Source: Candidatus Latescibacterota bacterium
Lineage (GTDB): Bacteria > Latescibacterota > UBA2968 > UBA8231
DNA: 64,000 bases
Reading direction: 5' to 3'
Assembly: GCA_965221775.1 (NCBI GenBank)
Contig: CBDCSU010000004.1
Location: 320,001-384,000 of the forward strand
The translations under genes and the position numbers were made by a program. Shown here in pieces: positions 1 through 64,000 of this stretch (positions within the stretch are counted from its first letter, which is position 1; every line of letters starts with the position of its first letter). Below the pieces are notes generated by a model, which made no database searches, was not told where the DNA came from, and saw only the letters and a list, made by a program, of their open reading frames with translations.

Positions 1-1
1 C

Positions 2-874
2 GTGGTGACGGTGGTGACCAATCTGGTGAACATCGTGGCCGACTACGCCTTGATCTTTGGCCACTGGGGGGCGCCGGAGCTGGGGGTGATCGGTGCGGCC
101 TGGGCGTCGGTGGCAGCCGCCGCCACCGGCTTCGCCCTGGGGGTGTCCGTCCTCCTGGCCTTCTATCGAGCGACGGTCTTCTCCTCCAGGCCCAAGGCGT
201 TCTTCGACCCCGGCAGGCTCAGGCACATGCTCTCCACCAACCTCAACCTCTGCGGCCGCACCCTGTGCCTGCTGGCCGCCCAGTTCCTCCTGGTGGCCCT
301 GGTGGCCCGCATGGGCGAGGTACCGCTGGCGGCGCACGCCGTGGTCTGGCAGCTGTGGTCCCTGGTCAGCTACGGAGTCGACGGCTTCGCCCACGCCGCC
401 GAAGCCCTCGTCGGCAACCGTCTCGGTGCCGGGGATCGGCTGGCGGCCCGGCACTACGCCCGCCGAATCCTCCTCTGGGGGGCCGCGATCGGACTGCTCT
501 TCAGCGGCATCTACGCCGTCGGCCTAGAGCGGATCGCCGGCTGGTTCACGCCCCATGCCGAGGTCGTCGCCGCCGTCGCCTCGCTGACGGTGCTGGTCGC
601 CGTCGTGCAGCCCCTGAATGCGCTGGTCTTCGTCCTCGACGGGATCTTCATCGGGGCCAACGATTCGGCCTACCTCTTCCGGGCCATGGCCCTGGCCGCC
701 TTCGCCGGCTTCGCGCCCGCCGCGATCCTCCTGGTGATCGTCCTCGAAGGCGGACTGGTCGCGGCATGGGGCGCCTACATCGTCCTCATGCTCGGACGCT
801 TCCTGCCCCTGGCCCGGCGCTACCGCGGCAGGGCCTGGCAGCGCACCTTTCTGTCCACTTCCACGGGAGTCTGA
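2..874 (+). CDS. MATE family efflux transporter (DinF-like), 5' truncated by window edge
   Basis: Polytopic protein with MATE signatures NIVADYALIFG..PELGVIGAAWAS, PLAAH, LVGNRLGAGD, DGIFIGAND. Confidence 0.9.
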   Translation: MVTVVTNLVNIVADYALIFGHWGAPELGVIGAAWASVAAAATGFALGVSVLLAFYRATVFSSRPKAFFDPGRLRHMLSTNLNLCGRTLCLLAAQFLLVALVARMGEVPLAAHAVVWQLWSLVSYGVDGFAHAAEALVGNRLGAGDRLAARHYARRILLWGAAIGLLFSGIYAVGLERIAGWFTPHAEVVAAVASLTVLVAVVQPLNALVFVLDGIFIGANDSAYLFRAMALAAFAGFAPAAILLVIVLEGGLVAAWGAYIVLMLGRFLPLARRYRGRAWQRTFLSTSTGV

Positions 875-875
875 C

Positions 876-1250
876 ATGTCCTTCTTCCAAGTCGACGATC
901 TGCCCCGGCTCGAGCTCTTCCCGAAGGCCCTGAGCGGCATCGTGCAGGGCGAGCACCTGATGTTGTCCTTCCTCGAGTTGGCCCCGGGCTGCAGGATCCC
1001 GGAGCACAGTCATCCCCACGAGCAGGCCGGACTCGTGCTGTCGGGGAGGCTCCGGTTCCGCATCGGCGAGGAGGAGCGCGTCTCCGGTGCCGGGGATGCC
1101 TTCCTGGTTCCGCCGAACGTCGTCCACGAGGGAGGGGTGGTCGGAGACGAGGCCTGCCGGGTCCTCGACATCTTCAGCCCGCCCCGCGAGGACTACGCCG
1201 ACCGCTACAACCGCTACACGGAGACTTCGCAGGAGACCCGCTGGCGCTGA
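876..1250 (+). CDS. Cupin domain protein
   Basis: PEHSHPHEQ...GDAFLVPPNVVH cupin metal motifs. Confidence 0.9.
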   Translation: MSFFQVDDLPRLELFPKALSGIVQGEHLMLSFLELAPGCRIPEHSHPHEQAGLVLSGRLRFRIGEEERVSGAGDAFLVPPNVVHEGGVVGDEACRVLDIFSPPREDYADRYNRYTETSQETRWR

Positions 1251-1327
1251 GCAGGCCCAGGCCCGTGCGTATTGTGCGCCCCCTGAACGTGGAGGATTCA
1301 CCGGACCGCCAACAAGGAGATCCCGCC

Positions 1328-2275
1328 TTGAGCACCCGAGAGCTGACCGCAGCCGACTGCCGCGACGTCCTCGTCGTGGCCATCACACCCCGTGAACCCG
1401 ATGGCTCCGTCGACCTGGCCGGCGTGGGCCGCAACGTGCGGTATCTCACCGACAACGGCGCCCGCTTCCTGATGCCCATGTGCGGCACGGGCCTGGTCTA
1501 CGACGCCACCCTGGACGAGTTCGAGAGCGTCACCGGCGCCTTCGCCGACGCCGCCGACGGACGCGCCCTGGTGGTCCCCGGCATCGGCCCGGGGTACGGC
1601 CGGGCCCTGGAGATGGCGGGCATCGCCCGCGGTCTGGGCGTGGCCGGCGCCATGATCATGCCCATCGTCGGCCCGGCCTCGGCGGGGGGAGTGTCCGAGG
1701 GCCTGGCCCGCATCGCCGGCGCCGCGGGCTTCCCGGTAATCCTGTACCAGCGCCGGCTCGACATCATGCCGGTGGACCGCGTCGTCGACCTGTGCCACCG
1801 CGACGACGTGGTGGGGCTGAAGTACGCCGTGGATGACGTGCACGCCTTCTGCCGCATCGCCGACGGCGCCGGGGCGGCGTGCGCCATGGTCTGCGGCATG
1901 GCCGAGGATCCCAGCGTGGAGTACCTCCAGGCCGGGGCGGTCGGCTTCAGCTCGGGAATGGCCAACTTCGTCCCCCGCATGAGCCTCCATCTGCTCTCCG
2001 CCTTTCACCGGGGCGAGGTGGAGGAGGCGGAGCGCCTGCGCAGGCTCATGGTGCCCTTCGAGGATCTCCGCGGGGAGAACGGGGCCCGCTACTCCGGCTC
2101 CGCCCTGCACGCAGCCATGGAATACGCCGGCCTCGCCGGCGGCCCCGTGATCCCCTTTGCCGAGGACGTGGAGGCCGCGGACCTGCCGCGGGTCCACGGG
2201 CTGATGGACCTTCTCCTGGCGGAGGAGACCCGCCTGCAGGGGGACTCGATCGCCGCCGGGGGCGGAGCTTCATGA
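1328..2275 (+). CDS. Dihydrodipicolinate synthase / N-acetylneuraminate lyase family aldolase or dehydratase
   Basis: AITP..DGSVD N-terminus, ILYQR tyrosine, GLKY Schiff-base lysine; TTG start at 1328 after AAGGAGA (ORF track starts at 1265). Confidence 0.85.
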   Translation: MSTRELTAADCRDVLVVAITPREPDGSVDLAGVGRNVRYLTDNGARFLMPMCGTGLVYDATLDEFESVTGAFADAADGRALVVPGIGPGYGRALEMAGIARGLGVAGAMIMPIVGPASAGGVSEGLARIAGAAGFPVILYQRRLDIMPVDRVVDLCHRDDVVGLKYAVDDVHAFCRIADGAGAACAMVCGMAEDPSVEYLQAGAVGFSSGMANFVPRMSLHLLSAFHRGEVEEAERLRRLMVPFEDLRGENGARYSGSALHAAMEYAGLAGGPVIPFAEDVEAADLPRVHGLMDLLLAEETRLQGDSIAAGGGAS

Positions 2276-3390
2276 GCGGAGGCGCCCCCCCGGTACGGGT
2301 CGCCCTGATCGGTCTCGGCGGCGTCTGCTCGAGCGTCCACTACCCCGGCCTGTCCCGCATCCCCGGGGTGGAGATCACCGCCCTCTGCGACGTGGACCGG
2401 GAGCAACTCGCCCTCCGCGCCGAGGAGTGGGGCGTCGAGAGCTGCCACGCCGGCCTGGACGACCTCGCCAGCGCTGCCGACGTGGACGCGGCGGTCATCG
2501 CCACTCCGAATCACCAGCACCGCCAGTTGATCGAGGGCGCTCTCGGAGCCGGCTTCCACGTCTTGTGCGAGAAGCCGCTGGGGATGGACCTGGCCGAGGC
2601 CGTGGCGATCTACCGCCAAGCCGCCGCTTCGGGCCGCCGGCACATGACCGCCTTCACCTACCGCTTCGTGCCGGCCATGGCCTACCTGAAGTCGCTAGTG
2701 GAGGCCGGAGAGCTCGGCCGGATCCGGCACGCACGGGTCCAGAGGCTCCAGGACTGGGGGGAGAGGGTCATCGGCTGGCGCCAGTACCGCCGGCTGGCGG
2801 GACTGGGCGAACTGGGGGACATGGGCATCCACCGCATCGACTACGCCGAGGATCTGATGGGACCCATGCGATCGGTCTGCGCGTCGATGAAGCAGCTCGT
2901 GCCCCGTGACCGAACCGGCGACGGCCAGCCTTGCCCACCCCAGGACGTCGAGGACTGGGTCGCCTGGATCGCCGAGTTCCAGAGCGGCGCCACCGGCGTC
3001 TTCGAGATGGGCAAGCTCTCCAAGGGGCGCGGTCCCCTGGGGGACCACGACCTGGCGGAGATCAACGGCACGGAGGCCTCTGCCGTCTACCAGTTGCACC
3101 GACCCCACGAGATCCTCTTTGCCGAGAGGGGAGAGCCCTACCGGGTTCGCCCGGTTCCTCCGGCTTTCCTCACGCGTCCGGGTTCGCCCCGGGATCCCGC
3201 ACAGGGGGATCCGACCGTCACCTTCCGCTACGACCAGGCGTGGGAGTTCATCAGCGCCATCCGCGAGGAGAGGGAGTGCGTGCCTTCCTTCTACCACGGC
3301 ACGCGGGCCCAGGCGGTGGCCGAAGCGGTGGTGGAGGCCTCCCGCGAGCGCCGGTGGGTGGATGTCCAGGAGATCCCCGCTCCGGCGTGA
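2272..3390 (+). CDS. Gfo/Idh/MocA family oxidoreductase
   Basis: IGLGGV Rossmann motif, IATPN..H, HVLCEKP, DMGIH.ID; ATGA overlap with upstream gene. Confidence 0.92.
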   Translation: MSGGAPPVRVALIGLGGVCSSVHYPGLSRIPGVEITALCDVDREQLALRAEEWGVESCHAGLDDLASAADVDAAVIATPNHQHRQLIEGALGAGFHVLCEKPLGMDLAEAVAIYRQAAASGRRHMTAFTYRFVPAMAYLKSLVEAGELGRIRHARVQRLQDWGERVIGWRQYRRLAGLGELGDMGIHRIDYAEDLMGPMRSVCASMKQLVPRDRTGDGQPCPPQDVEDWVAWIAEFQSGATGVFEMGKLSKGRGPLGDHDLAEINGTEASAVYQLHRPHEILFAERGEPYRVRPVPPAFLTRPGSPRDPAQGDPTVTFRYDQAWEFISAIREERECVPSFYHGTRAQAVAEAVVEASRERRWVDVQEIPAPA

Positions 3391-3410
3391 GCAGACCCGC
3401 CGTCGACCCG

Positions 3411-4958
3411 CTACGGCCGTCGACCGAAGCGTCCACGGCCCAGGGCCCAGGCCCCGAGGACGGCGGCACTCAGCAGGAACACCCAGTCCCCCCAGCGAGC
3501 ATAGAGCGTCGATTCATCCCGAGGCTGCACCCGCGCCGCGATCGTCTCCGTCTCCAGGAGCCGGGTCCTTTCCCGGATCCGCCCGCTCGGTTCGATGATG
3601 CAGGAGATCCCCGTGTTGGCCGCCCGCAGGACCGGGCGGCCGGTCTCCACGGCGCGCAGCACGCACATGGCCAAGTGCTGCATCGGAGCCGCGGAGGTTC
3701 CGAACCAAGCATCGTTGGTGGTGTTCACCAGGAGGGTGGCTCCCCTTGCCGCGAGAGTCCGCGGAATCGAGGGGAAGATCGACTCATAGCAGATGAAGAC
3801 GCCCAGCTCCGCCTCCACTCCCGGCAGTGGCAGCACCCGGTGATCCTCCCCGGGATCGAACCGCCCGCTGTGCACGGTCAGCTCCCGGAGATAGCCGAAG
3901 ATCCGGGGCAGGGGGAGGAACTCGCCGAAGGGCACCAGGTGGACCTTGTCCACCGAGCCGATGACGGTCCCCTCCCGGCCGATGAGGAAGGAGCGGTTGT
4001 AGATCCCTGGCTGCCCCGAGGCGGAAAGGGACCCGAGGCTGCCAACCAGCAGGCGGCTCCCCGTGTCGCGGGCGAGTTCCTCGACCTGCCGCCGATGGTG
4101 CCGGTTCGCCTCCGTGTCGAGGCGGAAGGGAAGGGCCGTCTCCGGCCACAGGATGAGGTCCAGGGGGCCTTTCTCCCGCACCAGCGCGCGGGTCAACCCG
4201 CTGTAGTGGTCCGTCGCCGAGCGGACTCCCGGCCCCAGCCACTTCTCGCCCTGGGACACGTTGCCCTGGACGATGCCGACCCGCAGGGTCCGGGGGGATG
4301 TCTCCGCTTCCATACCGCCGAGCCGTACGAAACCCGCTGCCACGGAGAGTGACACAAGGAGTCCCGCCGGCATCAGGGAGCGCGGTCGGACGGATGGCTG
4401 GACGATGGCCTGCGCCGCCGCGGCGTTGACAAGAACGATGAGGAAGGTGATGCCGTGGACCCCGGTCACCGCGGCCACCTGGGCCACGGCCGGGTAGCGG
4501 TACTGGGTATAGCCGAGCAGCTCCCAGGGAAACCCGCTGAGCATCCAGGTCTGCACCCAGTCCAGCAGCGTCCACTGGCAGGCCGCGAGCCACGGGAAGG
4601 CGCTGGAGGTGAGCGGCAGGCGCCGGCAGAGCAGCAGGAACAGCACCGGGTACGCCGCCATGTACAGGATGAGGAGGACCGTCGTCAGGCAGGCGAGAGG
4701 GAAGCCGAGGCCGCCGTAGAGCTGCAAGGTCTCGGCGACCCAGTAGGCGCGGCCCAAGCCGGAGACCAGACCGAGGGAGAGGCCGGCCACGGCCGCCTGC
4801 CTCGGGCCGAGGGGGCGGCCGGATCTGCCGCCGAGGACGAGGATGAGGCAGGGGACCAGGCAACCCCAAGCGACCCACCCCTGGTCGGCCTTGGGCAGGG
4901 CCAGCCAGTAGAGCAGGCCGCTCCCGGCGCCAACGAGGGCGCTGACGCCGGAGGACAC
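3411..4958 (-). CDS. lnt: Apolipoprotein N-acyltransferase
   Basis: GFPW..LGY, VQGN, WPETA, KVHLVPFGEF, ICYESIF, TNDAWFG, RAVE.GRP.LRAANTGIS. Confidence 0.96.
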   Translation of the reverse strand: MSSGVSALVGAGSGLLYWLALPKADQGWVAWGCLVPCLILVLGGRSGRPLGPRQAAVAGLSLGLVSGLGRAYWVAETLQLYGGLGFPLACLTTVLLILYMAAYPVLFLLLCRRLPLTSSAFPWLAACQWTLLDWVQTWMLSGFPWELLGYTQYRYPAVAQVAAVTGVHGITFLIVLVNAAAAQAIVQPSVRPRSLMPAGLLVSLSVAAGFVRLGGMEAETSPRTLRVGIVQGNVSQGEKWLGPGVRSATDHYSGLTRALVREKGPLDLILWPETALPFRLDTEANRHHRRQVEELARDTGSRLLVGSLGSLSASGQPGIYNRSFLIGREGTVIGSVDKVHLVPFGEFLPLPRIFGYLRELTVHSGRFDPGEDHRVLPLPGVEAELGVFICYESIFPSIPRTLAARGATLLVNTTNDAWFGTSAAPMQHLAMCVLRAVETGRPVLRAANTGISCIIEPSGRIRERTRLLETETIAARVQPRDESTLYARWGDWVFLLSAAVLGAWALGRGRFGRRP

Positions 4959-5287
4959 TACAACTCCAGATACTCGACCAGAGGCTCGCGCAGCTTTTCG
5001 AGGGCCCCCCCTTCGAGATCCCTGACCTCCTGGCGAGACAGCTGCAGTCGGGCTGCCACGGCGCCGGGGGAGCGTTTCTCCTGGTAGCGCAGCTTCACCA
5101 CTTCGAGCTCCCTGGAGTTCAGCCGCTCCAGGGCGCCGGAGACGACCTGGCGCAGCTCCTGGCTCTCCACCAGATCGAGGGGGGAGTCGGGCAGGAGCAG
5201 GGAGATGAACCGTTCGTCCAAGGGCACCCGGCCGGTGGGTCCGGCGCCCGTGGGGAGATCCTGGGAGATGCGGTCAAATCTCGACAT
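4958..5287 (-). CDS. Small protein with only a sigma-70 region 4 HTH
   Basis: ALERLNSRELEVVKLRY...VAARLQLSRQEVRDLEGGALEKLR; RBS GGAGGGA; no region 2. Confidence 0.75.
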   Translation of the reverse strand: MSRFDRISQDLPTGAGPTGRVPLDERFISLLLPDSPLDLVESQELRQVVSGALERLNSRELEVVKLRYQEKRSPGAVAARLQLSRQEVRDLEGGALEKLREPLVEYLEL

Positions 5288-5305
5288 GTCCCTCCTGGAG
5301 CAGAC

Positions 5306-5336
5306 AAAAAAACAGGGAGCCGTTTCCGACTCCCTG
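5306..5336 (-). terminator. Rho-independent terminator after tRNA-fMet
   Basis: Minus strand CAGGGAGTCG-GAAA-CGGCTCCCTG followed by T7. Confidence 0.85.
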
Positions 5337-5344
5337 ATCGGTTA

Positions 5345-5421
<77 letters not shown>

Positions 5422-5467
5422 ACACACATGGAATATATGGCCTGGGGGCGCGGATGCAACCCCGTCG

Positions 5468-6802
5468 TCACTCCCGCGCATCCGGCGGGGACTCGGCAGG
5501 AGCGGAGTCTCCGTTCGGGAGCCGCTGCATCTGCACCTCCGAAATCCGCTGCCCATCGACGGCCAGAATGGTGATCTCGAAGCCAGGGACGAGGATCGAC
5601 TGGCCGGCGCCCGGCACATGACCCAGGTGGTCATAGATGAAGCCTCCCAAGGTGTCGAAGCCGTCGCTCGGAAGGTCGGAGTCCAGTAGTTCGTTCAGTT
5701 CCTCGATATTGATGCGCGGATTGACGATCAGCACCTCGTCGGGCTGCCAGCGGTACAGGGTCTCCTCGGCGTCGTACTCGTCCTGCAGCTCGCCGACGAT
5801 CTCCTCCACGAGGTCCTCGGTGGTCACCAGCCCGGCGGTGCCTCCGTACTCGTCGACGACGATGGCCAACCGGGTCCGGGCCTGGCGCAGGTCGCGCAGC
5901 AACTGATCGATCTTCCGGGTCTCAGGCACGTAGAAGGGCTCGTGCAGCAGTTGGATCCCCTCGCCGTCCCCGGTGGGAACCTCGTCCAGAAGCCGGCGCA
6001 TGGGAGAGGCGCCGTCGACGGCGTTCGGCCCATCGAGGAGCCGCAGGAGATCCTTGGCGTAGAGGATGCCGCGGATCGAGTCGAGGGACTCCTCGTATAC
6101 GGGGACGCGGGAATGGCCCTGGTCACGGATCGTGCTCAACAGGTCGGCCACGCTTCCACCGATCTCCACGGCGGTGATGTCGACGCGCGGCACCATCACC
6201 TCTCGAACCACCCGGTCGTGGAAGCCGAAGACCCCCTGGATCATGTCGCGCTCGCCCTCCTCCAGTACGCCGGTCTCGCCTTCCGAGTCGACCAGGCTGC
6301 GAAGCTCCTCCTCCTTCTGCGCCTTGAACTCCTCGTCGGAGTAGTCGACGGCGGCGATGCGCTGTACCACCGCCGCCAGGGGGCCGAGGAGGAGGTGAAG
6401 AGGGACGTACAGCAGGGTCAGTGCCGGGATCCGGGGTTCCTCGCCTTCTGGCTCGAAACGGACGCGCCGCGCCGTGGAGGCGAGGAGCAGGCAGAGGGAA
6501 GCGGCGGCCGTCACCGCCAGCGCCGACCACTTCGCGTCGAGGTGGAAGCGAAGCAGGTAGTAGAGCGCCAGGGTTAGAGCGACCGTGCAGAATCCCTGGC
6601 CGAGGCGGGAGATCAGCAGGAGGCGGTAGCGCGGCTCGTGGACACGCAGCATCCGGTTGGCGCGAGGCACGCCGGCGTCTCGCATCTTCTCCAGGGAGGA
6701 ACGTGGAAGGACACCCAGGGTCGCCTCATAGCTGGCGAGGACAAAGAGCGCCGCAGAGGAGAGGATGGTCAGGGTGAGTGCGGCTATTTGGGGAGGTTCC
6801 AA
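5468..6802 (-). CDS. HlyC/CorC (YbeX-like) CNNM-CBS domain protein
   Basis: N-terminal TMs, VREVMVPR, HSRVPVY, VVDEYGGTAGLVTTEDLVEEIVGEL, DTLGGF; TTG start at 6802 inferred to avoid overlap with ybeY. Confidence 0.9.
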   Translation of the reverse strand: MEPPQIAALTLTILSSAALFVLASYEATLGVLPRSSLEKMRDAGVPRANRMLRVHEPRYRLLLISRLGQGFCTVALTLALYYLLRFHLDAKWSALAVTAAASLCLLLASTARRVRFEPEGEEPRIPALTLLYVPLHLLLGPLAAVVQRIAAVDYSDEEFKAQKEEELRSLVDSEGETGVLEEGERDMIQGVFGFHDRVVREVMVPRVDITAVEIGGSVADLLSTIRDQGHSRVPVYEESLDSIRGILYAKDLLRLLDGPNAVDGASPMRRLLDEVPTGDGEGIQLLHEPFYVPETRKIDQLLRDLRQARTRLAIVVDEYGGTAGLVTTEDLVEEIVGELQDEYDAEETLYRWQPDEVLIVNPRINIEELNELLDSDLPSDGFDTLGGFIYDHLGHVPGAGQSILVPGFEITILAVDGQRISEVQMQRLPNGDSAPAESPPDARE

Positions 6803-6869
6803 GAAACGGCTCTCCCACTCCTTTCTGAAAAACAGCCCGCCAGGACTGTCGGCTGGAAATGCACTGAGG

Positions 6870-7355
6870 TCACCCCGGCCCGGCCGGACAGGGCGGGAGG
6901 TGGACGAAGCGCTCCGTCTCCCGCTCCATGTCCTCGAGCTCACCTGCGGTCTGGTGGTCAAACCCCGCAAGGTGGAGAAGACCGTGGACAAGGAGTCGGG
7001 TGAGTTCAGCTTCCACCGTCACCCCGCGCTCAGTGGCCTGCACCGTGGCGCGAGGCAGGGAAATGTAGATCTCCCCCGCGGGTGCCTCGAACTCCGCCGG
7101 CGAGAGCACGCTTCCGGCTCCACTTCGGCTGGCCGGATCATCCCTCAGGGAGAAGGAGAGCACGTCCGTACTCCGGTCCCGCCCACGGAAGGCCGCGTTG
7201 AGGCGGCGAACCTCCGCGTCGTCGGTGACGATCGCCTCCACCGGGCCTCCGGCCTCGTGCACGGACAGGACCCTTCGAGCCACCGCAGCCAAGTGGTGGC
7301 GGGTCCCGGCCGTTACGGCCTCAGGCAGGTCCGGGCTGCAGTGCAGTAGAAACAT
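6870..7355 (-). CDS. ybeY: rRNA maturation RNase YbeY
   Basis: LNAAFRG.D.STDVLSF, GEIYIS, HGLLHLAGFDH. Confidence 0.93.
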   Translation of the reverse strand: MFLLHCSPDLPEAVTAGTRHHLAAVARRVLSVHEAGGPVEAIVTDDAEVRRLNAAFRGRDRSTDVLSFSLRDDPASRSGAGSVLSPAEFEAPAGEIYISLPRATVQATERGVTVEAELTRLLVHGLLHLAGFDHQTAGELEDMERETERFVHLPPCPAGPG

Positions 7356-9594
7356 GGGTCTGGCTCGCCTTGGTCTGCCACGGGTATTCGAGCCGCCCGT
7401 GAAGAGTTCCCATGAGCACGGGGAGGAAGGACTCTTCGACGCCGTGCAGATCGCGCAGCGTCAGTGGACATTCATCGAGCTCCCCGGCTGTGAACTTCTG
7501 CTGAATGATGCGCCGCACCAACTGACGCACCCGATTCGGCGTGTGATCGGAGAGGGTTCGGGCCGCCGACTCGACCGAGTCGGCCAGCATCAGGATACCC
7601 GCCTCCTTCGTCTGGGGCTTGGGGCCATCGTACCGGAAGTCGTCGCGGCGCACGTTCTTGAGGCCCTGCTCGACGGCCCGGTTGTAGAAGAACTCGATCA
7701 CCGTCGTTCCGTGATGCTGGGGAATCAGGTCGATCAAGGCCTCGGGCAGCCCGTTCTCTTCCGCCAACTCCACGCCGTCCTTGACGTGGGAGTCGACGAT
7801 GAGAGCGCTCATGTTGGGCGTCAGCTGATCGTGCGGATTGCGGCCACCGCGCAGGCCCTGGTTCTCGGTGAAGTACTCGGGCTTGAGCATCTTGCCGATA
7901 TCGTGGTAGTAGCACCCGACCCGGGCCAGCAGGGGATTGGCGTCGATCCGCTGCGCCGCCGCCTCCGACAGGTTGGCCATGATCAGGGAATGGGTGTACG
8001 TGCCGGGGGCCTGAATCGCCAGCTCCCTCAGCAGCGGGCGGTTCAGGTCGGACAACTCCAGAAGGGTGATGTCGGTGGTTACCCTGAAGAGGCTCTCGAA
8101 GATCGGCAGCAGGCCCTGGATGACGATGGGCGACGCCACGCCGATGAAGATCCCCGGCAGCACATGCTCGGGTATGTCGTCGATGTTGACGAACCGGAGC
8201 AGGTCCGTGGCGGCGATCAGCAAGGCATAGGAGGCGGTGAGCAGGACCATGGGTCGGTAGAACTGATTCCGGTGACGCACCTGCCGCAACGAGAACACGG
8301 CGACGGCGGAGGTGAGTGCGCAGATCATGGCCACGTAGAAGTCGCCGAAGAGGGTGCCGATGAAGAGGGCGAGGAGGAAAGAGACGACCAGGGCGAGTTG
8401 GGGGCTCAGGAGGATCGTCAGCAGCATGGCCGCCAGGGGAGTGGGCACGAAGTAGGTGGGGATATCGTTGACCCGTATATAGGAAGCGCTCCCCGCCGTC
8501 GACAGGGTGATGATGGCCAGGAGCAGCAGCAGACTGGGGCTGTCGAAGATGGCCCGTTCGCGGGCGGACAGGTAGAAGCCGAGGACGAGCAGAATGAAGG
8601 CCGCGATCACACCGGAGCTCAGGACTTGGTAGAGGCTTGTGGCGAAGTCCTTCTCGGCCACCTCCGTCAGATGCTCCGCGAGGGCGTCGAGAGCCTCCAC
8701 GTGGTGGGGCTCCACCTTCGCGTTCTTGTCGACGATCATCTCGTCCTGGAGGTAGCGGCGCTTGATCCGGGCTACACTGCGCCGGGCCTCCTCCCGCTGC
8801 TGCCGCGTGAGTGCTGCGTCCACCACGACGTTCGCGGTGACGAACAGCCCGAGAAGCTCGTGCACGGCCTCGGCCGCCCCGCTGGAAGCCAGGGAAGGGT
8901 AGCTCCCTATGAGAGAGAGGAGCTCTCCGCGCTTCAATGACCCGGCCTCGTAGAGGTCGTCGATCGGGACCTCCTGGCCTTCGAGGCGGGCCTGGCGGGT
9001 CAGGGCGGTGTGGGTGTCGTCACGGGAGGCCAGGATGCCGGTGGAGTAGGCATTGGCAAGCACTTGGCCGGCGGCTTGCCGAAAAGACGCGATCGTGTCG
9101 GGGGGCGCCGCGGATAGGGCGGCGATGAGCTTTCTAAGCGCGTCCTCGGAGAGGGAGCCGATGACGTCGGGCAACTCTCTTTGCAGCCGCCTCTGCTTCA
9201 CGGACTCGGGCATCTCCATCCGTATGTTGGGCAGCAGCACGTCAAAGACCGAGTCGAGGCGTGAGAGCTGTCGATCACTGATCCGGGGTTGCAGCGACAA
9301 CTGCGTGGGCACTCGCCGCTCGGCCTCGTGACGCTCCCGTTCCAGTTCCTCCGGTCCCTTGCGCACGAAGAAGGTCTGGGAGGCGTTGATTCGCTCGGGG
9401 GCGATGCTGCCGACGCGCAGCTTGGTGACGTGGTGCGGGCGCTGGAAGGGGGAAAAGTAGGTCAGCAGGCCGATGGCCCCGAGGGCGAGGGCGAGCCGGT
9501 ACAGGCGCATGCCGGCTGCTCCTTGGGGGCCCTTCCTCTGACGGCCCGACGATGCCGAGGAGGCCCACGGGCGCCTCAAGGAAGGGGTGTTCAC
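7321..9594 (-). CDS. 7TM-HD (HDIG) phosphohydrolase, PgpH-like
   Basis: Extracytoplasmic domain, multiple TMs, APGTYTHS, YYHDIGK, HHGT, LADSVE; GTGA overlap with PhoH stop. Confidence 0.9.
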   Translation of the reverse strand: MNTPSLRRPWASSASSGRQRKGPQGAAGMRLYRLALALGAIGLLTYFSPFQRPHHVTKLRVGSIAPERINASQTFFVRKGPEELERERHEAERRVPTQLSLQPRISDRQLSRLDSVFDVLLPNIRMEMPESVKQRRLQRELPDVIGSLSEDALRKLIAALSAAPPDTIASFRQAAGQVLANAYSTGILASRDDTHTALTRQARLEGQEVPIDDLYEAGSLKRGELLSLIGSYPSLASSGAAEAVHELLGLFVTANVVVDAALTRQQREEARRSVARIKRRYLQDEMIVDKNAKVEPHHVEALDALAEHLTEVAEKDFATSLYQVLSSGVIAAFILLVLGFYLSARERAIFDSPSLLLLLAIITLSTAGSASYIRVNDIPTYFVPTPLAAMLLTILLSPQLALVVSFLLALFIGTLFGDFYVAMICALTSAVAVFSLRQVRHRNQFYRPMVLLTASYALLIAATDLLRFVNIDDIPEHVLPGIFIGVASPIVIQGLLPIFESLFRVTTDITLLELSDLNRPLLRELAIQAPGTYTHSLIMANLSEAAAQRIDANPLLARVGCYYHDIGKMLKPEYFTENQGLRGGRNPHDQLTPNMSALIVDSHVKDGVELAEENGLPEALIDLIPQHHGTTVIEFFYNRAVEQGLKNVRRDDFRYDGPKPQTKEAGILMLADSVESAARTLSDHTPNRVRQLVRRIIQQKFTAGELDECPLTLRDLHGVEESFLPVLMGTLHGRLEYPWQTKASQTHVSTALQPGPA

Positions 9595-10574
9595 GCTGGG
9601 GACACCGCCTGAATCCCGCGCCCGTCTCCTGCTTCTGCCGGGGCCCGCTCCTCGCCGTGGCGCTCGTAGGCCTGGACGATGCGCTGCACGAGGGGATTGC
9701 GCACGACATCGCGCTCGGTCAGATGGATGAAGTGGCAACCCTCGATGTCCCGCAGGACGCTGCGTACGTCGACCAGGCCGGACACCTGCCCATCGGGCAG
9801 GTCCGTCTGGGTGATGTCTCCGGTGACCACCGCCTTGGACCCGGCACCCAGGCGGGTGAGGAACATCTTCATCTGCGCCGGAGTCGTGTTCTGCGCCTCG
9901 TCGAGAATGACGAAGGAGTCGTTCAGCGTACGGCCGCGCATGAAAGCCAGGGGGGCGACCTCGACGACCTTCATGCTCTGAAGCCGCGCCAGCCGCTCGG
10001 ACTCGAGCAGCTCCTGGAGCGCGTCGTAGAGGGGGCGCAAGTAGGGATCCACCTTTTCTTCCAAGGCACCGGGCAGGAACCCCAGGTTCTCGCCGGCTTC
10101 CACCGCTGGACGCGCCAGGATGATCCGGGAGACCCTCTTCTGCTTGAGGGAGGAGACAGCGGCGGCGACGGCGAGGTAGGTCTTCCCCGTGCCCGCCGGG
10201 CCGATGGCGAAGACCATGTCGCTGCGGCGAAGAGCTTCGGAGTAGGCGAGCTGGCCGCCGCTGCGGGCGCGCACGGTGGTCCGGTAGGTGCGGAAGCCTC
10301 GTCCGCCGAGGGATTCCCCGGCGGTCGCCTGGCCCTGGAGGGAGAGGGTCCCCAAGTCCCGTTGGAGGAGGGCCTGCACATCCTCCTCCCCGAGGTCGGG
10401 GTCACGGCGCAGGCTCTCGATGACCGTCTCGAGCAGACCGCTGGCGATTCGTATCGACTCTTCCGGCCCGTCGACCAGAAGCCGCTCGCCGCGGGCCACG
10501 AGAGACACTCCGCAACTGTTCTCGAGGGACTGCAGGTTCCGGTCGTTGTGGCCGAACAGCGCGACCGGATCCAC
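9591..10574 (-). CDS. PhoH family ATPase (YbeZ-like)
   Basis: GPAGTGKT, RPAVEAGE.LGFLPG, FMRGRT, DEAQN, GD.TQ.DL; start may lie slightly upstream (~10601). Confidence 0.94.
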   Translation of the reverse strand: MDPVALFGHNDRNLQSLENSCGVSLVARGERLLVDGPEESIRIASGLLETVIESLRRDPDLGEEDVQALLQRDLGTLSLQGQATAGESLGGRGFRTYRTTVRARSGGQLAYSEALRRSDMVFAIGPAGTGKTYLAVAAAVSSLKQKRVSRIILARPAVEAGENLGFLPGALEEKVDPYLRPLYDALQELLESERLARLQSMKVVEVAPLAFMRGRTLNDSFVILDEAQNTTPAQMKMFLTRLGAGSKAVVTGDITQTDLPDGQVSGLVDVRSVLRDIEGCHFIHLTERDVVRNPLVQRIVQAYERHGEERAPAEAGDGRGIQAVSPA

Positions 10575-10656
10575 CTCGGCGATGGAGATGGTCTTCTTCA
10601 GATCTCTCGTAGGGGCGTGATCGGTAGTTTGATCAGGTGAGAGTGCTCAAGAGACG

Positions 10657-10698
10657 AAAAGGGATTCGGATTCCGGCAAGCCCCGGTCCGAACCCCTT
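10657..10698 (-). terminator. Probable terminator hairpin downstream of LysM gene
   Basis: Minus strand imperfect stem AAGGGGTTCGGACCGG...CCGGAATCCGAATCCCTT ending in a short T run. Confidence 0.5.
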
Positions 10699-10779
10699 GA
10701 CGCTGCTACTCCGGAGTGCACAGCTGCACCGAACCTCGGATCCCCGGAAACCCCTACCCCTCTCGAAAGAGACTCTCTA

Positions 10780-11607
10780 CTAGTCCGGGAGGTCGAGCAC
10801 CTGGGCAGGGAACACGAGACTCGGATCCATGATCTGCTGCTTGTTCGCCTTGTAGATCTTGTGCCACATCGTCGGGTCATTGTAGACCTCCTGGGCGATC
10901 TTCGTCAGGAAGTCGCCTGAGGTCACCAAGTACTGGTTCTCACCGATGGCAATGGGAATATTGAACATCTGCTTCGGGAAGATCAGATCGGGATCGTCGA
11001 TTTCGTCCTTGTTCGCCCGGTAGATGCGAGGCCACATGTACGGATCGTCGTAGATCTCGGGCTTGGAGGCGATTCCCCAGAGGTGGTCGCCCTTCATGAC
11101 CTCGTAGGTGAGCTCCCTCGGCGCACGGACCAGCAGTTCGGCGATCAACTGGCCGGCGCGCTCGATCTTCGCCTTCATCTCGGGGAGTGCGGAGATGGGC
11201 GACATCTTCATCTCCGCCAAGTCCTCGGCGGCCATCTCCAACTCGCTCCGGCGCCACATCAACTCCTCCGGTGCCAGCGCGGCCAAACCCTCAAGCTGCT
11301 GCAGCAGAGCATCGAGACGTCGCCCGAACTCAGCCACCTCGGCTTCCGTGGCGCCCACGAGGGCCAGGATCTCCGCATTCCGCTCTGCGATCCTGGCCTG
11401 CATCTCATCGACTTGGGCCTGGAGCGCAGCGATCTCCTCGTCGAGTTGGGCGATCTCGGCCTTGGCTTTGGCCTCTCCCGAGCGATGCGAAGCCAGCTGT
11501 ACCAGGAACTCCTCGCAAGTCATCTTCATCTGCGCGGAGGCGCCGCCCACCAGACCGAAGGCAAGGGCAAGGAAGACCACACCACCTAAAGCGCGATGCC
11601 TTGGCAT
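10780..11607 (-). CDS. Secreted coiled-coil protein with two LysM domains
   Basis: Signal peptide, heptad region, YEVMKGDHLWGIA...WPRIYRAN...DPDLIFP and YLVTSGDFL..IA...WHKIYKAN; ATG 11607 after GAAAGG. Confidence 0.9.
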   Translation of the reverse strand: MPRHRALGGVVFLALAFGLVGGASAQMKMTCEEFLVQLASHRSGEAKAKAEIAQLDEEIAALQAQVDEMQARIAERNAEILALVGATEAEVAEFGRRLDALLQQLEGLAALAPEELMWRRSELEMAAEDLAEMKMSPISALPEMKAKIERAGQLIAELLVRAPRELTYEVMKGDHLWGIASKPEIYDDPYMWPRIYRANKDEIDDPDLIFPKQMFNIPIAIGENQYLVTSGDFLTKIAQEVYNDPTMWHKIYKANKQQIMDPSLVFPAQVLDLPD

Positions 11608-11636
11608 TTCAGTGCCTTTCTCGTGTTGTAGAATTG

Positions 11637-11930
11637 TCACTCGGACATCCGGTTGGACAGGTTCACCTCCGTTGCGGCCTTCTTCTCGTCGAGCGCCTTC
11701 AACTCGGCCTTGGCGTCGGCCAACTCGCTCTCAAGTCGGGCCTTCTCGGCTTTCTTCTCGGCCACCTTGTCCTCTGCGGACTCCATCGCCTGCCGTTGTT
11801 CCTCAAGTAGGGAGAGTTCCTTTTGGTTGGGAACAGCGGAACAGCCAGCGATCAGCCCGGCGGCGAGGACGGCGGCCACGATATGGACGTAGTCCTTGGC
11901 AGCACGAGCGCTGCTAGGAGAAATACCCAT
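11637..11930 (-). CDS. Small coiled-coil lipoprotein
   Basis: Lipobox LIAG-C followed by an E/K/A-rich coiled coil. Confidence 0.8.
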   Translation of the reverse strand: MGISPSSARAAKDYVHIVAAVLAAGLIAGCSAVPNQKELSLLEEQRQAMESAEDKVAEKKAEKARLESELADAKAELKALDEKKAATEVNLSNRMSE

Positions 11931-11999
11931 CGAGCGACTCCCCTGTGTCTGCTTGTCGGTTTGGATGCGCGGATTCCGCGAAATGGCTAGTCCTGGCCC

Positions 12000-12028
12000 A
12001 AGGTAAACGCGTCCAAAGGGGATGTCAA
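12000..12028 (-). promoter_or_regulatory. Sigma-70-type promoter for lipoprotein-LysM operon
   Basis: TTGACA-17 bp-TACCTT on minus strand. Confidence 0.7.
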
Positions 12029-12065
12029 GTCAAAATCCCCTGTCCTTATAAGGGCTTACAGTCGG

Positions 12066-13847
12066 CTACCGGAGCCGGATGCCCAGCTCCCGAAGCTGGG
12101 GATCGTCCACCGGTCCGGGAGCATCCTCCATGAGGCCAACCGCCTTGTTTGTCTTGGGGAAGGCGATGACATCACGGATCGAGCCCTCCCCCGCAAGCAT
12201 GGCCACCAGCCGGTCGAAGCCGAAGGCGATCCCGCCGTGGGGCGGAGCCCCGTGCTCCAAGGCCTCCAGCAGGAAGCCGAATTTCTCCCGGGCCTCCCGA
12301 TTCGAGATGCCCAGCAGATGGAATAGACGCTTCTGCAATCCGGAGTCGTGGATCCGGATCGAGCCGCCGGCGACCTCGTCGCCGTTGATCACGAGATCAT
12401 AGGCCCGCGCACGCGCCAGGGCTGGATCGTCGTCCAGTGCCTCGACATCCTCGGGCAGGGGGGCGGTAAAGGGGTGGTGCACGGCCTGATATCCATCCGA
12501 GTCCGGACTTGGTTCCAGAAGGGGGAAGCGATCGACCCACAGGGGGTGCCAGCGGTCGTCTGCGAGCCCGAAGCGCTCTGCCAGCTCGAGACGGAGGGCA
12601 CCCAGAACCCTCGCCGCCGCCCCAGGCGAGTCCGCCACCAGCAGGAGCAGATCACCGGGCTCGGAGGCCAGCCCCTCGACCAGGAGATCCTGCGAGGCCT
12701 CCGGGAAAAACTTGACGATGGAGGACTCGAGACCTCGGTCCGTGTGACGGATCCAACTGAGCCCCTTGGCTCCCTGCTCTTGGGCAAACGCGATCAGCCC
12801 GTCGATTTGACTCCGAGGCAACTGACTGCGCCCCTTTGCGTTGATGCCCTTTACCTGTCCTCCCGAATCAAGCACCGACCGGAAGATCCCATAGTCGGAT
12901 GCACGGGCCGCTTCCATCAGGTCGACCAACTCCAGGCCGAACCGAAGATCGGGGCGGTCGCTGCCGAAGCGGTCCATCGCTTCCTGATAGGAGATCCGGG
13001 GAAATGGATCGGGCAGGGAGATACCGGCGACCTCGGAGAACAGTGACCGGGTGAGACGCTCCGCCAGATCGGTCACGCGCTGTTCGTCGACGAAGGACAT
13101 CTCGATGTCGATCTGGGTGAATTCCGGCTGCCGGTCGGCCCGCAGATCCTCGTCCCGGAAACACTTGACGATCTGGTAGTATCGGTCGAGCCCGGAGACC
13201 ATCAGCAACTGCTTGTAGGTTTGGGGAGATTGGGGGAGGGCGAAGAACCGGCCCTGGTGAACCCGGCTGGGAACCAGGAAGTCCCGGGCTCCCTCCGGGG
13301 TGCTGCGAATCAGCAAGGGCGTCTCCACCTCTATGAAGCCCTCGCCATCGAGAAACCTCCGGGTCGTCCGGTAGCATTGGTGGCGCAAGGCGAGATTGCC
13401 TTGCATCCGCGGGCGGCGCAGGTCGAGGTATCGATACCTGAGGCGTGTCTCCTCGCCCAGCTCCACGCTGTCGTCGACCTGGAAAGGCACGGGCCTGGAC
13501 TCGTTCAGGAGTCTCACCTGATCGCAGTTGACCTCGATCTCGCCCGTGGGCAGGCGCGGGTTGACCATCCCCTGAGGACGGCGCTCGACGATGCCGTGGA
13601 CGGCGACGACGAACTCGTTTCGCAGGGCATCCGCCCTGGCATGGGCCTCGGAGCTGTGCTGGGGATTGAAGACGATCTGGGTGACGCCTCCACGGTCCCG
13701 CAGGTCGACGAAGATGACGCCGCCGTGATCCCTGCGGGTCGATACCCACCCCATCAGGATCACCCGCTCGCCGAGATGCTCGGCCGTCAGGGTGCCGCAG
13801 TCGTGGCTACGCTTCCAGTCACCGAGAGAGTCGAGTCTGGCGGCCAT
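12066..13847 (-). CDS. aspS: Aspartate--tRNA ligase
   Basis: RRDHGGVIFVDLRD, STPEGARDF, LPQSPQ, CFRDEDLRADRQPEFTQID, GAPPHGGIAFGFDR; start re-called to ATG 13847. Confidence 0.97.
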   Translation of the reverse strand: MAARLDSLGDWKRSHDCGTLTAEHLGERVILMGWVSTRRDHGGVIFVDLRDRGGVTQIVFNPQHSSEAHARADALRNEFVVAVHGIVERRPQGMVNPRLPTGEIEVNCDQVRLLNESRPVPFQVDDSVELGEETRLRYRYLDLRRPRMQGNLALRHQCYRTTRRFLDGEGFIEVETPLLIRSTPEGARDFLVPSRVHQGRFFALPQSPQTYKQLLMVSGLDRYYQIVKCFRDEDLRADRQPEFTQIDIEMSFVDEQRVTDLAERLTRSLFSEVAGISLPDPFPRISYQEAMDRFGSDRPDLRFGLELVDLMEAARASDYGIFRSVLDSGGQVKGINAKGRSQLPRSQIDGLIAFAQEQGAKGLSWIRHTDRGLESSIVKFFPEASQDLLVEGLASEPGDLLLLVADSPGAAARVLGALRLELAERFGLADDRWHPLWVDRFPLLEPSPDSDGYQAVHHPFTAPLPEDVEALDDDPALARARAYDLVINGDEVAGGSIRIHDSGLQKRLFHLLGISNREAREKFGFLLEALEHGAPPHGGIAFGFDRLVAMLAGEGSIRDVIAFPKTNKAVGLMEDAPGPVDDPQLRELGIRLR

Positions 13848-13884
13848 CTCTTCCGTTGCGCAAGGATTCGGGTTGAAACGAGTA

Positions 13885-13913
13885 ACCTTATGTATTTCCT
13901 GCAATTGTGTCAA
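13885..13913 (-). promoter_or_regulatory. Sigma-70-type promoter for aspS
   Basis: TTGACA-17 bp-TAAGGT on minus strand. Confidence 0.65.
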
Positions 13914-13950
13914 AGCCAGGCGGCTCCCGAATCACTCCCGGGCCTTTCCG

Positions 13951-13978
13951 TTGACGACGCGGCCCAGGCGGCTATATT
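13951..13978 (+). promoter_or_regulatory. Sigma-70-type promoter for the cysteine synthase operon
   Basis: TTGACG-16 bp-TATATT, back-to-back with the aspS promoter. Confidence 0.6.
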
Positions 13979-14108
13979 CGCCCGCCCTCACGGACCCGAG
14001 CCTGGGCTCCGAGGCCCGACTCGGCGCGAAGGCGGGCGATCGCGGGACGACCCTGAACCGGCATTCTCCCTCGAGTCATGAAGGGCCCCTGGAAGGAGAT
14101 GACCTCCG

Positions 14109-15062
14109 GTGACCGCCATCCCCGGCGAGCTCGGCATCGTCGATCAGATCGGCAACACCCCGCTGCTGCGGCTGCCCGGCGTCGATGTCCCATCCCATGT
14201 CTCCGTGTACGCCAAGCTGGAGTTCTTCAATCCGGGCGGGTCGGTCAAGGATCGGCCGGCGCGGCGCATGATCCTGGAGGGGATCGCATCGGGCGGTCTA
14301 AAGCCGGGCAAGGTGATCCTCGATTCGACATCGGGAAACACCGGTATCGCCTATGCGATGATCGGCGCGGCCCTCGGGTACCCGGTGAAGCTGGCCATGC
14401 CCGCCAATGTGACGCGCGAGCGCAGTTCCATCCTGGCCGCGTACGGGGCCCAGGTGGTCCTCACCGATCCGGCAGAAGGCTCCGACGGGGCGATTCTGGA
14501 GGCTCGCCGGATCCAGGCGGAGGATGCGGAGCGCTACTTCAAGCCCGATCAGTACAACAATCCGGCGAACTGGTGGGCGCACCGCGACTCGACGGCCCGC
14601 GAGATCTGGAGACAGACCGGGGGCGACGTCACCCACTTGGTGGCTACCATGGGGACCAGCGGGACGGTGATGGGGACGGGGCGAGGACTGAAGGCGCGCA
14701 GCCCGGAGATCACGGTTGTCGGAGTCGAGCCCTCCGACGCCTTCCATGGGATCGAGGGGCTGAAACACATGGACAGTTCGATCGTCCCCGGGATCTACGA
14801 CGAGTCCTTCCTCGACTCGAAGATCGGTGTCGACACGGAGGACGCCTACGAGGCTGCGCTGCGCCTCTCCCGCGAGCTCGGAGTCCTCGTGGGACAGTCC
14901 TCGGGCGCCGCGTACGAGGCTGCCCTGAGAGTGGCCAGAGAGCTGTCCCGTGGTACGGTGGTGACCATCTTCTGTGACGGAGGAGACAAGTACATGACGA
15001 CCCCCATGTGGCGTGACCTTCTCGAGGAGCGGGGGATTCCGGGGCAGGCGGGCAGATGCTGA
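14109..15062 (+). CDS. cysM: PLP-dependent cysteine synthase (CysM-like, probably CysO-dependent)
   Basis: IGNTPL, NPGGSVKDR, STSGNTG, MGTSGT, GQSSGA; adjacent to JAB peptidase and sulfur carrier. Confidence 0.9.
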   Translation: MTAIPGELGIVDQIGNTPLLRLPGVDVPSHVSVYAKLEFFNPGGSVKDRPARRMILEGIASGGLKPGKVILDSTSGNTGIAYAMIGAALGYPVKLAMPANVTRERSSILAAYGAQVVLTDPAEGSDGAILEARRIQAEDAERYFKPDQYNNPANWWAHRDSTAREIWRQTGGDVTHLVATMGTSGTVMGTGRGLKARSPEITVVGVEPSDAFHGIEGLKHMDSSIVPGIYDESFLDSKIGVDTEDAYEAALRLSRELGVLVGQSSGAAYEAALRVARELSRGTVVTIFCDGGDKYMTTPMWRDLLEERGIPGQAGRC

Positions 15063-15523
15063 GGGTTGCGCGCGATCAGGTTCGGAGGATCTGCGATCAG
15101 GCGATGGAGGAGTACCCCGGCGAGTGCTGCGGGATCCTCACCTCAGGGCCGGGGGGGGAGGGCATCGAGATCCACCCTTGCCGCAATATCCAGGACGAGC
15201 TTCACGAGCGGGACCCGTCGGAGTATCCCCGAGACTCGGGGACCGCCTACTTCATCGACCCTGGGGAGCTCTTCCGCATCGTCAGCGCGGCGGAAAGGGC
15301 GGGAGGACGGGTCGCCGGCTTCTACCACTCCCACATCGACTGCGATGCCTATTTCTCCGAAGAGGACAAGGCGCGGGCCATGGCCTGGGACGAACCGGCC
15401 TATCCCGACGCCGTGTACCTGGTGATCTCCGTCCATGCGGACGGGGTGCGCGGCAGCAGAGGCTTCGCCTGGGATCCGCACCAATCCGACTTCGCCGAGG
15501 TAGAGGTGCTCTTCCCGATGTGA
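15056..15523 (+). CDS. JAB/MPN+ (M67) metallopeptidase, Mec-like
   Basis: YPGECCG glutamate and YHSH.....YFSEED JAMM motif. Confidence 0.92.
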   Translation: MLRVARDQVRRICDQAMEEYPGECCGILTSGPGGEGIEIHPCRNIQDELHERDPSEYPRDSGTAYFIDPGELFRIVSAAERAGGRVAGFYHSHIDCDAYFSEEDKARAMAWDEPAYPDAVYLVISVHADGVRGSRGFAWDPHQSDFAEVEVLFPM

Positions 15524-15690
15524 GTGATCGCAGTTCCCGCAGCGTACGGTTCCGGATTTAGCGATTGGATCTTCCCGCGGCTATACTTGCTGCGACCAAG
15601 GCTCGGGCAACGGTTCGGGCGAGCTCGCCGGCTCCGGCCGTGCCTTCCGTGTAGTCCCCGAAGCGCAATCCCCTCTGGAGGAGTCTGGAG

Positions 15691-15972
15691 ATGCCTGTAA
15701 CCGTTCACGTGCCAACCCCTCTCCGCAAACTCACGGGAAACCAGGCCGAGGTTCAGATCGAGGCCGGTTCGGTGTCGGAACTGGTCGACAGCCTGGAGGC
15801 TTCCCATGCGGGAATCAAGGAGAAGCTGGTCGACGAGGCGGGGGAGATTCGCCGCTACGTCAATATCTACGTCAACGAGGAGGACGTCCGCTTCCTGGAC
15901 GGCAAGGAAACGACTCTGGCGGACGGGGACAGTGTATCGATCGTGCCTGCCATCGCCGGCGGTCGAGTCTGA
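15691..15972 (+). CDS. MoaD/ThiS family sulfur carrier, CysO-like
   Basis: YVNIYVNEEDVRFL, VSIVPAIAGG followed by RV extension; RBS GGAGGAG. Confidence 0.93.
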   Translation: MPVTVHVPTPLRKLTGNQAEVQIEAGSVSELVDSLEASHAGIKEKLVDEAGEIRRYVNIYVNEEDVRFLDGKETTLADGDSVSIVPAIAGGRV

Positions 15973-16064
15973 TGGGAGCGAGGCTTGCTTTGGGTCCGAG
16001 GCCGCGGCTGGCCTCGGAGCCGAACCCTGGCCATCCGGTCGACGCCGAGCGGAGAACCGCCGCG

Positions 16065-16319
16065 TCAGCCGAGGTTCTTGACGTGCCGGGTGAGGCGGGA
16101 CTTGTGGCGGGCGCCCGTATTGGCCTGCAACACCCCCTTGCGGACGGTGCGGTCGATCACGGAAATGGCGGCAACCAGAGCCTCCTGCCCTGCCTGAGCA
16201 TCCGGTGCCTGACGCACTCGCTTGACGGCGGTACGCATCGCGGACAGGACGCTACGGTTCCGAACCCGTCGTTGACGGGACTTTCGCAGGCTCTTCTTCG
16301 CTGACTTGAGGGCCGGCAA
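16065..16319 (-). CDS. rpsT: 30S ribosomal protein S20
   Basis: KSAKK..R....RR.RN...S.MRTAVK...IDR...KGVL..NT.AR.KSRL; TTG start after GAGGAG. Confidence 0.93.
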   Translation of the reverse strand: MPALKSAKKSLRKSRQRRVRNRSVLSAMRTAVKRVRQAPDAQAGQEALVAAISVIDRTVRKGVLQANTGARHKSRLTRHVKNLG

Positions 16320-16608
16320 GGGGCTCTCCTCTCGGTTGTCGGCAGGCCCGACCTGGAGTCGGCGGCCCCGCCATCTACGGCCTGAAGCGCGGAAGGCACG
16401 TGGAAACACCTCCCGGGTTCTGCACTACATCCCAGACAGGCCCAATCCGTCAAAGTTAGCGGGCGTCAGGGCTGCCGGCAACTCTGCTTCCGTGCGACTG
16501 GTCGGAGGGAGAGCCCCTGGCTATCATAGAGCCCGCGCTGCGGCGAGTTGCAGCCGCCGTGGGCGCCGCCGCCGACGACTCCCTCCTGCAGGAGACCAGG
16601 GAAATCCC

Positions 16609-17253
16609 GTGCCTGCTCCGACCCCCCTGAACGTTCCGTCCCCCCGTGGGTTCCGTGGACCCGGGCAGGTGGCCGCTGTGCTTCTCGCCGCCGGTCGTTC
16701 CCGCCGCATGGGGCGCCCCAAGCAGTTGCTGCCCATCGACGGCACCAGCATGATCGAGGCCGTCACCACCCGTGTCCGCCCCCACGTCGATCATCTGGTC
16801 GTGGTCATCGGTCACGCCGCCGAGCAAATCGCACCCCTGCTCCGCCCCCACGGGGTGAGGGTGGCGGTCAACGAGGAGGTCGACCGGGGCATGCTCGGTT
16901 CGGTGAAGTGCGGACTGAGAGCCGCCGGACCCCGGTGGCAAGGTTACCTGTTCTGTCTCGGCGATCAACCGGGGCTGACCGACTCCGTCTTGCAGGCCGT
17001 CCTCACCAGCGCAGCCTCTTCGGAGAAGGGGATCGTCATCCCCACCTTCTCCGGCCGGCGGGGGCACCCGGTGTACCTCTCCCGCCGGTACTACGACGAA
17101 ATCCTGGGGCTCGATGAAAGCTCGGGCCTCAACGCCGTGACCGGCTCCCGTCCGGCCGACACGCTCGAAGTGCCCGTAGCCGAGCCGGCCGTGCTGGAAG
17201 ACGTGGATACCCCGGCCGACTATGCCCGCATGCTGGGCGGCGGGGACTCCTGA
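16609..17253 (+). CDS. Nucleotidyltransferase, MocA/YgfJ-like molybdenum cofactor cytidylyltransferase
   Basis: LLAAGRSRRMG.PKQLL, GM.GSV, LGDQP, GHPV, DVDTPADY; start uncertain. Confidence 0.88.
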   Translation: MPAPTPLNVPSPRGFRGPGQVAAVLLAAGRSRRMGRPKQLLPIDGTSMIEAVTTRVRPHVDHLVVVIGHAAEQIAPLLRPHGVRVAVNEEVDRGMLGSVKCGLRAAGPRWQGYLFCLGDQPGLTDSVLQAVLTSAASSEKGIVIPTFSGRRGHPVYLSRRYYDEILGLDESSGLNAVTGSRPADTLEVPVAEPAVLEDVDTPADYARMLGGGDS

Positions 17254-17257
17254 ATCG

Positions 17258-18319
17258 ATGGAAGACCCGATCCATACCCTGAACGGCCTGCTCTCCGAAG
17301 GCCAACCCGTGGCGCTCTCGTCGCTGATCGAGAGCAGCGGCTCCATCCCGATGAGCGAGCGGGCCAAGATGATCGTCGACGCCGGGGGACGCACCCATGG
17401 GACGATCGGCGGCGGCTGCCTCGAGGCCGAGATCTTCACCGTGGCGCGGGACGTCCTCGCCTCCGGCAGGCCGCAGGCGACGGACTACACCATGACCGAG
17501 AAGCAGGCCGGTGAGCACGGCCTCAATTGCGGCGGCACGGTCCGCATCTACACCGAGCGGATCGACCCGGAATCGGCAGAGCTCTTCGGCGAGGTGGCCG
17601 CCGCCAGAGGTGACCGGTCCCCATGCGTCCTCGTGACCGGTCTCGGCGAGCAGGGCCGGGCGCTCCTGCATCACGACGGCCGCAGGCGCGGGGATCTGGC
17701 CGCCGTCGGGGAGGAACGGCTCTCCTCCTGGGCTCGGAGCGCCCTGGAGCGCGAGCGTTCCAGTCTGCAGAACGCGGGGGCTCGGGAGTTCTTCGTCGAG
17801 CCTTTCACGCCGCCGCCGATTCTCTTCGTCTTCGGAGGGGGACACGTGGGCGGGCAGATCGGACGCCTGGCGAAGAACGTCGGCTTCCATGTCGTCATCG
17901 TCGACGACCGCCCGTACTTCGCCAACCACGAGCGCCATCCCGAGGTGGACGAATGCGTGGCCGGCGAGGTCGCGGCCGTGTTCTCCCGGCTGCCGGTGGA
18001 TGACCAGATCTACATCGTCGCCGCCACGCGCGGTCACCAGCACGACGAGATCGTGGTGGAGCACGCCATCTCCCGAAGGGCGCGCTACATCGGCATGCTC
18101 GGCAGCGAGCGCAAGAAGATGATCCTCTGGCAGCGGATCGAGGCCCGGGGCGGCAGCCGTGACCGGCTGGAGGAGGTCTACTCGCCCGTGGGCCTGGACA
18201 TCGGCGCGGACACGCCCGAGGAGATCGCCGTCAGCGTCGTGGCAGAGTTGATCCAGGTCCGCAGGAGCGACCGCCGCAAGCGGTGGAAGACCAAGCGGAC
18301 CGATGCCGTGACCGCCTGA
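17258..18319 (+). CDS. XdhC/CoxI family Moco insertion chaperone
   Basis: GTIGGGCLE, GLNCGG, FGGGHVG, TRGHQHD, YIGMLGS, PVGLDIGADTPEEIAVS. Confidence 0.93.
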   Translation: MEDPIHTLNGLLSEGQPVALSSLIESSGSIPMSERAKMIVDAGGRTHGTIGGGCLEAEIFTVARDVLASGRPQATDYTMTEKQAGEHGLNCGGTVRIYTERIDPESAELFGEVAAARGDRSPCVLVTGLGEQGRALLHHDGRRRGDLAAVGEERLSSWARSALERERSSLQNAGAREFFVEPFTPPPILFVFGGGHVGGQIGRLAKNVGFHVVIVDDRPYFANHERHPEVDECVAGEVAAVFSRLPVDDQIYIVAATRGHQHDEIVVEHAISRRARYIGMLGSERKKMILWQRIEARGGSRDRLEEVYSPVGLDIGADTPEEIAVSVVAELIQVRRSDRRKRWKTKRTDAVTA

Positions 18320-18321
18320 CC

Positions 18322-19386
18322 GTGTCCGAGGCTTCCCGCGCTGATCGGGGACAGTCGGAGCTTCGCTACGCCGCCGCCGCCTGCCAGGTCGATCAGCCCA
18401 ACCCGGTGGACCGCGCAGGCATCGCGGCCAACACCGCCCGCATGCTCGAGATGATCGACATGGCGGTGGAGGGCTACAGCCCCTTCTGGGACATTCGCCT
18501 CCTCGCCTTTCCCGAGTTCGCCCACGCCGCCCCCATCTATCCCACGGCCCGCGCCCTGCACCGGCAACTCGCCCTTCCGATCCCCAACGAGCACACCGAG
18601 CGTTACCTGGCCAAGGCGCAGGAGCTCGGGGTCTACATCCAGACCGGGTCCTTTCTCGAGGAGGACGACCGCTGGCCCGGCAAGGTCTTCAACACGACCT
18701 GCCTCGTGGGGCCCGAGGGTCTGCTGCTGAAGTACCGCAAGGTGAACCCCTGGCTCCCCTGGGAGGTGCACACGAGCCCCCACGATCTGGAGGGATACGA
18801 GGAGGAGCTCTTTCCGGTGGCCCGGACCCCGATCGGCAACATCGGGGTCGCCATCTGCTACGACTGGCTCTTTCCCGAGCCTCTCCGGCAGCTCACCGCC
18901 AACGGGGCCGAGGTCCTGATCCGCGTCTCCGCCTACATGGATCCATGGGGGGCCACCGCGCCCATGGACTGGTGGACCACGGTCAACCGCTGCCGGGCCC
19001 TGGAGAACACCGCTTTCGTGGTCGCCGCCAACCAGGGGGCTTCGCTCTCCCACTACCCTCCCTTCTCCTGGCCGGGGGGGAGCATGGTCGTCGACTACGA
19101 TGGCCGGATCCTGGCTCAGGCCGACCCGGGCCCGGGGGAGAAGATCGTCGTCGCTCCCATCGATGTCGGAACCCTCCGCCACGAGCGCAACCGGCGGCGG
19201 GGACACGACATGCTCGCCCAGCTGCGGACCGAGGCCTACCCGATCTATCGGGAGTCGGTCTATCCCCCCGGGCGGCGCAGCGCTTCGGGAAACCAGACCA
19301 CGGCGGCCAACGAAGAGGGCATCGAGCAGGCCAGGCGGCGCCTCTCCGATCTCGGAGCCCGGGCACCCGGAGACCCGGCGGAGTAG
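18322..19386 (+). CDS. Nitrilase-related carbon-nitrogen hydrolase
   Basis: E-K-C triad: FPEF, YRKV, ICYDW.FPE; RALEN. Confidence 0.92.
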   Translation: MSEASRADRGQSELRYAAAACQVDQPNPVDRAGIAANTARMLEMIDMAVEGYSPFWDIRLLAFPEFAHAAPIYPTARALHRQLALPIPNEHTERYLAKAQELGVYIQTGSFLEEDDRWPGKVFNTTCLVGPEGLLLKYRKVNPWLPWEVHTSPHDLEGYEEELFPVARTPIGNIGVAICYDWLFPEPLRQLTANGAEVLIRVSAYMDPWGATAPMDWWTTVNRCRALENTAFVVAANQGASLSHYPPFSWPGGSMVVDYDGRILAQADPGPGEKIVVAPIDVGTLRHERNRRRGHDMLAQLRTEAYPIYRESVYPPGRRSASGNQTTAANEEGIEQARRRLSDLGARAPGDPAE

Positions 19387-19515
19387 GGGGGCGCCTCCCC
19401 GGGCATTGGCCGCGGCTCCGTATGCCTTGCCGGTTCCCCCCGGTCGCCGGAAGCCGGCGACGCCCGTGACGGCGAGACCGTCAGGCCGGGGATTCTCCAA
19501 GAAACCCTCGGCGCC

Positions 19516-20238
19516 GTGGTGAAGCGGTACTCCCGGAAGCAGGTCGCCCGTACCCTGGCCAAGTACGATCTCGACGAGGTGGAGGTCGTGCTCCGCCCGG
19601 ATCTCCGCCTGCGGATGCTGCAGGCCGCCGACGCCTATGCCCTCCTCGACGACCTGATCGACCGCGACGCCGGGGACTGGCGCTCGACGCGGTTCCCTTA
19701 CTGGGCCGAGACCTGGCCCTCGGCGGTGGGGCTCGCGCGCTGGTTCGCCGGGCCGGATGCACCGGCCGCCGACCTCGGCTGCGAGCTGGGTTGCGGTACC
19801 GGCCTCGTGGGCGTGTCCCTGGCGCGGATGGGGTGGCGGATTCGAGCCACCGACTACGTGGAGGACGCTCTCCTCTTCGCCACTCACAACGCGAGCCTGA
19901 ACGGCGCCGGCGCCCGGCACAGTGTCTCCTACCTGGACTGGCGCCACCCCGTGGGGGCTCCCTGGCCATGGCTGGTGGGCTCCGACCTGGCCTACGAGAA
20001 GGGCGTCCATCCCCAACTCGAACGGACGGTCCGCGCTCTGCTCGAACCCGGTGGACGACTGGTCCTCAGCGATCCCGGGCGTCCTGCGGCCCGGCCTTTC
20101 TTCTCAGCCCTGGAGTGCGCCGGGTTCCGGCACCGGGTCGAGTCGATGGAGGTGGACTGGAAGGGGGTGGCGCAGACGATCGACATCCACCTCTTCGTCC
20201 GGCCGCCGGAGGGGGGATCTCAGCCGCACAGAACCTGA
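19516..20238 (+). CDS. Class I SAM methyltransferase (METTL21/Methyltransf_16-like)
   Basis: PYWAETWPSA..LA, ELGCGTGL.G, ATDY, LDW, GSDLAYE. Confidence 0.85.
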   Translation: MVKRYSRKQVARTLAKYDLDEVEVVLRPDLRLRMLQAADAYALLDDLIDRDAGDWRSTRFPYWAETWPSAVGLARWFAGPDAPAADLGCELGCGTGLVGVSLARMGWRIRATDYVEDALLFATHNASLNGAGARHSVSYLDWRHPVGAPWPWLVGSDLAYEKGVHPQLERTVRALLEPGGRLVLSDPGRPAARPFFSALECAGFRHRVESMEVDWKGVAQTIDIHLFVRPPEGGSQPHRT

Positions 20239-21155
20239 AGGTGGGCGACCACCGAGGCGGCGGTCGCTTCCAGGTCATACCCCCCTTCGAGCAGACTCAC
20301 GAGACGGCCCTGGCACAGGTCCCGGGCCAGGGAGACGCACTCCTCCGTGAGCCCCGCGAAGCCCTCCCGGGTCATCCGCATCCCCCCAAGGGGGTCGGAG
20401 GCGTGGGCGTCGAATCCCGCCGACAGGAGCAGGAAGCCCGGCTCGAAGCGCTCCAGGGCCGGGCGCAGCCGCTCCCGGAAGATGCGCCGGTACTCACGGT
20501 CTCCGGCGCCGGCCGGCAGGGGCACGTTCAGCGTGGTTCCGGCCCCCGCGCCGGCCCCGGTCTCCTCGACATGGCCGGTGAAGGGGTAGTGATTCTGCTG
20601 ATGGACGCTGAAGTAGAGCACGGATCCGTCTTCGTAAAAGCTGTTCTGAGTGCCGTTGCCGTGATGCACGTCCCAGTCGACGATGGCGACACGGTCGACC
20701 CCGTGCCGGGCGCGGAGGTGGCGGGCGGCGACGCCGACGTGGTTGAAGAAGCAGAAGCCCATGGCCTGGTCCCGCTCCGCGTGGTGTCCGGGAGGCCGGT
20801 GCAGGCAGAAGGCGTTGGCGGCGGCGCCGGAGGCGACGGCATCGACCGCGGCGAGGCTCGCGCCGCTGGCCAGCAGGGCCGCATCGAAAGTCGAGGGACC
20901 GATGACGGTGTCGGGGGTGGTGGCGAGAAGGCGTCCGGAGCCGGAGACCCGACGGACGAACTCCACGTAGTCCGGGCTGTGATTTGCCATCACGGCCTCG
21001 ATCGGAGCCGGGTCCGGCCGAAAGCGGGTCAGCCCCCGCAGAGGGACCGTCTCCAGCTCCTCCAGGACCGCCTCCAGCCTTTCGCGACGCTCCGGATGGC
21101 CAACGCCCATCTCGTGGTCGAGACAGCCCTCGTGGGTGACCAGGAGGGTTGCCAC
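20220..21155 (-). CDS. Histone deacetylase family (Zn-dependent) protein
   Basis: HPE...RL, RPPGHHA, GFCFFN, DWDVHHGNGT, SAGFDAH..DPLG, LEGGY. Confidence 0.95.
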   Translation of the reverse strand: MATLLVTHEGCLDHEMGVGHPERRERLEAVLEELETVPLRGLTRFRPDPAPIEAVMANHSPDYVEFVRRVSGSGRLLATTPDTVIGPSTFDAALLASGASLAAVDAVASGAAANAFCLHRPPGHHAERDQAMGFCFFNHVGVAARHLRARHGVDRVAIVDWDVHHGNGTQNSFYEDGSVLYFSVHQQNHYPFTGHVEETGAGAGAGTTLNVPLPAGAGDREYRRIFRERLRPALERFEPGFLLLSAGFDAHASDPLGGMRMTREGFAGLTEECVSLARDLCQGRLVSLLEGGYDLEATAASVVAHLQVLCG

Positions 21156-21156
21156 T

Positions 21157-21630
21157 TCAACCGGCCCCGGCCAGGCGGATCGCCTCGGACCCGAGGACGC
21201 GGATGTCCTCGGCGATCTCCGGTCCCTGCAGATCGGCGGTGGTGCACCAGCGGAAGCGACCCGCCTCGCGCCGGTCGATGCGGGGCTCGGCGTCATCCGC
21301 GGTCCGGGCGACGTATATCAGATCGATGTGCTGGTGACCCGGCTCGATGTCCTCCAGGAGGATGCACCAGGGCGAGTGCAGGACCTGCACCGACCCAAGC
21401 ACCCCGGCGGAGCGGCCCGTGTCCACCAGCTCGACGGTGAGCCCGCACTCCTCGAGGACTTCACGGAGAGCCGCCGCCTCGGGCAACTCCCCGGAATCGA
21501 TGTGGCCTCCCGGCGGAAGCCAGGCACCCATCTTGTTGTGCCACAGCAAGAGGGTTCGCTCCCCCCGGACCACGAAGGTCGTGGCCGTGAAGTCTCTCGT
21601 GAGTTCGTCCGCAAGAGAAGAGAGTGGCAA
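21157..21630 (-). CDS. NUDIX hydrolase
   Basis: WLPPGGHIDSGELPEAAALREVLEECGL Nudix box, HQHIDLIY. Confidence 0.9.
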   Translation of the reverse strand: MPLSSLADELTRDFTATTFVVRGERTLLLWHNKMGAWLPPGGHIDSGELPEAAALREVLEECGLTVELVDTGRSAGVLGSVQVLHSPWCILLEDIEPGHQHIDLIYVARTADDAEPRIDRREAGRFRWCTTADLQGPEIAEDIRVLGSEAIRLAGAG

Positions 21631-21822
21631 GGGATTTCCGTTGGTGAGGGATGCGGTGCCGGAATCTATTGGAGGCGGGGGCGAGGGCAACCTCCGGGGG
21701 CGGCGGCCGGCAGCCACCCGCCCCCTCGGGAACTCGGCCGGCTTCCGAAGGGTGGGCGCCTCGCCTATTTTCCTCTGCAAGAGCATCCCTCGAGACGACA
21801 GCAAAGACGGGGACGGCAGCCC

Positions 21823-23058
21823 ATGGCAACGGAAGTGGTCATGCCCAAGCTGGGCCTGACGATGGAGCGAGGCATAATCGGCAGTTGGCTCAAAGGGGTC
21901 GGCGATCCAGTGGAACGCGGGGAGCCGCTCCTCGAGGTGGTCACCGACAAGGTGACGATGGAGGTCGAGGCGCAGGCCTCCGGCGTGCTGCGGCGTATCC
22001 TCGTGGCCGCCGGCGAGGAGGTGGAGGTAGCGACGCCGATCGGCTTGATCGCGTCCCCCGAGGAGGATCTCTCCGCTTTCGATGCCGCCCCGGAGCCCAC
22101 GGCGGCCGCACCCCGGCCCGACCCGCCCCCGGAGCCGCTGCCGGCGGCTGCCTCCGAGAGCCCCGCCCCCCCACCGGAACGGGCGGCCCCCGAGGGTGGT
22201 CGCGTTCCACTCGCCTCCGGGGATGGCGGACGCCCGCACCGCGCTTCTCCCAAGGCTCGTAGACTCGCTGCCGAGAGGGGGATCGACCTGACAGCGGTCA
22301 TCGGCAGCGGCCCCGGCGGGCGCGTCGTGAGCGCCGACGTCGAGGCCTGCCGTCCGGAGACGGCGGCGCCCTCTCCGGCCCCGCCGGGGGCGGAGTCGGT
22401 AGAGCTGACCCCGGCCCAGAGAGTCGCCGCCGAGCGTCTCACCGCCAGTTACCAGCAGGCCCCTCACATCTACCTGGAAATGCAGGTCTCCGCCCACTGG
22501 CTCGAGAGGTTGCGGCGCGGCTATCAGGCGGAGGGACGAAGGATCTCCTACAACGACCTGATCCTCAAGGCCGTCGCGACCGCCCTCGTCGAGCACCCGC
22601 GGCTCAACGCCCACTTCGTCGATGGACGCCTGCTGCAGCAGACCGGCGTCGATCTCGGGATCGCCACCGACACCGGGTCCGGCCTGCTGGTCCCGGTGCT
22701 GCGCGGGGCCCAGGACCTAGACATCGGCCAGGTCGCCGCCGAGACCCGGCGCCTCACCGAGGCCGCCCGCCAGGGCAAGATCGGCCTGGACGACCTGCAG
22801 GGCGGTGGTTTCACCGTCTCCAATCTGGGCATGTTCGGTCTCTCGCGGTTCACGGCCATCATCAACCCCCCCCAGGTGGCCATCCTGGCGGTGGGCGCCA
22901 TCGAGCCGCGGGTGGTCGCGGTGGAAGGGGAGGCCATGGCCGTTCGTCCGGCCATGAGCCTCACACTCTCGGCCGATCACCGAGCCGTGGACGGGGCCGC
23001 CGCCGCCCGCTTCCTGCAGCGCCTCCGCGAGCTCCTCGAGTCCCCCGGCTCGCCTTGA
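21823..23058 (+). CDS. Dihydrolipoamide acyltransferase (E2) family protein
   Basis: Lipoyl domain TDKV, Pro/Ala linker, ASPKARRLA E3-binding domain, SNLGMFG, DHRAVDG. Confidence 0.95.
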   Translation: MATEVVMPKLGLTMERGIIGSWLKGVGDPVERGEPLLEVVTDKVTMEVEAQASGVLRRILVAAGEEVEVATPIGLIASPEEDLSAFDAAPEPTAAAPRPDPPPEPLPAAASESPAPPPERAAPEGGRVPLASGDGGRPHRASPKARRLAAERGIDLTAVIGSGPGGRVVSADVEACRPETAAPSPAPPGAESVELTPAQRVAAERLTASYQQAPHIYLEMQVSAHWLERLRRGYQAEGRRISYNDLILKAVATALVEHPRLNAHFVDGRLLQQTGVDLGIATDTGSGLLVPVLRGAQDLDIGQVAAETRRLTEAARQGKIGLDDLQGGGFTVSNLGMFGLSRFTAIINPPQVAILAVGAIEPRVVAVEGEAMAVRPAMSLTLSADHRAVDGAAAARFLQRLRELLESPGSP

Positions 23059-23083
23059 CCCGGACAGGGGTGCCCGTTATCTT
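23055..23083 (+). promoter_or_regulatory. Sigma-70-type promoter for ftsH
   Basis: TTGACC-17 bp-TATCTT. Confidence 0.6.
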
Positions 23084-23153
23084 CGCCCTAAAGGCCATAA
23101 CTCATTCTTTTCCAATACGTTAGGCGCACCCTCCGCCTGCGGCCTCCGGACTG

Positions 23154-25112
23154 ATGCAACTCGATCGAAAGACCCAGCTGACCATCGCCTACGCGATTCT
23201 CGCCGTCCTCCTGCTTCTGGTCATGCAGTCCTACCTGGAGGGCCAGGTCGACACCGTGAAGTACAGCGAGTTCCGCCAGTGGCTCGTGGACGGCCGCATC
23301 GTGGAGTGTTCGGTCGGAAAGGACGAGATCAGCGGCATGTACCTCTCCGGCGTCGGAGACCAGGCCCGCGGATTCACCGTGACCAAGGTCGACGACCCCG
23401 ACCTGGTGAAGCTCCTGCAGGAGCATGTGCCCGACTATTCCGGCAAGCGCGAGTCGGCGCTGGTCAGTTCCCTCCTCGGGTGGGTCCTGCCGCTCATGTT
23501 CTTCGTCGCCATCTGGATGTTCATGGCCCGGCGCCTCGGGGGCGGCTCCGGCGGCCTCATGTCGATCGGGAAGAGCAAGGCCAAGGTCTACATGGAGAAG
23601 GGCACGGGGATCACCTTCGCCGATGTGGCCGGTATCGACGAGGCCAAGGAGGAGCTTCAGGAGGTCGTCGAGTTCCTCCGTACACCCGAGCGCTTCCAGG
23701 CCCTGGGCGGGAAGATCCCCCGGGGGGTGCTGCTCGTGGGATCTCCCGGGACCGGCAAGACCCTGCTGGCCAAGGCGGTGGCCGGCGAGGCCGGCGTGCC
23801 CTTCTTCTCCATCAGCGGCTCCGACTTCGTGGAGATGTTCGTCGGTGTCGGCGCCGCCCGGGTCCGGGACCTCTTCGAGCAGGCCACCAAGCACGCTCCT
23901 GCCATCATCTTCATCGACGAGCTCGACGCCCTCGGCAAGGCCCGCGGCGTCGGCTCCATGGGCGGCCACGACGAGCGCGAGCAAACCCTCAACCAGCTGC
24001 TCACCGAGCTCGACGGCTTCGACACGAATGCCGGCATCATCCTGATGGCGGCGACCAATCGGCCCGAGATCCTCGACCCCGCCCTGCTGCGCCCCGGGCG
24101 CTTCGACCGCACCGTCACCGTCGACCGCCCCGACGTGGGCGGCCGGGAGGCGGTCCTGCGGATCCACGCCCGGGAGGTGAAGCTGGCCGCGGATGTCGAT
24201 CTCCATCGGCTGGCGGTGCGCACGCCCGGGTTCGCGGGCGCCGACCTGGCCAACGTGATCAACGAGGCCGCCCTGCTGGCGGCGCGGCGCAACAAGGAAG
24301 CGATCACGATGGAGGAGTTGTCCGAGGCCGTGGAGCGGGCCGTGGCCGGGCTGGAGAGAAAGAGCCGCGTCCTCAACGAGAAGGAGCGCCGCATCGTCGC
24401 CTATCACGAGGCCGGCCACGCCATCGTCGGCGAGCTCGTGGACGAGGCGAATCCGGTGCAGAAGATCTCCATCATCCCGCGGGGAGTGGCGGCCCTCGGG
24501 TACACCCTCAACTCTCCGGCCGAGGACCGCTACCTGGCGACCAGGGACGAGCTGAAGGCCCAGATCTGCGGACTCCTGGGAGGGCGCGCGGCGGAGGAGA
24601 TCGTCTTCGGCGAGATATCCACTGGCGCATCCGGGGACCTGGCCCGGGCCACCCAGATCGCCGAGAGCATGGTCAAGGAGTACGGCATGAGCCGGACCCT
24701 CGGCCTGGCGGCGCACCGGGAGGAACGCCATCCGAACCAGGTCCTCGGCATGCCCGTCAACGACCGCAACTACAGCGAGGAGACGGCGCGCCGGATCGAC
24801 GAGGAGGTCACGGCGATCCTCGACGGCGGCTACGGGAGGGCCAAGGACATCCTGGAGGACCACCGGGAGACGCTCGAGCGCGTCGTGAAGGTGCTCTTCG
24901 AGCGGGAGACCATGGAGGGGACCGAGCTCCGGAAGATGCTCGGAAAACCGGAGGTCGGGGAAGGGAAGGCGGAACAGGACCCGGCCCCGGCCGCCGGGAA
25001 CGACGCCGGCGACACAGCGTCCATCAGCGGGGCGCCGCTGCCCGCGCCTTCACGGGCCCCGGCCACCGAGGGCCCTCCGCCAGGCCCGGTCTCGCCGGAA
25101 GGCGGAGCCTGA
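23154..25112 (+). CDS. ftsH: ATP-dependent zinc metalloprotease FtsH
   Basis: Two TMs, [39 protein letters not shown]. Confidence 0.97.
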
Positions 25113-25154
25113 GCCCTCGCTGTCGGGCGGTCTCCGCCGACAGCGGACAGCGCC

Positions 25155-25619
25155 TCACCTCGCCCCGGCAGCGATCACCTCCAGCTCCACCGGGGCCCCC
25201 AGAGGCAGCGACCCGACGCCGACGGCGACCCGGGCGTGGACCCCGGCCTCACCCAGTACGCCGGCCATCAACTCCGAGGCACCGTCGACGACCTGCGCCT
25301 GTCCCTCGAAGCCGTCGGCGCTGGCCACGTACCCGGTCATGCGCACGATTCGAGTCCGGTCGAGATCGTAGCCCTCGGCTGCGAGCACCCCCAGGGCGTT
25401 CAGGGCGCACTGCCGGGCCGCCTCGCGGCCGGCCTCCACCGGCAGGCCGCCGGCGCCGACCACGCCCTGGCGGGTCATGCGCCCGTCGGCCAGGGGCAGC
25501 TGGCCGGAGACGAAGACCAGGCCCGCGGCTTCCACGGCCCGCCTGTAGGCTCCCGCGGGCGCGGGGGGAGAGGGCAGGGTGAGGTCCATCTCTTCCAGTC
25601 GACGGCGGGCGCGGGACAT
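25155..25619 (-). CDS. RidA/YjgF family protein
   Basis: LP.PPAPAGAY, FVSGQLP, DGASEL, HARVAVG..SLP.GAPVELE. Confidence 0.92.
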   Translation of the reverse strand: MSRARRRLEEMDLTLPSPPAPAGAYRRAVEAAGLVFVSGQLPLADGRMTRQGVVGAGGLPVEAGREAARQCALNALGVLAAEGYDLDRTRIVRMTGYVASADGFEGQAQVVDGASELMAGVLGEAGVHARVAVGVGSLPLGAPVELEVIAAGAR

Positions 25620-25757
25620 CCTCGGCCTCCTGTGCGGGGTGGGGTGATGCAAGGCAATATAGCAACCCTCGCCAGTCGGGCGCCGGTACGCTCGACGCGT
25701 TGACCTGCGGACCGGGCCTGGCTTAGGTATGCCGCCCTGGAAGGAGTGACAGGACTC

Positions 25758-26522
25758 ATGTGCGCATCCGTCATCGGAGCTCAGCTCTACACCGTTCGGG
25801 ATTTCCTCAAGACCCCGGCCGAGATCCGCGACAGCTTCCGGCGAGTCGCCGAGATCGGTTACAAGGCCGTGCAGTGCTCGGGTCTCGGACCGATCGATGC
25901 GGCGGAGCTGAGAGCCGTCGCCGACGAAGCGGGCCTGAAGATCGCGGCTACCCACACCGACTTCGACCGCATCCGCCGCGAGCCCGGGGCGGTAATCGAG
26001 GAGCATCGGATCTGGGGTTGCCGCCACGTGGCTATCGGCGGCATGCCGGGGGAGTATCGAAGCGCGGAAGGGTTTGCCCGCTTTGCCGGCGAGGCCTCGG
26101 TGGCGGTGCGGCCGCTGATCGACGCCGGACTCACCTTCAGCTACCACAACCACAGCTTCGAGCTCGAGCGTTTCGGGGACCGCACGGGCCTGCAGATCCT
26201 CGCCGAGGAGAGCGACCCGGAGACGTTCTCCTTCGAGGTCGACACCTACTGGATCCAGCACGGCGGCGGGAATCCGGTCACCTGGCTCGAGCGGCTGAAG
26301 GACCGCATGCACATCGTGCACCTGAAGGACCTGGCCATGAAGGGCACGGAGCAACGCTTCGCCGAGGTGGGGGAGGGCAATCTGGAGTGGCCCGCCATCC
26401 TCGCCGCCTGCCGGTCCGCCGACATCGAGTGGTACCTGATCGAGCAGGACCGCTGCGATGGAGACCCCTTCGACAGCCTCAAGACCAGCCTCGACAACCT
26501 GCGGGCCATGGGACTGAACTAG
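25758..26522 (+). CDS. Sugar phosphate isomerase/epimerase (xylose-isomerase-like TIM barrel)
   Basis: QLYTVRD, YHNHSFE, EVDTYW, HLKD, EVGEG, IEQD. Confidence 0.92.
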   Translation: MCASVIGAQLYTVRDFLKTPAEIRDSFRRVAEIGYKAVQCSGLGPIDAAELRAVADEAGLKIAATHTDFDRIRREPGAVIEEHRIWGCRHVAIGGMPGEYRSAEGFARFAGEASVAVRPLIDAGLTFSYHNHSFELERFGDRTGLQILAEESDPETFSFEVDTYWIQHGGGNPVTWLERLKDRMHIVHLKDLAMKGTEQRFAEVGEGNLEWPAILAACRSADIEWYLIEQDRCDGDPFDSLKTSLDNLRAMGLN

Positions 26523-26525
26523 CCG

Positions 26526-27767
26526 ATGAGCACGCTCGAGAAGCCATGGAGAGCGGATCCGGCCAGAGGGGCCGCGTCCACCGTGTTGCAGGTCCCCTGG
26601 GCGGCCTGGTACCGCAAGGAGCCTCTGAGTCTCCGCTTTCCGGAGGGCTGGGAGGTTACGGTTCGGCGGATGCGCGGGGGACCGGACATCGGCGATGCCG
26701 GTATCCGCCAGGCCCTGGCCGAGCCGGTCGGGGCGCTGCCTTTGCGGGAGCACGCCAGGGGCCGGTCCAGCGCCGCGGTTCTGGTGGACGATCTGTCCCG
26801 GCCGACCCCCGCCTTCCGGGTGGTCCCTTACATCCTCGAGGAGCTGCACGCCGCCGGCATCGACGACGACGGCATCACCATCATCTGCGCCCTGGCCGCT
26901 CACCGGCCCATGACCCGGGACGACTTCCTCAAGAAGCTCGGCGCCGACATCGTCGAGCGCTATCGCGTGGTCAACCACAACGCCTACGAGAACCTCGAGT
27001 TCCTCGGGAACACCAGCCTCGGGGTGCCGGTCTTCGTCAACCGCGACCTGATGGCCTGCCAGGTGCGCATCGCGGCGGGCATGATCACGCCTCGCGGCGG
27101 GATGTTCGGCGGCGGCGCCAAGCTGCTGATCCCCGGGGCCTGCGGGCAGCAGACGATTCTGCTCAACCACCGCTACGTCCACGGGGAGGCCTTCCGGCCC
27201 CATCTCGACGAGGTAGCGGGGATGGCCGGCCTCGACTACATCGTCAACCCGCTGCTGAACGAGCGCCTCGAGATCATGGGCCTGGTGGCCGGCGACGTGA
27301 CCGCCGCCTTCGAGCAGGGCTGCCGGTTGGGGGCCGAGCTCTACGGTACTTCCATGCCGGCGGCCGGCACCGTGGACGTCGGCGTCTTCAGCGCCTTCCC
27401 GAAGGACACCGAGCTGTGCCAGGCGGGGCTGGCCCTCGTGCCTCTCGGCAGCTGCCCGCACGACCCGATCGCCGCGGGCGGCACCGTCGTCATCGCCAGT
27501 GCCTGCCCCGAGGGGCTCGGCTGGCACTCCGTCCTCGGCCCGGGGACCGCCCTGCGCGCCCCTCCACAGCCTCCGGCCCACCGCACTCTGGTGTTCTCTC
27601 CGGGAGTGAACCGGTACGACTGCCAGGCCCTGTACGGCGAGCACGTCGGTCTGTTCCGGGAATGGGAGGAGCTCATCGGCCAGTTGGAGGCCATCCACGG
27701 CGGCGGCCCCCGAGTGTCGGTATTCCCCGCCGGGGCCCTGCAGATGGCCGCCACCCGAGACCCATGA
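26526..27767 (+). CDS. LarA (lactate racemase) superfamily protein
   Basis: DDLSRPTP, AAHRPM, NHNA, LGNTSLG.PV.VN, FGGGAKLLIPG, ILLNH, ACPEG.G. Confidence 0.85.
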   Translation: MSTLEKPWRADPARGAASTVLQVPWAAWYRKEPLSLRFPEGWEVTVRRMRGGPDIGDAGIRQALAEPVGALPLREHARGRSSAAVLVDDLSRPTPAFRVVPYILEELHAAGIDDDGITIICALAAHRPMTRDDFLKKLGADIVERYRVVNHNAYENLEFLGNTSLGVPVFVNRDLMACQVRIAAGMITPRGGMFGGGAKLLIPGACGQQTILLNHRYVHGEAFRPHLDEVAGMAGLDYIVNPLLNERLEIMGLVAGDVTAAFEQGCRLGAELYGTSMPAAGTVDVGVFSAFPKDTELCQAGLALVPLGSCPHDPIAAGGTVVIASACPEGLGWHSVLGPGTALRAPPQPPAHRTLVFSPGVNRYDCQALYGEHVGLFREWEELIGQLEAIHGGGPRVSVFPAGALQMAATRDP

Positions 27768-27783
27768 CAACAAGGCGGGAAGC

Positions 27784-28560
27784 GTGCCCCCACTGAAGTC
27801 CTTCGATCTCGATGGCCGGGTGGTGGCCGTCACCGGCGCCGGCCGCGGCATCGGCCGCACCATCGCTCTCGACGCGGTCCGGTCGGGGGCTCGCGTCGCC
27901 GTCGGCAGCCGGACGGTCAGCGAGCTGGAGAGCCTCAAGGAGAGCATCGAGGCCATGGGGGGGGAGTGCTTCGCCCACTTCCTCGACGTGACCGACGTCG
28001 CCTCCATCGAGGCCTTCTTCGAAGCGGTGGACGCCCATTACGAGGGACTCCATGTCCTCGTGAACAACGCCGGCTACAACCAGCTGGGGAAGATCCTCGA
28101 CTACGACGAGGAACTCTACGATCTGATCGTCGATGTCAACCTGAAGAACGTGTTCTTCTGCAGCCAGGCAGCGGCCAGGCGCATGATCGCCCGGGGGATC
28201 CGCGGCAGCATCGTCAACATCTCCTCCCAGGCGGGGGTGGTGGGAGCGCCGGAGCGGGGACCCTACTCGGGCGCCAAGGGCGGGGTGAACAGCCTGACGC
28301 GGACGGCGGCCGCCGAATGGGCCGAGCACGGGATCCGGGTCAATGCCGTGGCCCCCACGGTGACCCGGTCGCCCCTGGCCCAGAGAGCGATGGAGGAGAG
28401 CCAGGCCTTCGCCGACGCCGTGAAGACCAAGAACCTCCTCCGCGGCGACCTGGCCGAGCCGGAGGAGATCTCGGCCCCGGTGATCTTCCTGGCCTCCGAT
28501 GCCGCCAGCATGGTCACCGGCCACGTCCTGGTGGTCGACGGGGGGTGGACCATCGTCTGA
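27784..28560 (+). CDS. SDR family oxidoreductase
   Basis: TGAGRGIG, NNAG, NISS, YSGAK, VDGG. Confidence 0.95.
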   Translation: MPPLKSFDLDGRVVAVTGAGRGIGRTIALDAVRSGARVAVGSRTVSELESLKESIEAMGGECFAHFLDVTDVASIEAFFEAVDAHYEGLHVLVNNAGYNQLGKILDYDEELYDLIVDVNLKNVFFCSQAAARRMIARGIRGSIVNISSQAGVVGAPERGPYSGAKGGVNSLTRTAAAEWAEHGIRVNAVAPTVTRSPLAQRAMEESQAFADAVKTKNLLRGDLAEPEEISAPVIFLASDAASMVTGHVLVVDGGWTIV

Positions 28561-28571
28561 CGGCGGGGCCG

Positions 28572-29702
28572 CTACGGACCGCCTGGAGCGGTCTCCCGCA
28601 GTCTCTCCCGCTGCCAGCCCCGGCGCGCCTCCAGAAGCCCGTCCAGCTCGCCGACGGCGGAGGCCGCGGCGGACTGCGGATCCCTTGCCACATGGGCCAG
28701 CAGCTCGACGAGGGCGGCGGCGTCTTCCACGGCGACGGCTTCGGCCCTGAGCTTCTTCCCGCCGCGGTTGTGGTAGTTCTCCAGGGGCAGGGCCACCGCA
28801 CCGGCCCTCAGGCCCGCCCGGCAAAGGGCCGTCGCTTCGCACGTTCCCCCGTCCATCAGCCGGCGCTGATACCGGAAGGTGGGCCGCTGCCTGCCCAGAT
28901 CCTCGGCCGCCCCCGCCAGGGCGGCGGTGACGGCCGCATCGAAGAGCCAGCGGCGGTCTCCGACCCGGATGACGGGGCCGTCGCCGAGGGGGGCACCCGC
29001 CAGGCTGGAGGAGCATTCGATGTTCACATACAGGGGATTCCGGTCGAGGTGCCCGCCGTCGAGGGCGGCGAGCATCCCCCCGAAGCCGGTCTCCTCGGCC
29101 CGGGTCAGCAGAACGCCGAGGCCCGCGGCCGGCTCGGCGCGCAGGAGCTCGAGGACCGACAGGGCCACGGCCACGCCGGCCAGGTCGTCGCAGGCGCGGC
29201 CGGAGAGCCTTCCGCCGGACAACTCGAAGCCGGCGAGATCCCAGGTTGCGAAGATTCCTGCCGCCTCGGCCTCTGCAACCGGATCGTCCAGGCGCACCCG
29301 AAAGGCGGGCCGGCCGTCCGCGTCGCCCGGGGCCCCCTCCTCCAGGTAGGCCAGCACCCTCCCTCGAGCGACGGGCTCGGCGGACCGGTGGTCGTGCACC
29401 ACCACACCCGCCCCCCGGGTCAACTCGGCGGGAACCCCTCCCAGTGAATGGAAGAACCAATCGCCGCCATCGCCGGCGGCCAGGGCCAGCCCGGGATGGT
29501 CGAGGTGAGCGGTGAGGACGATTCCCGGCGCGGCCGCGCCCAGACGCAGGTGGAGGTTTCCGAAGGGGTCGGACATGCAGTGCAGATCGGGCCGCTCCGA
29601 CACGAACCGCTCCATCTCCGCCAGGACGAGGTGCTCGTGGAAGGGTGCCGTGGGAATGGGGAGGAACCGCCGGGCCATGTCCAGGTAGAGATCGGCAAGC
29701 AC
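28572..29702 (-). CDS. M20/M42-clan zinc metallopeptidase-like hydrolase
   Basis: TAHLDHPG, RACDDLAG, RAEETG, GGTCEA, NYHN. Confidence 0.85.
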   Translation of the reverse strand: MLADLYLDMARRFLPIPTAPFHEHLVLAEMERFVSERPDLHCMSDPFGNLHLRLGAAAPGIVLTAHLDHPGLALAAGDGGDWFFHSLGGVPAELTRGAGVVVHDHRSAEPVARGRVLAYLEEGAPGDADGRPAFRVRLDDPVAEAEAAGIFATWDLAGFELSGGRLSGRACDDLAGVAVALSVLELLRAEPAAGLGVLLTRAEETGFGGMLAALDGGHLDRNPLYVNIECSSSLAGAPLGDGPVIRVGDRRWLFDAAVTAALAGAAEDLGRQRPTFRYQRRLMDGGTCEATALCRAGLRAGAVALPLENYHNRGGKKLRAEAVAVEDAAALVELLAHVARDPQSAAASAVGELDGLLEARRGWQRERLRETAPGGP

Positions 29703-29829
29703 AGGTATCGCCTCTTCGGGGGATCTTCGGGATAGGGTATCCGGGGGGCGTCCGGGGTCAAGCGGACTGGTCCGGTGGAGTAGGGGCGCCTACCTTGGTG
29801 CCGTTCTACCGGTCGGGAGGCCCGGCTTT

Positions 29830-31986
29830 GTGAGACGGGACATACCACAGGAGTACAGCGACCATCTGGCCACCCGCCGGGAGCGCGTGCTGGGCGGCGC
29901 CGGCGAGCGCCTCTCCTTCCGTGCCTTCTGGGTCGGCGGCTTCCTCTCCTTCTTTCTCGCCGTAGGCGCCCCCTACGGCAACATGATCATCCGCGGTTCC
30001 TACATGGCCCTCGACTTCAGCACCCCGGGGGCCATCTTCCTCTTCCTGTTCCTCATCGGCCTCCTCAACTGCGCCCTAAAGCTCGCCCGTCAACCTCCGG
30101 TGGCCATCGGTCTCGCCGGCGCGGCGACGGCGGCGTGGCTGGTGGTCTACAGGCCGGTCATCCCCGACCTCGACTTCTATTCCCCGGCCCTGATGATGGC
30201 CACCTTCCTGGTCCTGACCACGTGGGTCAACGTCCCGGTGGTGCTCCGCGGCGGCAGCCTGGCCCTGAACCGCTCGGAGCTGGTCCTGGTCTACGCCATG
30301 CTGCTCATCGTCTCCGCCCTGTGCACCATGGGGCTGGGCGAGCAGATCCTGCCCGTCATCACGGCGATCTTCTACTTCGCCTCGCCGGAGAACCAGTGGG
30401 CGGAGAAGCTCTTTCCCCACTTGCCCGAGCGGGCGATGGTGAACGACGGCACCGACAGCCGCCTGTTCTACGAGGGCCTCTCCGACGCGGAGGACGTGGT
30501 CCCCTACGAGGCCTGGGTGGAGCCCCTCATGTGGTGGGGGATCTTCCTGCTGGCCCTGTACGTGATGATGGTCTCGGTGGCGGTCATCGTGCGGCGCCAG
30601 TGGATGGAGCGCGAGCGCCTGGCCTACCCGATCGCCCAGGTGGGCCTGTCCATGATCCGGTCCGAACACCCCGACCGGGCGGTGAACGGGTTCTTCAAGC
30701 AGCCTCTCATGTGGATCGGGGCGGCCCTGCCCCTGATCGTCGGCAGCCTGATGGCCCTGCACCGCTACTACCCGGAAGTACCGGTGCCGCCGACGAGGTG
30801 GACCCTGGGCTTCATCGGCTACCAGAGCCTGCAGTTGCAGATCAGTTTCGCCATGCTGGGGTTCTCCTACTTCATCAACGCCAACATCGCCGCCGGCATC
30901 TGGTTCTTCCACCTGTTCTCGAAGGTGGAGAAGGAGGCGCTCCTCCTCAGCGGGCTGCAGTCGACCCAGAAGATCAGCTTCGGCGTCTCCGACTATCCCT
31001 TCCTCGGCTACCAGGGGGTGGGGGCGCTGCTGGCCATGGTGGTCGTCGGCCTGTGGGTGGGCCGCGAGCACTATCGAAGGGTGCTGCTCAAGGCCATCGG
31101 CCTGGCCCCCGACGTCAGCGACGACGACGAGATCCTCTCCTACCGGGGGGCGGTGGTGGGGGCCCTGGGTGGGACGGGCGCCATGGCGGCCTGGCTGTGG
31201 TTCATGGGAACCCCCCTGTGGGTGGCCCTGCTCTTCGTCGTTCTGGCGATCCTGATCTTCGTCGGCATCACCCGCATCGTGACCGAGGCCGGCCTGGCGG
31301 CCATCCGCGCGCCGATGATCGCAAGCGAGCTGCTGGTGCAGGGCATGGGCTCCTCCCTGGTCGGCCCCGCAGGGGTGATGAACCTCTCCCTCACCTACAT
31401 CTGGGCCGCCGACATCCGCGTCTTCGTCATGGCCACGGCCTCCAACGCCCTGAAGATGATCGAGGAGATGGAGCCTTCGAACCGGCGCATCGTGTTCTGG
31501 GCGATGATCGCGGCCCTGTTCATCGGTGCCGCCGGATCCCTGTGGATGATCTTCCACATGGCCTACCGGCACGGGGGCATCAACCTGGCGAGCTGGTTCT
31601 TCCAGGGCCTGCCCCGGACCGCATACGACGCGGCCTTGCGCAACATCGAGCCCGAGGGAACCTACTGGCCGGGCCTCGGCTTCTTCGGCGGCGGCGCCGG
31701 GGCGATGGTGGCCATGATGTGGCTGCGCCAGCGCCTGCCCTGGTGGCCCGTCCATCCCATCGGCTTTCCCATCGGCGCCAACAGCCTGATGAACTACGTC
31801 TGGTTCAACGTCTTCCTGGCGTGGCTCATCAAGCGCGCGATCCTGCGTTACGGCGGCGCCAATGCCTACCAAGGCAGTCAGCACTTCTTCCTGGGGCTGA
31901 TCGCCGGCCAGGTTCTGTGCAACGGCCTGTGGCTGGTGATCGACTACTTCACCGGCAAGGTGGGGAACTCCCTTTTCTGGATATGA
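29830..31986 (+). CDS. DUF6785/DUF6784-type polytopic membrane protein, copy 1 (OPT-related)
   Basis: Many TMs; LNRSELVLVY, FYEGL, RRQWMERERLAYP, RIVTEAG, WWPVHPIGF, FFLGLIAG. Confidence 0.85.
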   Translation: MRRDIPQEYSDHLATRRERVLGGAGERLSFRAFWVGGFLSFFLAVGAPYGNMIIRGSYMALDFSTPGAIFLFLFLIGLLNCALKLARQPPVAIGLAGAATAAWLVVYRPVIPDLDFYSPALMMATFLVLTTWVNVPVVLRGGSLALNRSELVLVYAMLLIVSALCTMGLGEQILPVITAIFYFASPENQWAEKLFPHLPERAMVNDGTDSRLFYEGLSDAEDVVPYEAWVEPLMWWGIFLLALYVMMVSVAVIVRRQWMERERLAYPIAQVGLSMIRSEHPDRAVNGFFKQPLMWIGAALPLIVGSLMALHRYYPEVPVPPTRWTLGFIGYQSLQLQISFAMLGFSYFINANIAAGIWFFHLFSKVEKEALLLSGLQSTQKISFGVSDYPFLGYQGVGALLAMVVVGLWVGREHYRRVLLKAIGLAPDVSDDDEILSYRGAVVGALGGTGAMAAWLWFMGTPLWVALLFVVLAILIFVGITRIVTEAGLAAIRAPMIASELLVQGMGSSLVGPAGVMNLSLTYIWAADIRVFVMATASNALKMIEEMEPSNRRIVFWAMIAALFIGAAGSLWMIFHMAYRHGGINLASWFFQGLPRTAYDAALRNIEPEGTYWPGLGFFGGGAGAMVAMMWLRQRLPWWPVHPIGFPIGANSLMNYVWFNVFLAWLIKRAILRYGGANAYQGSQHFFLGLIAGQVLCNGLWLVIDYFTGKVGNSLFWI

Positions 31987-32001
31987 GGGCAGCGAGGGCC
32001 G

Positions 32002-34155
32002 GTGAATAGAGCCATCCCACAGGAGTACGGCGACCACCTGGCGGCGCGCCGGGACCGCGCCCTGGGGGACAGCGGTGAGCGCCTCTCCTTCCGCGCTCTC
32101 TGGGTGGGCGGCTTCCTCTCCTTCTTCCTCGCCGTGGGCGCCCCCTACGGCAACATGATCCTCCGCGGGTCCTTCATGGCCATGGACTTCAGCACCCCGG
32201 GGGCGATCTTCCTCTTCCTCTTTCTCATCGGCCTTCTCAACTGCGCCTTCAAGCTCGCCCGGCAACCTCCCGTGGCTCTCGGTCTCGCCCTCTCGGCGAC
32301 CGCGGCCTGGCTGGTCGTCTACCGGCCGGTCATCGCCGACCTCGACTACCACTCCCCGGGCCTGATGATGGCCACCTTCCTGGTGCTGACCACCTGGCTC
32401 AACCTGCCCGTGGTGCTGCGCGGCGGCAGCCTGGCCCTCAACCGCTCCGAGCTGGTCCTTGTCTACGCCATGCTGCTCATCGTCTCCGCCCTGTGCACCA
32501 TGGGCCTGACCGAGCAGATCCTGCCGATCATCACGGCGATCTACTACTTCGCCACCCCGGAGAACCGCTGGGCCGAGAAGCTCTTTCCCCACCTGCCGGA
32601 GCGGGTGATGGTGAACGACGGCACGGACAGCCGCCTGTTCTACGAGGGCCTCGGTCCGGAGGAGGCGATTCCATACGCCTCGTGGGTGGAGCCTCTCCTC
32701 TGGTGGGGGATCTTCCTGCTGGCCCTCTACGTGATGATGGTTTCGGTGGCGGTGATCCTTCGCCGCCAGTGGATGGAGCGCGAGCGACTGGCCTACCCGA
32801 TCGCCCAGGTGGGCCTCTCCATGATCCGGTCGGAGCACGCCGACCGGGCGGTGAACGGCTTCTTCAAGCAGCCCGTCATGTGGCTGGGAGCGGCCCTGCC
32901 CCTGCTCCAGGGCAGCGTGCGGGGCCTCAAGTTCTATGAGGTGCCCGTGCCCACGACGCGCCTGGAGTGGCATCTGCCCTTCATCGGCCGCCAGACCCTG
33001 CATCTGAGCGTCAACTTCGCCGTCCTCGGGTTCTCCTACTTCATCAACGCCAACATCGCCGCCGGCATCTGGGTCTTCCACCTGCTCTCCACCCTGGAGA
33101 AGCAGGTGCTCATCCTCACGGGGGTGCAGTCATCGCAGAAGATCGGCCTCGGCGTCTCCGACTACCCCTTTCTCGGGTACCAGGGGGTGGGGGCGCTGCT
33201 GGCCATGGTGATCGGTGTCCTGTGGGTGGGCCGCGAGCACTGGCGGCGAGTGCTGCTCAAGGCCATTGGACAGGCGCCCGAGGTCAGGGACGACGACGAG
33301 ATCCTGTCCTACCGGGGCGCCGTGGCCGGAGCCCTGGGAGGCACCGCCGTCATGACGGCCTGGCTGTGGTACATGGGGACGCCCCTGTGGGTGGCCCTGC
33401 TCTTCATCCTGGTGGCGGTTCTGATCTTCATCGGAATCACGCGGGTCGTGGCCGAGGCCGGGCTGGCGGTCGTCCGCGGGCCGATGATCGCCGGCGACCT
33501 CGTGGTGCAGGGAGTCGGTTCCTCCCTGATCGGCCCCGCGGGGGTGGTGAACCTCTCCCTGGCCCACGTCTGGGCCGCCGACATCCGTGTCTTCGTCATG
33601 GGCACCGCCTCCAACGCCCTCAAGATGATCGAGGAGATGGAGCCCCGGAACCGCCGCACCGTGTTCTGGGCCATGATCGCCGCCCTCTTCATCGGCGCCG
33701 CCGGCTCCATGTGGATGATCTTTCACATGGCCTATCTCCACGGGGCCCTCAACCTGAACGGCTGGTTCTTCCAGGGGCTGCCCAGGTACGCCTACGGTGC
33801 GGCCCTGCGCAACATGGAGCCCCAGGGGACGTACTGGCCCGGGCTGGGCTTCTTCGGCAGCGGGGCCGGCGCCATGGTCATCCTCATGTGGCTGCGCCAG
33901 CGCCTTCCCTGGTGGCCCGTCCATCCCATCGGTCTTCCCGTGGCCGCCACCCCCATGATGAACCGCCTCTGGTTCAACGTCTTCGCGGCCTGGGTCGTCA
34001 AGCGCGCCGTCCTGCGCTACGGCGGCGCCACCGCCTTCAACCGCAGCCAGCCCTTCTTTCTCGGGCTGATCAGCGGCCAGGTCCTGTGCAGTGGAGGCTG
34101 GCTGGTGATCGACTACTTCGCAGGCGCTGTGGGGAACTACCTTTACGAGATATGA
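32002..34155 (+). CDS. DUF6785/DUF6784-type polytopic membrane protein, copy 2 (tandem paralog)
   Basis: Colinear with copy 1 and with the same motifs; roughly 80% identical by eye. Confidence 0.85.
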   Translation: MNRAIPQEYGDHLAARRDRALGDSGERLSFRALWVGGFLSFFLAVGAPYGNMILRGSFMAMDFSTPGAIFLFLFLIGLLNCAFKLARQPPVALGLALSATAAWLVVYRPVIADLDYHSPGLMMATFLVLTTWLNLPVVLRGGSLALNRSELVLVYAMLLIVSALCTMGLTEQILPIITAIYYFATPENRWAEKLFPHLPERVMVNDGTDSRLFYEGLGPEEAIPYASWVEPLLWWGIFLLALYVMMVSVAVILRRQWMERERLAYPIAQVGLSMIRSEHADRAVNGFFKQPVMWLGAALPLLQGSVRGLKFYEVPVPTTRLEWHLPFIGRQTLHLSVNFAVLGFSYFINANIAAGIWVFHLLSTLEKQVLILTGVQSSQKIGLGVSDYPFLGYQGVGALLAMVIGVLWVGREHWRRVLLKAIGQAPEVRDDDEILSYRGAVAGALGGTAVMTAWLWYMGTPLWVALLFILVAVLIFIGITRVVAEAGLAVVRGPMIAGDLVVQGVGSSLIGPAGVVNLSLAHVWAADIRVFVMGTASNALKMIEEMEPRNRRTVFWAMIAALFIGAAGSMWMIFHMAYLHGALNLNGWFFQGLPRYAYGAALRNMEPQGTYWPGLGFFGSGAGAMVILMWLRQRLPWWPVHPIGLPVAATPMMNRLWFNVFAAWVVKRAVLRYGGATAFNRSQPFFLGLISGQVLCSGGWLVIDYFAGAVGNYLYEI

Positions 34156-37100
34156 CGGGATCCCTCTTCCGACCTGCCCGGGCGCTCACCGCCTGGCTGC
34201 TGCTGTCTGCCGCGGCCTTTGCCGACGGCCCCGACCTGTGGGCCATCGCCGACGAGGGGGAGCGTCTGCGGGCGAGCGTGGAGTACCTCTCCGGCCTCGG
34301 CTCCCGCATCAGCGGACACGAGGGGGCCCGGCGCGCCGGGGACTGGATCGAGCGCCAGCTGGCGGCCCTCGACCTGGGCTCCGTGCACAGGGAGACCTTC
34401 CCGATCACCGTGCCGGTGGAGCTGGGCGGCCGCAGCCGCCTGGAGGTCGTCGACACCGGTGAGGAGTTCGACATGCACGGGTTGTGGCCGAACGGCCCGC
34501 GCACGACGACGACCCCGCCCGAAGGCCTGGAGGGCCAGCTCACCTGGGTCGGCAACGGCGAGTACACCGACTTCGAGGGCCGGCAGCTGCACGGCCGCGT
34601 AGTCCTGATGGAGTTCAACACCTGGGACCGCTGGGTGCGGCTGGCGGCGCTCGGCGCCAGGGCGGTGATCTTCATCGAGCCGGCGGAGACTTCCTACCCC
34701 CAGACCGAGGACAAGAGCCTCATCGTTCCCGTCGATGTGCCGCGGTTCTGGGTCGGGGCAGAGGCGGGGCGGCAGCTCCGGCGAAGACTGGAGGGGGGAG
34801 CCGAGATCGGCGTCCGCCTGCACAGCCGGATGGACTGGCTCGAGCGCCCCTGCGCCAACCTCTGGGTGGAGATCGCCGGTGCCGACACGGCCCTGGCGCG
34901 GCAGCGGATCGTCGTTCAGAGCTACTACGACGGGACCTCGATCGCGCCCTCCCTGGCGCCCTCGGCCGAGGCTTCCAGCGGCGCCGCGGCGATGCTGGAG
35001 CTGGCCCGCCATCTGCGCGACCATCGGCCCGCACGGACGGTGGTTCTCCTGCTCACCGGCTCCCACTTCCAGGACCAGGCGGGGATCGTCGACTTCGTCG
35101 AAAGCCACACCCGCAAGTCGGACTTCCACGCCCCTTTCACCGACTCGATGGCCGTCGATCTGTACCTCGGTCTCGACCTGTCCACCAAGACCGACCAGGT
35201 GGCGATCTGGAACAACACCACCAGCTTCGACCTCAAGCGGTTCTACGTCCCCTTCGGGCGGCGCTACACCCGGTACGCCGAGGAGACGGCCGCCGAGCTC
35301 GGACGGCGGGGCGAGCCGCTGCTGCTCAACGGCATCTCTCCCATCCGGGGGATGGACTGGTCCACTTTCGTCCCCGACGGTGCCATCGTCGACACCCGCA
35401 TGGCCATGCTCGCCGGCCAGGTGGCCCTCTCCTTCGTCACCGCCCACGACGCCCGCTTCCCCCTGGCCACCCCCCTCGACACGCCGGGCCGGATGAACCT
35501 CGGCAACCTCCGGAGCCAGTCGCGGTTCCTCAAGGGCGTGCTGTCCCGGTCCTTCGACGACCCCGACCTGTTCACGGGTCTGGAGGACTTCGGCCCCGTT
35601 CTCAAGGACCAGCTGCGCAGCCACACCGTTCGCGTGCGGGCCTTCCCGCGCCGCAGCCAGATCCCCGACCGCCCCGTGGCCGACGCCCTGGTGATGGTGG
35701 GATGGGGAATGCACAAAGGCCTGAACATGAGCCGGGCCTACCTGACAGACGAGTTGGGCGACGTCACCGTGTCGGGACTGGTGGTCGGCGCAACCACGGT
35801 GGTGGCCTATGTCCTCGACCGGGAGACAGGGGAGGTCGTCTACGCTCCGGACCTGAGCGAGCGCGGCCAGAAGCACCACGGCAAGCCCCTGGCCAGCGGC
35901 CGCATGAACTGGAGCATCCGCTGGAACAAGGACAGCAAGCCCCTCGTCGTCTTCCCGAGCATGCAGAGGACCCTCTTCGGGCTGACCCATCCCAACCAGC
36001 TGGTGGGGCTGTCCACCCTGACGATGCTCGGCAGCGGCGGCATCGCGCCCCGCCAGTTCGGCTACGCCTTCGGCCGCACCCTGAGCAGCAACCTCTGCGT
36101 CGTCTTCGCGCCCCAGGAGGCGGCCGTCGAGGATCCCCGCGTGAAGATGCTCTTCGGCGACATGCTGCTGATCAACAGCCCGGGGGGCACGTCGGAGCAG
36201 GAGGCCAAGGGCGCGGGGTACGACCTGGCGGTGGACGACCTGCTGCCCTCGGAGTTGTTCGCCCTGCGCGACACCTGGAGGCTCAACGAGGCCCGCCTGG
36301 CCACGATGCGCTCCCACGCCATCGAGAACCAGCGCATCACCCGCCTCCACGAGGCCGGCCGCCGGTTCCTCGCCAGGGCCGAGGACTCGCTGCGGGAGGG
36401 GCGCTGGCGGGACTACGTCGCCGAGGTCCGCTCCGGCCTGGGGGTGACGTTGAAGGCCTATCCCCAGGTGAAGGCCACCCTCAACGACGTGATCAAGGGC
36501 ATCGTCTTCTTCCTGGCCCTGGTGGTGCCCACCGCCTTCTTCGGGGAGCGCCTGCTCTTCGCCGCCTCCGACATCCGCTGGCAGATCGGGGGGTTCTCCG
36601 TCCTCCTGCTGATCGTGTGGATCCTGATCTCCCAGGTCCATCCGGCCTTCGACATCGCCCACCCCCTGATCATCCTCCTCGCCTTCTTCATCATGGCCAT
36701 GGCCGTCTTCGTGCTGGGCATGGTATCGAGCCGGTTCAACCGGTTCATCAAGGAGTACCAGGCCGAGAGGGCCAAGGTCCACGAGACCGACATCAGCCGC
36801 GTCAGCGCCGCCTACGCCGCCTTCATGCTCGGCATCTCCAACATGCGCAGGCGCAGGCTGCGCACCGGACTGACCCTGCTCACCCTGACCTTGCTCACCT
36901 TCACCGTCCTCTCCTTCACCTCCGTCCGGCCCGAGGTGTGGTACTTCGTCTTTCCCCTCCGCCACGAAGGGGCCTACACGGGGGCCCTGATCCGCGACCG
37001 CGGCTGGAGCTCCCTGCCGGAGACCACCCTCGAGTACGCCCGCTCCCACTTCGAGGAGCACGGCCTCGTGGTACCGCGGAACTGGTATATCACCTACGAC

Positions 37101-38603
37101 GACGAGGAGAAGAAGTACACGGAGATCCGGCGCGACGGCCGGATGGTGCGCGCCACCGGTCTCCTTGGCCTCACCTCCGAGGAGCAGCGGGTGACCGGAC
37201 TGGCCTCGACCCTTGCGGCGGGGAGCTGGTTCGAGGGTGGCGGCGAGTCGACCTGCCTGATCTCGGAGGGCATGGCGGAAGGTCTGGGTATCGACCCCGG
37301 AGAAGTAGGCCGGGCCGAGGTGCAGGTCTTCGGCAAGAGGCTGACCGTGGCCGGAATCTTCTCCGCCGATGCCTTTGACGAAGTGCGGGATCTGGACGAC
37401 GAGCCCCTCAGTCCGGCGGACTTCCAGCTGTCGAGCATGCAGGCCCTGGGTCCCATGGAGGGGCCGCAGATGACGGTGCAAGAGGAGGAGGAGGCGCAAG
37501 AGGTGCGGCCCTTCGTCCACCTGGACCCCGCCAACGTGCTCATCCTGCCCTACGAGACGCTGAAGGTCGCCTTCGGCGACCTGCGGTCCGTGGCCATCCG
37601 CTTCGACGAGGGCGCCCCGGCCCAGGAGCTGATCGAGGAGTTCCTGCAGCGCATCTCCGGCACCGTCTTCGCCGGCCTTCCGGACGAAGAGGGCCGCATC
37701 AGGGTCGTCTCGTACACCTCCCTCGGCGGCACCTCCGTCGAAGGTCTGGCGGCCCTCACCGTGCCCATGCTGATCGCCGCCCTCATCGTCCTCAACACGA
37801 TGATGGGCGCCGTGTACGAACGCTTCCGGGAGATCGGCATCTACTCCTCCGTGGGGCTGGCGCCGATGCACATCGCCCTGCTCTTCATCGCCGAGGCCTG
37901 CGTGTACGCGGTCATGGGGGTGACCCTGGGCTACCTCATCGGCCAGATCCTCGGCCGGGGGCTGGTGCACTTCGACCTGCTGGGGGGCATGAACCTCAAC
38001 TACTCCTCCTTTGCCGCCATCCTCGCCGCCTGCATGGTCATGGGCGTGGTGCTGCTGTCCACCATCTACCCGGCCCGCGTCGCCTCCCGGTCCGCCGTTC
38101 CCGACACGGTGCGCCGCTGGCGGCCGCCACCGCCCGACGGCGACCGCTGGGAGTTCGACTTCCCCTTCATGGTGGGCCAGAGCGAGGTGGTGGGGATCTG
38201 CGGGTTCCTGGCCAACTTCTTCAGCGCCTACAGCGAGGAGTCGATCGGCGACTTCTACGCCGACAAGGTACGGATCACCACCGAGGAGACACCGGCGGGC
38301 AGGGAGTACGCCGTGCAACTGCTCTTGTGGCTGGCCCCCTTCGACATGGGCGTGAGCCAGTTCCTGCAGATCGAGCTGGCGCCCACCTCCACGCCGGGGG
38401 TCTTCGACGTGCAGATCTACATCCACCGGGTGAGCGGCCAGGACACCTACTGGCAGCGCGTCAACCGCCGCTTCGTCAACCACCTGCGCAAGGAGTTCCT
38501 GATCTGGCACACCCTCGACGCGGAGTCCAAGGCCTTCCACGACCAGAGCGCGCGAGAGCGGATCGCGGCTGAGGCGGAGGCGGAAGTGGAGGCGGCGACC
38601 TAG
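34152..38603 (+). CDS. Large fusion: signal peptide + degenerate M28/PA-like domain + TM bundle + MacB/FtsX-like ABC permease
   Basis: ATGA overlap at 34152 (ORF track start 32967 is spurious); SRISGHEG, SYYDG, SSGAAAMLELAR; NMRRRRLRTGLT; VYERFREIGIYSSVGL; YPARVAS. Confidence 0.85.
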   Translation: MTGSLFRPARALTAWLLLSAAAFADGPDLWAIADEGERLRASVEYLSGLGSRISGHEGARRAGDWIERQLAALDLGSVHRETFPITVPVELGGRSRLEVVDTGEEFDMHGLWPNGPRTTTTPPEGLEGQLTWVGNGEYTDFEGRQLHGRVVLMEFNTWDRWVRLAALGARAVIFIEPAETSYPQTEDKSLIVPVDVPRFWVGAEAGRQLRRRLEGGAEIGVRLHSRMDWLERPCANLWVEIAGADTALARQRIVVQSYYDGTSIAPSLAPSAEASSGAAAMLELARHLRDHRPARTVVLLLTGSHFQDQAGIVDFVESHTRKSDFHAPFTDSMAVDLYLGLDLSTKTDQVAIWNNTTSFDLKRFYVPFGRRYTRYAEETAAELGRRGEPLLLNGISPIRGMDWSTFVPDGAIVDTRMAMLAGQVALSFVTAHDARFPLATPLDTPGRMNLGNLRSQSRFLKGVLSRSFDDPDLFTGLEDFGPVLKDQLRSHTVRVRAFPRRSQIPDRPVADALVMVGWGMHKGLNMSRAYLTDELGDVTVSGLVVGATTVVAYVLDRETGEVVYAPDLSERGQKHHGKPLASGRMNWSIRWNKDSKPLVVFPSMQRTLFGLTHPNQLVGLSTLTMLGSGGIAPRQFGYAFGRTLSSNLCVVFAPQEAAVEDPRVKMLFGDMLLINSPGGTSEQEAKGAGYDLAVDDLLPSELFALRDTWRLNEARLATMRSHAIENQRITRLHEAGRRFLARAEDSLREGRWRDYVAEVRSGLGVTLKAYPQVKATLNDVIKGIVFFLALVVPTAFFGERLLFAASDIRWQIGGFSVLLLIVWILISQVHPAFDIAHPLIILLAFFIMAMAVFVLGMVSSRFNRFIKEYQAERAKVHETDISRVSAAYAAFMLGISNMRRRRLRTGLTLLTLTLLTFTVLSFTSVRPEVWYFVFPLRHEGAYTGALIRDRGWSSLPETTLEYARSHFEEHGLVVPRNWYITYDDEEKKYTEIRRDGRMVRATGLLGLTSEEQRVTGLASTLAAGSWFEGGGESTCLISEGMAEGLGIDPGEVGRAEVQVFGKRLTVAGIFSADAFDEVRDLDDEPLSPADFQLSSMQALGPMEGPQMTVQEEEEAQEVRPFVHLDPANVLILPYETLKVAFGDLRSVAIRFDEGAPAQELIEEFLQRISGTVFAGLPDEEGRIRVVSYTSLGGTSVEGLAALTVPMLIAALIVLNTMMGAVYERFREIGIYSSVGLAPMHIALLFIAEACVYAVMGVTLGYLIGQILGRGLVHFDLLGGMNLNYSSFAAILAACMVMGVVLLSTIYPARVASRSAVPDTVRRWRPPPPDGDRWEFDFPFMVGQSEVVGICGFLANFFSAYSEESIGDFYADKVRITTEETPAGREYAVQLLLWLAPFDMGVSQFLQIELAPTSTPGVFDVQIYIHRVSGQDTYWQRVNRRFVNHLRKEFLIWHTLDAESKAFHDQSARERIAAEAEAEVEAAT

Positions 38604-38606
38604 ACC

Positions 38607-41309
38607 ATGGCCGAGAACGAGAACGGAAAGAAGAGCCTGCGCCAGCGACTGCGGAAGACGCAGTGGCAGGAGGTGGAGGAGTACCGCGCCCTGCTGGAGC
38701 CGGCCGAGCAGTTCGAGAGCGGCTTCACGATGCGCACCATCATCGGCGTCATCTTCATCTCCCTGGTCATGACCCCGGGGGAGATGTACCTGGGCCTGGT
38801 CACCGGCGGGGGCATCGGCGCCGCGGCCCAGTGGGTGACGGTGATCCTCTTCCTGGAGGTGGCCAAGCGCTCCTTCACCTCCCTGCGCCGGCAGGAGATC
38901 TACCTGCTGGTGTACGTGGCCTCGGCCCTGGTGGCCCGCGAAGAAGGGGCCTTCCTCGACCTGCTCTTCCGGCAGTACTTCGTGCGCTCCGCCGAGGCCG
39001 AGCAGTTCGGGATATCCAAGCTGCTGCCGTTCTGGTACGTCCCCCATCCCGAGTCGCCGGCCCTGGCGGCGCGCACCTTCCTGCACCGCGACTGGCTGTG
39101 GCCGATCGCGCTGCTGATCATGGGCACCATCGTCGGCCGCATCAGCTGGTTCACCTCCGGGTACCTGCTCTTCCGCCTGACCTCGGACCGGGAGCGTCTG
39201 CCCTTTCCCACGGCGCCCATGTCGGCCCTCTCGGCCATGGCTTTGGCCGAGGAGAGCGGCGGCGAGAAGGAGACCTGGAAGTGGCCCGTGTTCTCCCTGG
39301 GAGGGGTCATGGGCGCCCTCTTCGGGATGGTCTATGTGGGCATTCCCACCCTGACCGAGGTCCTGCAGGGGACGAAGATCATGCTGATCCCCATCCCCTG
39401 GTGGGACCTGACGCCGTACCTGGGCAACCTCCTGCCGGCCGCGCCCATAGGGATCACCCTCAACCTCGGCATCATCTTCGGCGGTCTCCTGGCCCCGTTC
39501 TGGGGGATCGTCGGGTCCAGCCTAGGCGTGATCGTGCACACCGCGGTCAGCCCCTGGCTGCACTCTCAAGGCCTGCTGCCCGGCTGGTCCCTGGGGATGG
39601 GCCTGATCGAGACCTCGATCGTCACCGGCATCGATTTCTGGAGGGCCTTCTCCATCGGCATCACCGTGGCGGTGACGATCATCAGCTTCTACCAGCTCTT
39701 CGCCACCGCCCGCCAGCGCCGCCTGGCCACGCGCGACGAGTTCCTCGGAGAGAAACGCGAGTACCCGAGGACCTGCGTCCACGACGGCTGCAACGCCCCC
39801 TCGCAGGTCCGCGGCTACTGCATCAAGCACCTCGGACGGGGCGACTTCAACCTCTGGGTCTGCGTCGTCCTCTTCGCCGTGGCCGCCCTCTATCCCATCG
39901 TCCTGGCCAAGACCCTCTTCCCGGCCCTGGTGACCACGGGCCTGCTCCTGACGTTCTTCGGCATCGCCTTCGTGTACGCGCCGATCATGTCCTTCGTCTC
40001 GGCCCGTCTCGACGGGCTCATCGGCCGCGAGGTGTCGATCCCGTACATCAACGAGGCGATCATCTTCCTCACCGGGTACCGGGGCGTGGACATCTGGTTC
40101 GTTCCCTTCCCGACCCGCAACTACGGGGGCCACGCCGAGGGCTTCCGCGTCGTCGAGCTGACGGGCATGCGCTTCACCAGCCTGCTCCATGCCGAGCTGT
40201 TCATGCTGCCCATCGTCTTCGGCGTGAGCCTCATGTACTGGAGCTTCCTCTGGCGCCTGGGGCCCATACCCTCGGAGAGCTACCCCTACGCCCAGCTCAT
40301 GTGGCCCCTGCAGGCTTTCAACCAGGCCCTGTTCTACTCCAGCACCATGTACAACAAGATGTGGCGGGCGGGGGAGGAGGTGGACGGGCGCCGCGTCGCA
40401 GGCGGCGAAGTGGTCTGGAGCCCCTCCAACCTGCAGGACCGGGAGTGGTGGTACTGGCGAGTGCGCGCCACGGACGATGTGCACGTGCCCGATCAGGAAA
40501 GGCGGGAGTACGGCGCGTGGTCGAAGACGGGGTACTTCTACACCAACTTCGGCGACGGCACACCGCCGTCAGAGGTGCCGGAACGCGTCCTCGACCTGCT
40601 CGCCGACGCGAAGCGGAGGGCGGAGCTGAAAAGCAATCCGTCCCGCGCTCCCCCCGAGCCCGCGGCCCTCGGACACACGGCGGAGCTGCTCTGGCCCGCG
40701 CCCGGCGAGGTCGTGGACACGGCGAACCCGAACTTCCACGCCCGGGTGACGGGGGTGGCGGACTCCCTCGAGCTCTACTTCGAGGTGGACCGACTGCCCA
40801 CCTTCGACGGGGAGTTCCTGCAGCGCTCCTCGGACTGGCCGCTCATGTTCACCGCCTTGTGGCGGGACGTTCGCTACACGGGCGACCGTCGGGACAACGA
40901 CGGCGACGGCCTCGTCGACGAGGAGCTCTACAACCTCGAGGACGACGACGGCGACGGGCTGACCGACGAGGACTTCCACCACCCCCTCGATGGCTACAAG
41001 TGGCCGATCATGGTGGGGGGCGCCGGCTTCGGGCTGCTGATGTACTTCGGCCTCTCCTTCCTCGGATTGCCTGTCTTCCTGATCTGGGGGTACGTGCAGA
41101 GCGTTCTGGGGATACCCACGAGTCTGCTGCCCCAGCTGGCCGGGGCCCTGCTCGCCCGGTTCTATTTCTGGAAGCGCTACGGACGGCAGGAGTGGCGCCG
41201 GTACGCCATGGTGCTCACCGTCGGCTTCGGCGTCGGCATGTCCCTCATCGGCATGTTCTGCGCCGCCCTCGCCATGGTCGCCAAGGCGGTCTCGGCCCTG
41301 CGCTACTGA
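38607..41309 (+). CDS. OPT-like oligopeptide transporter homolog with soluble inserts
   Basis: FESGFTMRTIIG, LRRQEIYLL, DRERLPFP, GYRGVDIWF, PIPS..YPY; many TMs. Confidence 0.8.
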   Translation: MAENENGKKSLRQRLRKTQWQEVEEYRALLEPAEQFESGFTMRTIIGVIFISLVMTPGEMYLGLVTGGGIGAAAQWVTVILFLEVAKRSFTSLRRQEIYLLVYVASALVAREEGAFLDLLFRQYFVRSAEAEQFGISKLLPFWYVPHPESPALAARTFLHRDWLWPIALLIMGTIVGRISWFTSGYLLFRLTSDRERLPFPTAPMSALSAMALAEESGGEKETWKWPVFSLGGVMGALFGMVYVGIPTLTEVLQGTKIMLIPIPWWDLTPYLGNLLPAAPIGITLNLGIIFGGLLAPFWGIVGSSLGVIVHTAVSPWLHSQGLLPGWSLGMGLIETSIVTGIDFWRAFSIGITVAVTIISFYQLFATARQRRLATRDEFLGEKREYPRTCVHDGCNAPSQVRGYCIKHLGRGDFNLWVCVVLFAVAALYPIVLAKTLFPALVTTGLLLTFFGIAFVYAPIMSFVSARLDGLIGREVSIPYINEAIIFLTGYRGVDIWFVPFPTRNYGGHAEGFRVVELTGMRFTSLLHAELFMLPIVFGVSLMYWSFLWRLGPIPSESYPYAQLMWPLQAFNQALFYSSTMYNKMWRAGEEVDGRRVAGGEVVWSPSNLQDREWWYWRVRATDDVHVPDQERREYGAWSKTGYFYTNFGDGTPPSEVPERVLDLLADAKRRAELKSNPSRAPPEPAALGHTAELLWPAPGEVVDTANPNFHARVTGVADSLELYFEVDRLPTFDGEFLQRSSDWPLMFTALWRDVRYTGDRRDNDGDGLVDEELYNLEDDDGDGLTDEDFHHPLDGYKWPIMVGGAGFGLLMYFGLSFLGLPVFLIWGYVQSVLGIPTSLLPQLAGALLARFYFWKRYGRQEWRRYAMVLTVGFGVGMSLIGMFCAALAMVAKAVSALRY

Positions 41310-42391
41310 CGCCTTCGGCCGGAGGGCTGATCTCCTGGACTGGTCGCGCCAGTGGCCGGCGGTCCCTCCTCCCGGCGCCAGCGGCGCCCCTGCAGGAACG
41401 CCGGCAGTCCGACGGCCAGGTAGGTGAGGTTGGCCAGGGCGTGGACGACGGTGGCGCAGGCCATGGCCGCCGCCAGGGGAACGGCGAAGAGGACGTGGAG
41501 GGAGTAGCCGTAGAAGTAGTGGTACGGTCCCGTGCCCGCCGGTGCCGGGATCACCATTCCGATCGATGACACGGCCATGATGACGAGGGCCTCCGCCGTC
41601 CCGAGGGACCAGGGGGGGCCGTCGAAGCCGAAGGCCACGTACGACTGGTAGATGATGAGGATGTAGGCCAGGTTCAGCAGGATGGAGCTGACCACGACCT
41701 CGGCCAGGGCAGAGGCGGACCGGAGGGCCACCAGCCCGTCAACGAAACTCCGGAGCATGCCTCCCAGGCGGGCCGCCAGGCCTTCCGACAGCCGGCCCGT
41801 CATGGCTTCCAGGACGCCGATGCCGCGGCCGCCGAAGGTGTAGGCGCCTGCCATGGCGACGGCGACGGCGACGCAGGCGGCCAGGAGACAGAGCTTCGCT
41901 TCCGCCAGGGACAGGGTGAAGGTGATTCCCCCGAGTTCGGTCTCCCAGGGGAAGAGAGCGGCCACCCGCCCCGGCACCACCGCCAGGGAGAGGGCCAGGA
42001 GCGAAGCCAGGCACAGCAGATCCAGGGCCCGCTCCACCACCACCGTGCCGAGGACGGCGCTGATGCTGGCGCCGCGGCGCCACTTGAGGCTGAGGGCGCG
42101 CGCTGCTTCGCCGGCCCGCGGCAGGGCGATGTTGGCGCTGTAGCAGACGCCGAGGGCCAGGGTGGCGTCGAGGACGGTCACCGTGGGGGCCACCGGGCGC
42201 AGCAGCACGATCCAGCGCCAGCCGCGCAGCACCAGGGTGAGCACCGTGGTCGCCGCCATGGCCGCCATCCAGCCGGGAGAGACCGCCCGAGCCGCCGACC
42301 ACAGGGCGCCCGCGTCGATGCCTCGGAAGGCCCAGTAGAGAAACAGGGCCATCAGACCGAGACCGACGACGTACCTGGAGAGGAACTTCAC
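41303..42391 (-). CDS. Lysylphosphatidylglycerol synthase TM / flippase-like (UPF0104) protein
   Basis: LRGWRW..LL, NIALPRAGEAAR, TVVVERALD, PAPAGTGPYH. Confidence 0.88.
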   Translation of the reverse strand: MKFLSRYVVGLGLMALFLYWAFRGIDAGALWSAARAVSPGWMAAMAATTVLTLVLRGWRWIVLLRPVAPTVTVLDATLALGVCYSANIALPRAGEAARALSLKWRRGASISAVLGTVVVERALDLLCLASLLALSLAVVPGRVAALFPWETELGGITFTLSLAEAKLCLLAACVAVAVAMAGAYTFGGRGIGVLEAMTGRLSEGLAARLGGMLRSFVDGLVALRSASALAEVVVSSILLNLAYILIIYQSYVAFGFDGPPWSLGTAEALVIMAVSSIGMVIPAPAGTGPYHYFYGYSLHVLFAVPLAAAMACATVVHALANLTYLAVGLPAFLQGRRWRREEGPPATGATSPGDQPSGRRRQ

Positions 42392-42428
42392 CGCGGGCGC
42401 CGCGGAGAGGGAGCCCCGCGTGGGCCGA

Positions 42429-42824
42429 TCAGGTGTAGACCTGGTCGGGATCGAAGATGCGTTCGTCGACGACTTCCCACCGCTGCTCATCGCGGTTCCA
42501 TCGCCGGTAGTAGCAGGAGTGATACCCCCGGGCACAGGCCGCCACTTCCTGGTCGACCCGGATCTCGAGGGAGTTGCTGTCGCAGTTGAGGCGGATCTCC
42601 CGCACCCTCTGCACGTGTCCCGACTCGACGCCCTTCTTCTGCACCCTTCCCCTCGAGCGCCGGTACAGGTGGACCAGGCCGCTCTCGAGGGTCAGGTGGA
42701 GGGCCTCCTCGTTCAGGTAGCATAGCACCAGGAGCCGGCCCGTCGGCCAATCGGTGACCGCCGCCGGCACCAGGCCGTCGGGCCCCCACTCGATCTCCCC
42801 GGCGATGGTGGTCTCCACGCCCAT
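42429..42824 (-). CDS. Phosphoribosyl-AMP cyclohydrolase (HisI)-like protein with altered active site
   Basis: GLVPA, YLNEEAL..TLESG, RSR, KG.ESGH.Q, CD...., AC..G..SCYY. Confidence 0.8.
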   Translation of the reverse strand: MGVETTIAGEIEWGPDGLVPAAVTDWPTGRLLVLCYLNEEALHLTLESGLVHLYRRSRGRVQKKGVESGHVQRVREIRLNCDSNSLEIRVDQEVAACARGYHSCYYRRWNRDEQRWEVVDERIFDPDQVYT

Positions 42825-42826
42825 GG

Positions 42827-43567
42827 TCACTCCAGGAGATCCTCGGAGACGTCGGCCACGAGGGTGCCGGCATCCTCTCCTTCGCAGATCCTCTGCACGG
42901 TGCCGGTCTCGGTGACGTCGAAGAGGTGCAGGGGCAGGCCGTTGTCCCTCGCCAGGATGACGGCGGTCTGGTCGATGACCCGCAAGTCGCGGCTCAGGAT
43001 CGTGTTGTAGTGCATGCGCCGATACATCCGCGCCTGCGGATCGGTCTTCGGATCGGCGGTGAAGACCCCCCGGGCGCCGTTCTTGGCATACAGGATGGCG
43101 TTGGAGCGCGTCTCCAGGGCGCGCTGCACGGCCGGATAGTCCGTGGTCAGGTACGGCTGGCCCAGCCCCCCGGCGAAGATGACCACGTATCCCTTCTTCA
43201 GATGCTGGATCGCCCGCAGGCGGATGTACGGTTCGGCCACCATGTTTATCTCGATCGCCGTCATGACGCGCACCTCGACGTCGCCCCCGGACTTGGACGA
43301 CAGCACGCCGCGCAGCATCAGGCTGTTCACCACGGTGCCCATCATGCCGATGTTGTCGGCCTCCGCCCGTTCGATGCCCCATTGGGAGGAGAGGTCGCCG
43401 CGGAAGATGTTGCCGCCGCCGATGACGACCGAGACCTGCACCCCCCTGGCATGAAGGCGAAGCACCTCGTTGGCGATGTGATCGAGGGCGGCGTGATCGA
43501 AACCGTACTCCTGTCCGCCGGAGACCGCCTCGCCGCTGAGCTTTAGGGTTACGCGTCGGTAGCGCAT
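42827..43567 (-). CDS. UMP kinase family protein (PyrH paralog type)
   Basis: LKLSGEA, IGGGNIFRG, AD.IGM.GT..N, GQPYLTTDYPAVQRA, ADPK; not in a tsf-frr context. Confidence 0.9.
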   Translation of the reverse strand: MRYRRVTLKLSGEAVSGGQEYGFDHAALDHIANEVLRLHARGVQVSVVIGGGNIFRGDLSSQWGIERAEADNIGMMGTVVNSLMLRGVLSSKSGGDVEVRVMTAIEINMVAEPYIRLRAIQHLKKGYVVIFAGGLGQPYLTTDYPAVQRALETRSNAILYAKNGARGVFTADPKTDPQARMYRRMHYNTILSRDLRVIDQTAVILARDNGLPLHLFDVTETGTVQRICEGEDAGTLVADVSEDLLE

Positions 43568-43578
43568 GGTGTCCTTGG

Positions 43579-45018
43579 TCAGAGGAGGGGACTCTTCTCG
43601 ACCTCGCCCGCCGCGGGCCACCTGGCCACGACATCGTCCACGCGGCGGGAGAACCGGTCGACCTGGTCGGCGGCGAGCCCCACGAAGTCGGCGCCGCGGG
43701 ACAGCAGCTCCTCGATCTCGGCGGTGCTCAGGGGCACCCGGTCGTCGCCGCCGAGACGCTGGACGAGGTCGTTCTCGGTGGCACCCTGCTCCCGCAGGGC
43801 CAGAGCCGCCGCAACGGCGTGCTCGCGGATGGCCTCGTGGACCTCCTCGCGGCCCCCACCGCGGTGGAGGGATTCCATCAGCAGGGTGGTGGTGGCGAGG
43901 AAGGGCAGGTAGCGCTCGAGCTCGCGGGCCAGCGCGACTTCGTAGACCCCCATGTCGTCGACGACGTGGAGAGCGGTCTCCAGCAGACCGTCGAAGGCGA
44001 AGCAACTGTCGGGCAGGGCCACGCGCCGCACCACCGAGCAGGAGACGTCGCCCTCGAACCACTGGTCTCCCACGAGCCCGCCGAGCATGTGGACGTAGCC
44101 GCCGAGGACGACCTGCAGGCCGTTGATCCGCTCGGCGCTGCGCGTGTTCATCTTGTGCGGCATGGCCGATGAGCCCACCTGGCCGCGGGCGAAGCCCTCG
44201 GTAGCGGCCTCGGCCCCGGCCATGAGGCGCAGGGTGCGGGCCAGGTTGGCGATGCCGCCGCCCATCTGGTAGAGGCAGCTGACGACCTCGAAGTCGAGGC
44301 CGCGGGGATAGACCTGGCCCACGGCGTCGAGCCGCGCTTCGAACCCGAGGTGGGCCCGGACCCGGTCCTGGAGCTCTTCCACTTTTTCCGCCTCGCCGCC
44401 GAACAGGGTGAGCTGGTCGAGGGCGGTGCCGACGGCGCCCTGGAGACCCCGCAGGGGGTACGACGCGGCGAGGGCCTCGAGCCGCCGAAAGGCGATCAGC
44501 ATCTCCTCGCCGTAGGCGGCGAGCCGCTTGCCCATCGTCGTCGGCTGGGCCGCGGCGTGGTGGGTTCGGGCCACCACGGGCAGGTCGCGCCACTCGAGGG
44601 CGCGGCCCCGAAGCCGGTCGAGGAGGTGGACGTACTTGGCGGCCAGCAGGCCGAGGCTCGTGAGGATCTGAAACTGCTCGACGTTGTCGGTCAGGTCCCG
44701 GCTCGTCATGCCCTTGTGGATCTGCTCGTGGCCGGCGAGGGCGCAGAACTCCTCGATGCGGGCCTTGACGTCGTGGCGGGTGCGGAGCTCGCGCCGGTGG
44801 ATCGAGGCGAGATCGACCCGGTCCGCGACGGCCTCGCAGGCCTCGACGGCCCCTGCCGGCACCTCGATCCCGAGGTCGGCCTGAGCCTTCAGGACAGCGA
44901 TCCAGAGGCGCCGCTCGAGCCGTACCTTGCCCTCATCCGACCACACCGACCGGACCGCGGGGCTGGCGTAGCGGCTGGCGAGGACGTTCGGGTTCGAGTC
45001 CCGCGTCGGGTCAGTCAA
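43579..45018 (-). CDS. purB: Adenylosuccinate lyase
   Basis: NVLASRYAS, TRHDVKA, H.GMTSRD, GSSAMPHKMN, EGDVSCSVVRR. Confidence 0.93.
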   Translation of the reverse strand: MTDPTRDSNPNVLASRYASPAVRSVWSDEGKVRLERRLWIAVLKAQADLGIEVPAGAVEACEAVADRVDLASIHRRELRTRHDVKARIEEFCALAGHEQIHKGMTSRDLTDNVEQFQILTSLGLLAAKYVHLLDRLRGRALEWRDLPVVARTHHAAAQPTTMGKRLAAYGEEMLIAFRRLEALAASYPLRGLQGAVGTALDQLTLFGGEAEKVEELQDRVRAHLGFEARLDAVGQVYPRGLDFEVVSCLYQMGGGIANLARTLRLMAGAEAATEGFARGQVGSSAMPHKMNTRSAERINGLQVVLGGYVHMLGGLVGDQWFEGDVSCSVVRRVALPDSCFAFDGLLETALHVVDDMGVYEVALARELERYLPFLATTTLLMESLHRGGGREEVHEAIREHAVAAALALREQGATENDLVQRLGGDDRVPLSTAEIEELLSRGADFVGLAADQVDRFSRRVDDVVARWPAAGEVEKSPLL

Positions 45019-45150
45019 AGTCTCGTGATCTGGGGTCGAAGAAGTGGCCGAGGACCGGAGCAAGATCATAAGGATTCCCCTCCACAATCGCTACCGCCAC
45101 CGTGCCCGGCGTGGACACCCCCGGGCGCCTCTCGGAACCGCGGGCCACGG

Positions 45151-46557
45151 CTACATCGGGCCCGCCCAGCGCCAGTAGAGCACGTTGAGCGGCGCCAGCA
45201 GGAGCAGGGACAGGGAGGAGACCAGGAACATGGCCGCCGCCAGCTGCCTCGGAGTCAGGGCGCCATGGGCGAGGACAACCATGAACGGCGCCGACTGGTA
45301 GGGGAGGAAGGCAACCGTCGTCGCCATGGCCACGCTCAGGGCGCTGGCCAGCGGGTCGAGGCCGGCCGCCGCCCCCGCCTCGAGGAGGCTCGGAGTGGCC
45401 ACGGCGCCCACGGCGGCGATGTCCATCAGGAAATCGAGGGGCACGGCCGCCGCGGTCAGCATCAGCTGCGGACCGAGCCATCCTTCACCCACCTTACCGA
45501 GGTGGGCTGCCGCGCCGGCCAAGGCGCGCTGGCTGAAGCCCGTCCCGTCGAGGACGGCCCCGATCCCGAAGAGGGCCACCAGGTAGAAGAAGAAGGGGTA
45601 GTCCACCTGACGCAGGCGCTCCGGTGCGAGGGGACCCACGCCGGGGGTGACGGCCAGCAGGACGACGGCGAGGCCGACGAGGACCGGTGGGAAACCGTGG
45701 ACCACGTCGCTGGCCCACAGGCCGACGCCGAGGAGCATCAGCAATGCCGTGCGGCGCTGATCCGCCCCGGCGCCTTGGGGCGGGACCGGGCGCCGCTGGC
45801 CGAAGGGCCGCAGCCGGCGCCCCCAGATCGCCCAGATCACCGCCGCGCACAGGAGCGTGCGCAGGGCGCCCATGACGGGGAACATCCACAGCAGCCACTC
45901 GCCCCAGTAGACGACCCGTCCGGTGACCGCCTCAAGCTGGCCGGCCACGACGAGGTTCGGCACGGTGCCGGTGAGAATGCCGGCGCCGCCGTAGTAGGTC
46001 CCGAACAGAATCGACAGGATCACCACCGGAGGCAGGGCGGGATCCTCGCCGTCGGGATCGAGGGCGTGGATCAGGGCCGTCCCCACCGGCATCAGCAGCA
46101 GCACACGTACCACGCCGGAGGGGACTAGGAAGGCCGCCAGCAGACCCAGGCCGTGGAGACCGAGGATCAGGCGCCCCCGGCCTCCGGCGAGCATGGGCAG
46201 GGCCGCCCTCGCCAGTCGATCCCCCAGGCCGCTCTCGGAGACCATCAGGCTGAGGACCATCCCGGAGAACACCAGCCAGATGGTGGTACCGGCGAAGGGC
46301 GCGAAGGTCCGGCCGAAGTCGACCAGTCCGCTCACCGGCAGCAGCACCAGCACGACGAGGGAAGTCCAGGAGATGGGGACGGGCTGGGCGGTCCACAGGA
46401 GCAGCGCGAAGAGGCTGATCCCGAGGGCCCGCTGCTGCTCCGCCGGCAGCCACGGCAGGGGCGCGAGGAATCCCGCCGCCAGGAGGACTGCGGCGACCAC
46501 GCCGACCCGGCGGGCTGCCCTCGTCGGCGGTGCGCCGGCCGCCGGGGTGGCTCCCAT
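45151..46557 (-). CDS. SLC13/DASS family permease
   Basis: WLVFSG, LVPSGVVR..LLMP, LTGTVPNLV, YWGEW, FLPYQSAP. Confidence 0.85.
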   Translation of the reverse strand: MGATPAAGAPPTRAARRVGVVAAVLLAAGFLAPLPWLPAEQQRALGISLFALLLWTAQPVPISWTSLVVLVLLPVSGLVDFGRTFAPFAGTTIWLVFSGMVLSLMVSESGLGDRLARAALPMLAGGRGRLILGLHGLGLLAAFLVPSGVVRVLLLMPVGTALIHALDPDGEDPALPPVVILSILFGTYYGGAGILTGTVPNLVVAGQLEAVTGRVVYWGEWLLWMFPVMGALRTLLCAAVIWAIWGRRLRPFGQRRPVPPQGAGADQRRTALLMLLGVGLWASDVVHGFPPVLVGLAVVLLAVTPGVGPLAPERLRQVDYPFFFYLVALFGIGAVLDGTGFSQRALAGAAAHLGKVGEGWLGPQLMLTAAAVPLDFLMDIAAVGAVATPSLLEAGAAAGLDPLASALSVAMATTVAFLPYQSAPFMVVLAHGALTPRQLAAAMFLVSSLSLLLLAPLNVLYWRWAGPM

Positions 46558-46561
46558 GGCG

Positions 46562-47857
46562 TCAGTCCAGGGCGAACAGACTGAGGGCCGGGACGTAGGT
46601 GATGATCAGCAGGCAGGCCAGCAGGATCAGGAGGAAGGGCACGGAGGCCCGGTAGAGATGGAGGATGGGCCGCTCCAGGCGGGCGCTGGCGATGAACAGG
46701 TTCAGCCCCACCGGCGGCGTCGAGTAGCCGATCTCCAGGTTGGCGAGGAAGATGATCCCGAGGTGCACGGGATGGATGTCGTAGGCCGCGGCGACTGGCA
46801 GAATCAGGGGCACGACGACGACGAGGGCGGAGAACATGTCGATCATGCAGCCCACGGCGAGGAGGAACAGGTTCAACAGAACGAGGAAGAGCAGCCGGCT
46901 CTCGATCCCTCCCTGGAGCGCCGCCAGCAGACGGGCGGGGATCTCGGCGTCGATGAGGAAGGAGGTGTAGGCCATGGACGAGGCCAGGATCAGGTAGATC
47001 CCTCCCACGAGGACCATGGTCTCGCGGATGATGCCCGGCAGCTGGGAGGGCCGGATCTCCTTGCGCAGGATCATCTCCACCACCAGCACGTACATGGCGC
47101 TCAGGGCGGCGGCCTCGCTGACGGCGATGAACCCGGAGTAGATGCCGGCGATCACGGCCACGGGCAAGAGCAGCTCCCAGACCGCGTCAACGCAGGCGGA
47201 TACAACCCTCGCTCCCGACCTCGCCGGAGGATTCCCCGGGATCCCGGCCGGCGGCTCCGGAAGGGAGGTGCGGCCGACGCGGCGTCCGACGACGAAACCG
47301 TACCCGGCGAGAGCCAGGACCAGGAGCATGCCCGGAGCGATGCCGGCGACGAACAGCTGGTCGATCGGCGTCTCCGAGACGATTCCGTAGAGGATCAGGG
47401 GGATGCTCGGCGGGAAGAGCAGGCCCAGGCTCCCGGAGGTGGTGAGCAAGCCGAGGGAGAAGGACTCGGGGTAGCGGGCCTGTTGCAGGGCGGGAAAGAG
47501 CAGTCCGCCCACGGCGACGATGGTCATCCCCGAGGCGCCGGTGAAGGCGGTGAGGAGAGCGCACACCGACAGGGCCATGATCGCCAGCCCTCCAGGCAGC
47601 CACCACAGAAGCGCCTCCGACAGCCGGACGAGACGGCGGGCGGCTCCGCTCTCGGCGAGCAGGAACCCGCTGAAGGCGAAGAGGGGGATCGCCGTCAGAG
47701 CCGGCTCGTCGGCGAGCCGGTACATCTCGATGAACAGCACGGTGAGGTCGACGCCGTCGGAGGCGAAGACCACGAGAGCGAGGACGGCGATGACCACGAA
47801 GAGGGGCGTCCCGACCGTGGCCAGCAGGAGTCCCGTCAGAGTGGTGAGGAGGGACAC
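46562..47857 (-). CDS. TRAP transporter large permease (DctM)
   Basis: AIPLF, FTGASG, GSLGLLFPPS.P.ILY, HLGIIFLANLEIGY.TPPVGLNLF. Confidence 0.94.
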   Translation of the reverse strand: MSLLTTLTGLLLATVGTPLFVVIAVLALVVFASDGVDLTVLFIEMYRLADEPALTAIPLFAFSGFLLAESGAARRLVRLSEALLWWLPGGLAIMALSVCALLTAFTGASGMTIVAVGGLLFPALQQARYPESFSLGLLTTSGSLGLLFPPSIPLILYGIVSETPIDQLFVAGIAPGMLLVLALAGYGFVVGRRVGRTSLPEPPAGIPGNPPARSGARVVSACVDAVWELLLPVAVIAGIYSGFIAVSEAAALSAMYVLVVEMILRKEIRPSQLPGIIRETMVLVGGIYLILASSMAYTSFLIDAEIPARLLAALQGGIESRLLFLVLLNLFLLAVGCMIDMFSALVVVVPLILPVAAAYDIHPVHLGIIFLANLEIGYSTPPVGLNLFIASARLERPILHLYRASVPFLLILLACLLIITYVPALSLFALD

Positions 47858-47858
47858 G

Positions 47859-48341
47859 TCAGGCCCCGCTGCGCACCCGGCGCCAGCCGTTGACGAGAAA
47901 GCGCAGGGCCATGCCGGCGAAGACGGCGGGGAAGACGAGCTGGGCGACCCAGGCGGGCACGCCGGGGAAGGCCTCGGCCCCGTAGGCGCGTTCATCGAGG
48001 ACGAATCGCAGGGCGATAGGGGCCAGGACCCCGCAGAGGGCGGCAGCCACCAAGTCTCCCAGGGCCGCCACTCGGGGCCGCCAGGGCGGGGGCACCAGAC
48101 GCAGGACCGCGTCGATGCGGATGTGCCGGTCCTGGCGGGTGGCGACCAGGGCCCCCAGGAAGCTCGACCAGAGAACGAGGTGGCGCAGCAGCGGGTCGGC
48201 CCAGAACCAGGTGATCTGGAACAGGTTGCGCATCAGGATCTGGGCGAAGGCGAGGCCCAGAAGACAGCCCACGAGGACGACGAGAGCGACCTCCTCGGGG
48301 CGCCGGTGGAGGGGGGAGCGCGTTGGTTCGGCGGCCTTCAT
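47859..48341 (-). CDS. TRAP transporter small permease (DctQ)
   Basis: Four TMs, QILMRN, W.D.LLRHLVLW, HIRID. Confidence 0.88.
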   Translation of the reverse strand: MKAAEPTRSPLHRRPEEVALVVLVGCLLGLAFAQILMRNLFQITWFWADPLLRHLVLWSSFLGALVATRQDRHIRIDAVLRLVPPPWRPRVAALGDLVAAALCGVLAPIALRFVLDERAYGAEAFPGVPAWVAQLVFPAVFAGMALRFLVNGWRRVRSGA

Positions 48342-49387
48342 CCTCCGTCCCGGCGCTCGCGGAAGTCGGCCAGATGCCGCAGGATCCGCTCGTACACCGG
48401 GGCCGAGAAGGCGCGTCCGACGAGCTCGGGGCGCGACTCCTCCACCAGGGACCGGAAGGAAGCGACATCCGCCTCCGTCGGGACGACGGGCTGAAGCCCC
48501 TCGGCCCGCATGATCCGCAGGGCCTCCTCGTTGTCGCCGCGGCCCCTCAGGTTGTGCTCGCCGATCCGGGCGGCTGCGACTCGGGTGAGGAGCTCCTGGT
48601 GCTCGGCGGAGAGGGCGTCGAAGTACTTCCGGTGGACCACGAAGGCGCCGAGGGTGTAGTTGATCGGCAGCTCGGTGTAGTAGCGGACCCTCGTGAACCA
48701 CTGCAGGACGATCGCCGCCGCCGGCGAGGCATAGACCACGTCCACCAGGTTGGTCTGCAGGCCGAGGAGCACATCCGGAATCGCCAGGGGAACCGAGGTG
48801 ACCCCCGCCTTCTTGAAGAGCACCTCGGTGATCGGCTCTCCCTGCAGCCTCCAGATCTTGAGACCGCGGAGGTCTCCCGTTCCGCGCACCGGGTCCTTCG
48901 ACAACAAGTGGACGAAGCCGATGTCGGCCCACCCGAGGAGCACGAATCCCTGGTCGAGGAAGAGGGCCTTGAACTCCTCCTCCGTCTGGGCGAGGACGTA
49001 GTCGATCTCGTCGTAGCCGCCGAAGAGGAAGGGCATCTCCAGGGCGAGCACCTCCCGGCACACGCGGCTGACGCCGGTACCCCCGAGGGCGGCTCCCTGC
49101 AGCTGGCCGATCCGGATCTTGCGCAGTATCACATCCTCGTCGCCCTGCACTCCCCCTGGGTAGATCCGCAACTGAAGGACATCGTCGGTGGCGGCCCTCA
49201 GGTCCGCGTCCATCTCCCGCAGCGCCCGGGCCCAGCCGCTGCCCTCGGGTGCGAGGGTTGAGATCTTCAGGACCGTGGCCGCCTCCGCCGGGCCGGGGGC
49301 CCAGAGTGCCACTGCCATCCCGGCGGCGAGGACGGCCAGACACGCCCGCGGAAAGCGAATCCGCACGGCGGCTTCAGAAGTATTCAT
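48338..49387 (-). CDS. TRAP substrate-binding protein (DctP / TatP-type)
   Basis: Signal peptide, TLAPEGSGW, YPGGVQGDE, LRKIRIGQL, LQT..VD, LQWF. Confidence 0.92.
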   Translation of the reverse strand: MNTSEAAVRIRFPRACLAVLAAGMAVALWAPGPAEAATVLKISTLAPEGSGWARALREMDADLRAATDDVLQLRIYPGGVQGDEDVILRKIRIGQLQGAALGGTGVSRVCREVLALEMPFLFGGYDEIDYVLAQTEEEFKALFLDQGFVLLGWADIGFVHLLSKDPVRGTGDLRGLKIWRLQGEPITEVLFKKAGVTSVPLAIPDVLLGLQTNLVDVVYASPAAAIVLQWFTRVRYYTELPINYTLGAFVVHRKYFDALSAEHQELLTRVAAARIGEHNLRGRGDNEEALRIMRAEGLQPVVPTEADVASFRSLVEESRPELVGRAFSAPVYERILRHLADFRERRDGG

Positions 49388-50246
49388 CGATCTCATCCAG
49401 AAGGAGTCGGGCCTGCCGCTGGGCAGCCGCGTTCTGCAGGGTGAGCTCCGGCACCGCATCGACGGGGCGGTCGAGGACCTCGCGCAGCAGCTCTTCGTAG
49501 AGCCGGCGGTCGAAGACCTGGCGGGCGTAGTAGCGGGCCTTCTGCACCAGCACGGTGAGGTCCTTCCCCCCGCTGAGCTCGAGGGCCCGGTCGAAGTGCC
49601 GGAGCGAGCGCTCCGGATCTCCGCCGAGCATGCGCGGCAGCGCCGCGTAGTAGACGCCGAGGAAGACGTGGGGGCCTCCCCCCTGAAAGCCCTCGTCGTG
49701 CTTGAGGACCCACTCCATCATGTATATGACGCGCGGAAGCTGGGCCAGTGCCGACATCGACCCCAGATTGGTGCCTACCCAGCCGCCCCAGGCACTCGCC
49801 GTCCAGAAGACCCAGGGCAGGTCGTCCTTCTTCAGGTGCCGCTCCGCCTGGGCGAACTCGCCGAAAGATGCCTCCCGCAGCCCCTTCAGCGCCGGCCTGC
49901 GCGCCTCGAGACCATCCCATCCGTAGTCTCTGGCGCGCCGGTACAGTCGGCGGGCTCTCGACGCGTCCTCAGGTTCGATCAGAACGGCATAGGCGGTGTA
50001 TCCCTCGGCCGCCGCAAGCAGAAGGTCATCGTCCTCCGGGCTGGACTCGAGGAGACCCTCGAGGAGCACCAGAAAGGTGGGTACCGCCTGCGCCACCAGC
50101 TCGACGTCGTCATGGCGGGCCGAGGCCGCCGACACGTCTTCCGTCAGGTTGCCGATGGCGGCGGACCGGAGGTATCCGCACGAGGAGACGATGGCCCAGA
50201 TGCAGAGAAAGAGGGCGCGGAGCGGGAGTCGCGCCGCCAAGCGCAT
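49374..50246 (-). CDS. TRAP-T (TPAT) TatT lipoprotein component
   Basis: Lipobox VSS-C, LEGLL.S.P, FWTASAWG, GGDPERS..HF.RA, helical repeat; directly upstream of P-Q-M. Confidence 0.85.
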   Translation of the reverse strand: MRLAARLPLRALFLCIWAIVSSCGYLRSAAIGNLTEDVSAASARHDDVELVAQAVPTFLVLLEGLLESSPEDDDLLLAAAEGYTAYAVLIEPEDASRARRLYRRARDYGWDGLEARRPALKGLREASFGEFAQAERHLKKDDLPWVFWTASAWGGWVGTNLGSMSALAQLPRVIYMMEWVLKHDEGFQGGGPHVFLGVYYAALPRMLGGDPERSLRHFDRALELSGGKDLTVLVQKARYYARQVFDRRLYEELLREVLDRPVDAVPELTLQNAAAQRQARLLLDEIDEYF

Positions 50247-50356
50247 GTTCCGATCTCTCTGGAGCGGGGAGCGGTTAAAGAGGGGGAGGGGGCCTGCGGA
50301 GTAGTCGGCCCTCCGAGCCGGGTGAGGATACAAATATCAATCGCACCGAGGGATCG

Positions 50357-51397
50357 TCAAGGAGCCGGCGCCTCCGCCCCGGCTGGTGGGTGGCCCTGCC
50401 GCACACAGCTCCACGGATCATCCGTATGGGCGCACGCGGCCAGGGCCGCCACCGCCGCCGGCAGCTCCCCCTGAAAGCGCGCGAGGACCGCCTCGAAGTC
50501 CGCCGACCGGCTGTGGTAGCGCCGGTACGACAGCAGGAGCGCGTTGTTGGGTTCCCAGTCGAGGAATCCATCGTATCTGCCGCCGAAGCCGGCGCGGGCC
50601 TGCCGGAAGTCCCTCCGGGCCTGCCGAAAGATCGCCCGACGCTTCCGGAGGACCTCGTCCTTGTCGGAAACGCTGGTGTACAGGCTGTCCAGGCGCGACG
50701 CCACGCCTTGGACGAACCCGGTGAAACGGTCCGCCTGCCTCCGCCGCCGCAGCGCTCGACGGACCTGGGCCGAATTCGATCCGTGCCGCTCGGTCAGGTA
50801 CTTCAACGCTCCCGCACGTCCGACGAAGGTGGCCGCGCTCTCGTTGTAGTCCGCGTGCCCCTCGGCGTAGATGTCGGAGTGGGTCAACTCGTGCAGGATC
50901 AACTCCGCCAGGCGGTCCTCGGAGTATCCCGCCATGGTGCTCAGCACCGGATCCTCGAGGTAGCCGAGGGTGCTGTAGGCGGACACGGGCCGAAAGATGG
51001 CGTCATACCCCTCGGCGCGCAGCCGGTCTCGTTCGGCCCGGGCGAGGCCCCCGTCGAAGTAGCCCTTGTACGGCAGCTCGCCCACGATCGGAAACCACCA
51101 CAGGAACGGCTCGAACCGGTGGGGCGGAGAGGCGGAGACGTTCCAGGCCACGGGGCCGCCCCCCGTGTCGAAGTAGCGCGTGTATCCCCTGGAGGCGGTC
51201 AGTCCGACGCGCTCGCGGCCGAAACGGCGCACCTCCTCCACGCGCTCGAGAACCTCCAGAACCTCGAGTGGAGTCGAAGGCTCGCCCATGAGTTCGTCGA
51301 CCGCCTGGCTGTAGAGCAGGATGCGTCCCTGGCCGTGGGCGAGGTGCGCGTAGTACTCGAGCTCGCCGCAGGCCGCCAGCAGCGGCACCAAGGTCAT
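50357..51397 (-). CDS. Predicted zinc aminopeptidase lipoprotein (DUF2265-like)
   Basis: Lipobox LAA-C, WWFPIVG..PYKGYF, AYSTLG...DP, HELTH, NESAA.FV, NNA. Confidence 0.85.
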   Translation of the reverse strand: MTLVPLLAACGELEYYAHLAHGQGRILLYSQAVDELMGEPSTPLEVLEVLERVEEVRRFGRERVGLTASRGYTRYFDTGGGPVAWNVSASPPHRFEPFLWWFPIVGELPYKGYFDGGLARAERDRLRAEGYDAIFRPVSAYSTLGYLEDPVLSTMAGYSEDRLAELILHELTHSDIYAEGHADYNESAATFVGRAGALKYLTERHGSNSAQVRRALRRRRQADRFTGFVQGVASRLDSLYTSVSDKDEVLRKRRAIFRQARRDFRQARAGFGGRYDGFLDWEPNNALLLSYRRYHSRSADFEAVLARFQGELPAAVAALAACAHTDDPWSCVRQGHPPAGAEAPAP

Positions 51398-51585
51398 GAT
51401 GGCGATCCTTGAGACGACGAAGCGGGAAGGTGGGGAACGCCCCCCGAGGCTCGGCTCTTGCGATTGGCCCGGACCGGTGGGGAAGCGGTACGGCCTGCCC
51501 GAGCCGTGTGGCGGCGCAAGGGAAGGGGATGAGGAGTCCTTGCGTGGACGGCCTCCTCCGCGCGAGGCTGTGCCGCCCGGCAGCA

Positions 51586-52338
51586 CTACAGCCGTGTCCG
51601 AGCCTCCTCGAGCCCCCGCTGGGCGACTACTGACCGAGGATTGACGCGGAGGGCCTTTTCGTACTGGGCCGCCGCCTCCGGCCAGCTCGACTCCTCCGCG
51701 AACAGGGCGCCGAGACCGAGGTAGGCGTCGATGGCGTTGATGTTGTTCTCGATGGCGCGCTCGAAGGCCTGGCGCGCGCCATGGGCGTCACCGGCCTTGG
51801 CCAGAGCCTTGCCGAGAAGGATGAAACTCTCCGAGTAGCCTGGGTTGGCGGCTGCGGCGCGCTCGAAGCAGGCGATGGCACTGTCCAGACGGCCTTCCGC
51901 CTGGGCCATCTCTCCAAGGCGGAGGAGAGCCAGGGGATGATCCGGCAGGGCATTGAGGGCCAGGTCGAAGGCGGGCCGGGCGCGGTCTGGCCGATCCTGG
52001 GCAAGCCACTCGATGCCGCTGTTGTAGTGGATGGAGAACAGCCGCCCCCGGTACTGGCGGGCGAGCCGGGACAGCCCCTTCGCCTCGTAGACGCCGGCCA
52101 GCCCGTCGAGGGCCTCGACGCTCGAGCTGTCCTGGCGCAGGGCTCGCCGGAAGCCCTCGGTGGCCCGTTCGAGCCTGCCTTCGGACTGCTGGTGCCGTGC
52201 CCAGGCGAGCAACTCGGAGGTACCGGCCTCGGCCGGCACCTCCTCAGGTGGACCGCAGGACGCTGAAAGGCAGCAGAAGACGAGGGGGAGGAAGCCGCTC
52301 AGGCGACGGACCCGGGGATTCCTTCGGAGAGATATCAC
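51586..52338 (-). CDS. Tetratricopeptide repeat protein (probable lipoprotein)
   Basis: Repeated A...F.RA..NP / AYLGLG TPR units; LSAS-C. Confidence 0.85.
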   Translation of the reverse strand: MISLRRNPRVRRLSGFLPLVFCCLSASCGPPEEVPAEAGTSELLAWARHQQSEGRLERATEGFRRALRQDSSSVEALDGLAGVYEAKGLSRLARQYRGRLFSIHYNSGIEWLAQDRPDRARPAFDLALNALPDHPLALLRLGEMAQAEGRLDSAIACFERAAAANPGYSESFILLGKALAKAGDAHGARQAFERAIENNINAIDAYLGLGALFAEESSWPEAAAQYEKALRVNPRSVVAQRGLEEARTRL

Positions 52339-52826
52339 CGCTCAGGAGGGATCACGATCTTGCCGTCGTAAATGACTTCGCCATTGCGGTCCAGGATCCG
52401 GCCATCCTCGGTGAACTCGTACTTCATCGCCTGGCCCAGGGTGAGGTGCCGCCTCACTTCGTCCAAGTCCCCGTATTTCTCTATGAGTTTCTCGATGGGC
52501 CCCTCGAACTCGGTGGCGTGGTACTTGGGCCGGTCTCTGTCACGCGCCTTCCGTTCCTCCGTGGTCATGATCGGCAGGCGTTCGGCGGCCGGCGAGGTGC
52601 GGCCACCCATGGCCTGCCGGCGGCGGTACTGCTCGTGCCGCTTCTCGGACTCGGAGAGCATCTCCTCCGGCACCGCGCCCAGTCCCGCCCCGCGCTCGAC
52701 GGAGGCGCTCTCCTGCTGGCGCTGCTGCGCCTCCTCGGACTCGCGGGCGAATCTCTCCTCACGCTCCTGATCCAGATCGATATCGGTGCCGAGCTTGCGC
52801 AGCACGTTCTTCGCCGCTCTGTTCAT
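52335..52826 (-). CDS. Hypothetical charged cytoplasmic protein
   Basis: Good codon bias, RBS GGAG, GTGA overlap with TPR gene. Confidence 0.7.
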   Translation of the reverse strand: MNRAAKNVLRKLGTDIDLDQEREERFARESEEAQQRQQESASVERGAGLGAVPEEMLSESEKRHEQYRRRQAMGGRTSPAAERLPIMTTEERKARDRDRPKYHATEFEGPIEKLIEKYGDLDEVRRHLTLGQAMKYEFTEDGRILDRNGEVIYDGKIVIPPER

Positions 52827-52993
52827 CGCTCTCCGTTCTCCGTGGACGGGTGATCATCCCCTCCGGGAATATAGGTTCAGGTCCGTACCTCAGAAAGACG
52901 GCCCAGTGGACATGGCCCCACGGGCACCGCTAATTTACGCACACAAAAACGGTCCGGATTCGGGCAGCCAGGCTTCGACACGGCGGGGTTTGA

Positions 52994-54013
52994 ATGGCGT
53001 TCTTCTCCCGGTTCTTCTCAAACGACATCGGTATCGACCTTGGCACGGCCAACACCCTGATTTACGTGAAGGGCGAGGGGATCGTGCTCAACGAGCCTTC
53101 CATCGTGGCTCGCCAGGTGATGACCAAGAAAGTCATCGCCGTGGGCCACGAAGCGAAGGAGATGATGGGCCGCGAGAACTCGGAAATCGAGACGATCCGG
53201 CCTCTCAAGGACGGCGTCATCGCCGATTTCGAGGTCACCGAGGAGATGATCCGCGCCTTCATCCGAATGGGAATGAGGAACCGGCTGTTCGTCCGGCCCC
53301 GGATCGTCGTCTCCGTGCCTTCCGGCAGCACCGAGGTCGAGAGACGCGCCGTCCGCAATTCCTGCGAACGCGTCGGCGCCCGGGAGGTTCACTTGGTGAG
53401 CGAGCCCATGGCGGCTGCCATCGGCATCGGACTGCCCGTGGAGCAGGCCGTTGGATCGATGGTCATCGATGTCGGCGGCGGGACGACCGAAATCGCGGTC
53501 ATCGCCCTGTCGGGAGTCGTCGCCGCCGAGTCGATCCGGGTCGCCGGCGACGAGATGGACCGGTCGATCGTCGAATGGGTCCGAAAGAAGTACAACCTCC
53601 TCATCGGCCCCCGGTATGCCGAGCAACTGAAGTTCGAGATCGGCTGCGCCATGCCGCTCGATCCCGAGGAGGAGGCGACCGTCCGGGGCCGGGATCTCGT
53701 GGAGGCGATCCCGAAGATCCAGATCGTCGACTCGCGGGAGATCCGCGAAGCCCTGGCCGATCCCGTATCCCAGATCGTCGCCGGGGTCCGCCGAGGGCTG
53801 GAACGCACGCCCCCCGAACTGGCGGCCGACATTCTCGATCGGGGCATGGTCCTGTCGGGCGGCGGCAGCAAGCTGCGCGGCCTGCGGGAGCGTTTGATCG
53901 AAGCCACCAGCCTGCCCACCTACCTCGACGACGAAGATCCGCTGTCGGCCGTGGTGCGCGGAAACGCCCGAGTCCTCGACGAATTCGAGCGGTATCAGAA
54001 GGTCCTCTACTGA
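52994..54013 (+). CDS. mreB: Rod shape-determining protein MreB
   Basis: IDLGTANT, RPLKDGVIADF, EPMAAAIG, DVGGGTTE, TPPELAADI. Confidence 0.97.
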   Translation: MAFFSRFFSNDIGIDLGTANTLIYVKGEGIVLNEPSIVARQVMTKKVIAVGHEAKEMMGRENSEIETIRPLKDGVIADFEVTEEMIRAFIRMGMRNRLFVRPRIVVSVPSGSTEVERRAVRNSCERVGAREVHLVSEPMAAAIGIGLPVEQAVGSMVIDVGGGTTEIAVIALSGVVAAESIRVAGDEMDRSIVEWVRKKYNLLIGPRYAEQLKFEIGCAMPLDPEEEATVRGRDLVEAIPKIQIVDSREIREALADPVSQIVAGVRRGLERTPPELAADILDRGMVLSGGGSKLRGLRERLIEATSLPTYLDDEDPLSAVVRGNARVLDEFERYQKVLY

Positions 54014-54022
54014 GCGTCGTTC

Positions 54023-54805
54023 GTGCTCCAGCGCCGTCGTGAGTACCTCTGTCTCGGCCTGGTGGTGCTGGCGGCCCTGATGTTGCTGGCTACGCCTTCC
54101 GCCCAACAGGAGAGTCTCGCCCGCAGGCTGCGCACGGTGTCCTGGCAAACGGGACAGTGGATGTTCTCCCGGGTGATCAGCTTCGCCCGGAATCAGGAGC
54201 ATTCGAGGCACCTCCTCACGCAGAATGTGCAGCTCGCCCTGGAGAACATGCGCCTGCGCGAATCGGCCGAGGAAACCCTGCGTCTGCGGACGGCCCTGGA
54301 GTTCCGGGAGCGCAGCCGGATGGGGGACCTGACTCCCGCCGAGGTGATCGGCCGGGATCCCGACCAGGGGTTCGGGATCCTGTTGGTCAACGGCGGCAGG
54401 GACCTGGGCCTGCAAGAGAACTGGCCGGTGGTCACTACGGAGGGACTTGTCGGCCATCTCCAGCAGGTCGATGCCCACAGTTCCGTGGTGCGCCTGATCC
54501 TCGATGCGAGAGTCGCCGCTCTGGTCCACGGCAGCCGGGCTCAGGGCATCGTCTCCCCTCTCAAGGACAACCTCTTCGAGCTCAGCTACGTGGAAGCGAG
54601 CAAGGAGGTGTCGCCAGGCGATCGAGTCGTGTCGTCCGGCATGGGCGGGCGGTACCCGAAGGGGATCACCATCGGTCACGTCACCCAGGTCAGCAGGCGA
54701 GTGGACAACCCGCTCTTCAAGCAGATCGTTCTGCAGTCGGATGTCGATTTCCGGGGTCTGGAGGAGGTGTTCATTCTCCGTCCTTCAGGCGGCGAGAGCC
54801 GTTGA
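54023..54805 (+). CDS. mreC: Rod shape-determining protein MreC
   Basis: N-terminal TM, coiled coil, AEVIGRDP, GLVG, GD.VVSSG.GG.YPKG, LEEVFI. Confidence 0.93.
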   Translation: MLQRRREYLCLGLVVLAALMLLATPSAQQESLARRLRTVSWQTGQWMFSRVISFARNQEHSRHLLTQNVQLALENMRLRESAEETLRLRTALEFRERSRMGDLTPAEVIGRDPDQGFGILLVNGGRDLGLQENWPVVTTEGLVGHLQQVDAHSSVVRLILDARVAALVHGSRAQGIVSPLKDNLFELSYVEASKEVSPGDRVVSSGMGGRYPKGITIGHVTQVSRRVDNPLFKQIVLQSDVDFRGLEEVFILRPSGGESR

Positions 54806-54830
54806 CAACCCCCTGGGCGGTAGTTATTAT
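54802..54830 (+). promoter_or_regulatory. Near-consensus sigma-70 promoter for HU-bS22-tRNA operon
   Basis: TTGACA-17 bp-TATTAT. Confidence 0.8.
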
Positions 54831-54962
54831 GGCAGGGCCGTCAAGTGCGCGTAAGCGTCTGGCGCACAAGCGGAAGCGCCGAGCCGACCCGGCCCGGAAG
54901 GGCGCTCGACCGACAGGGTGCAGCGGGCCGGGGCATCGACCGTGAACGAGAGGGGGGCGGCC

Positions 54963-55295
54963 TTGACCAAGGCTGACATCGTCCGCCGAATCGCCCAAGG
55001 CACGGGGCTCACGAAGACCGACACGGGTGCAGTCGTCGACGGCTTCATCGAAGCCGTGGTGGAGGCTCTCCAAAAGGGCGAGCACATCGAGATCCGAGGG
55101 TTCGGCACCTTCAAGTCGGTCAGCCGGGCCCCCCGGACGGGGCGCAATCCGCGAACCGGCGCCGAGGTCCGGATCTCTCGCCGCAAGGCCCCAGTATTCA
55201 AACCATCCAAGGAACTGCGCGCTCGAGTCGGAGCCGAGGGCAATCCAGAAGGAGCGGAAAAGGATGCCGTGTGGAAGGAAGAGAAAGCGGCATAA
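54963..55295 (+). CDS. HU/IHF family DNA-binding protein
   Basis: TKADIV, IEIRGFGTF, RTGRNPRTG, PVFKPSKEL; TTG start inferred. Confidence 0.93.
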   Translation: MTKADIVRRIAQGTGLTKTDTGAVVDGFIEAVVEALQKGEHIEIRGFGTFKSVSRAPRTGRNPRTGAEVRISRRKAPVFKPSKELRARVGAEGNPEGAEKDAVWKEEKAA

Positions 55296-55359
55296 GATCA
55301 ACACCCACAAGCGCAAGAAGCGCCTGCGCAAGAACCGTCACAAGAAGCGCGACCTCTAG
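55264..55359 (+). CDS. Small basic ribosomal protein bS22 (AURKAIP1/COX24-like), 31 aa
   Basis: MPCGRKRKRHKINTHKRKKRLRKNRHKKRDL resembles the Bacteroidota-type bS22 pattern. Confidence 0.85.
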   Translation: MPCGRKRKRHKINTHKRKKRLRKNRHKKRDL

Positions 55360-55412
55360 GTCCAGTTCGCGCGTGGCGCGACGGTCACGGACCGTCGCGC
55401 GCAGCAAGGCGT

Positions 55413-55489
55413 GAGCTATTAGCTCAGCTGGATAGAGCGCTTGCCTCCGGAGCAAGAGGTCACAGGTTCGAATCCTGTATAGCTCACCA
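55413..55489 (+). tRNA. tRNA-Arg (CCG)
   Basis: GAGCTAT/ATAGCTC acceptor stem, CTTGC-CTCCGGA-GCAAG arm, GGTTCGAATCC, CCA. Confidence 0.95.
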
Positions 55490-55497
55490 TCGCCGGT

Positions 55498-55574
<77 letters not shown>

Positions 55575-55677
55575 TTTTTCGCACGTCCGGCGGGCCTCGG
55601 GGACTCTCAGGAGTCTCCGGGGGCCCCCACGAAGCCGCAGTGGGCCTCCGGCCCGATGTTGGCCCATGCCCTCGCGT

Positions 55678-55755
55678 CGGGGTGTAGCGCAGTCCGGTTA
55701 GCGCACCTGCTTCGGGAGCAGGGGGTCGGCGGTTCGAATCCGCCCACCCCGACCA
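55678..55755 (+). tRNA. tRNA-Pro (CGG)
   Basis: CGGGGTG/CACCCCG acceptor stem, CCTGC-TTCGGGA-GCAGG arm, CCA. Confidence 0.95.
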
Positions 55756-55773
55756 TCCCTTCACGGATCCACT

Positions 55774-55815
55774 GATCGGCCCCCGGAAGCGGACCTCCGG
55801 GGGCCGATCCTCTTT
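55774..55815 (+). terminator. Hairpin after tRNA cluster (probable terminator)
   Basis: GATCGGCCCCCGGA...TCCGGGGGCCGATC 14-bp stem followed by CTCTTT. Confidence 0.6.
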
Positions 55816-55826
55816 GCCCTCACCCC

Positions 55827-56780
55827 ATGGCCTACCCGATACCGAGCGTCGTCATCGTCGGCCCCACCGCCGTGGGCAAGACGGAGCTGGCCCTCGGCTT
55901 GGCGGAGTCCATGGAAGGGGAGATCGTCTCCATCGACTCTCGCCAGGTCTACCGGGAGCTGAACATCGGAACCGCCAAGCCGAGCGCCCGACAGCGCCGG
56001 CGGGTCCGCCATCACATGATCGACCTCATCGAGCCCGGCCAGACCTTCAGCGCGGGACGTTTCGGCGCCGCCGCGAGAGAGACGGTCGAGAGTCTCGAGG
56101 CCCGCGGCCGCACGGCGCTTCTGGTGGGTGGGTCGGGACTGTACCTGACCGCCGCCATCGATGGTCTGTTCGATGCGCCGCAGCCGGACCCCGCCCTTCG
56201 GGAGAGAGTGGCCGTCCGCCTGCGGGAGCAGGGAACCGCCGCCTTGTACGACGACTTGCGGCGCCAGGATCCGGCGGCCGCCAGCGAGATCGAGCCCGGC
56301 GATGGAGTCCGCATACTCCGGGCGCTCGAGCTGACCCTGACCGACGGCCGCCAGCGGGCGGAGAGGTGGGAGACGGATGGCGGCCGCGGCTTGAGAGCCT
56401 TGCCGATGATGATCTGTCTCACCCGGCCCCGGGACAGCCTCTACCGGCGGATCGACAGGAGGACCGTGGAGATGTTCGAAGCCGGGTGGCCGCTGGAGGT
56501 GGAGAGATTGCTGGAAGAAGGCATGGACCCGGGCGCTCCCGGACTGCAGAGCCTGGGCTATGCCGAGATCCTGGAGTACCTGGCCGGCCGCCTTCCGAAG
56601 GACCTGGCGATCGAAGCCATTCAGCGTCGGACGCGGCGGTTCTCCAAGCGCCAGATGACCTGGTTCCGGCGCGATCGACGCCTCCGCTGGCTCGACCTGG
56701 ATCGGGTGGGCTCCAGGGGAGCAAGGGATCGGATTCTGCGCCAATGGACAGCCAGCAAACCACCTCCTGATGACAATTGA
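55827..56780 (+). CDS. miaA: tRNA (adenosine(37)-N6)-dimethylallyltransferase
   Basis: GPTAVGKT, DSRQVY..LNIGTAKP, HHMID, VGGSGLY, RALE, KRQMTWFR. Confidence 0.96.
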   Translation: MAYPIPSVVIVGPTAVGKTELALGLAESMEGEIVSIDSRQVYRELNIGTAKPSARQRRRVRHHMIDLIEPGQTFSAGRFGAAARETVESLEARGRTALLVGGSGLYLTAAIDGLFDAPQPDPALRERVAVRLREQGTAALYDDLRRQDPAAASEIEPGDGVRILRALELTLTDGRQRAERWETDGGRGLRALPMMICLTRPRDSLYRRIDRRTVEMFEAGWPLEVERLLEEGMDPGAPGLQSLGYAEILEYLAGRLPKDLAIEAIQRRTRRFSKRQMTWFRRDRRLRWLDLDRVGSRGARDRILRQWTASKPPPDDN

Positions 56781-56805
56781 CCCTGGCACTTAGCCCGGTT
56801 ATCTT
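56777..56805 (+). promoter_or_regulatory. Sigma-70-type promoter for tRNA-Gly
   Basis: TTGACC-17 bp-TATCTT. Confidence 0.65.
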
Positions 56806-56838
56806 ACTGCCCACCTCAAGTGCGGAAAGAGGACCGGA

Positions 56839-56913
56839 GCGGGAGTAGTTCAGGGGTAGAACGCAAGCTTCCCAAGCTTGATGTCGCGGGTTCGACTCCC
56901 GTCTCCCGCTCCA
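56839..56913 (+). tRNA. tRNA-Gly (CCC)
   Basis: GCGGGAG/CTCCCGC acceptor stem, CAAGC-TTCCCAA-GCTTG arm, CCA. Confidence 0.95.
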
Positions 56914-57045
56914 ATTCCTCTCCATCCTTCCGGCAGATCCCGTGAACGGCCCACAGCGGCCTCCCGGCTACAAGAACCTGCTCCCGAACGTCCTCCCGCC
57001 TGAACGAGAGTCTCAAGGGCCTTTCCGTGGGCATCGGAGGGTTGA

Positions 57046-58395
57046 ATGATCCCGGTGAGCGGGGTGGCATCCGGTTCCCTGGCCGAGCGTGCGGGGTTCG
57101 CGGCAGGAGACCGGATCGCCCGTGTCAACGGTGAGCCGGTAGGGGACCTGATCGACTTCCAGGTGGCCAGCTCCGAGCCGCGGCTGCTGTTCGAGGTCGA
57201 GCGGGAGGGCGAGCTGTACGAGGTGGAGGTGGAGCGCCGGGACGGAGAGTCCCTGGGCTTCGACTTCGAAGAGATGCGCCTCCGGCGATGCAACAACAAG
57301 TGCGTGTTCTGCTTCCTCCACCAGATGCCGGGGGGCATGCGGCGGTCCCTCTACTTCGAAGACGACGACTACCGGCTCTCCTTCCTCCACGGATCCTACG
57401 TGACCCTGACCAACGTCAAGGAGCGCGACCTCAGGCGGATCGTGGATCAGGGCCTGACGCCCCAGTACATCTCGGTTCACGCCACCGACCCGGCCCTGAG
57501 GCAGCAACTGCTCGGCCGCAAGGGGGGCACCGTGCCCATCCTCGAGCGGATCGGGTTCCTGGCTCGCTCAGGGATCGAGATGCACACCCAGATCGTCCTC
57601 TGCCCCGGCTGGAACGACGGCGACCACCTGGAGCACACATTGCGGGACCTCGAGGGCTTCTACCCTTCGGTCCGCTCCGTGGCGCTTGTCCCTGTCGGAC
57701 TGACGCGTTTCCGGCAGCACCTGCCGGAGCTGCGGCCCGTGACGCCAGCCACGGCCGAGAGCTACCTGGCGCATGCCGACCGATGGGGGGTGCGCTGTGC
57801 CCGGGATCTGGGCGAGCGCTTCGTCTATCCCGGAGACGAGTTGTTCCTGATGGTCGGGCGGCTGCCGCCGGCGGCCTCCTACTACGATGCCTTTCCCCAG
57901 ATCGAGAACGGCATCGGAATGGTGCGGACCTTCCTCGACCGCTGGGAGCGGGGACGGACGGATCTGCCGAAGGATCTCCACAGGCCGCTGCACCTCGCCC
58001 TGGTCACGGGCCGGCTGGCAGGCCCGTTCCTGACCCCCATGGTGGAGGGCATCGAGACCGCAGGCCTCCGGGCCGATGTGGTGGTGGTGGACAACGACTT
58101 CTTCGGGACCGGCATCACCGTCTCCGGGCTCCTCACGGGGCAGGATATCATCGGCGCCGTGCGCGGGGGGCCCTGGGATCTCGTCGTCCTGCCCCCCAAC
58201 ACCGTCAACGGCGAGGGCATGACCCTCGACGACATGACCGTACCCCGGATCGAGGCGGCCACGGGTATTCCCGTGACGGTCGGGGAGTACGATCTGGCGG
58301 CGACCTTGCTGCGCTGCATCGACCGGGAGAGCGTGGCCCACGGCCGAGGCCGCCAGCTCTCGGAACTCGGGTTCTACGTCGGGCGGAACCGGTGA
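57046..58395 (+). CDS. DUF512 family PDZ + radical-SAM-like Fe-S protein
   Basis: N-terminal PDZ-like region, CNNKCVFC, DDDYRLSFL.G.YVTLTN, VPVGLTRFR, PQIENG.G. Confidence 0.9.
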   Translation: MIPVSGVASGSLAERAGFAAGDRIARVNGEPVGDLIDFQVASSEPRLLFEVEREGELYEVEVERRDGESLGFDFEEMRLRRCNNKCVFCFLHQMPGGMRRSLYFEDDDYRLSFLHGSYVTLTNVKERDLRRIVDQGLTPQYISVHATDPALRQQLLGRKGGTVPILERIGFLARSGIEMHTQIVLCPGWNDGDHLEHTLRDLEGFYPSVRSVALVPVGLTRFRQHLPELRPVTPATAESYLAHADRWGVRCARDLGERFVYPGDELFLMVGRLPPAASYYDAFPQIENGIGMVRTFLDRWERGRTDLPKDLHRPLHLALVTGRLAGPFLTPMVEGIETAGLRADVVVVDNDFFGTGITVSGLLTGQDIIGAVRGGPWDLVVLPPNTVNGEGMTLDDMTVPRIEAATGIPVTVGEYDLAATLLRCIDRESVAHGRGRQLSELGFYVGRNR

Positions 58396-59789
58396 CGACC
58401 TCGGGATCCACCCCCACCGGCCTTCCCGTGGCGCCGGAAGGTCCCGTCGTCGCCATCGTGGGCCGGCCGAATGTCGGCAAGTCCACCCTCTTCAACCGTC
58501 TCACCGGCACCCGGCGGGCCATCACCGACGATCGTCCCGGCGTCACCCGCGACCGGATCCGCGGCACCGCGGAGTGGGGCGGACACCGATTCACTCTCGT
58601 GGACACCGGCGGCTACGTCCCCCGCGCCGGCGGCCTCGAAGGCCAGGTGCGGCAACAGGCGGAAAAGGCCCTGGAGGAGTCCGACCTCGTCCTCCTTGTC
58701 TGCGACGCCACGGAGGGGGTCTCGGCAGCCGACCGGGATGTGGCTGATCTCCTGCGGCGGAGAGATGTGCGGTGCCTGCTGGTGGTCAACAAGGTCGATC
58801 ACCCCGATCCGTGCCGTTACGACATGGGGGAGTTCTTCGGACTCGGACTGGGCGATCCCCATCCCGTGTCGGGTGCAACCGGCCGCCGGTCGGGCGACCT
58901 GCTCCAGGCGATCGTCTCCGGCTTCGACGATCCAGCGTCCCCGGAGCCGGATCGCCCGCCCGAGGAGGTGCGCGTGGTCCTGGCGGGACGGCCGAATGTG
59001 GGCAAGTCGACGCTGATCAACCGGCTTTGCGGAGAGCGGATCTCCATCGTCCACGCCGAACCCGGAACGACGCGCGACTCCACCGACGTCACCATTCTCC
59101 GCGGCGGCCGGCGCTTCGTCCTCGTCGATACCGCCGGGATCCGCAGGCGCGCGCGGGTTCAGGATCCGGTCGAGTACTTCAGCACCCTCCGGGCTTCCCA
59201 CAGCCTCGAGAGGTCGGACGTGGTCGTCGTCCTCCTGGACGCAGTCGAGGGAACCACCGCACAGGACGCCCGGCTCATGAGCCGGGTCATGGAACTCGGA
59301 CGAGGCATGGTGGTGGCGGTGAACAAGTGGGATCTGGTGGCCGGGTCCGCAAGGGCCGACATCGACGCCTATCGCGACGGGATGAGACGACGGCATCCCT
59401 TTCTCCAGCACTATCCGATCCTCACCCTGTCGGCGATGACGGGCCGCCGAGCGGCGGCCTGTCTCGACACCTCGGCCGCAGTGGCCGGCCGCGCCCGCGC
59501 CCGGGTTCCCACCCCCAGGCTGAACCGGTGGCTCGGGGAGGTCACCCGGAGGCTGGCCCCGGGCGGCGGTGGGGAGGTACGGATCCTCTACGCCGCCCAG
59601 ACCGGGATTGAGCCGCCTTCTTTCGTCCTGTTCTGCAATCACCCGGACCGGATCAGCCCGTCCTATCGCCGCTTCGTGGAGAACAACCTGCGAGAGAGCA
59701 TCGATCTGGTTGGGACGCCGGTCCGCATCCACTGGCGAAACAGGCGCCCGGACAGGACTCCGGAGCGAACGGGGAAGAGGTCGGGATGA
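58392..59789 (+). CDS. der: Ribosome biogenesis GTPase Der
   Basis: Two GRPNVGKS G-domains, PGVTRD, DTGG/DTAG, NKVD/NKWD; GTGA overlap. Confidence 0.96.
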   Translation: MTTSGSTPTGLPVAPEGPVVAIVGRPNVGKSTLFNRLTGTRRAITDDRPGVTRDRIRGTAEWGGHRFTLVDTGGYVPRAGGLEGQVRQQAEKALEESDLVLLVCDATEGVSAADRDVADLLRRRDVRCLLVVNKVDHPDPCRYDMGEFFGLGLGDPHPVSGATGRRSGDLLQAIVSGFDDPASPEPDRPPEEVRVVLAGRPNVGKSTLINRLCGERISIVHAEPGTTRDSTDVTILRGGRRFVLVDTAGIRRRARVQDPVEYFSTLRASHSLERSDVVVVLLDAVEGTTAQDARLMSRVMELGRGMVVAVNKWDLVAGSARADIDAYRDGMRRRHPFLQHYPILTLSAMTGRRAAACLDTSAAVAGRARARVPTPRLNRWLGEVTRRLAPGGGGEVRILYAAQTGIEPPSFVLFCNHPDRISPSYRRFVENNLRESIDLVGTPVRIHWRNRRPDRTPERTGKRSG

Positions 59790-60223
59790 GTGAGCTCAAG
59801 CCGGGGATCGGCAAGTTGTACTACAGCATCGGAGAGGTATCGGAACTGACCGGTCTGCCGCCATACACCCTGAGGTCCTGGGAGAAGGAGTTCCCCTCCC
59901 TGCGCCCCAGGCGGGTCCGCGGCAAGAACCGGGCCTACCGTCCCCGCGACATCGGCATCATCCTGCTCATCAAGCGGCTCCTTCACGAGGAGCGCTACTC
60001 CACCGCAGGCGCGCGCCGGAAGCTGCGCAACGAGCCGGAGTTGGTTCAGCAGGCGGCCGACGGCTTCCCGGAGGAGTCGCGCGGCAGCCGGCTTCCCGAG
60101 GGGGGCCGGGAGACCCGGCCGCCGGCTCCGCAATCGGGCCCCGGAAGCGACGAGGCGCGGTCCGGCGACCTGCCCGGGGGGATCCTCGAGGAGCTTCGCC
60201 GGATCGCGCGGTTGCTGGAATAG
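59786..60223 (+). CDS. MerR family HTH transcriptional regulator
   Basis: KLYYSIGEVSE...LRSWEKEFP.LRP...NRAYR. Confidence 0.9.
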   Translation: MSELKPGIGKLYYSIGEVSELTGLPPYTLRSWEKEFPSLRPRRVRGKNRAYRPRDIGIILLIKRLLHEERYSTAGARRKLRNEPELVQQAADGFPEESRGSRLPEGGRETRPPAPQSGPGSDEARSGDLPGGILEELRRIARLLE

Positions 60224-60339
60224 CTGCAAGGGTGCCGGCCTCGGTACCCTCAACCTTGCTCAACGCCATAATTGTCTGTATTTTTTGGAACTTCGGCAGG
60301 CTCGGCGTGCCTGCTGGTGACCCGGGAGAGCCAAGGGCC

Positions 60340-60828
60340 ATGGCCGAAGCAGAGGCAAGCGACGACCGGGCGGGCCGATCTGCGCAGCCGGAGGCCCTGC
60401 GCCCTCTGTTGTTCGAGATCGCGGAGCCCGTCGTGGCCGACCACGGCGCCGAGCTCGTCGATGTCGAGGTCTCCGGGTCGGGCAGCTTCAGCGTTCGCCT
60501 GGCGGTCTACCGCGACGCGGGCATCACCGTGGATCTGTGTGAGGCCATCTCCCGGGAGCTTTCGGATGTCCTCGATATCGAGGATCCCCTTCCCGGGCGC
60601 TACCGGCTCGAGGTGACTTCACCCGGCCTCGAGCGGCCGCTGCGGACCGACGCCGACTTTCGGCGCGCCCACCGTCGCAGGCTCAAGGTCGTCACCTGCG
60701 ACGGTCGTACCGAATTCGGCCGTCTCACCGGGTTCACGGAGACCTCGATCGAGCTCGAGCGCAAGGCCGGCCCCCGGAGCGTCGCCCGCGGCGACATCGC
60801 CCGGGCCACCATCGAAGTGGAATTCTGA
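60340..60828 (+). CDS. rimP: Ribosome maturation factor RimP
   Basis: GITVDLCEAISR, Y.LEVTSPGLERPL; upstream of nusA. Confidence 0.93.
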   Translation: MAEAEASDDRAGRSAQPEALRPLLFEIAEPVVADHGAELVDVEVSGSGSFSVRLAVYRDAGITVDLCEAISRELSDVLDIEDPLPGRYRLEVTSPGLERPLRTDADFRRAHRRRLKVVTCDGRTEFGRLTGFTETSIELERKAGPRSVARGDIARATIEVEF

Positions 60829-60838
60829 ACGGAGCGGG

Positions 60839-62338
60839 ATGAACGCTGAGTTCAACATCATCGAAGCCTTGGGCCAGATCGCGCGCGAGAAGAACGTGGA
60901 TCGCGAGATGGTCATCCAGACCCTGGCCGACGCCCTCGTCTCGGCTGCCAAGAGGCGCTACGGCAACGTCGACAACTTCGAGGTCCAGACCGATCCGGCG
61001 AGTGGCCGCATGCGGGTGGTGGCCCGCAAGACCGTCGTGGAGGAGGTGAGCGTCCCCGAGCTCGAGATCGAGATCGAGGAGGCCCGCCATATCGATCACC
61101 AGGCCCAGATCGGCTCGGTGGTCTTCCAAGAGCTGAACCTCGCCGACTTCGGCCGCAACGCCATCCAGACGGCCAAGCAGATCCTGATCCAGCGCGTGCG
61201 CGAGGCCGAGCGCGAGCACATCTACGAGGAGTTCGCCAGCCGCATCGGCAAGATCGAGTCCGGCACGGTACAGCAGATCAGCCACGGCGACATCATCATG
61301 AATCTCGGACGCGCCGAAGCCGCCGTCCCCCTCAAGGAGCAGATCCGCCGCGAGCGCTATCGCCAGGGCGACACCGTGCGCGGCTACATCTTCGAGATCC
61401 TCAAGTCGAGCCGGGGCCCACAGGTACTGCTCTCCCGGACCCATCCCGAGTTCCTGCGCAAGCTGTTCTCCCTCGAGGTCCCGGAGATCGCGGAAGGGAT
61501 CGTGACCATCCACGCCGTGGCCCGGGAGCCGGGGGAGCGGGCCAAGATCGCGGTGAGCTCCAACGACGAGCGGGTCGATCCGGTCGGTGCCTGCGTCGGC
61601 GTCAAGGGTTCGAGGGTACAGGCGATCGTCCGCGAGCTCTCCGGAGAGCGGATCGACATCGTCCCCTGGATCGACGAGGCCGACATCTTCATCTCCCGGG
61701 CCCTGGGGCCGGCCACGGTGTCGCGGGTCATCACCGACGGCCGCCGCCACCATGCCCAGGTGATCGTCGAGGAAGAGCAGCTCTCCCTCGCCATCGGCAA
61801 GTCCGGACAGAACTCCCGGCTCGCCGTTCAACTCACGGGCTGGGGCCTGGACATCATCACAGACGAGGAGTATCAGCGGCGCCTCCGGAGGTTGGAGGAG
61901 AGCAAAGTGGAGTTGCGACGCCTGGAAGGCGTCAGTGAGCTCATCTCCCTCAGTCTGGCGACCTCGGGCTTCATATCCATCCGGGGCATCGCCCAGGCCG
62001 AGGTCGACATGCTGCGCACTGTCCCCGGCCTGGAGGGAGAGGGGGAAGCGGCCCGCTTGAAGGGGCTGGCGGTCGCCTATACCGAGCAGGCGGAGGTCTC
62101 CGGCGAGGAGCTCAGGCCGGCCACCCTCGAGGAGCTGGAGGCCGCCGAGAGGGCCGCCGCCGAGGCTCGGGCGGCCCAGTTGGCCCGGGCCCGTGGGGAG
62201 GAGGAGGCCGAAGACGATGGTGCGCCCGTGGAGGATTCGGGCGGCGAGGACGAAGAGGGAGGCGGGAGCGAAGCTGTGAGCGCAGCCCCCGGGGAGGCCG
62301 AGGCCCCCAGCACGCGCGGTCCCTTCGAAACCAGTTGA
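60839..62338 (+). CDS. nusA: Transcription factor NusA
   Basis: FGRNAIQTAKQ, EVPEI, AREPGER.KIAV, DPVGACVG.KGSR, LAIGKSGQN.RLA. Confidence 0.97.
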   Translation: MNAEFNIIEALGQIAREKNVDREMVIQTLADALVSAAKRRYGNVDNFEVQTDPASGRMRVVARKTVVEEVSVPELEIEIEEARHIDHQAQIGSVVFQELNLADFGRNAIQTAKQILIQRVREAEREHIYEEFASRIGKIESGTVQQISHGDIIMNLGRAEAAVPLKEQIRRERYRQGDTVRGYIFEILKSSRGPQVLLSRTHPEFLRKLFSLEVPEIAEGIVTIHAVAREPGERAKIAVSSNDERVDPVGACVGVKGSRVQAIVRELSGERIDIVPWIDEADIFISRALGPATVSRVITDGRRHHAQVIVEEEQLSLAIGKSGQNSRLAVQLTGWGLDIITDEEYQRRLRRLEESKVELRRLEGVSELISLSLATSGFISIRGIAQAEVDMLRTVPGLEGEGEAARLKGLAVAYTEQAEVSGEELRPATLEELEAAERAAAEARAAQLARARGEEEAEDDGAPVEDSGGEDEEGGGSEAVSAAPGEAEAPSTRGPFETS

Positions 62339-62364
62339 CCGGGTAAGCGGATCGAGGAGCTCCT

Positions 62365-64000
62365 TTGGAAAAACGCCGGGTATATCAGGTAGCGAAGGAG
62401 AAGAAGCTCTCCAGCGATGCCCTCATCTCAATGCTGAAAGGGATGGGGCAGGAGGTGAAGAGCCACATGAGTGTGGTGACTCCCGAGATGCTGGAGGCGA
62501 TCACCAGGAAGATCGACGAGGAGAAGCAGTCCTCGATCGAGGAGGTGCAGCGGCAGAAGGTCAAGGAGACCCAGCGCAAGGCCGAGGCTCGAGCCGCGCG
62601 CCAGCCCACGGATTCCAAGGAGGAGAGCAAGCCGCGGGACGGCCGCGCCACCGGACGCCGACCCGACCCGGCCCCGCGCCCCGGGATGCCCGCCCCGGCG
62701 CCCGAGCGCCCCGAAGAGGGCCGTCGCCGCAAGCGGCGGGGGGGCAAGGTCGACGAGGAGATGCTCAACGAGCTGCGCGAGACCCACACCGCGGACCGGC
62801 CGGCGGAGAAGGCTCCCGCCAGTTCCGACGTCAGCGGTCGCTGGCGGTCCGGCGGAGGCCGCCAGAGGCGCCGCAAGCAGGTCGATTCGCAGGCGGTCCA
62901 GGAGAGCGTCCGCAAGACCCTGAGCCAGATCAGCGAAGGACGCACGCGCCGGCGCTACGACCGCTCGCGCGACGAGGGGGGGGAGGAGGACGAGTCTCCG
63001 GAGACCCAGGTCCTCCACATCAACGAGTTCGCCACCGTCGGTGAGTTGGCAGAGGCCCTGCACGTCCGGCCGGCGGAGGTGATTGCCGTCTGCCTGCATC
63101 TGGGCGTGGTGGTGACGATCAACCAGCGTCTCGACATGGACACCATGGTGACCGTGGCCGACGAGTTCGGGTACGAGATCAAGCGTCTGGAGGCCGCCGA
63201 GGAAGAAGAAGCGGAGGACTTCGGGGACGATGACCTGGCCGACGAAGGAGACGTGGGAGATCCCGCTCCTCGGCCGCCCGTGGTCACTGTCATGGGACAC
63301 GTGGACCACGGCAAGACGTCCTTGCTCGACTACCTGCGCAAGACCAACGTCGTCAAGGGCGAGTCCGGGGGAATCACACAGCACATCGGCGCCTACTCCG
63401 TCCGGGTCTCCGAGGGACGGTCCATCACCTTCCTCGATACGCCCGGCCACGCCGCCTTCACCGCCATGCGGGCCCGCGGGGCCCGCATCACCGACCTCGT
63501 CATCCTCATCGTCGCCGCCGACGACAGTGTCATGCCCCAGACGATCGAGGCCATCGACCATGCCCGGGCGGCCCAGGTGCCGATCGTCGTGGCCATCAAC
63601 AAGATCGATCTGCCCACCGCCGACCCGGAACGCATCAGGCGCGAACTGGCCGAGCACAACGTCCTCGTCGAAGGTTGGGGGGGGCAGGTCTCCTGCGCCG
63701 AGATCTCGGCCACCACCGGCGCGGGGATCGAACAACTCCTCGAAGCGGTTCTGCTCGAGGCCGACGTTCTGGAGTTGAAGGCCTTCCCGGAGAAACGGGC
63801 GCGGGGCACGGTCGTGGAGGGTCAGCTCGACCGGGGTCGAGGCGCCGTGGCCACCGTTCTAGTCGAGGATGGCACCCTGAGCCAGGGCGATCCCTTTGTC
63901 ACCGGCATGTACGGGGGCCGCGTGCGGGCCCTGATGGACGAGCAGAATGCCCGCCTCAAGTCAGCCGGCCCCGGGCAACCGGTCCAGGTCCTGGGGCTGG
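62365..64000 (+). CDS. infB: Translation initiation factor IF-2, 3' truncated by window edge
   Basis: Absent from ORF track (no stop in window); TTG start, [50 protein letters not shown]. Confidence 0.96.

Follow-up and report, generated by a model that had tools for sequence, protein, structure and literature searches.

Here we report an analysis of four adjacent membrane-protein genes, designated A to D, in a 64,000-nucleotide stretch of a Candidatus Latescibacterota genome (the window; assembly GCA_965221775.1, contig CBDCSU010000004.1). The open reading frames and their junctions were re-read directly, and the four large plus-strand genes of the initial annotation were recovered with their lengths and gaps (Table 1). 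The genes are separated by 15, -4 and 3 nt, with TGA, 15 nt and GTG at the A-B junction, an ATGA overlap at the B-C junction, and TAG, 3 nt and ATG at the C-D junction. GC3 is 0.84-0.94 for each gene and matches that of real genes in this 68% GC genome. The genes may be translationally coupled, as initially proposed, and their products may bind one another and act on peptides or glycans. Metatranscriptome contigs (four runs, three studies) match portions of all four genes at an identity of at least 95%, and one contig bridges the A-B junction, although RNA-library contigs may carry over DNA. Uncovered stretches, and the B-C and C-D junctions, which no listed contig piece spans, carry no weight either way. 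A protein atlas added only Latescibacterota clusters, with scores <0.9. Counterparts of the M42-type gene, located upstream and in the opposite orientation, occur at 17 of 160 surveyed loci; one representative was scanned.

Table 1. Genes and domains of the cluster (window coordinates).
Feature	Coordinates	Strand	Description and evidence
Divergent M42/M20-type aminopeptidase gene	28572..29702	-	Pfam Peptidase_M42, E 1.8e-15; context only
Gene A	29830..31986	+	718-aa DUF6785+DUF6784 membrane protein; probable OPT fold, by homology to D
Gene B	32002..34155	+	717-aa tandem paralogue of A, 80% identity
Gene C	34152..38603	+	Giant FtsX-type protein, 1483 aa
PA + M28-like ectodomain of C, residues 8-300	34173..35051	+	Family profile against PDB; catalytic/metal positions replaced
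Three extra transmembrane helices of C, residues 777-860, before the FtsX module	36480..36731	+	Hydropathy; segments conserved in family
One MacB/FtsX-type module of C, residues 907-1310	36870..38081	+	Pfam FtsX, Foldseek, VIA
Cytoplasmic alpha/beta domain of C, residues 1330-1455	38139..38516	+	Model pLDDT ~85
Gene D	38607..41309	+	900-aa divergent membrane protein, predicted OPT/YSL fold
Inserted beta-sandwich (Ig-like) domain of D, residues 581-742, then acidic DxDxDG-like repeats	40347..40832	+	VIA Z 5-5.5, Ig-like domains only

Both A and B contain DUF6785 followed by DUF6784, each above its cut-off. The DUF6785 matches have E-values of 5e-112 (A; 375.3 bits) and 2e-110 (B; 370 bits), and the DUF6784 matches score 101.7 and 96.3 bits, respectively (E about 1e-28). 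D has no significant Pfam family, and Pfam OPT (PF03169) is matched neither by A, B or D nor by the 21 DUF6785 paralogues of this genome; among D-family members, 22 of 61 match it at E <= 0.1 (best E 1.3e-17). The homology between A and D is visible by profiles only: plain BLASTP was not significant (E 1.3), whereas hhalign of the D family with the DUF6785 paralogues gave 98.4% and an E-value of 5.5e-15 over 562 columns. The motif pairs to which the initial annotation had drawn attention (LNRSELVLVY/LRRQEIYLLVY and MERERLAYP/SDRERLPFP) are present and both fall in register in this profile alignment, and the likeness of A and D is therefore beyond chance. Searches of the A, D, A-family and D-family profiles against PDB chain sequences returned nothing usable.

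The structure model of D (pLDDT 84.6, pTM 0.83) matched a single known structure, the barley Yellow Stripe 1 transporter (HvYS1, 7wst; Foldseek E 7.5e-7; Z 18.0, 548 aligned residues, rmsd 4.6), with the next, unrelated match at Z 5.5. D is thus predicted to have the OPT/YSL fold, and its homology to A and B extends that assignment, at the level of sequence, to both of them; the OPT-like fold proposed for the DUF6785-type proteins is borne out to this extent. The beta-sandwich insert of D is probably periplasmic. Among D relatives, PDZ, WD40, Reg_prop and FGE-sulfatase domains are found, the PDZ domain lying at residues about 750-900 in the two PDZ-bearing relatives scanned. The D-like, OPT-related family comprises 899 clusters at 50% identity.

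C matches Pfam FtsX (PF02687) over residues 1202-1313 (E 1.2e-10, 41.9 bits against a cut-off of 25.5), and relatives of C match PF12704. Hydropathy, Foldseek and VIA agree on a four-helix module that consists of TM1, a MacB-type periplasmic core domain (residues 926-1193) and TM2-4, with an ERFREIG loop between TM2 and TM3 that is invariant in the C family. The model of this half of C is only moderate (pLDDT 70.3, pTM 0.43); the module matched the structures of MacB, LolCDE, HrtBA, FtsEX and YtrEF, with MacB as the best Foldseek hit (5gko, E 2.3e-15) and VIA scores of Z 17.5 for MacB and Z 15.9 for FtsX (8tzj, rmsd 3.4). The core domain alone aligned with the MacB periplasmic domain (3ftj) over 176 residues (Z 14.2, rmsd 3.3). 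The cytoplasmic C-terminal domain gave only tied VIA matches (Z 8-8.8) to helix-grip, Aha1 and KA1-like domains, with no ABC ATPase chain among the best 50 structure matches listed.

The N-terminal ectodomain of C scores below the cut-off of Pfam Peptidase_M28 (PF04389; E 0.0035, 17.5 bits against 21.3), which two C relatives exceed with 26.1 bits. A family profile of the ectodomain matched PDB entries with E-values from 3.8e-15 down to 0.02 over the PA domain and the first half of M28, among them 2ek8 (3.8e-15), YwaD (1.3e-11), Nicalin (8e-5) and the transferrin receptor. In the alignment with 2ek8 and YwaD, in which we take the roles of the catalytic and metal positions to be the usual ones of M28, the histidine of HxD is replaced by Y258 and the EE pair by H305-F306, and the position of the bridging Asp is shifted or replaced (E273). 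The co-catalytic zinc ligands and the catalytic Glu are therefore not found in C within the aligned part, outside which the last two zinc ligands fall. The M28-FtsX fusion described initially thus stands as regards the FtsX part and the M28-like ectodomain, but the canonical catalytic positions are gone, which argues for a binding module and not a peptidase. Throughout the family, Y258, D260, E273 and H305 vary hardly or not at all, which would be compatible with an altered binding site, perhaps one for a metal.

A gene of type A or D lies within 3.5 kb of C on the same strand in all 80 C-centred loci that were surveyed. The gene orders were ACD (31 loci), CA (20), AC (13) and CD (7), and more rarely AAC (2), CDA (2) and AACD (1); in the remaining four loci, A lies 3.2 kb upstream of C. 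Covalent fusion of A behind C occurs in some relatives: 17 of the 80 loci encode a full C and a full A in a single open reading frame, and proteins of about 2100 aa combining C with DUF6785/6784 make up 7 of the 120 C homologues listed. The closest relative locus (L033) also has two A-type copies. D is present at 41 of the 80 loci and missing at 39. A D-centred survey of metagenome loci, seeded with a 14-row D alignment, found C in 51 of the 54 loci having enough upstream DNA. The expected co-occurrence of the four families was thus confirmed for C with A or D and through the fusions, but D is not a universal member.

In the genome itself there are five paralogues of C, and all five D paralogues adjoin an FtsX-type gene; a pair of D and DUF6785 genes also adjoins a canonical MacB-type permease with its ATPase. 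Of the 21 DUF6785 genes, 16 have no C gene beside them. A 2208-aa frame that seemed to join C and A in this genome was rejected as a frame overlap in high-GC DNA, C stopping before A. It is very improbable that the four genes encode independent transporters that share an operon only and have no joint function. The DUF6785 genes located away from C and the C-centred loci without D, 39 in number, fit such an arrangement, which is at odds with an OPT-superfamily gene beside every surveyed C in several gene orders, with the retention of C at nearly all D-centred loci and with the FtsX-type neighbours of all five D paralogues, and which the in-frame C-A fusions already disfavour. Adjacency and fusions together point to a functional link, as distinct from a demonstrated complex.

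Type VII ABC systems and OPT carriers are treated in textbooks as distinct transporter types that run on opposite principles: type VII ABC systems are ATP-driven mechanotransducers that carry no substrate across the membrane, and OPT carriers are proton-driven importers. No ABC ATPase was found near the locus: the scanned flanking genes are not ATPases, and every ABC_tran match on the contig lies >170 kb away. An ATPase gene was present in the flanks of only 6 of the 80 C-centred loci and absent from those of 74, using a query that found 63 HSPs in its own genome as a control. The ABC genes near one locus (L049) were rejected as a motor, since they encode a MalK-type sugar importer beside a fucosidase and are unrelated; a second locus (L053) is alike by layout only. 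The picture differed among those 28 D-centred metagenome loci in which C is complete and the cluster is preceded by no less than 2 kb of sequence. In 17 of them, genes for a small FtsX protein and an ABC ATPase lie directly upstream of the cluster, and 11 have no ATPase within 2.1-5.3 kb upstream; in two further loci the FtsX partner and the ATPase follow D.

The cis-encoded ATPase and permease of 19 out of 19 loci had their best match in the same adjacent gene pair of the present genome. The ATPases (19 upstream-type or first-copy sequences) matched the pair with 325-359 bits (runner-up at most 263) and the permeases with 106-177 bits (runner-up at most 70); for the second ATPase copy in one downstream-type locus, the best match leads only narrowly. 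The pair is located on contig C6 at about 2503809-2505340, in single copy and far from the five C paralogues, and encodes an FtsX-domain protein of ~240 aa (241) and a LolD/MacB-like ATPase that falls below every NCBIfam equivalog cut-off. The small FtsX protein has almost no periplasmic loop and shares the ERFREIG loop with C. A candidate ATPase, which the initial annotation had suggested looking for, thus accompanies the cluster in distant relatives, whereas the present genome encodes one such protein in trans and none in cis. The cis arrangement of small FtsX partner and LolD-type ATPase in relatives suggests a LolC/LolE-like heterodimer of C and the small protein. Complex prediction for C residues 890-1330 with the small partner gave scores of 0.25 and 0.29 against a mark of 0.32, which counts neither for nor against their pairing.

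Within the phylum, 138 of the 151 genomes sampled yielded C, at one to at least nine copies each. An orthologue of the small permease is present in 131 of the 138 C-positive genomes and in none of the 13 C-negative ones; the seven C-positive genomes without it are 60-89% complete. The 13 C-negative genomes form one family, and the co-occurrence therefore rests on a single evolutionary event. Each of five complete relatives has exactly one strong permease orthologue, at least 370 kb from the sampled C loci, and the motor orthologue is single-copy and 60-80% identical across genomes.

It is conceivable, if unlikely, that in this lineage C works without any ATPase, as a passive receptor or scaffold (a pseudo-transporter joined to a pseudo-peptidase) from which proton-driven OPT-fold carriers receive their ligand, in the manner of a tethered binding protein of a secondary transporter, with the distant gene pair serving something else; the pair could indeed have a function of its own. 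The lack of an ATPase in the flanks of most C-centred loci and near the window is what one would expect of such a receptor, and so is the presence of at least nine C copies in some genomes alongside one candidate motor. The ADOP family, itself expanded in this genome, already provides an example of orphan FtsX permeases, and C has a cytoplasmic domain of its own after TM4. That domain, however, like the rest of the architecture, is unchanged in 17 out of 17 relatives with a cis-encoded motor, and the TM2-TM3 loop is invariant and common to the small partner. The conservation of the single-copy motor orthologue, and its absence from the sole family without C, also count against a C that acts alone.

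The four genes probably encode the substrate-handling half of a type VII ABC mechanotransmission machine that is combined with permeases of the OPT/Yellow-Stripe fold. The transport system originally proposed, in which an FtsX-type subunit is joined with OPT-fold subunits, is supported by these results and was refuted neither by co-occurrence and fold nor by the literature search described below. C would be the large FtsX-type subunit, with a signal peptide, the PA/M28-like binding module, three extra helices, the FtsX module and the cytoplasmic domain, and A, B and D would associate with it as OPT-fold permeases. The motor would consist of the small FtsX partner and the LolD/MacB-type ATPase encoded outside the window, presumably common to all five C paralogues of the genome. 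ATP-driven movement of the periplasmic domains of C may pass on a ligand from the periplasm, with a peptide or protein fragment as the likeliest candidate, so that the OPT-fold permeases could import it, and C, A, B, D and the motor may physically assemble. We more tentatively consider a modular uptake system for polymer fragments, in which one ATP-driven FtsX/LolD-type motor docks interchangeably on several giant receptors (five here, at least nine in relatives), each wired or fused to its own OPT-fold channel, so that ATP-powered periplasmic capture would be coupled to secondary-carrier translocation; on balance this is doubtful. Weak hints of peptide import are the neighbouring M42 aminopeptidase, the PDZ inserts in D relatives and the PA/M28-like modules.

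To our knowledge, the type VII ABC systems characterised so far all work outward or on targets in the periplasm, which speaks against import. The machine might accordingly be directed outward, with the OPT-fold proteins bringing a peptide-like or lipid-linked product to the outer face of the membrane, where the FtsX module would extract or release it, as in Lol, MacB and HrtBA, for export, envelope assembly or ribosomal-peptide maturation; we give this only a small chance. In its favour, a gene family follows D on the same strand in 30 of 80 D-centred loci, and the one member scanned matches PqqD, a peptide-recognition type; a PpiC-type rotamase gene lies directly upstream of C at a paralogous locus in this genome; and helix-grip folds that bind lipids or ligands are among the weak, tied matches (Z about 8) of C's cytoplasmic domain. 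Against this, the characterised OPT/YSL proteins are, as far as is known, importers, and the sole structural match of D is an iron-phytosiderophore importer, HvYS1. No precursor peptide or modifying enzyme was noticed among the genes beside the locus, and the PqqD-like gene is absent from the window. Two further recurrent families without a Pfam match occur beside the PqqD-like family in D-centred loci.

A literature search of titles and abstract openings found no description of an FtsX giant combined with OPT-fold proteins and no paper naming DUF6785 or DUF6784, in line with the initial statement that no characterised system has this architecture. A conserved and sometimes fused partnership of type VII ABC and OPT proteins would amount to a novel principle of transporter construction. 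If true, it would also open a first route to the function of DUF6785/DUF6784 and of a large OPT-like family that has no name, and provide a natural test of whether one ABC motor serves several different membrane partners. The sequencing runs that contain the DNA of this stretch are mainly sponge and marine metagenomes, and the system may therefore be relevant to the feeding of these uncultured bacteria.

Among known systems, the type VII ABC family (MacB, LolCDE, FtsEX, HrtBA, YtrEF) shares with C the single FtsX domain, the MacB-type periplasmic core and the TM2-TM3 loop, and in relatives the genes of a small FtsX partner and a LolD-type ATPase stand in cis. C differs from that family by about 750 additional periplasmic residues (PA and a dead M28-like domain), three helices and a cytoplasmic domain, by a presumed partner with hardly any periplasmic loop, by motor genes that are far off and single-copy in a phylum in which C is multi-copy, and by constant, sometimes fused neighbours predicted to be OPT-fold permeases. 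Its NCBIfam scores against the LolCDE, MacB, FtsX and ADOP equivalogs (16-21 bits) are far below the cut-offs (250-966). Compared with OPT/YSL carriers (PF03169; barley YS1, 7WSR/7WST), the model of D aligns over 548-554 of about 600 residues (Z 17-18), but D has about 13% identity to HvYS1 and contains both an inserted beta-sandwich of 160 residues and a Cys/His loop. Known carriers of this type act on their own; here, by contrast, the OPT-fold proteins accompany an FtsX-type protein or form one chain with it. DUF6785/DUF6784, of which A and B are complete members, is a family without described function, and only a minority of the genome's members lie beside C. The ectodomain of C resembles the PA-domain M28 aminopeptidases (2EK8, YwaD) in its profile match, and Nicalin and the transferrin receptor in having an M28-like domain without canonical catalytic positions; unlike in all of these, it is fused to a membrane transporter module. 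With TRAP and TTT systems there is an analogy of principle only, in that an extracytoplasmic binding module would feed a permease with a secondary-carrier fold; there is no homology, and the binding module is here part of an ABC-type mechanotransducer.

The four membrane genes under study (A, B, C and D) lie in DNA with a G + C content of about 68%, because of which the window contains many spurious open frames; the four reading frames themselves have the codon-position GC pattern typical of genuine genes. Direct reading of the junctions gave a gap of 15 nt between A and B, an ATGA overlap of 4 nt between B and C, and a gap of 3 nt between C and D, in agreement with the initial annotation. The cluster is flanked by a divergent M42/M20-type aminopeptidase gene 5' of A and a convergent LPG_synthase_TM gene 3' of D, and none of the neighbour genes scanned is an ABC ATPase gene adjoining the cluster.

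Genes of the cluster, their ordinary neighbours in the window, and a second kind of cluster elsewhere in the same genome (G000)
Feature	Position	Strand	Length or content
Gene A	29830-31986	+	718 aa
Gene B	32002-34155	+	717 aa
Gene C	34152-38603	+	1483 aa
Gene D	38607-41309	+	900 aa
Ordinary neighbours	within 20983-28560		2-oxoacid dehydrogenase E2, FtsH, xylose-isomerase-like TIM barrel, LarA-like, SDR
Ordinary neighbours	within 43579-47995		adenylosuccinate-lyase-like, CitMHS/sulfate-symporter-type carrier, TRAP DctM
Second cluster kind (locus L010)	L010:5459-15485 (contig C6:229458-239484)		DUF4920-like, MacB-type permease, ABC ATPase, 903-aa FG-GAP/ASPIC protein, D paralogue, DUF6785 paralogue

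A and B are 80% identical, and each matches the Pfam families DUF6785 and DUF6784 along its whole length. For D, no Pfam or NCBIfam family was found and its BLASTP likeness to A was not significant. The D family comprises 899 clusters at 50% identity (E ≤ 1e-3); Pfam OPT was matched by 22 of 61 diverse aligned members (E ≤ 0.1; best 1.3e-17), and profile-profile comparison of this 61-member alignment with the 21 DUF6785 paralogues gave a probability of 98.4% (E 5.5e-15, 562 columns), with both motif pairs formerly proposed as shared between A/B and D in register. The AlphaFold model of D (pLDDT 84.6, pTM 0.83) had barley Yellow Stripe 1 as its sole Foldseek match (E 7.5e-7 and 4.3e-6; next entry E 0.11), and VIA-align placed 548 and 554 residues on the same protein (Z 18.0 and 17.2; following entry Z 5.5), all lower rows being confined to an inserted beta-sandwich (residues 581-742). 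The suggested OPT-like fold was thus recovered in the model of D; A and B directly matched neither OPT nor any solved chain, so that they are predicted to share the fold through their homology to D. Relatives of D bear PDZ, WD40, Reg_prop or FGE-sulfatase domains, the position of the extra domain having been read in the PDZ forms only. A Cys/His loop of D (window 39768-39830, residues 388-408), modelled with low confidence, weakly resembles the WRKY19 zinc finger (E 0.06, reaching 4e-4 in a paralogue); it is a possible metal site on the cytoplasmic side.

Protein C starts with a signal peptide, beyond which lie about 750 residues in the periplasm, three hydrophobic helices (residues 777-860), a four-helix FtsX module with a 270-residue periplasmic domain (residues 907-1310) and about 170 cytoplasmic residues, a self-consistent topology. 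The N-terminal family profile matched PA-domain M28 aminopeptidases (2ek8, E 3.8e-15; YwaD, 1.3e-11) and also inactive M28-like proteins (Nicalin, 8e-5; transferrin receptor, 0.02). In the M28 alignments, the histidine of HxD corresponds to Tyr258, the bridging Asp region to PGAE273 and the Glu-Glu pair to His305-Phe306, all of them invariant or nearly so across the C family. Judged from these alignments, the ectodomain is M28-like by descent and falls outside the catalytic definition of M28. The model of residues 760-1483 was of moderate quality (pLDDT 70.3, pTM 0.43) and matched MacB with E 2.3e-15 among 52 matches at E ≤ 1e-3, of which the 35 listed are without exception type VII ABC permeases or their periplasmic domains; the fold scores included MacB (Z 17.5), YtrF (16.9), HrtB (16.1) and FtsX (15.9). 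The cytoplasmic tail had only tied matches to helix-grip-like folds (Z about 8), with no ABC ATPase chain among the 50 matches listed.

The genome of the window encodes five C paralogues, five D paralogues and, in 5.4 Mb, an expanded set of 21 DUF6785/DUF6784 genes. Each C adjoins a D, a DUF6785 gene or both, and the fifth D, together with a DUF6785 gene, adjoins genes for a permease and an ATPase of the canonical MacB type. Most DUF6785/DUF6784 genes are away from any C, so the family probably also functions alone. HMMs for the three families were run on the best 80 of 558 relatives of C in species-representative genomes, almost all of which carry a Latescibacterota or Gemmatimonadota MAG label. 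The gene orders were ACD (31), CA (20), AC (13), CD (7), AAC (2), CDA (2) and AACD (1), with A 3.2 kb upstream in four further loci. The co-occurrence in other genomes that the initially proposed heteromeric transport complex presupposes was found: a same-strand OPT-superfamily gene is kept in 80/80 loci, and D in 41/80. In 17 of the 80, full-length C and then full-length A form a single open frame; independent gene calls likewise include proteins of 2105-2143 aa (7 of 120 C homologues listed), and the two scanned have C first, then DUF6785/DUF6784. Among 80 metagenome loci centred on D (39-74% identity), 54 extend 2.5 kb or more upstream of D; C is present in 51 of these, two hold truncated C fragments at a contig edge, and one (L150) has no C within 10 kb.

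Other genes recur near these loci. Three same-strand families follow D in 24-31 of the 80 D-centred loci (e.g. L154:12187-14100); in one locus scanned, two had no Pfam match (212 and 303 aa) and one was PqqD-like. Downstream of D in Latescibacterota-type C-centred loci are DnaJ-domain, CesT/YbjN-like, PspA/IM30, amine oxidase and spermidine-synthase-like genes (14-22 of 160 loci, e.g. L041:17634-22422), probably a neighbouring conserved operon. Both sets are absent from the window. Locus L055 also has the MacB-type permease and ATPase of the L010 cluster (ATPase 91% identical), here downstream of C-A, and its flank stops before the other genes of that cluster could appear.

An ABC ATPase gene flanks only six of the 80 C-centred loci; the one scanned belongs to a MalK-type sugar importer, which another of the six resembles by layout only. 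The D-centred loci, which are more distant, differ. In 28 of them C is complete and the sequence 5' of the cluster runs for 2 kb or more; 17 of these 28 have the order smallFtsX-ATPase-C-A-D, with genes for a small FtsX-domain protein and an ABC ATPase immediately 5' of C, and neither gene lies within 2.1-5.3 kb upstream in the other 11. Three further D-centred loci have the pair downstream. When ATPases and permeases from the 17 upstream-type and two downstream-type loci were used as queries against the window's genome, the best match for both was, in 19/19 cases, one adjacent pair (contig C6, about 2503809-2505340). The ATPases scored 325-359 bits at 64-72% identity (runner-up ≤ 263) and the permeases 106-177 bits (runner-up ≤ 70); for a second ATPase copy in one downstream-type locus the same gene led narrowly (273 vs 271 bits). 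The C6 permease, some 240 aa long, has an FtsX domain and a very short periplasmic loop, and the ATPase is LolD/MacB-like and under every NCBIfam equivalog cut-off; a glycosyltransferase gene and an amidohydrolase gene flank the pair, and C is absent from its surroundings. All five complete relatives have exactly one strong permease orthologue (60-80% identity), separated by 370 kb or more from the sampled C loci. Of 151 genomes drawn from across the phylum, 138 gave C, with 1-9 matches each (counts that may be capped by the number of candidates scored per genome), and the other 13, all of family f10, gave none. An orthologue of the permease (E ≤ 6e-42) occurs in 131 of the 138, the remaining seven being 60-89% complete, and in none of the 13, where only generic FtsX matches appeared (near 1e-22 to 1e-27). 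Since the C-negative genomes all belong to one family, the pattern reflects a single event and lends the tie between C and the motor weak support. One motor pair appears to be common to several C modules in the phylum. In the genome of the window, FtsX-type (ADOP-like) permease genes are also duplicated into an array of about 13 (C6:2131823-2159266), with one ABC ATPase match inside (C6:2145260) and another about 9 kb outside, a second case of many FtsX permeases per ATPase.

The whole C-terminal half of C, including the cytoplasmic domain, is kept in 17/17 proteins beside a motor, which argues that this domain is no substitute for an ATPase. An ERFREIG loop between TM2 and TM3 is common to C and the small FtsX protein; we take this loop to be the coupling helix that contacts the ATPase in the MacB and LolCDE structures.

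Sixteen sequencing runs, counted as those with at least half of the sampled words of window 31500-41400, contain 71-97% of them; ten carry sponge or marine metagenome labels, in line with an organism associated with sponges. Four metatranscriptome runs contain 10-20% of the words, and their contigs (≥ 95% identity) span parts of all four genes, one bridging the A-B junction, which is compatible with expression or with DNA in the libraries.

The evidence best supports a type VII ABC machine whose membrane pair would consist of C and the small FtsX protein, driven by the LolD-type ATPase, with the OPT-fold proteins as fixed partners. The ectodomain of C and the insert of D may bind a periplasmic ligand, which ATP-driven movement would hand on to the OPT-fold permeases, leading to its import. 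Peptide substrates are weakly suggested by the PA/M28-like and PDZ modules, the M42 aminopeptidase gene (upstream in the window and in 17/160 surveyed loci) and a gene family that follows D in 30/80 D-centred loci (its single scanned member matches PqqD). An outward-acting role is a live rival to import, since known type VII systems, to our knowledge, act outward.

A literature search found no mention of DUF6785 or DUF6784 and, in the portions of text available, no FtsX/MacB-type system tied to OPT, M28 or Latescibacteria, in keeping with the earlier view that no characterised system combines FtsX and OPT. The components themselves belong to known superfamilies, and the proposed pairing of C with the small FtsX protein would resemble that of LolC and LolE in the membrane.
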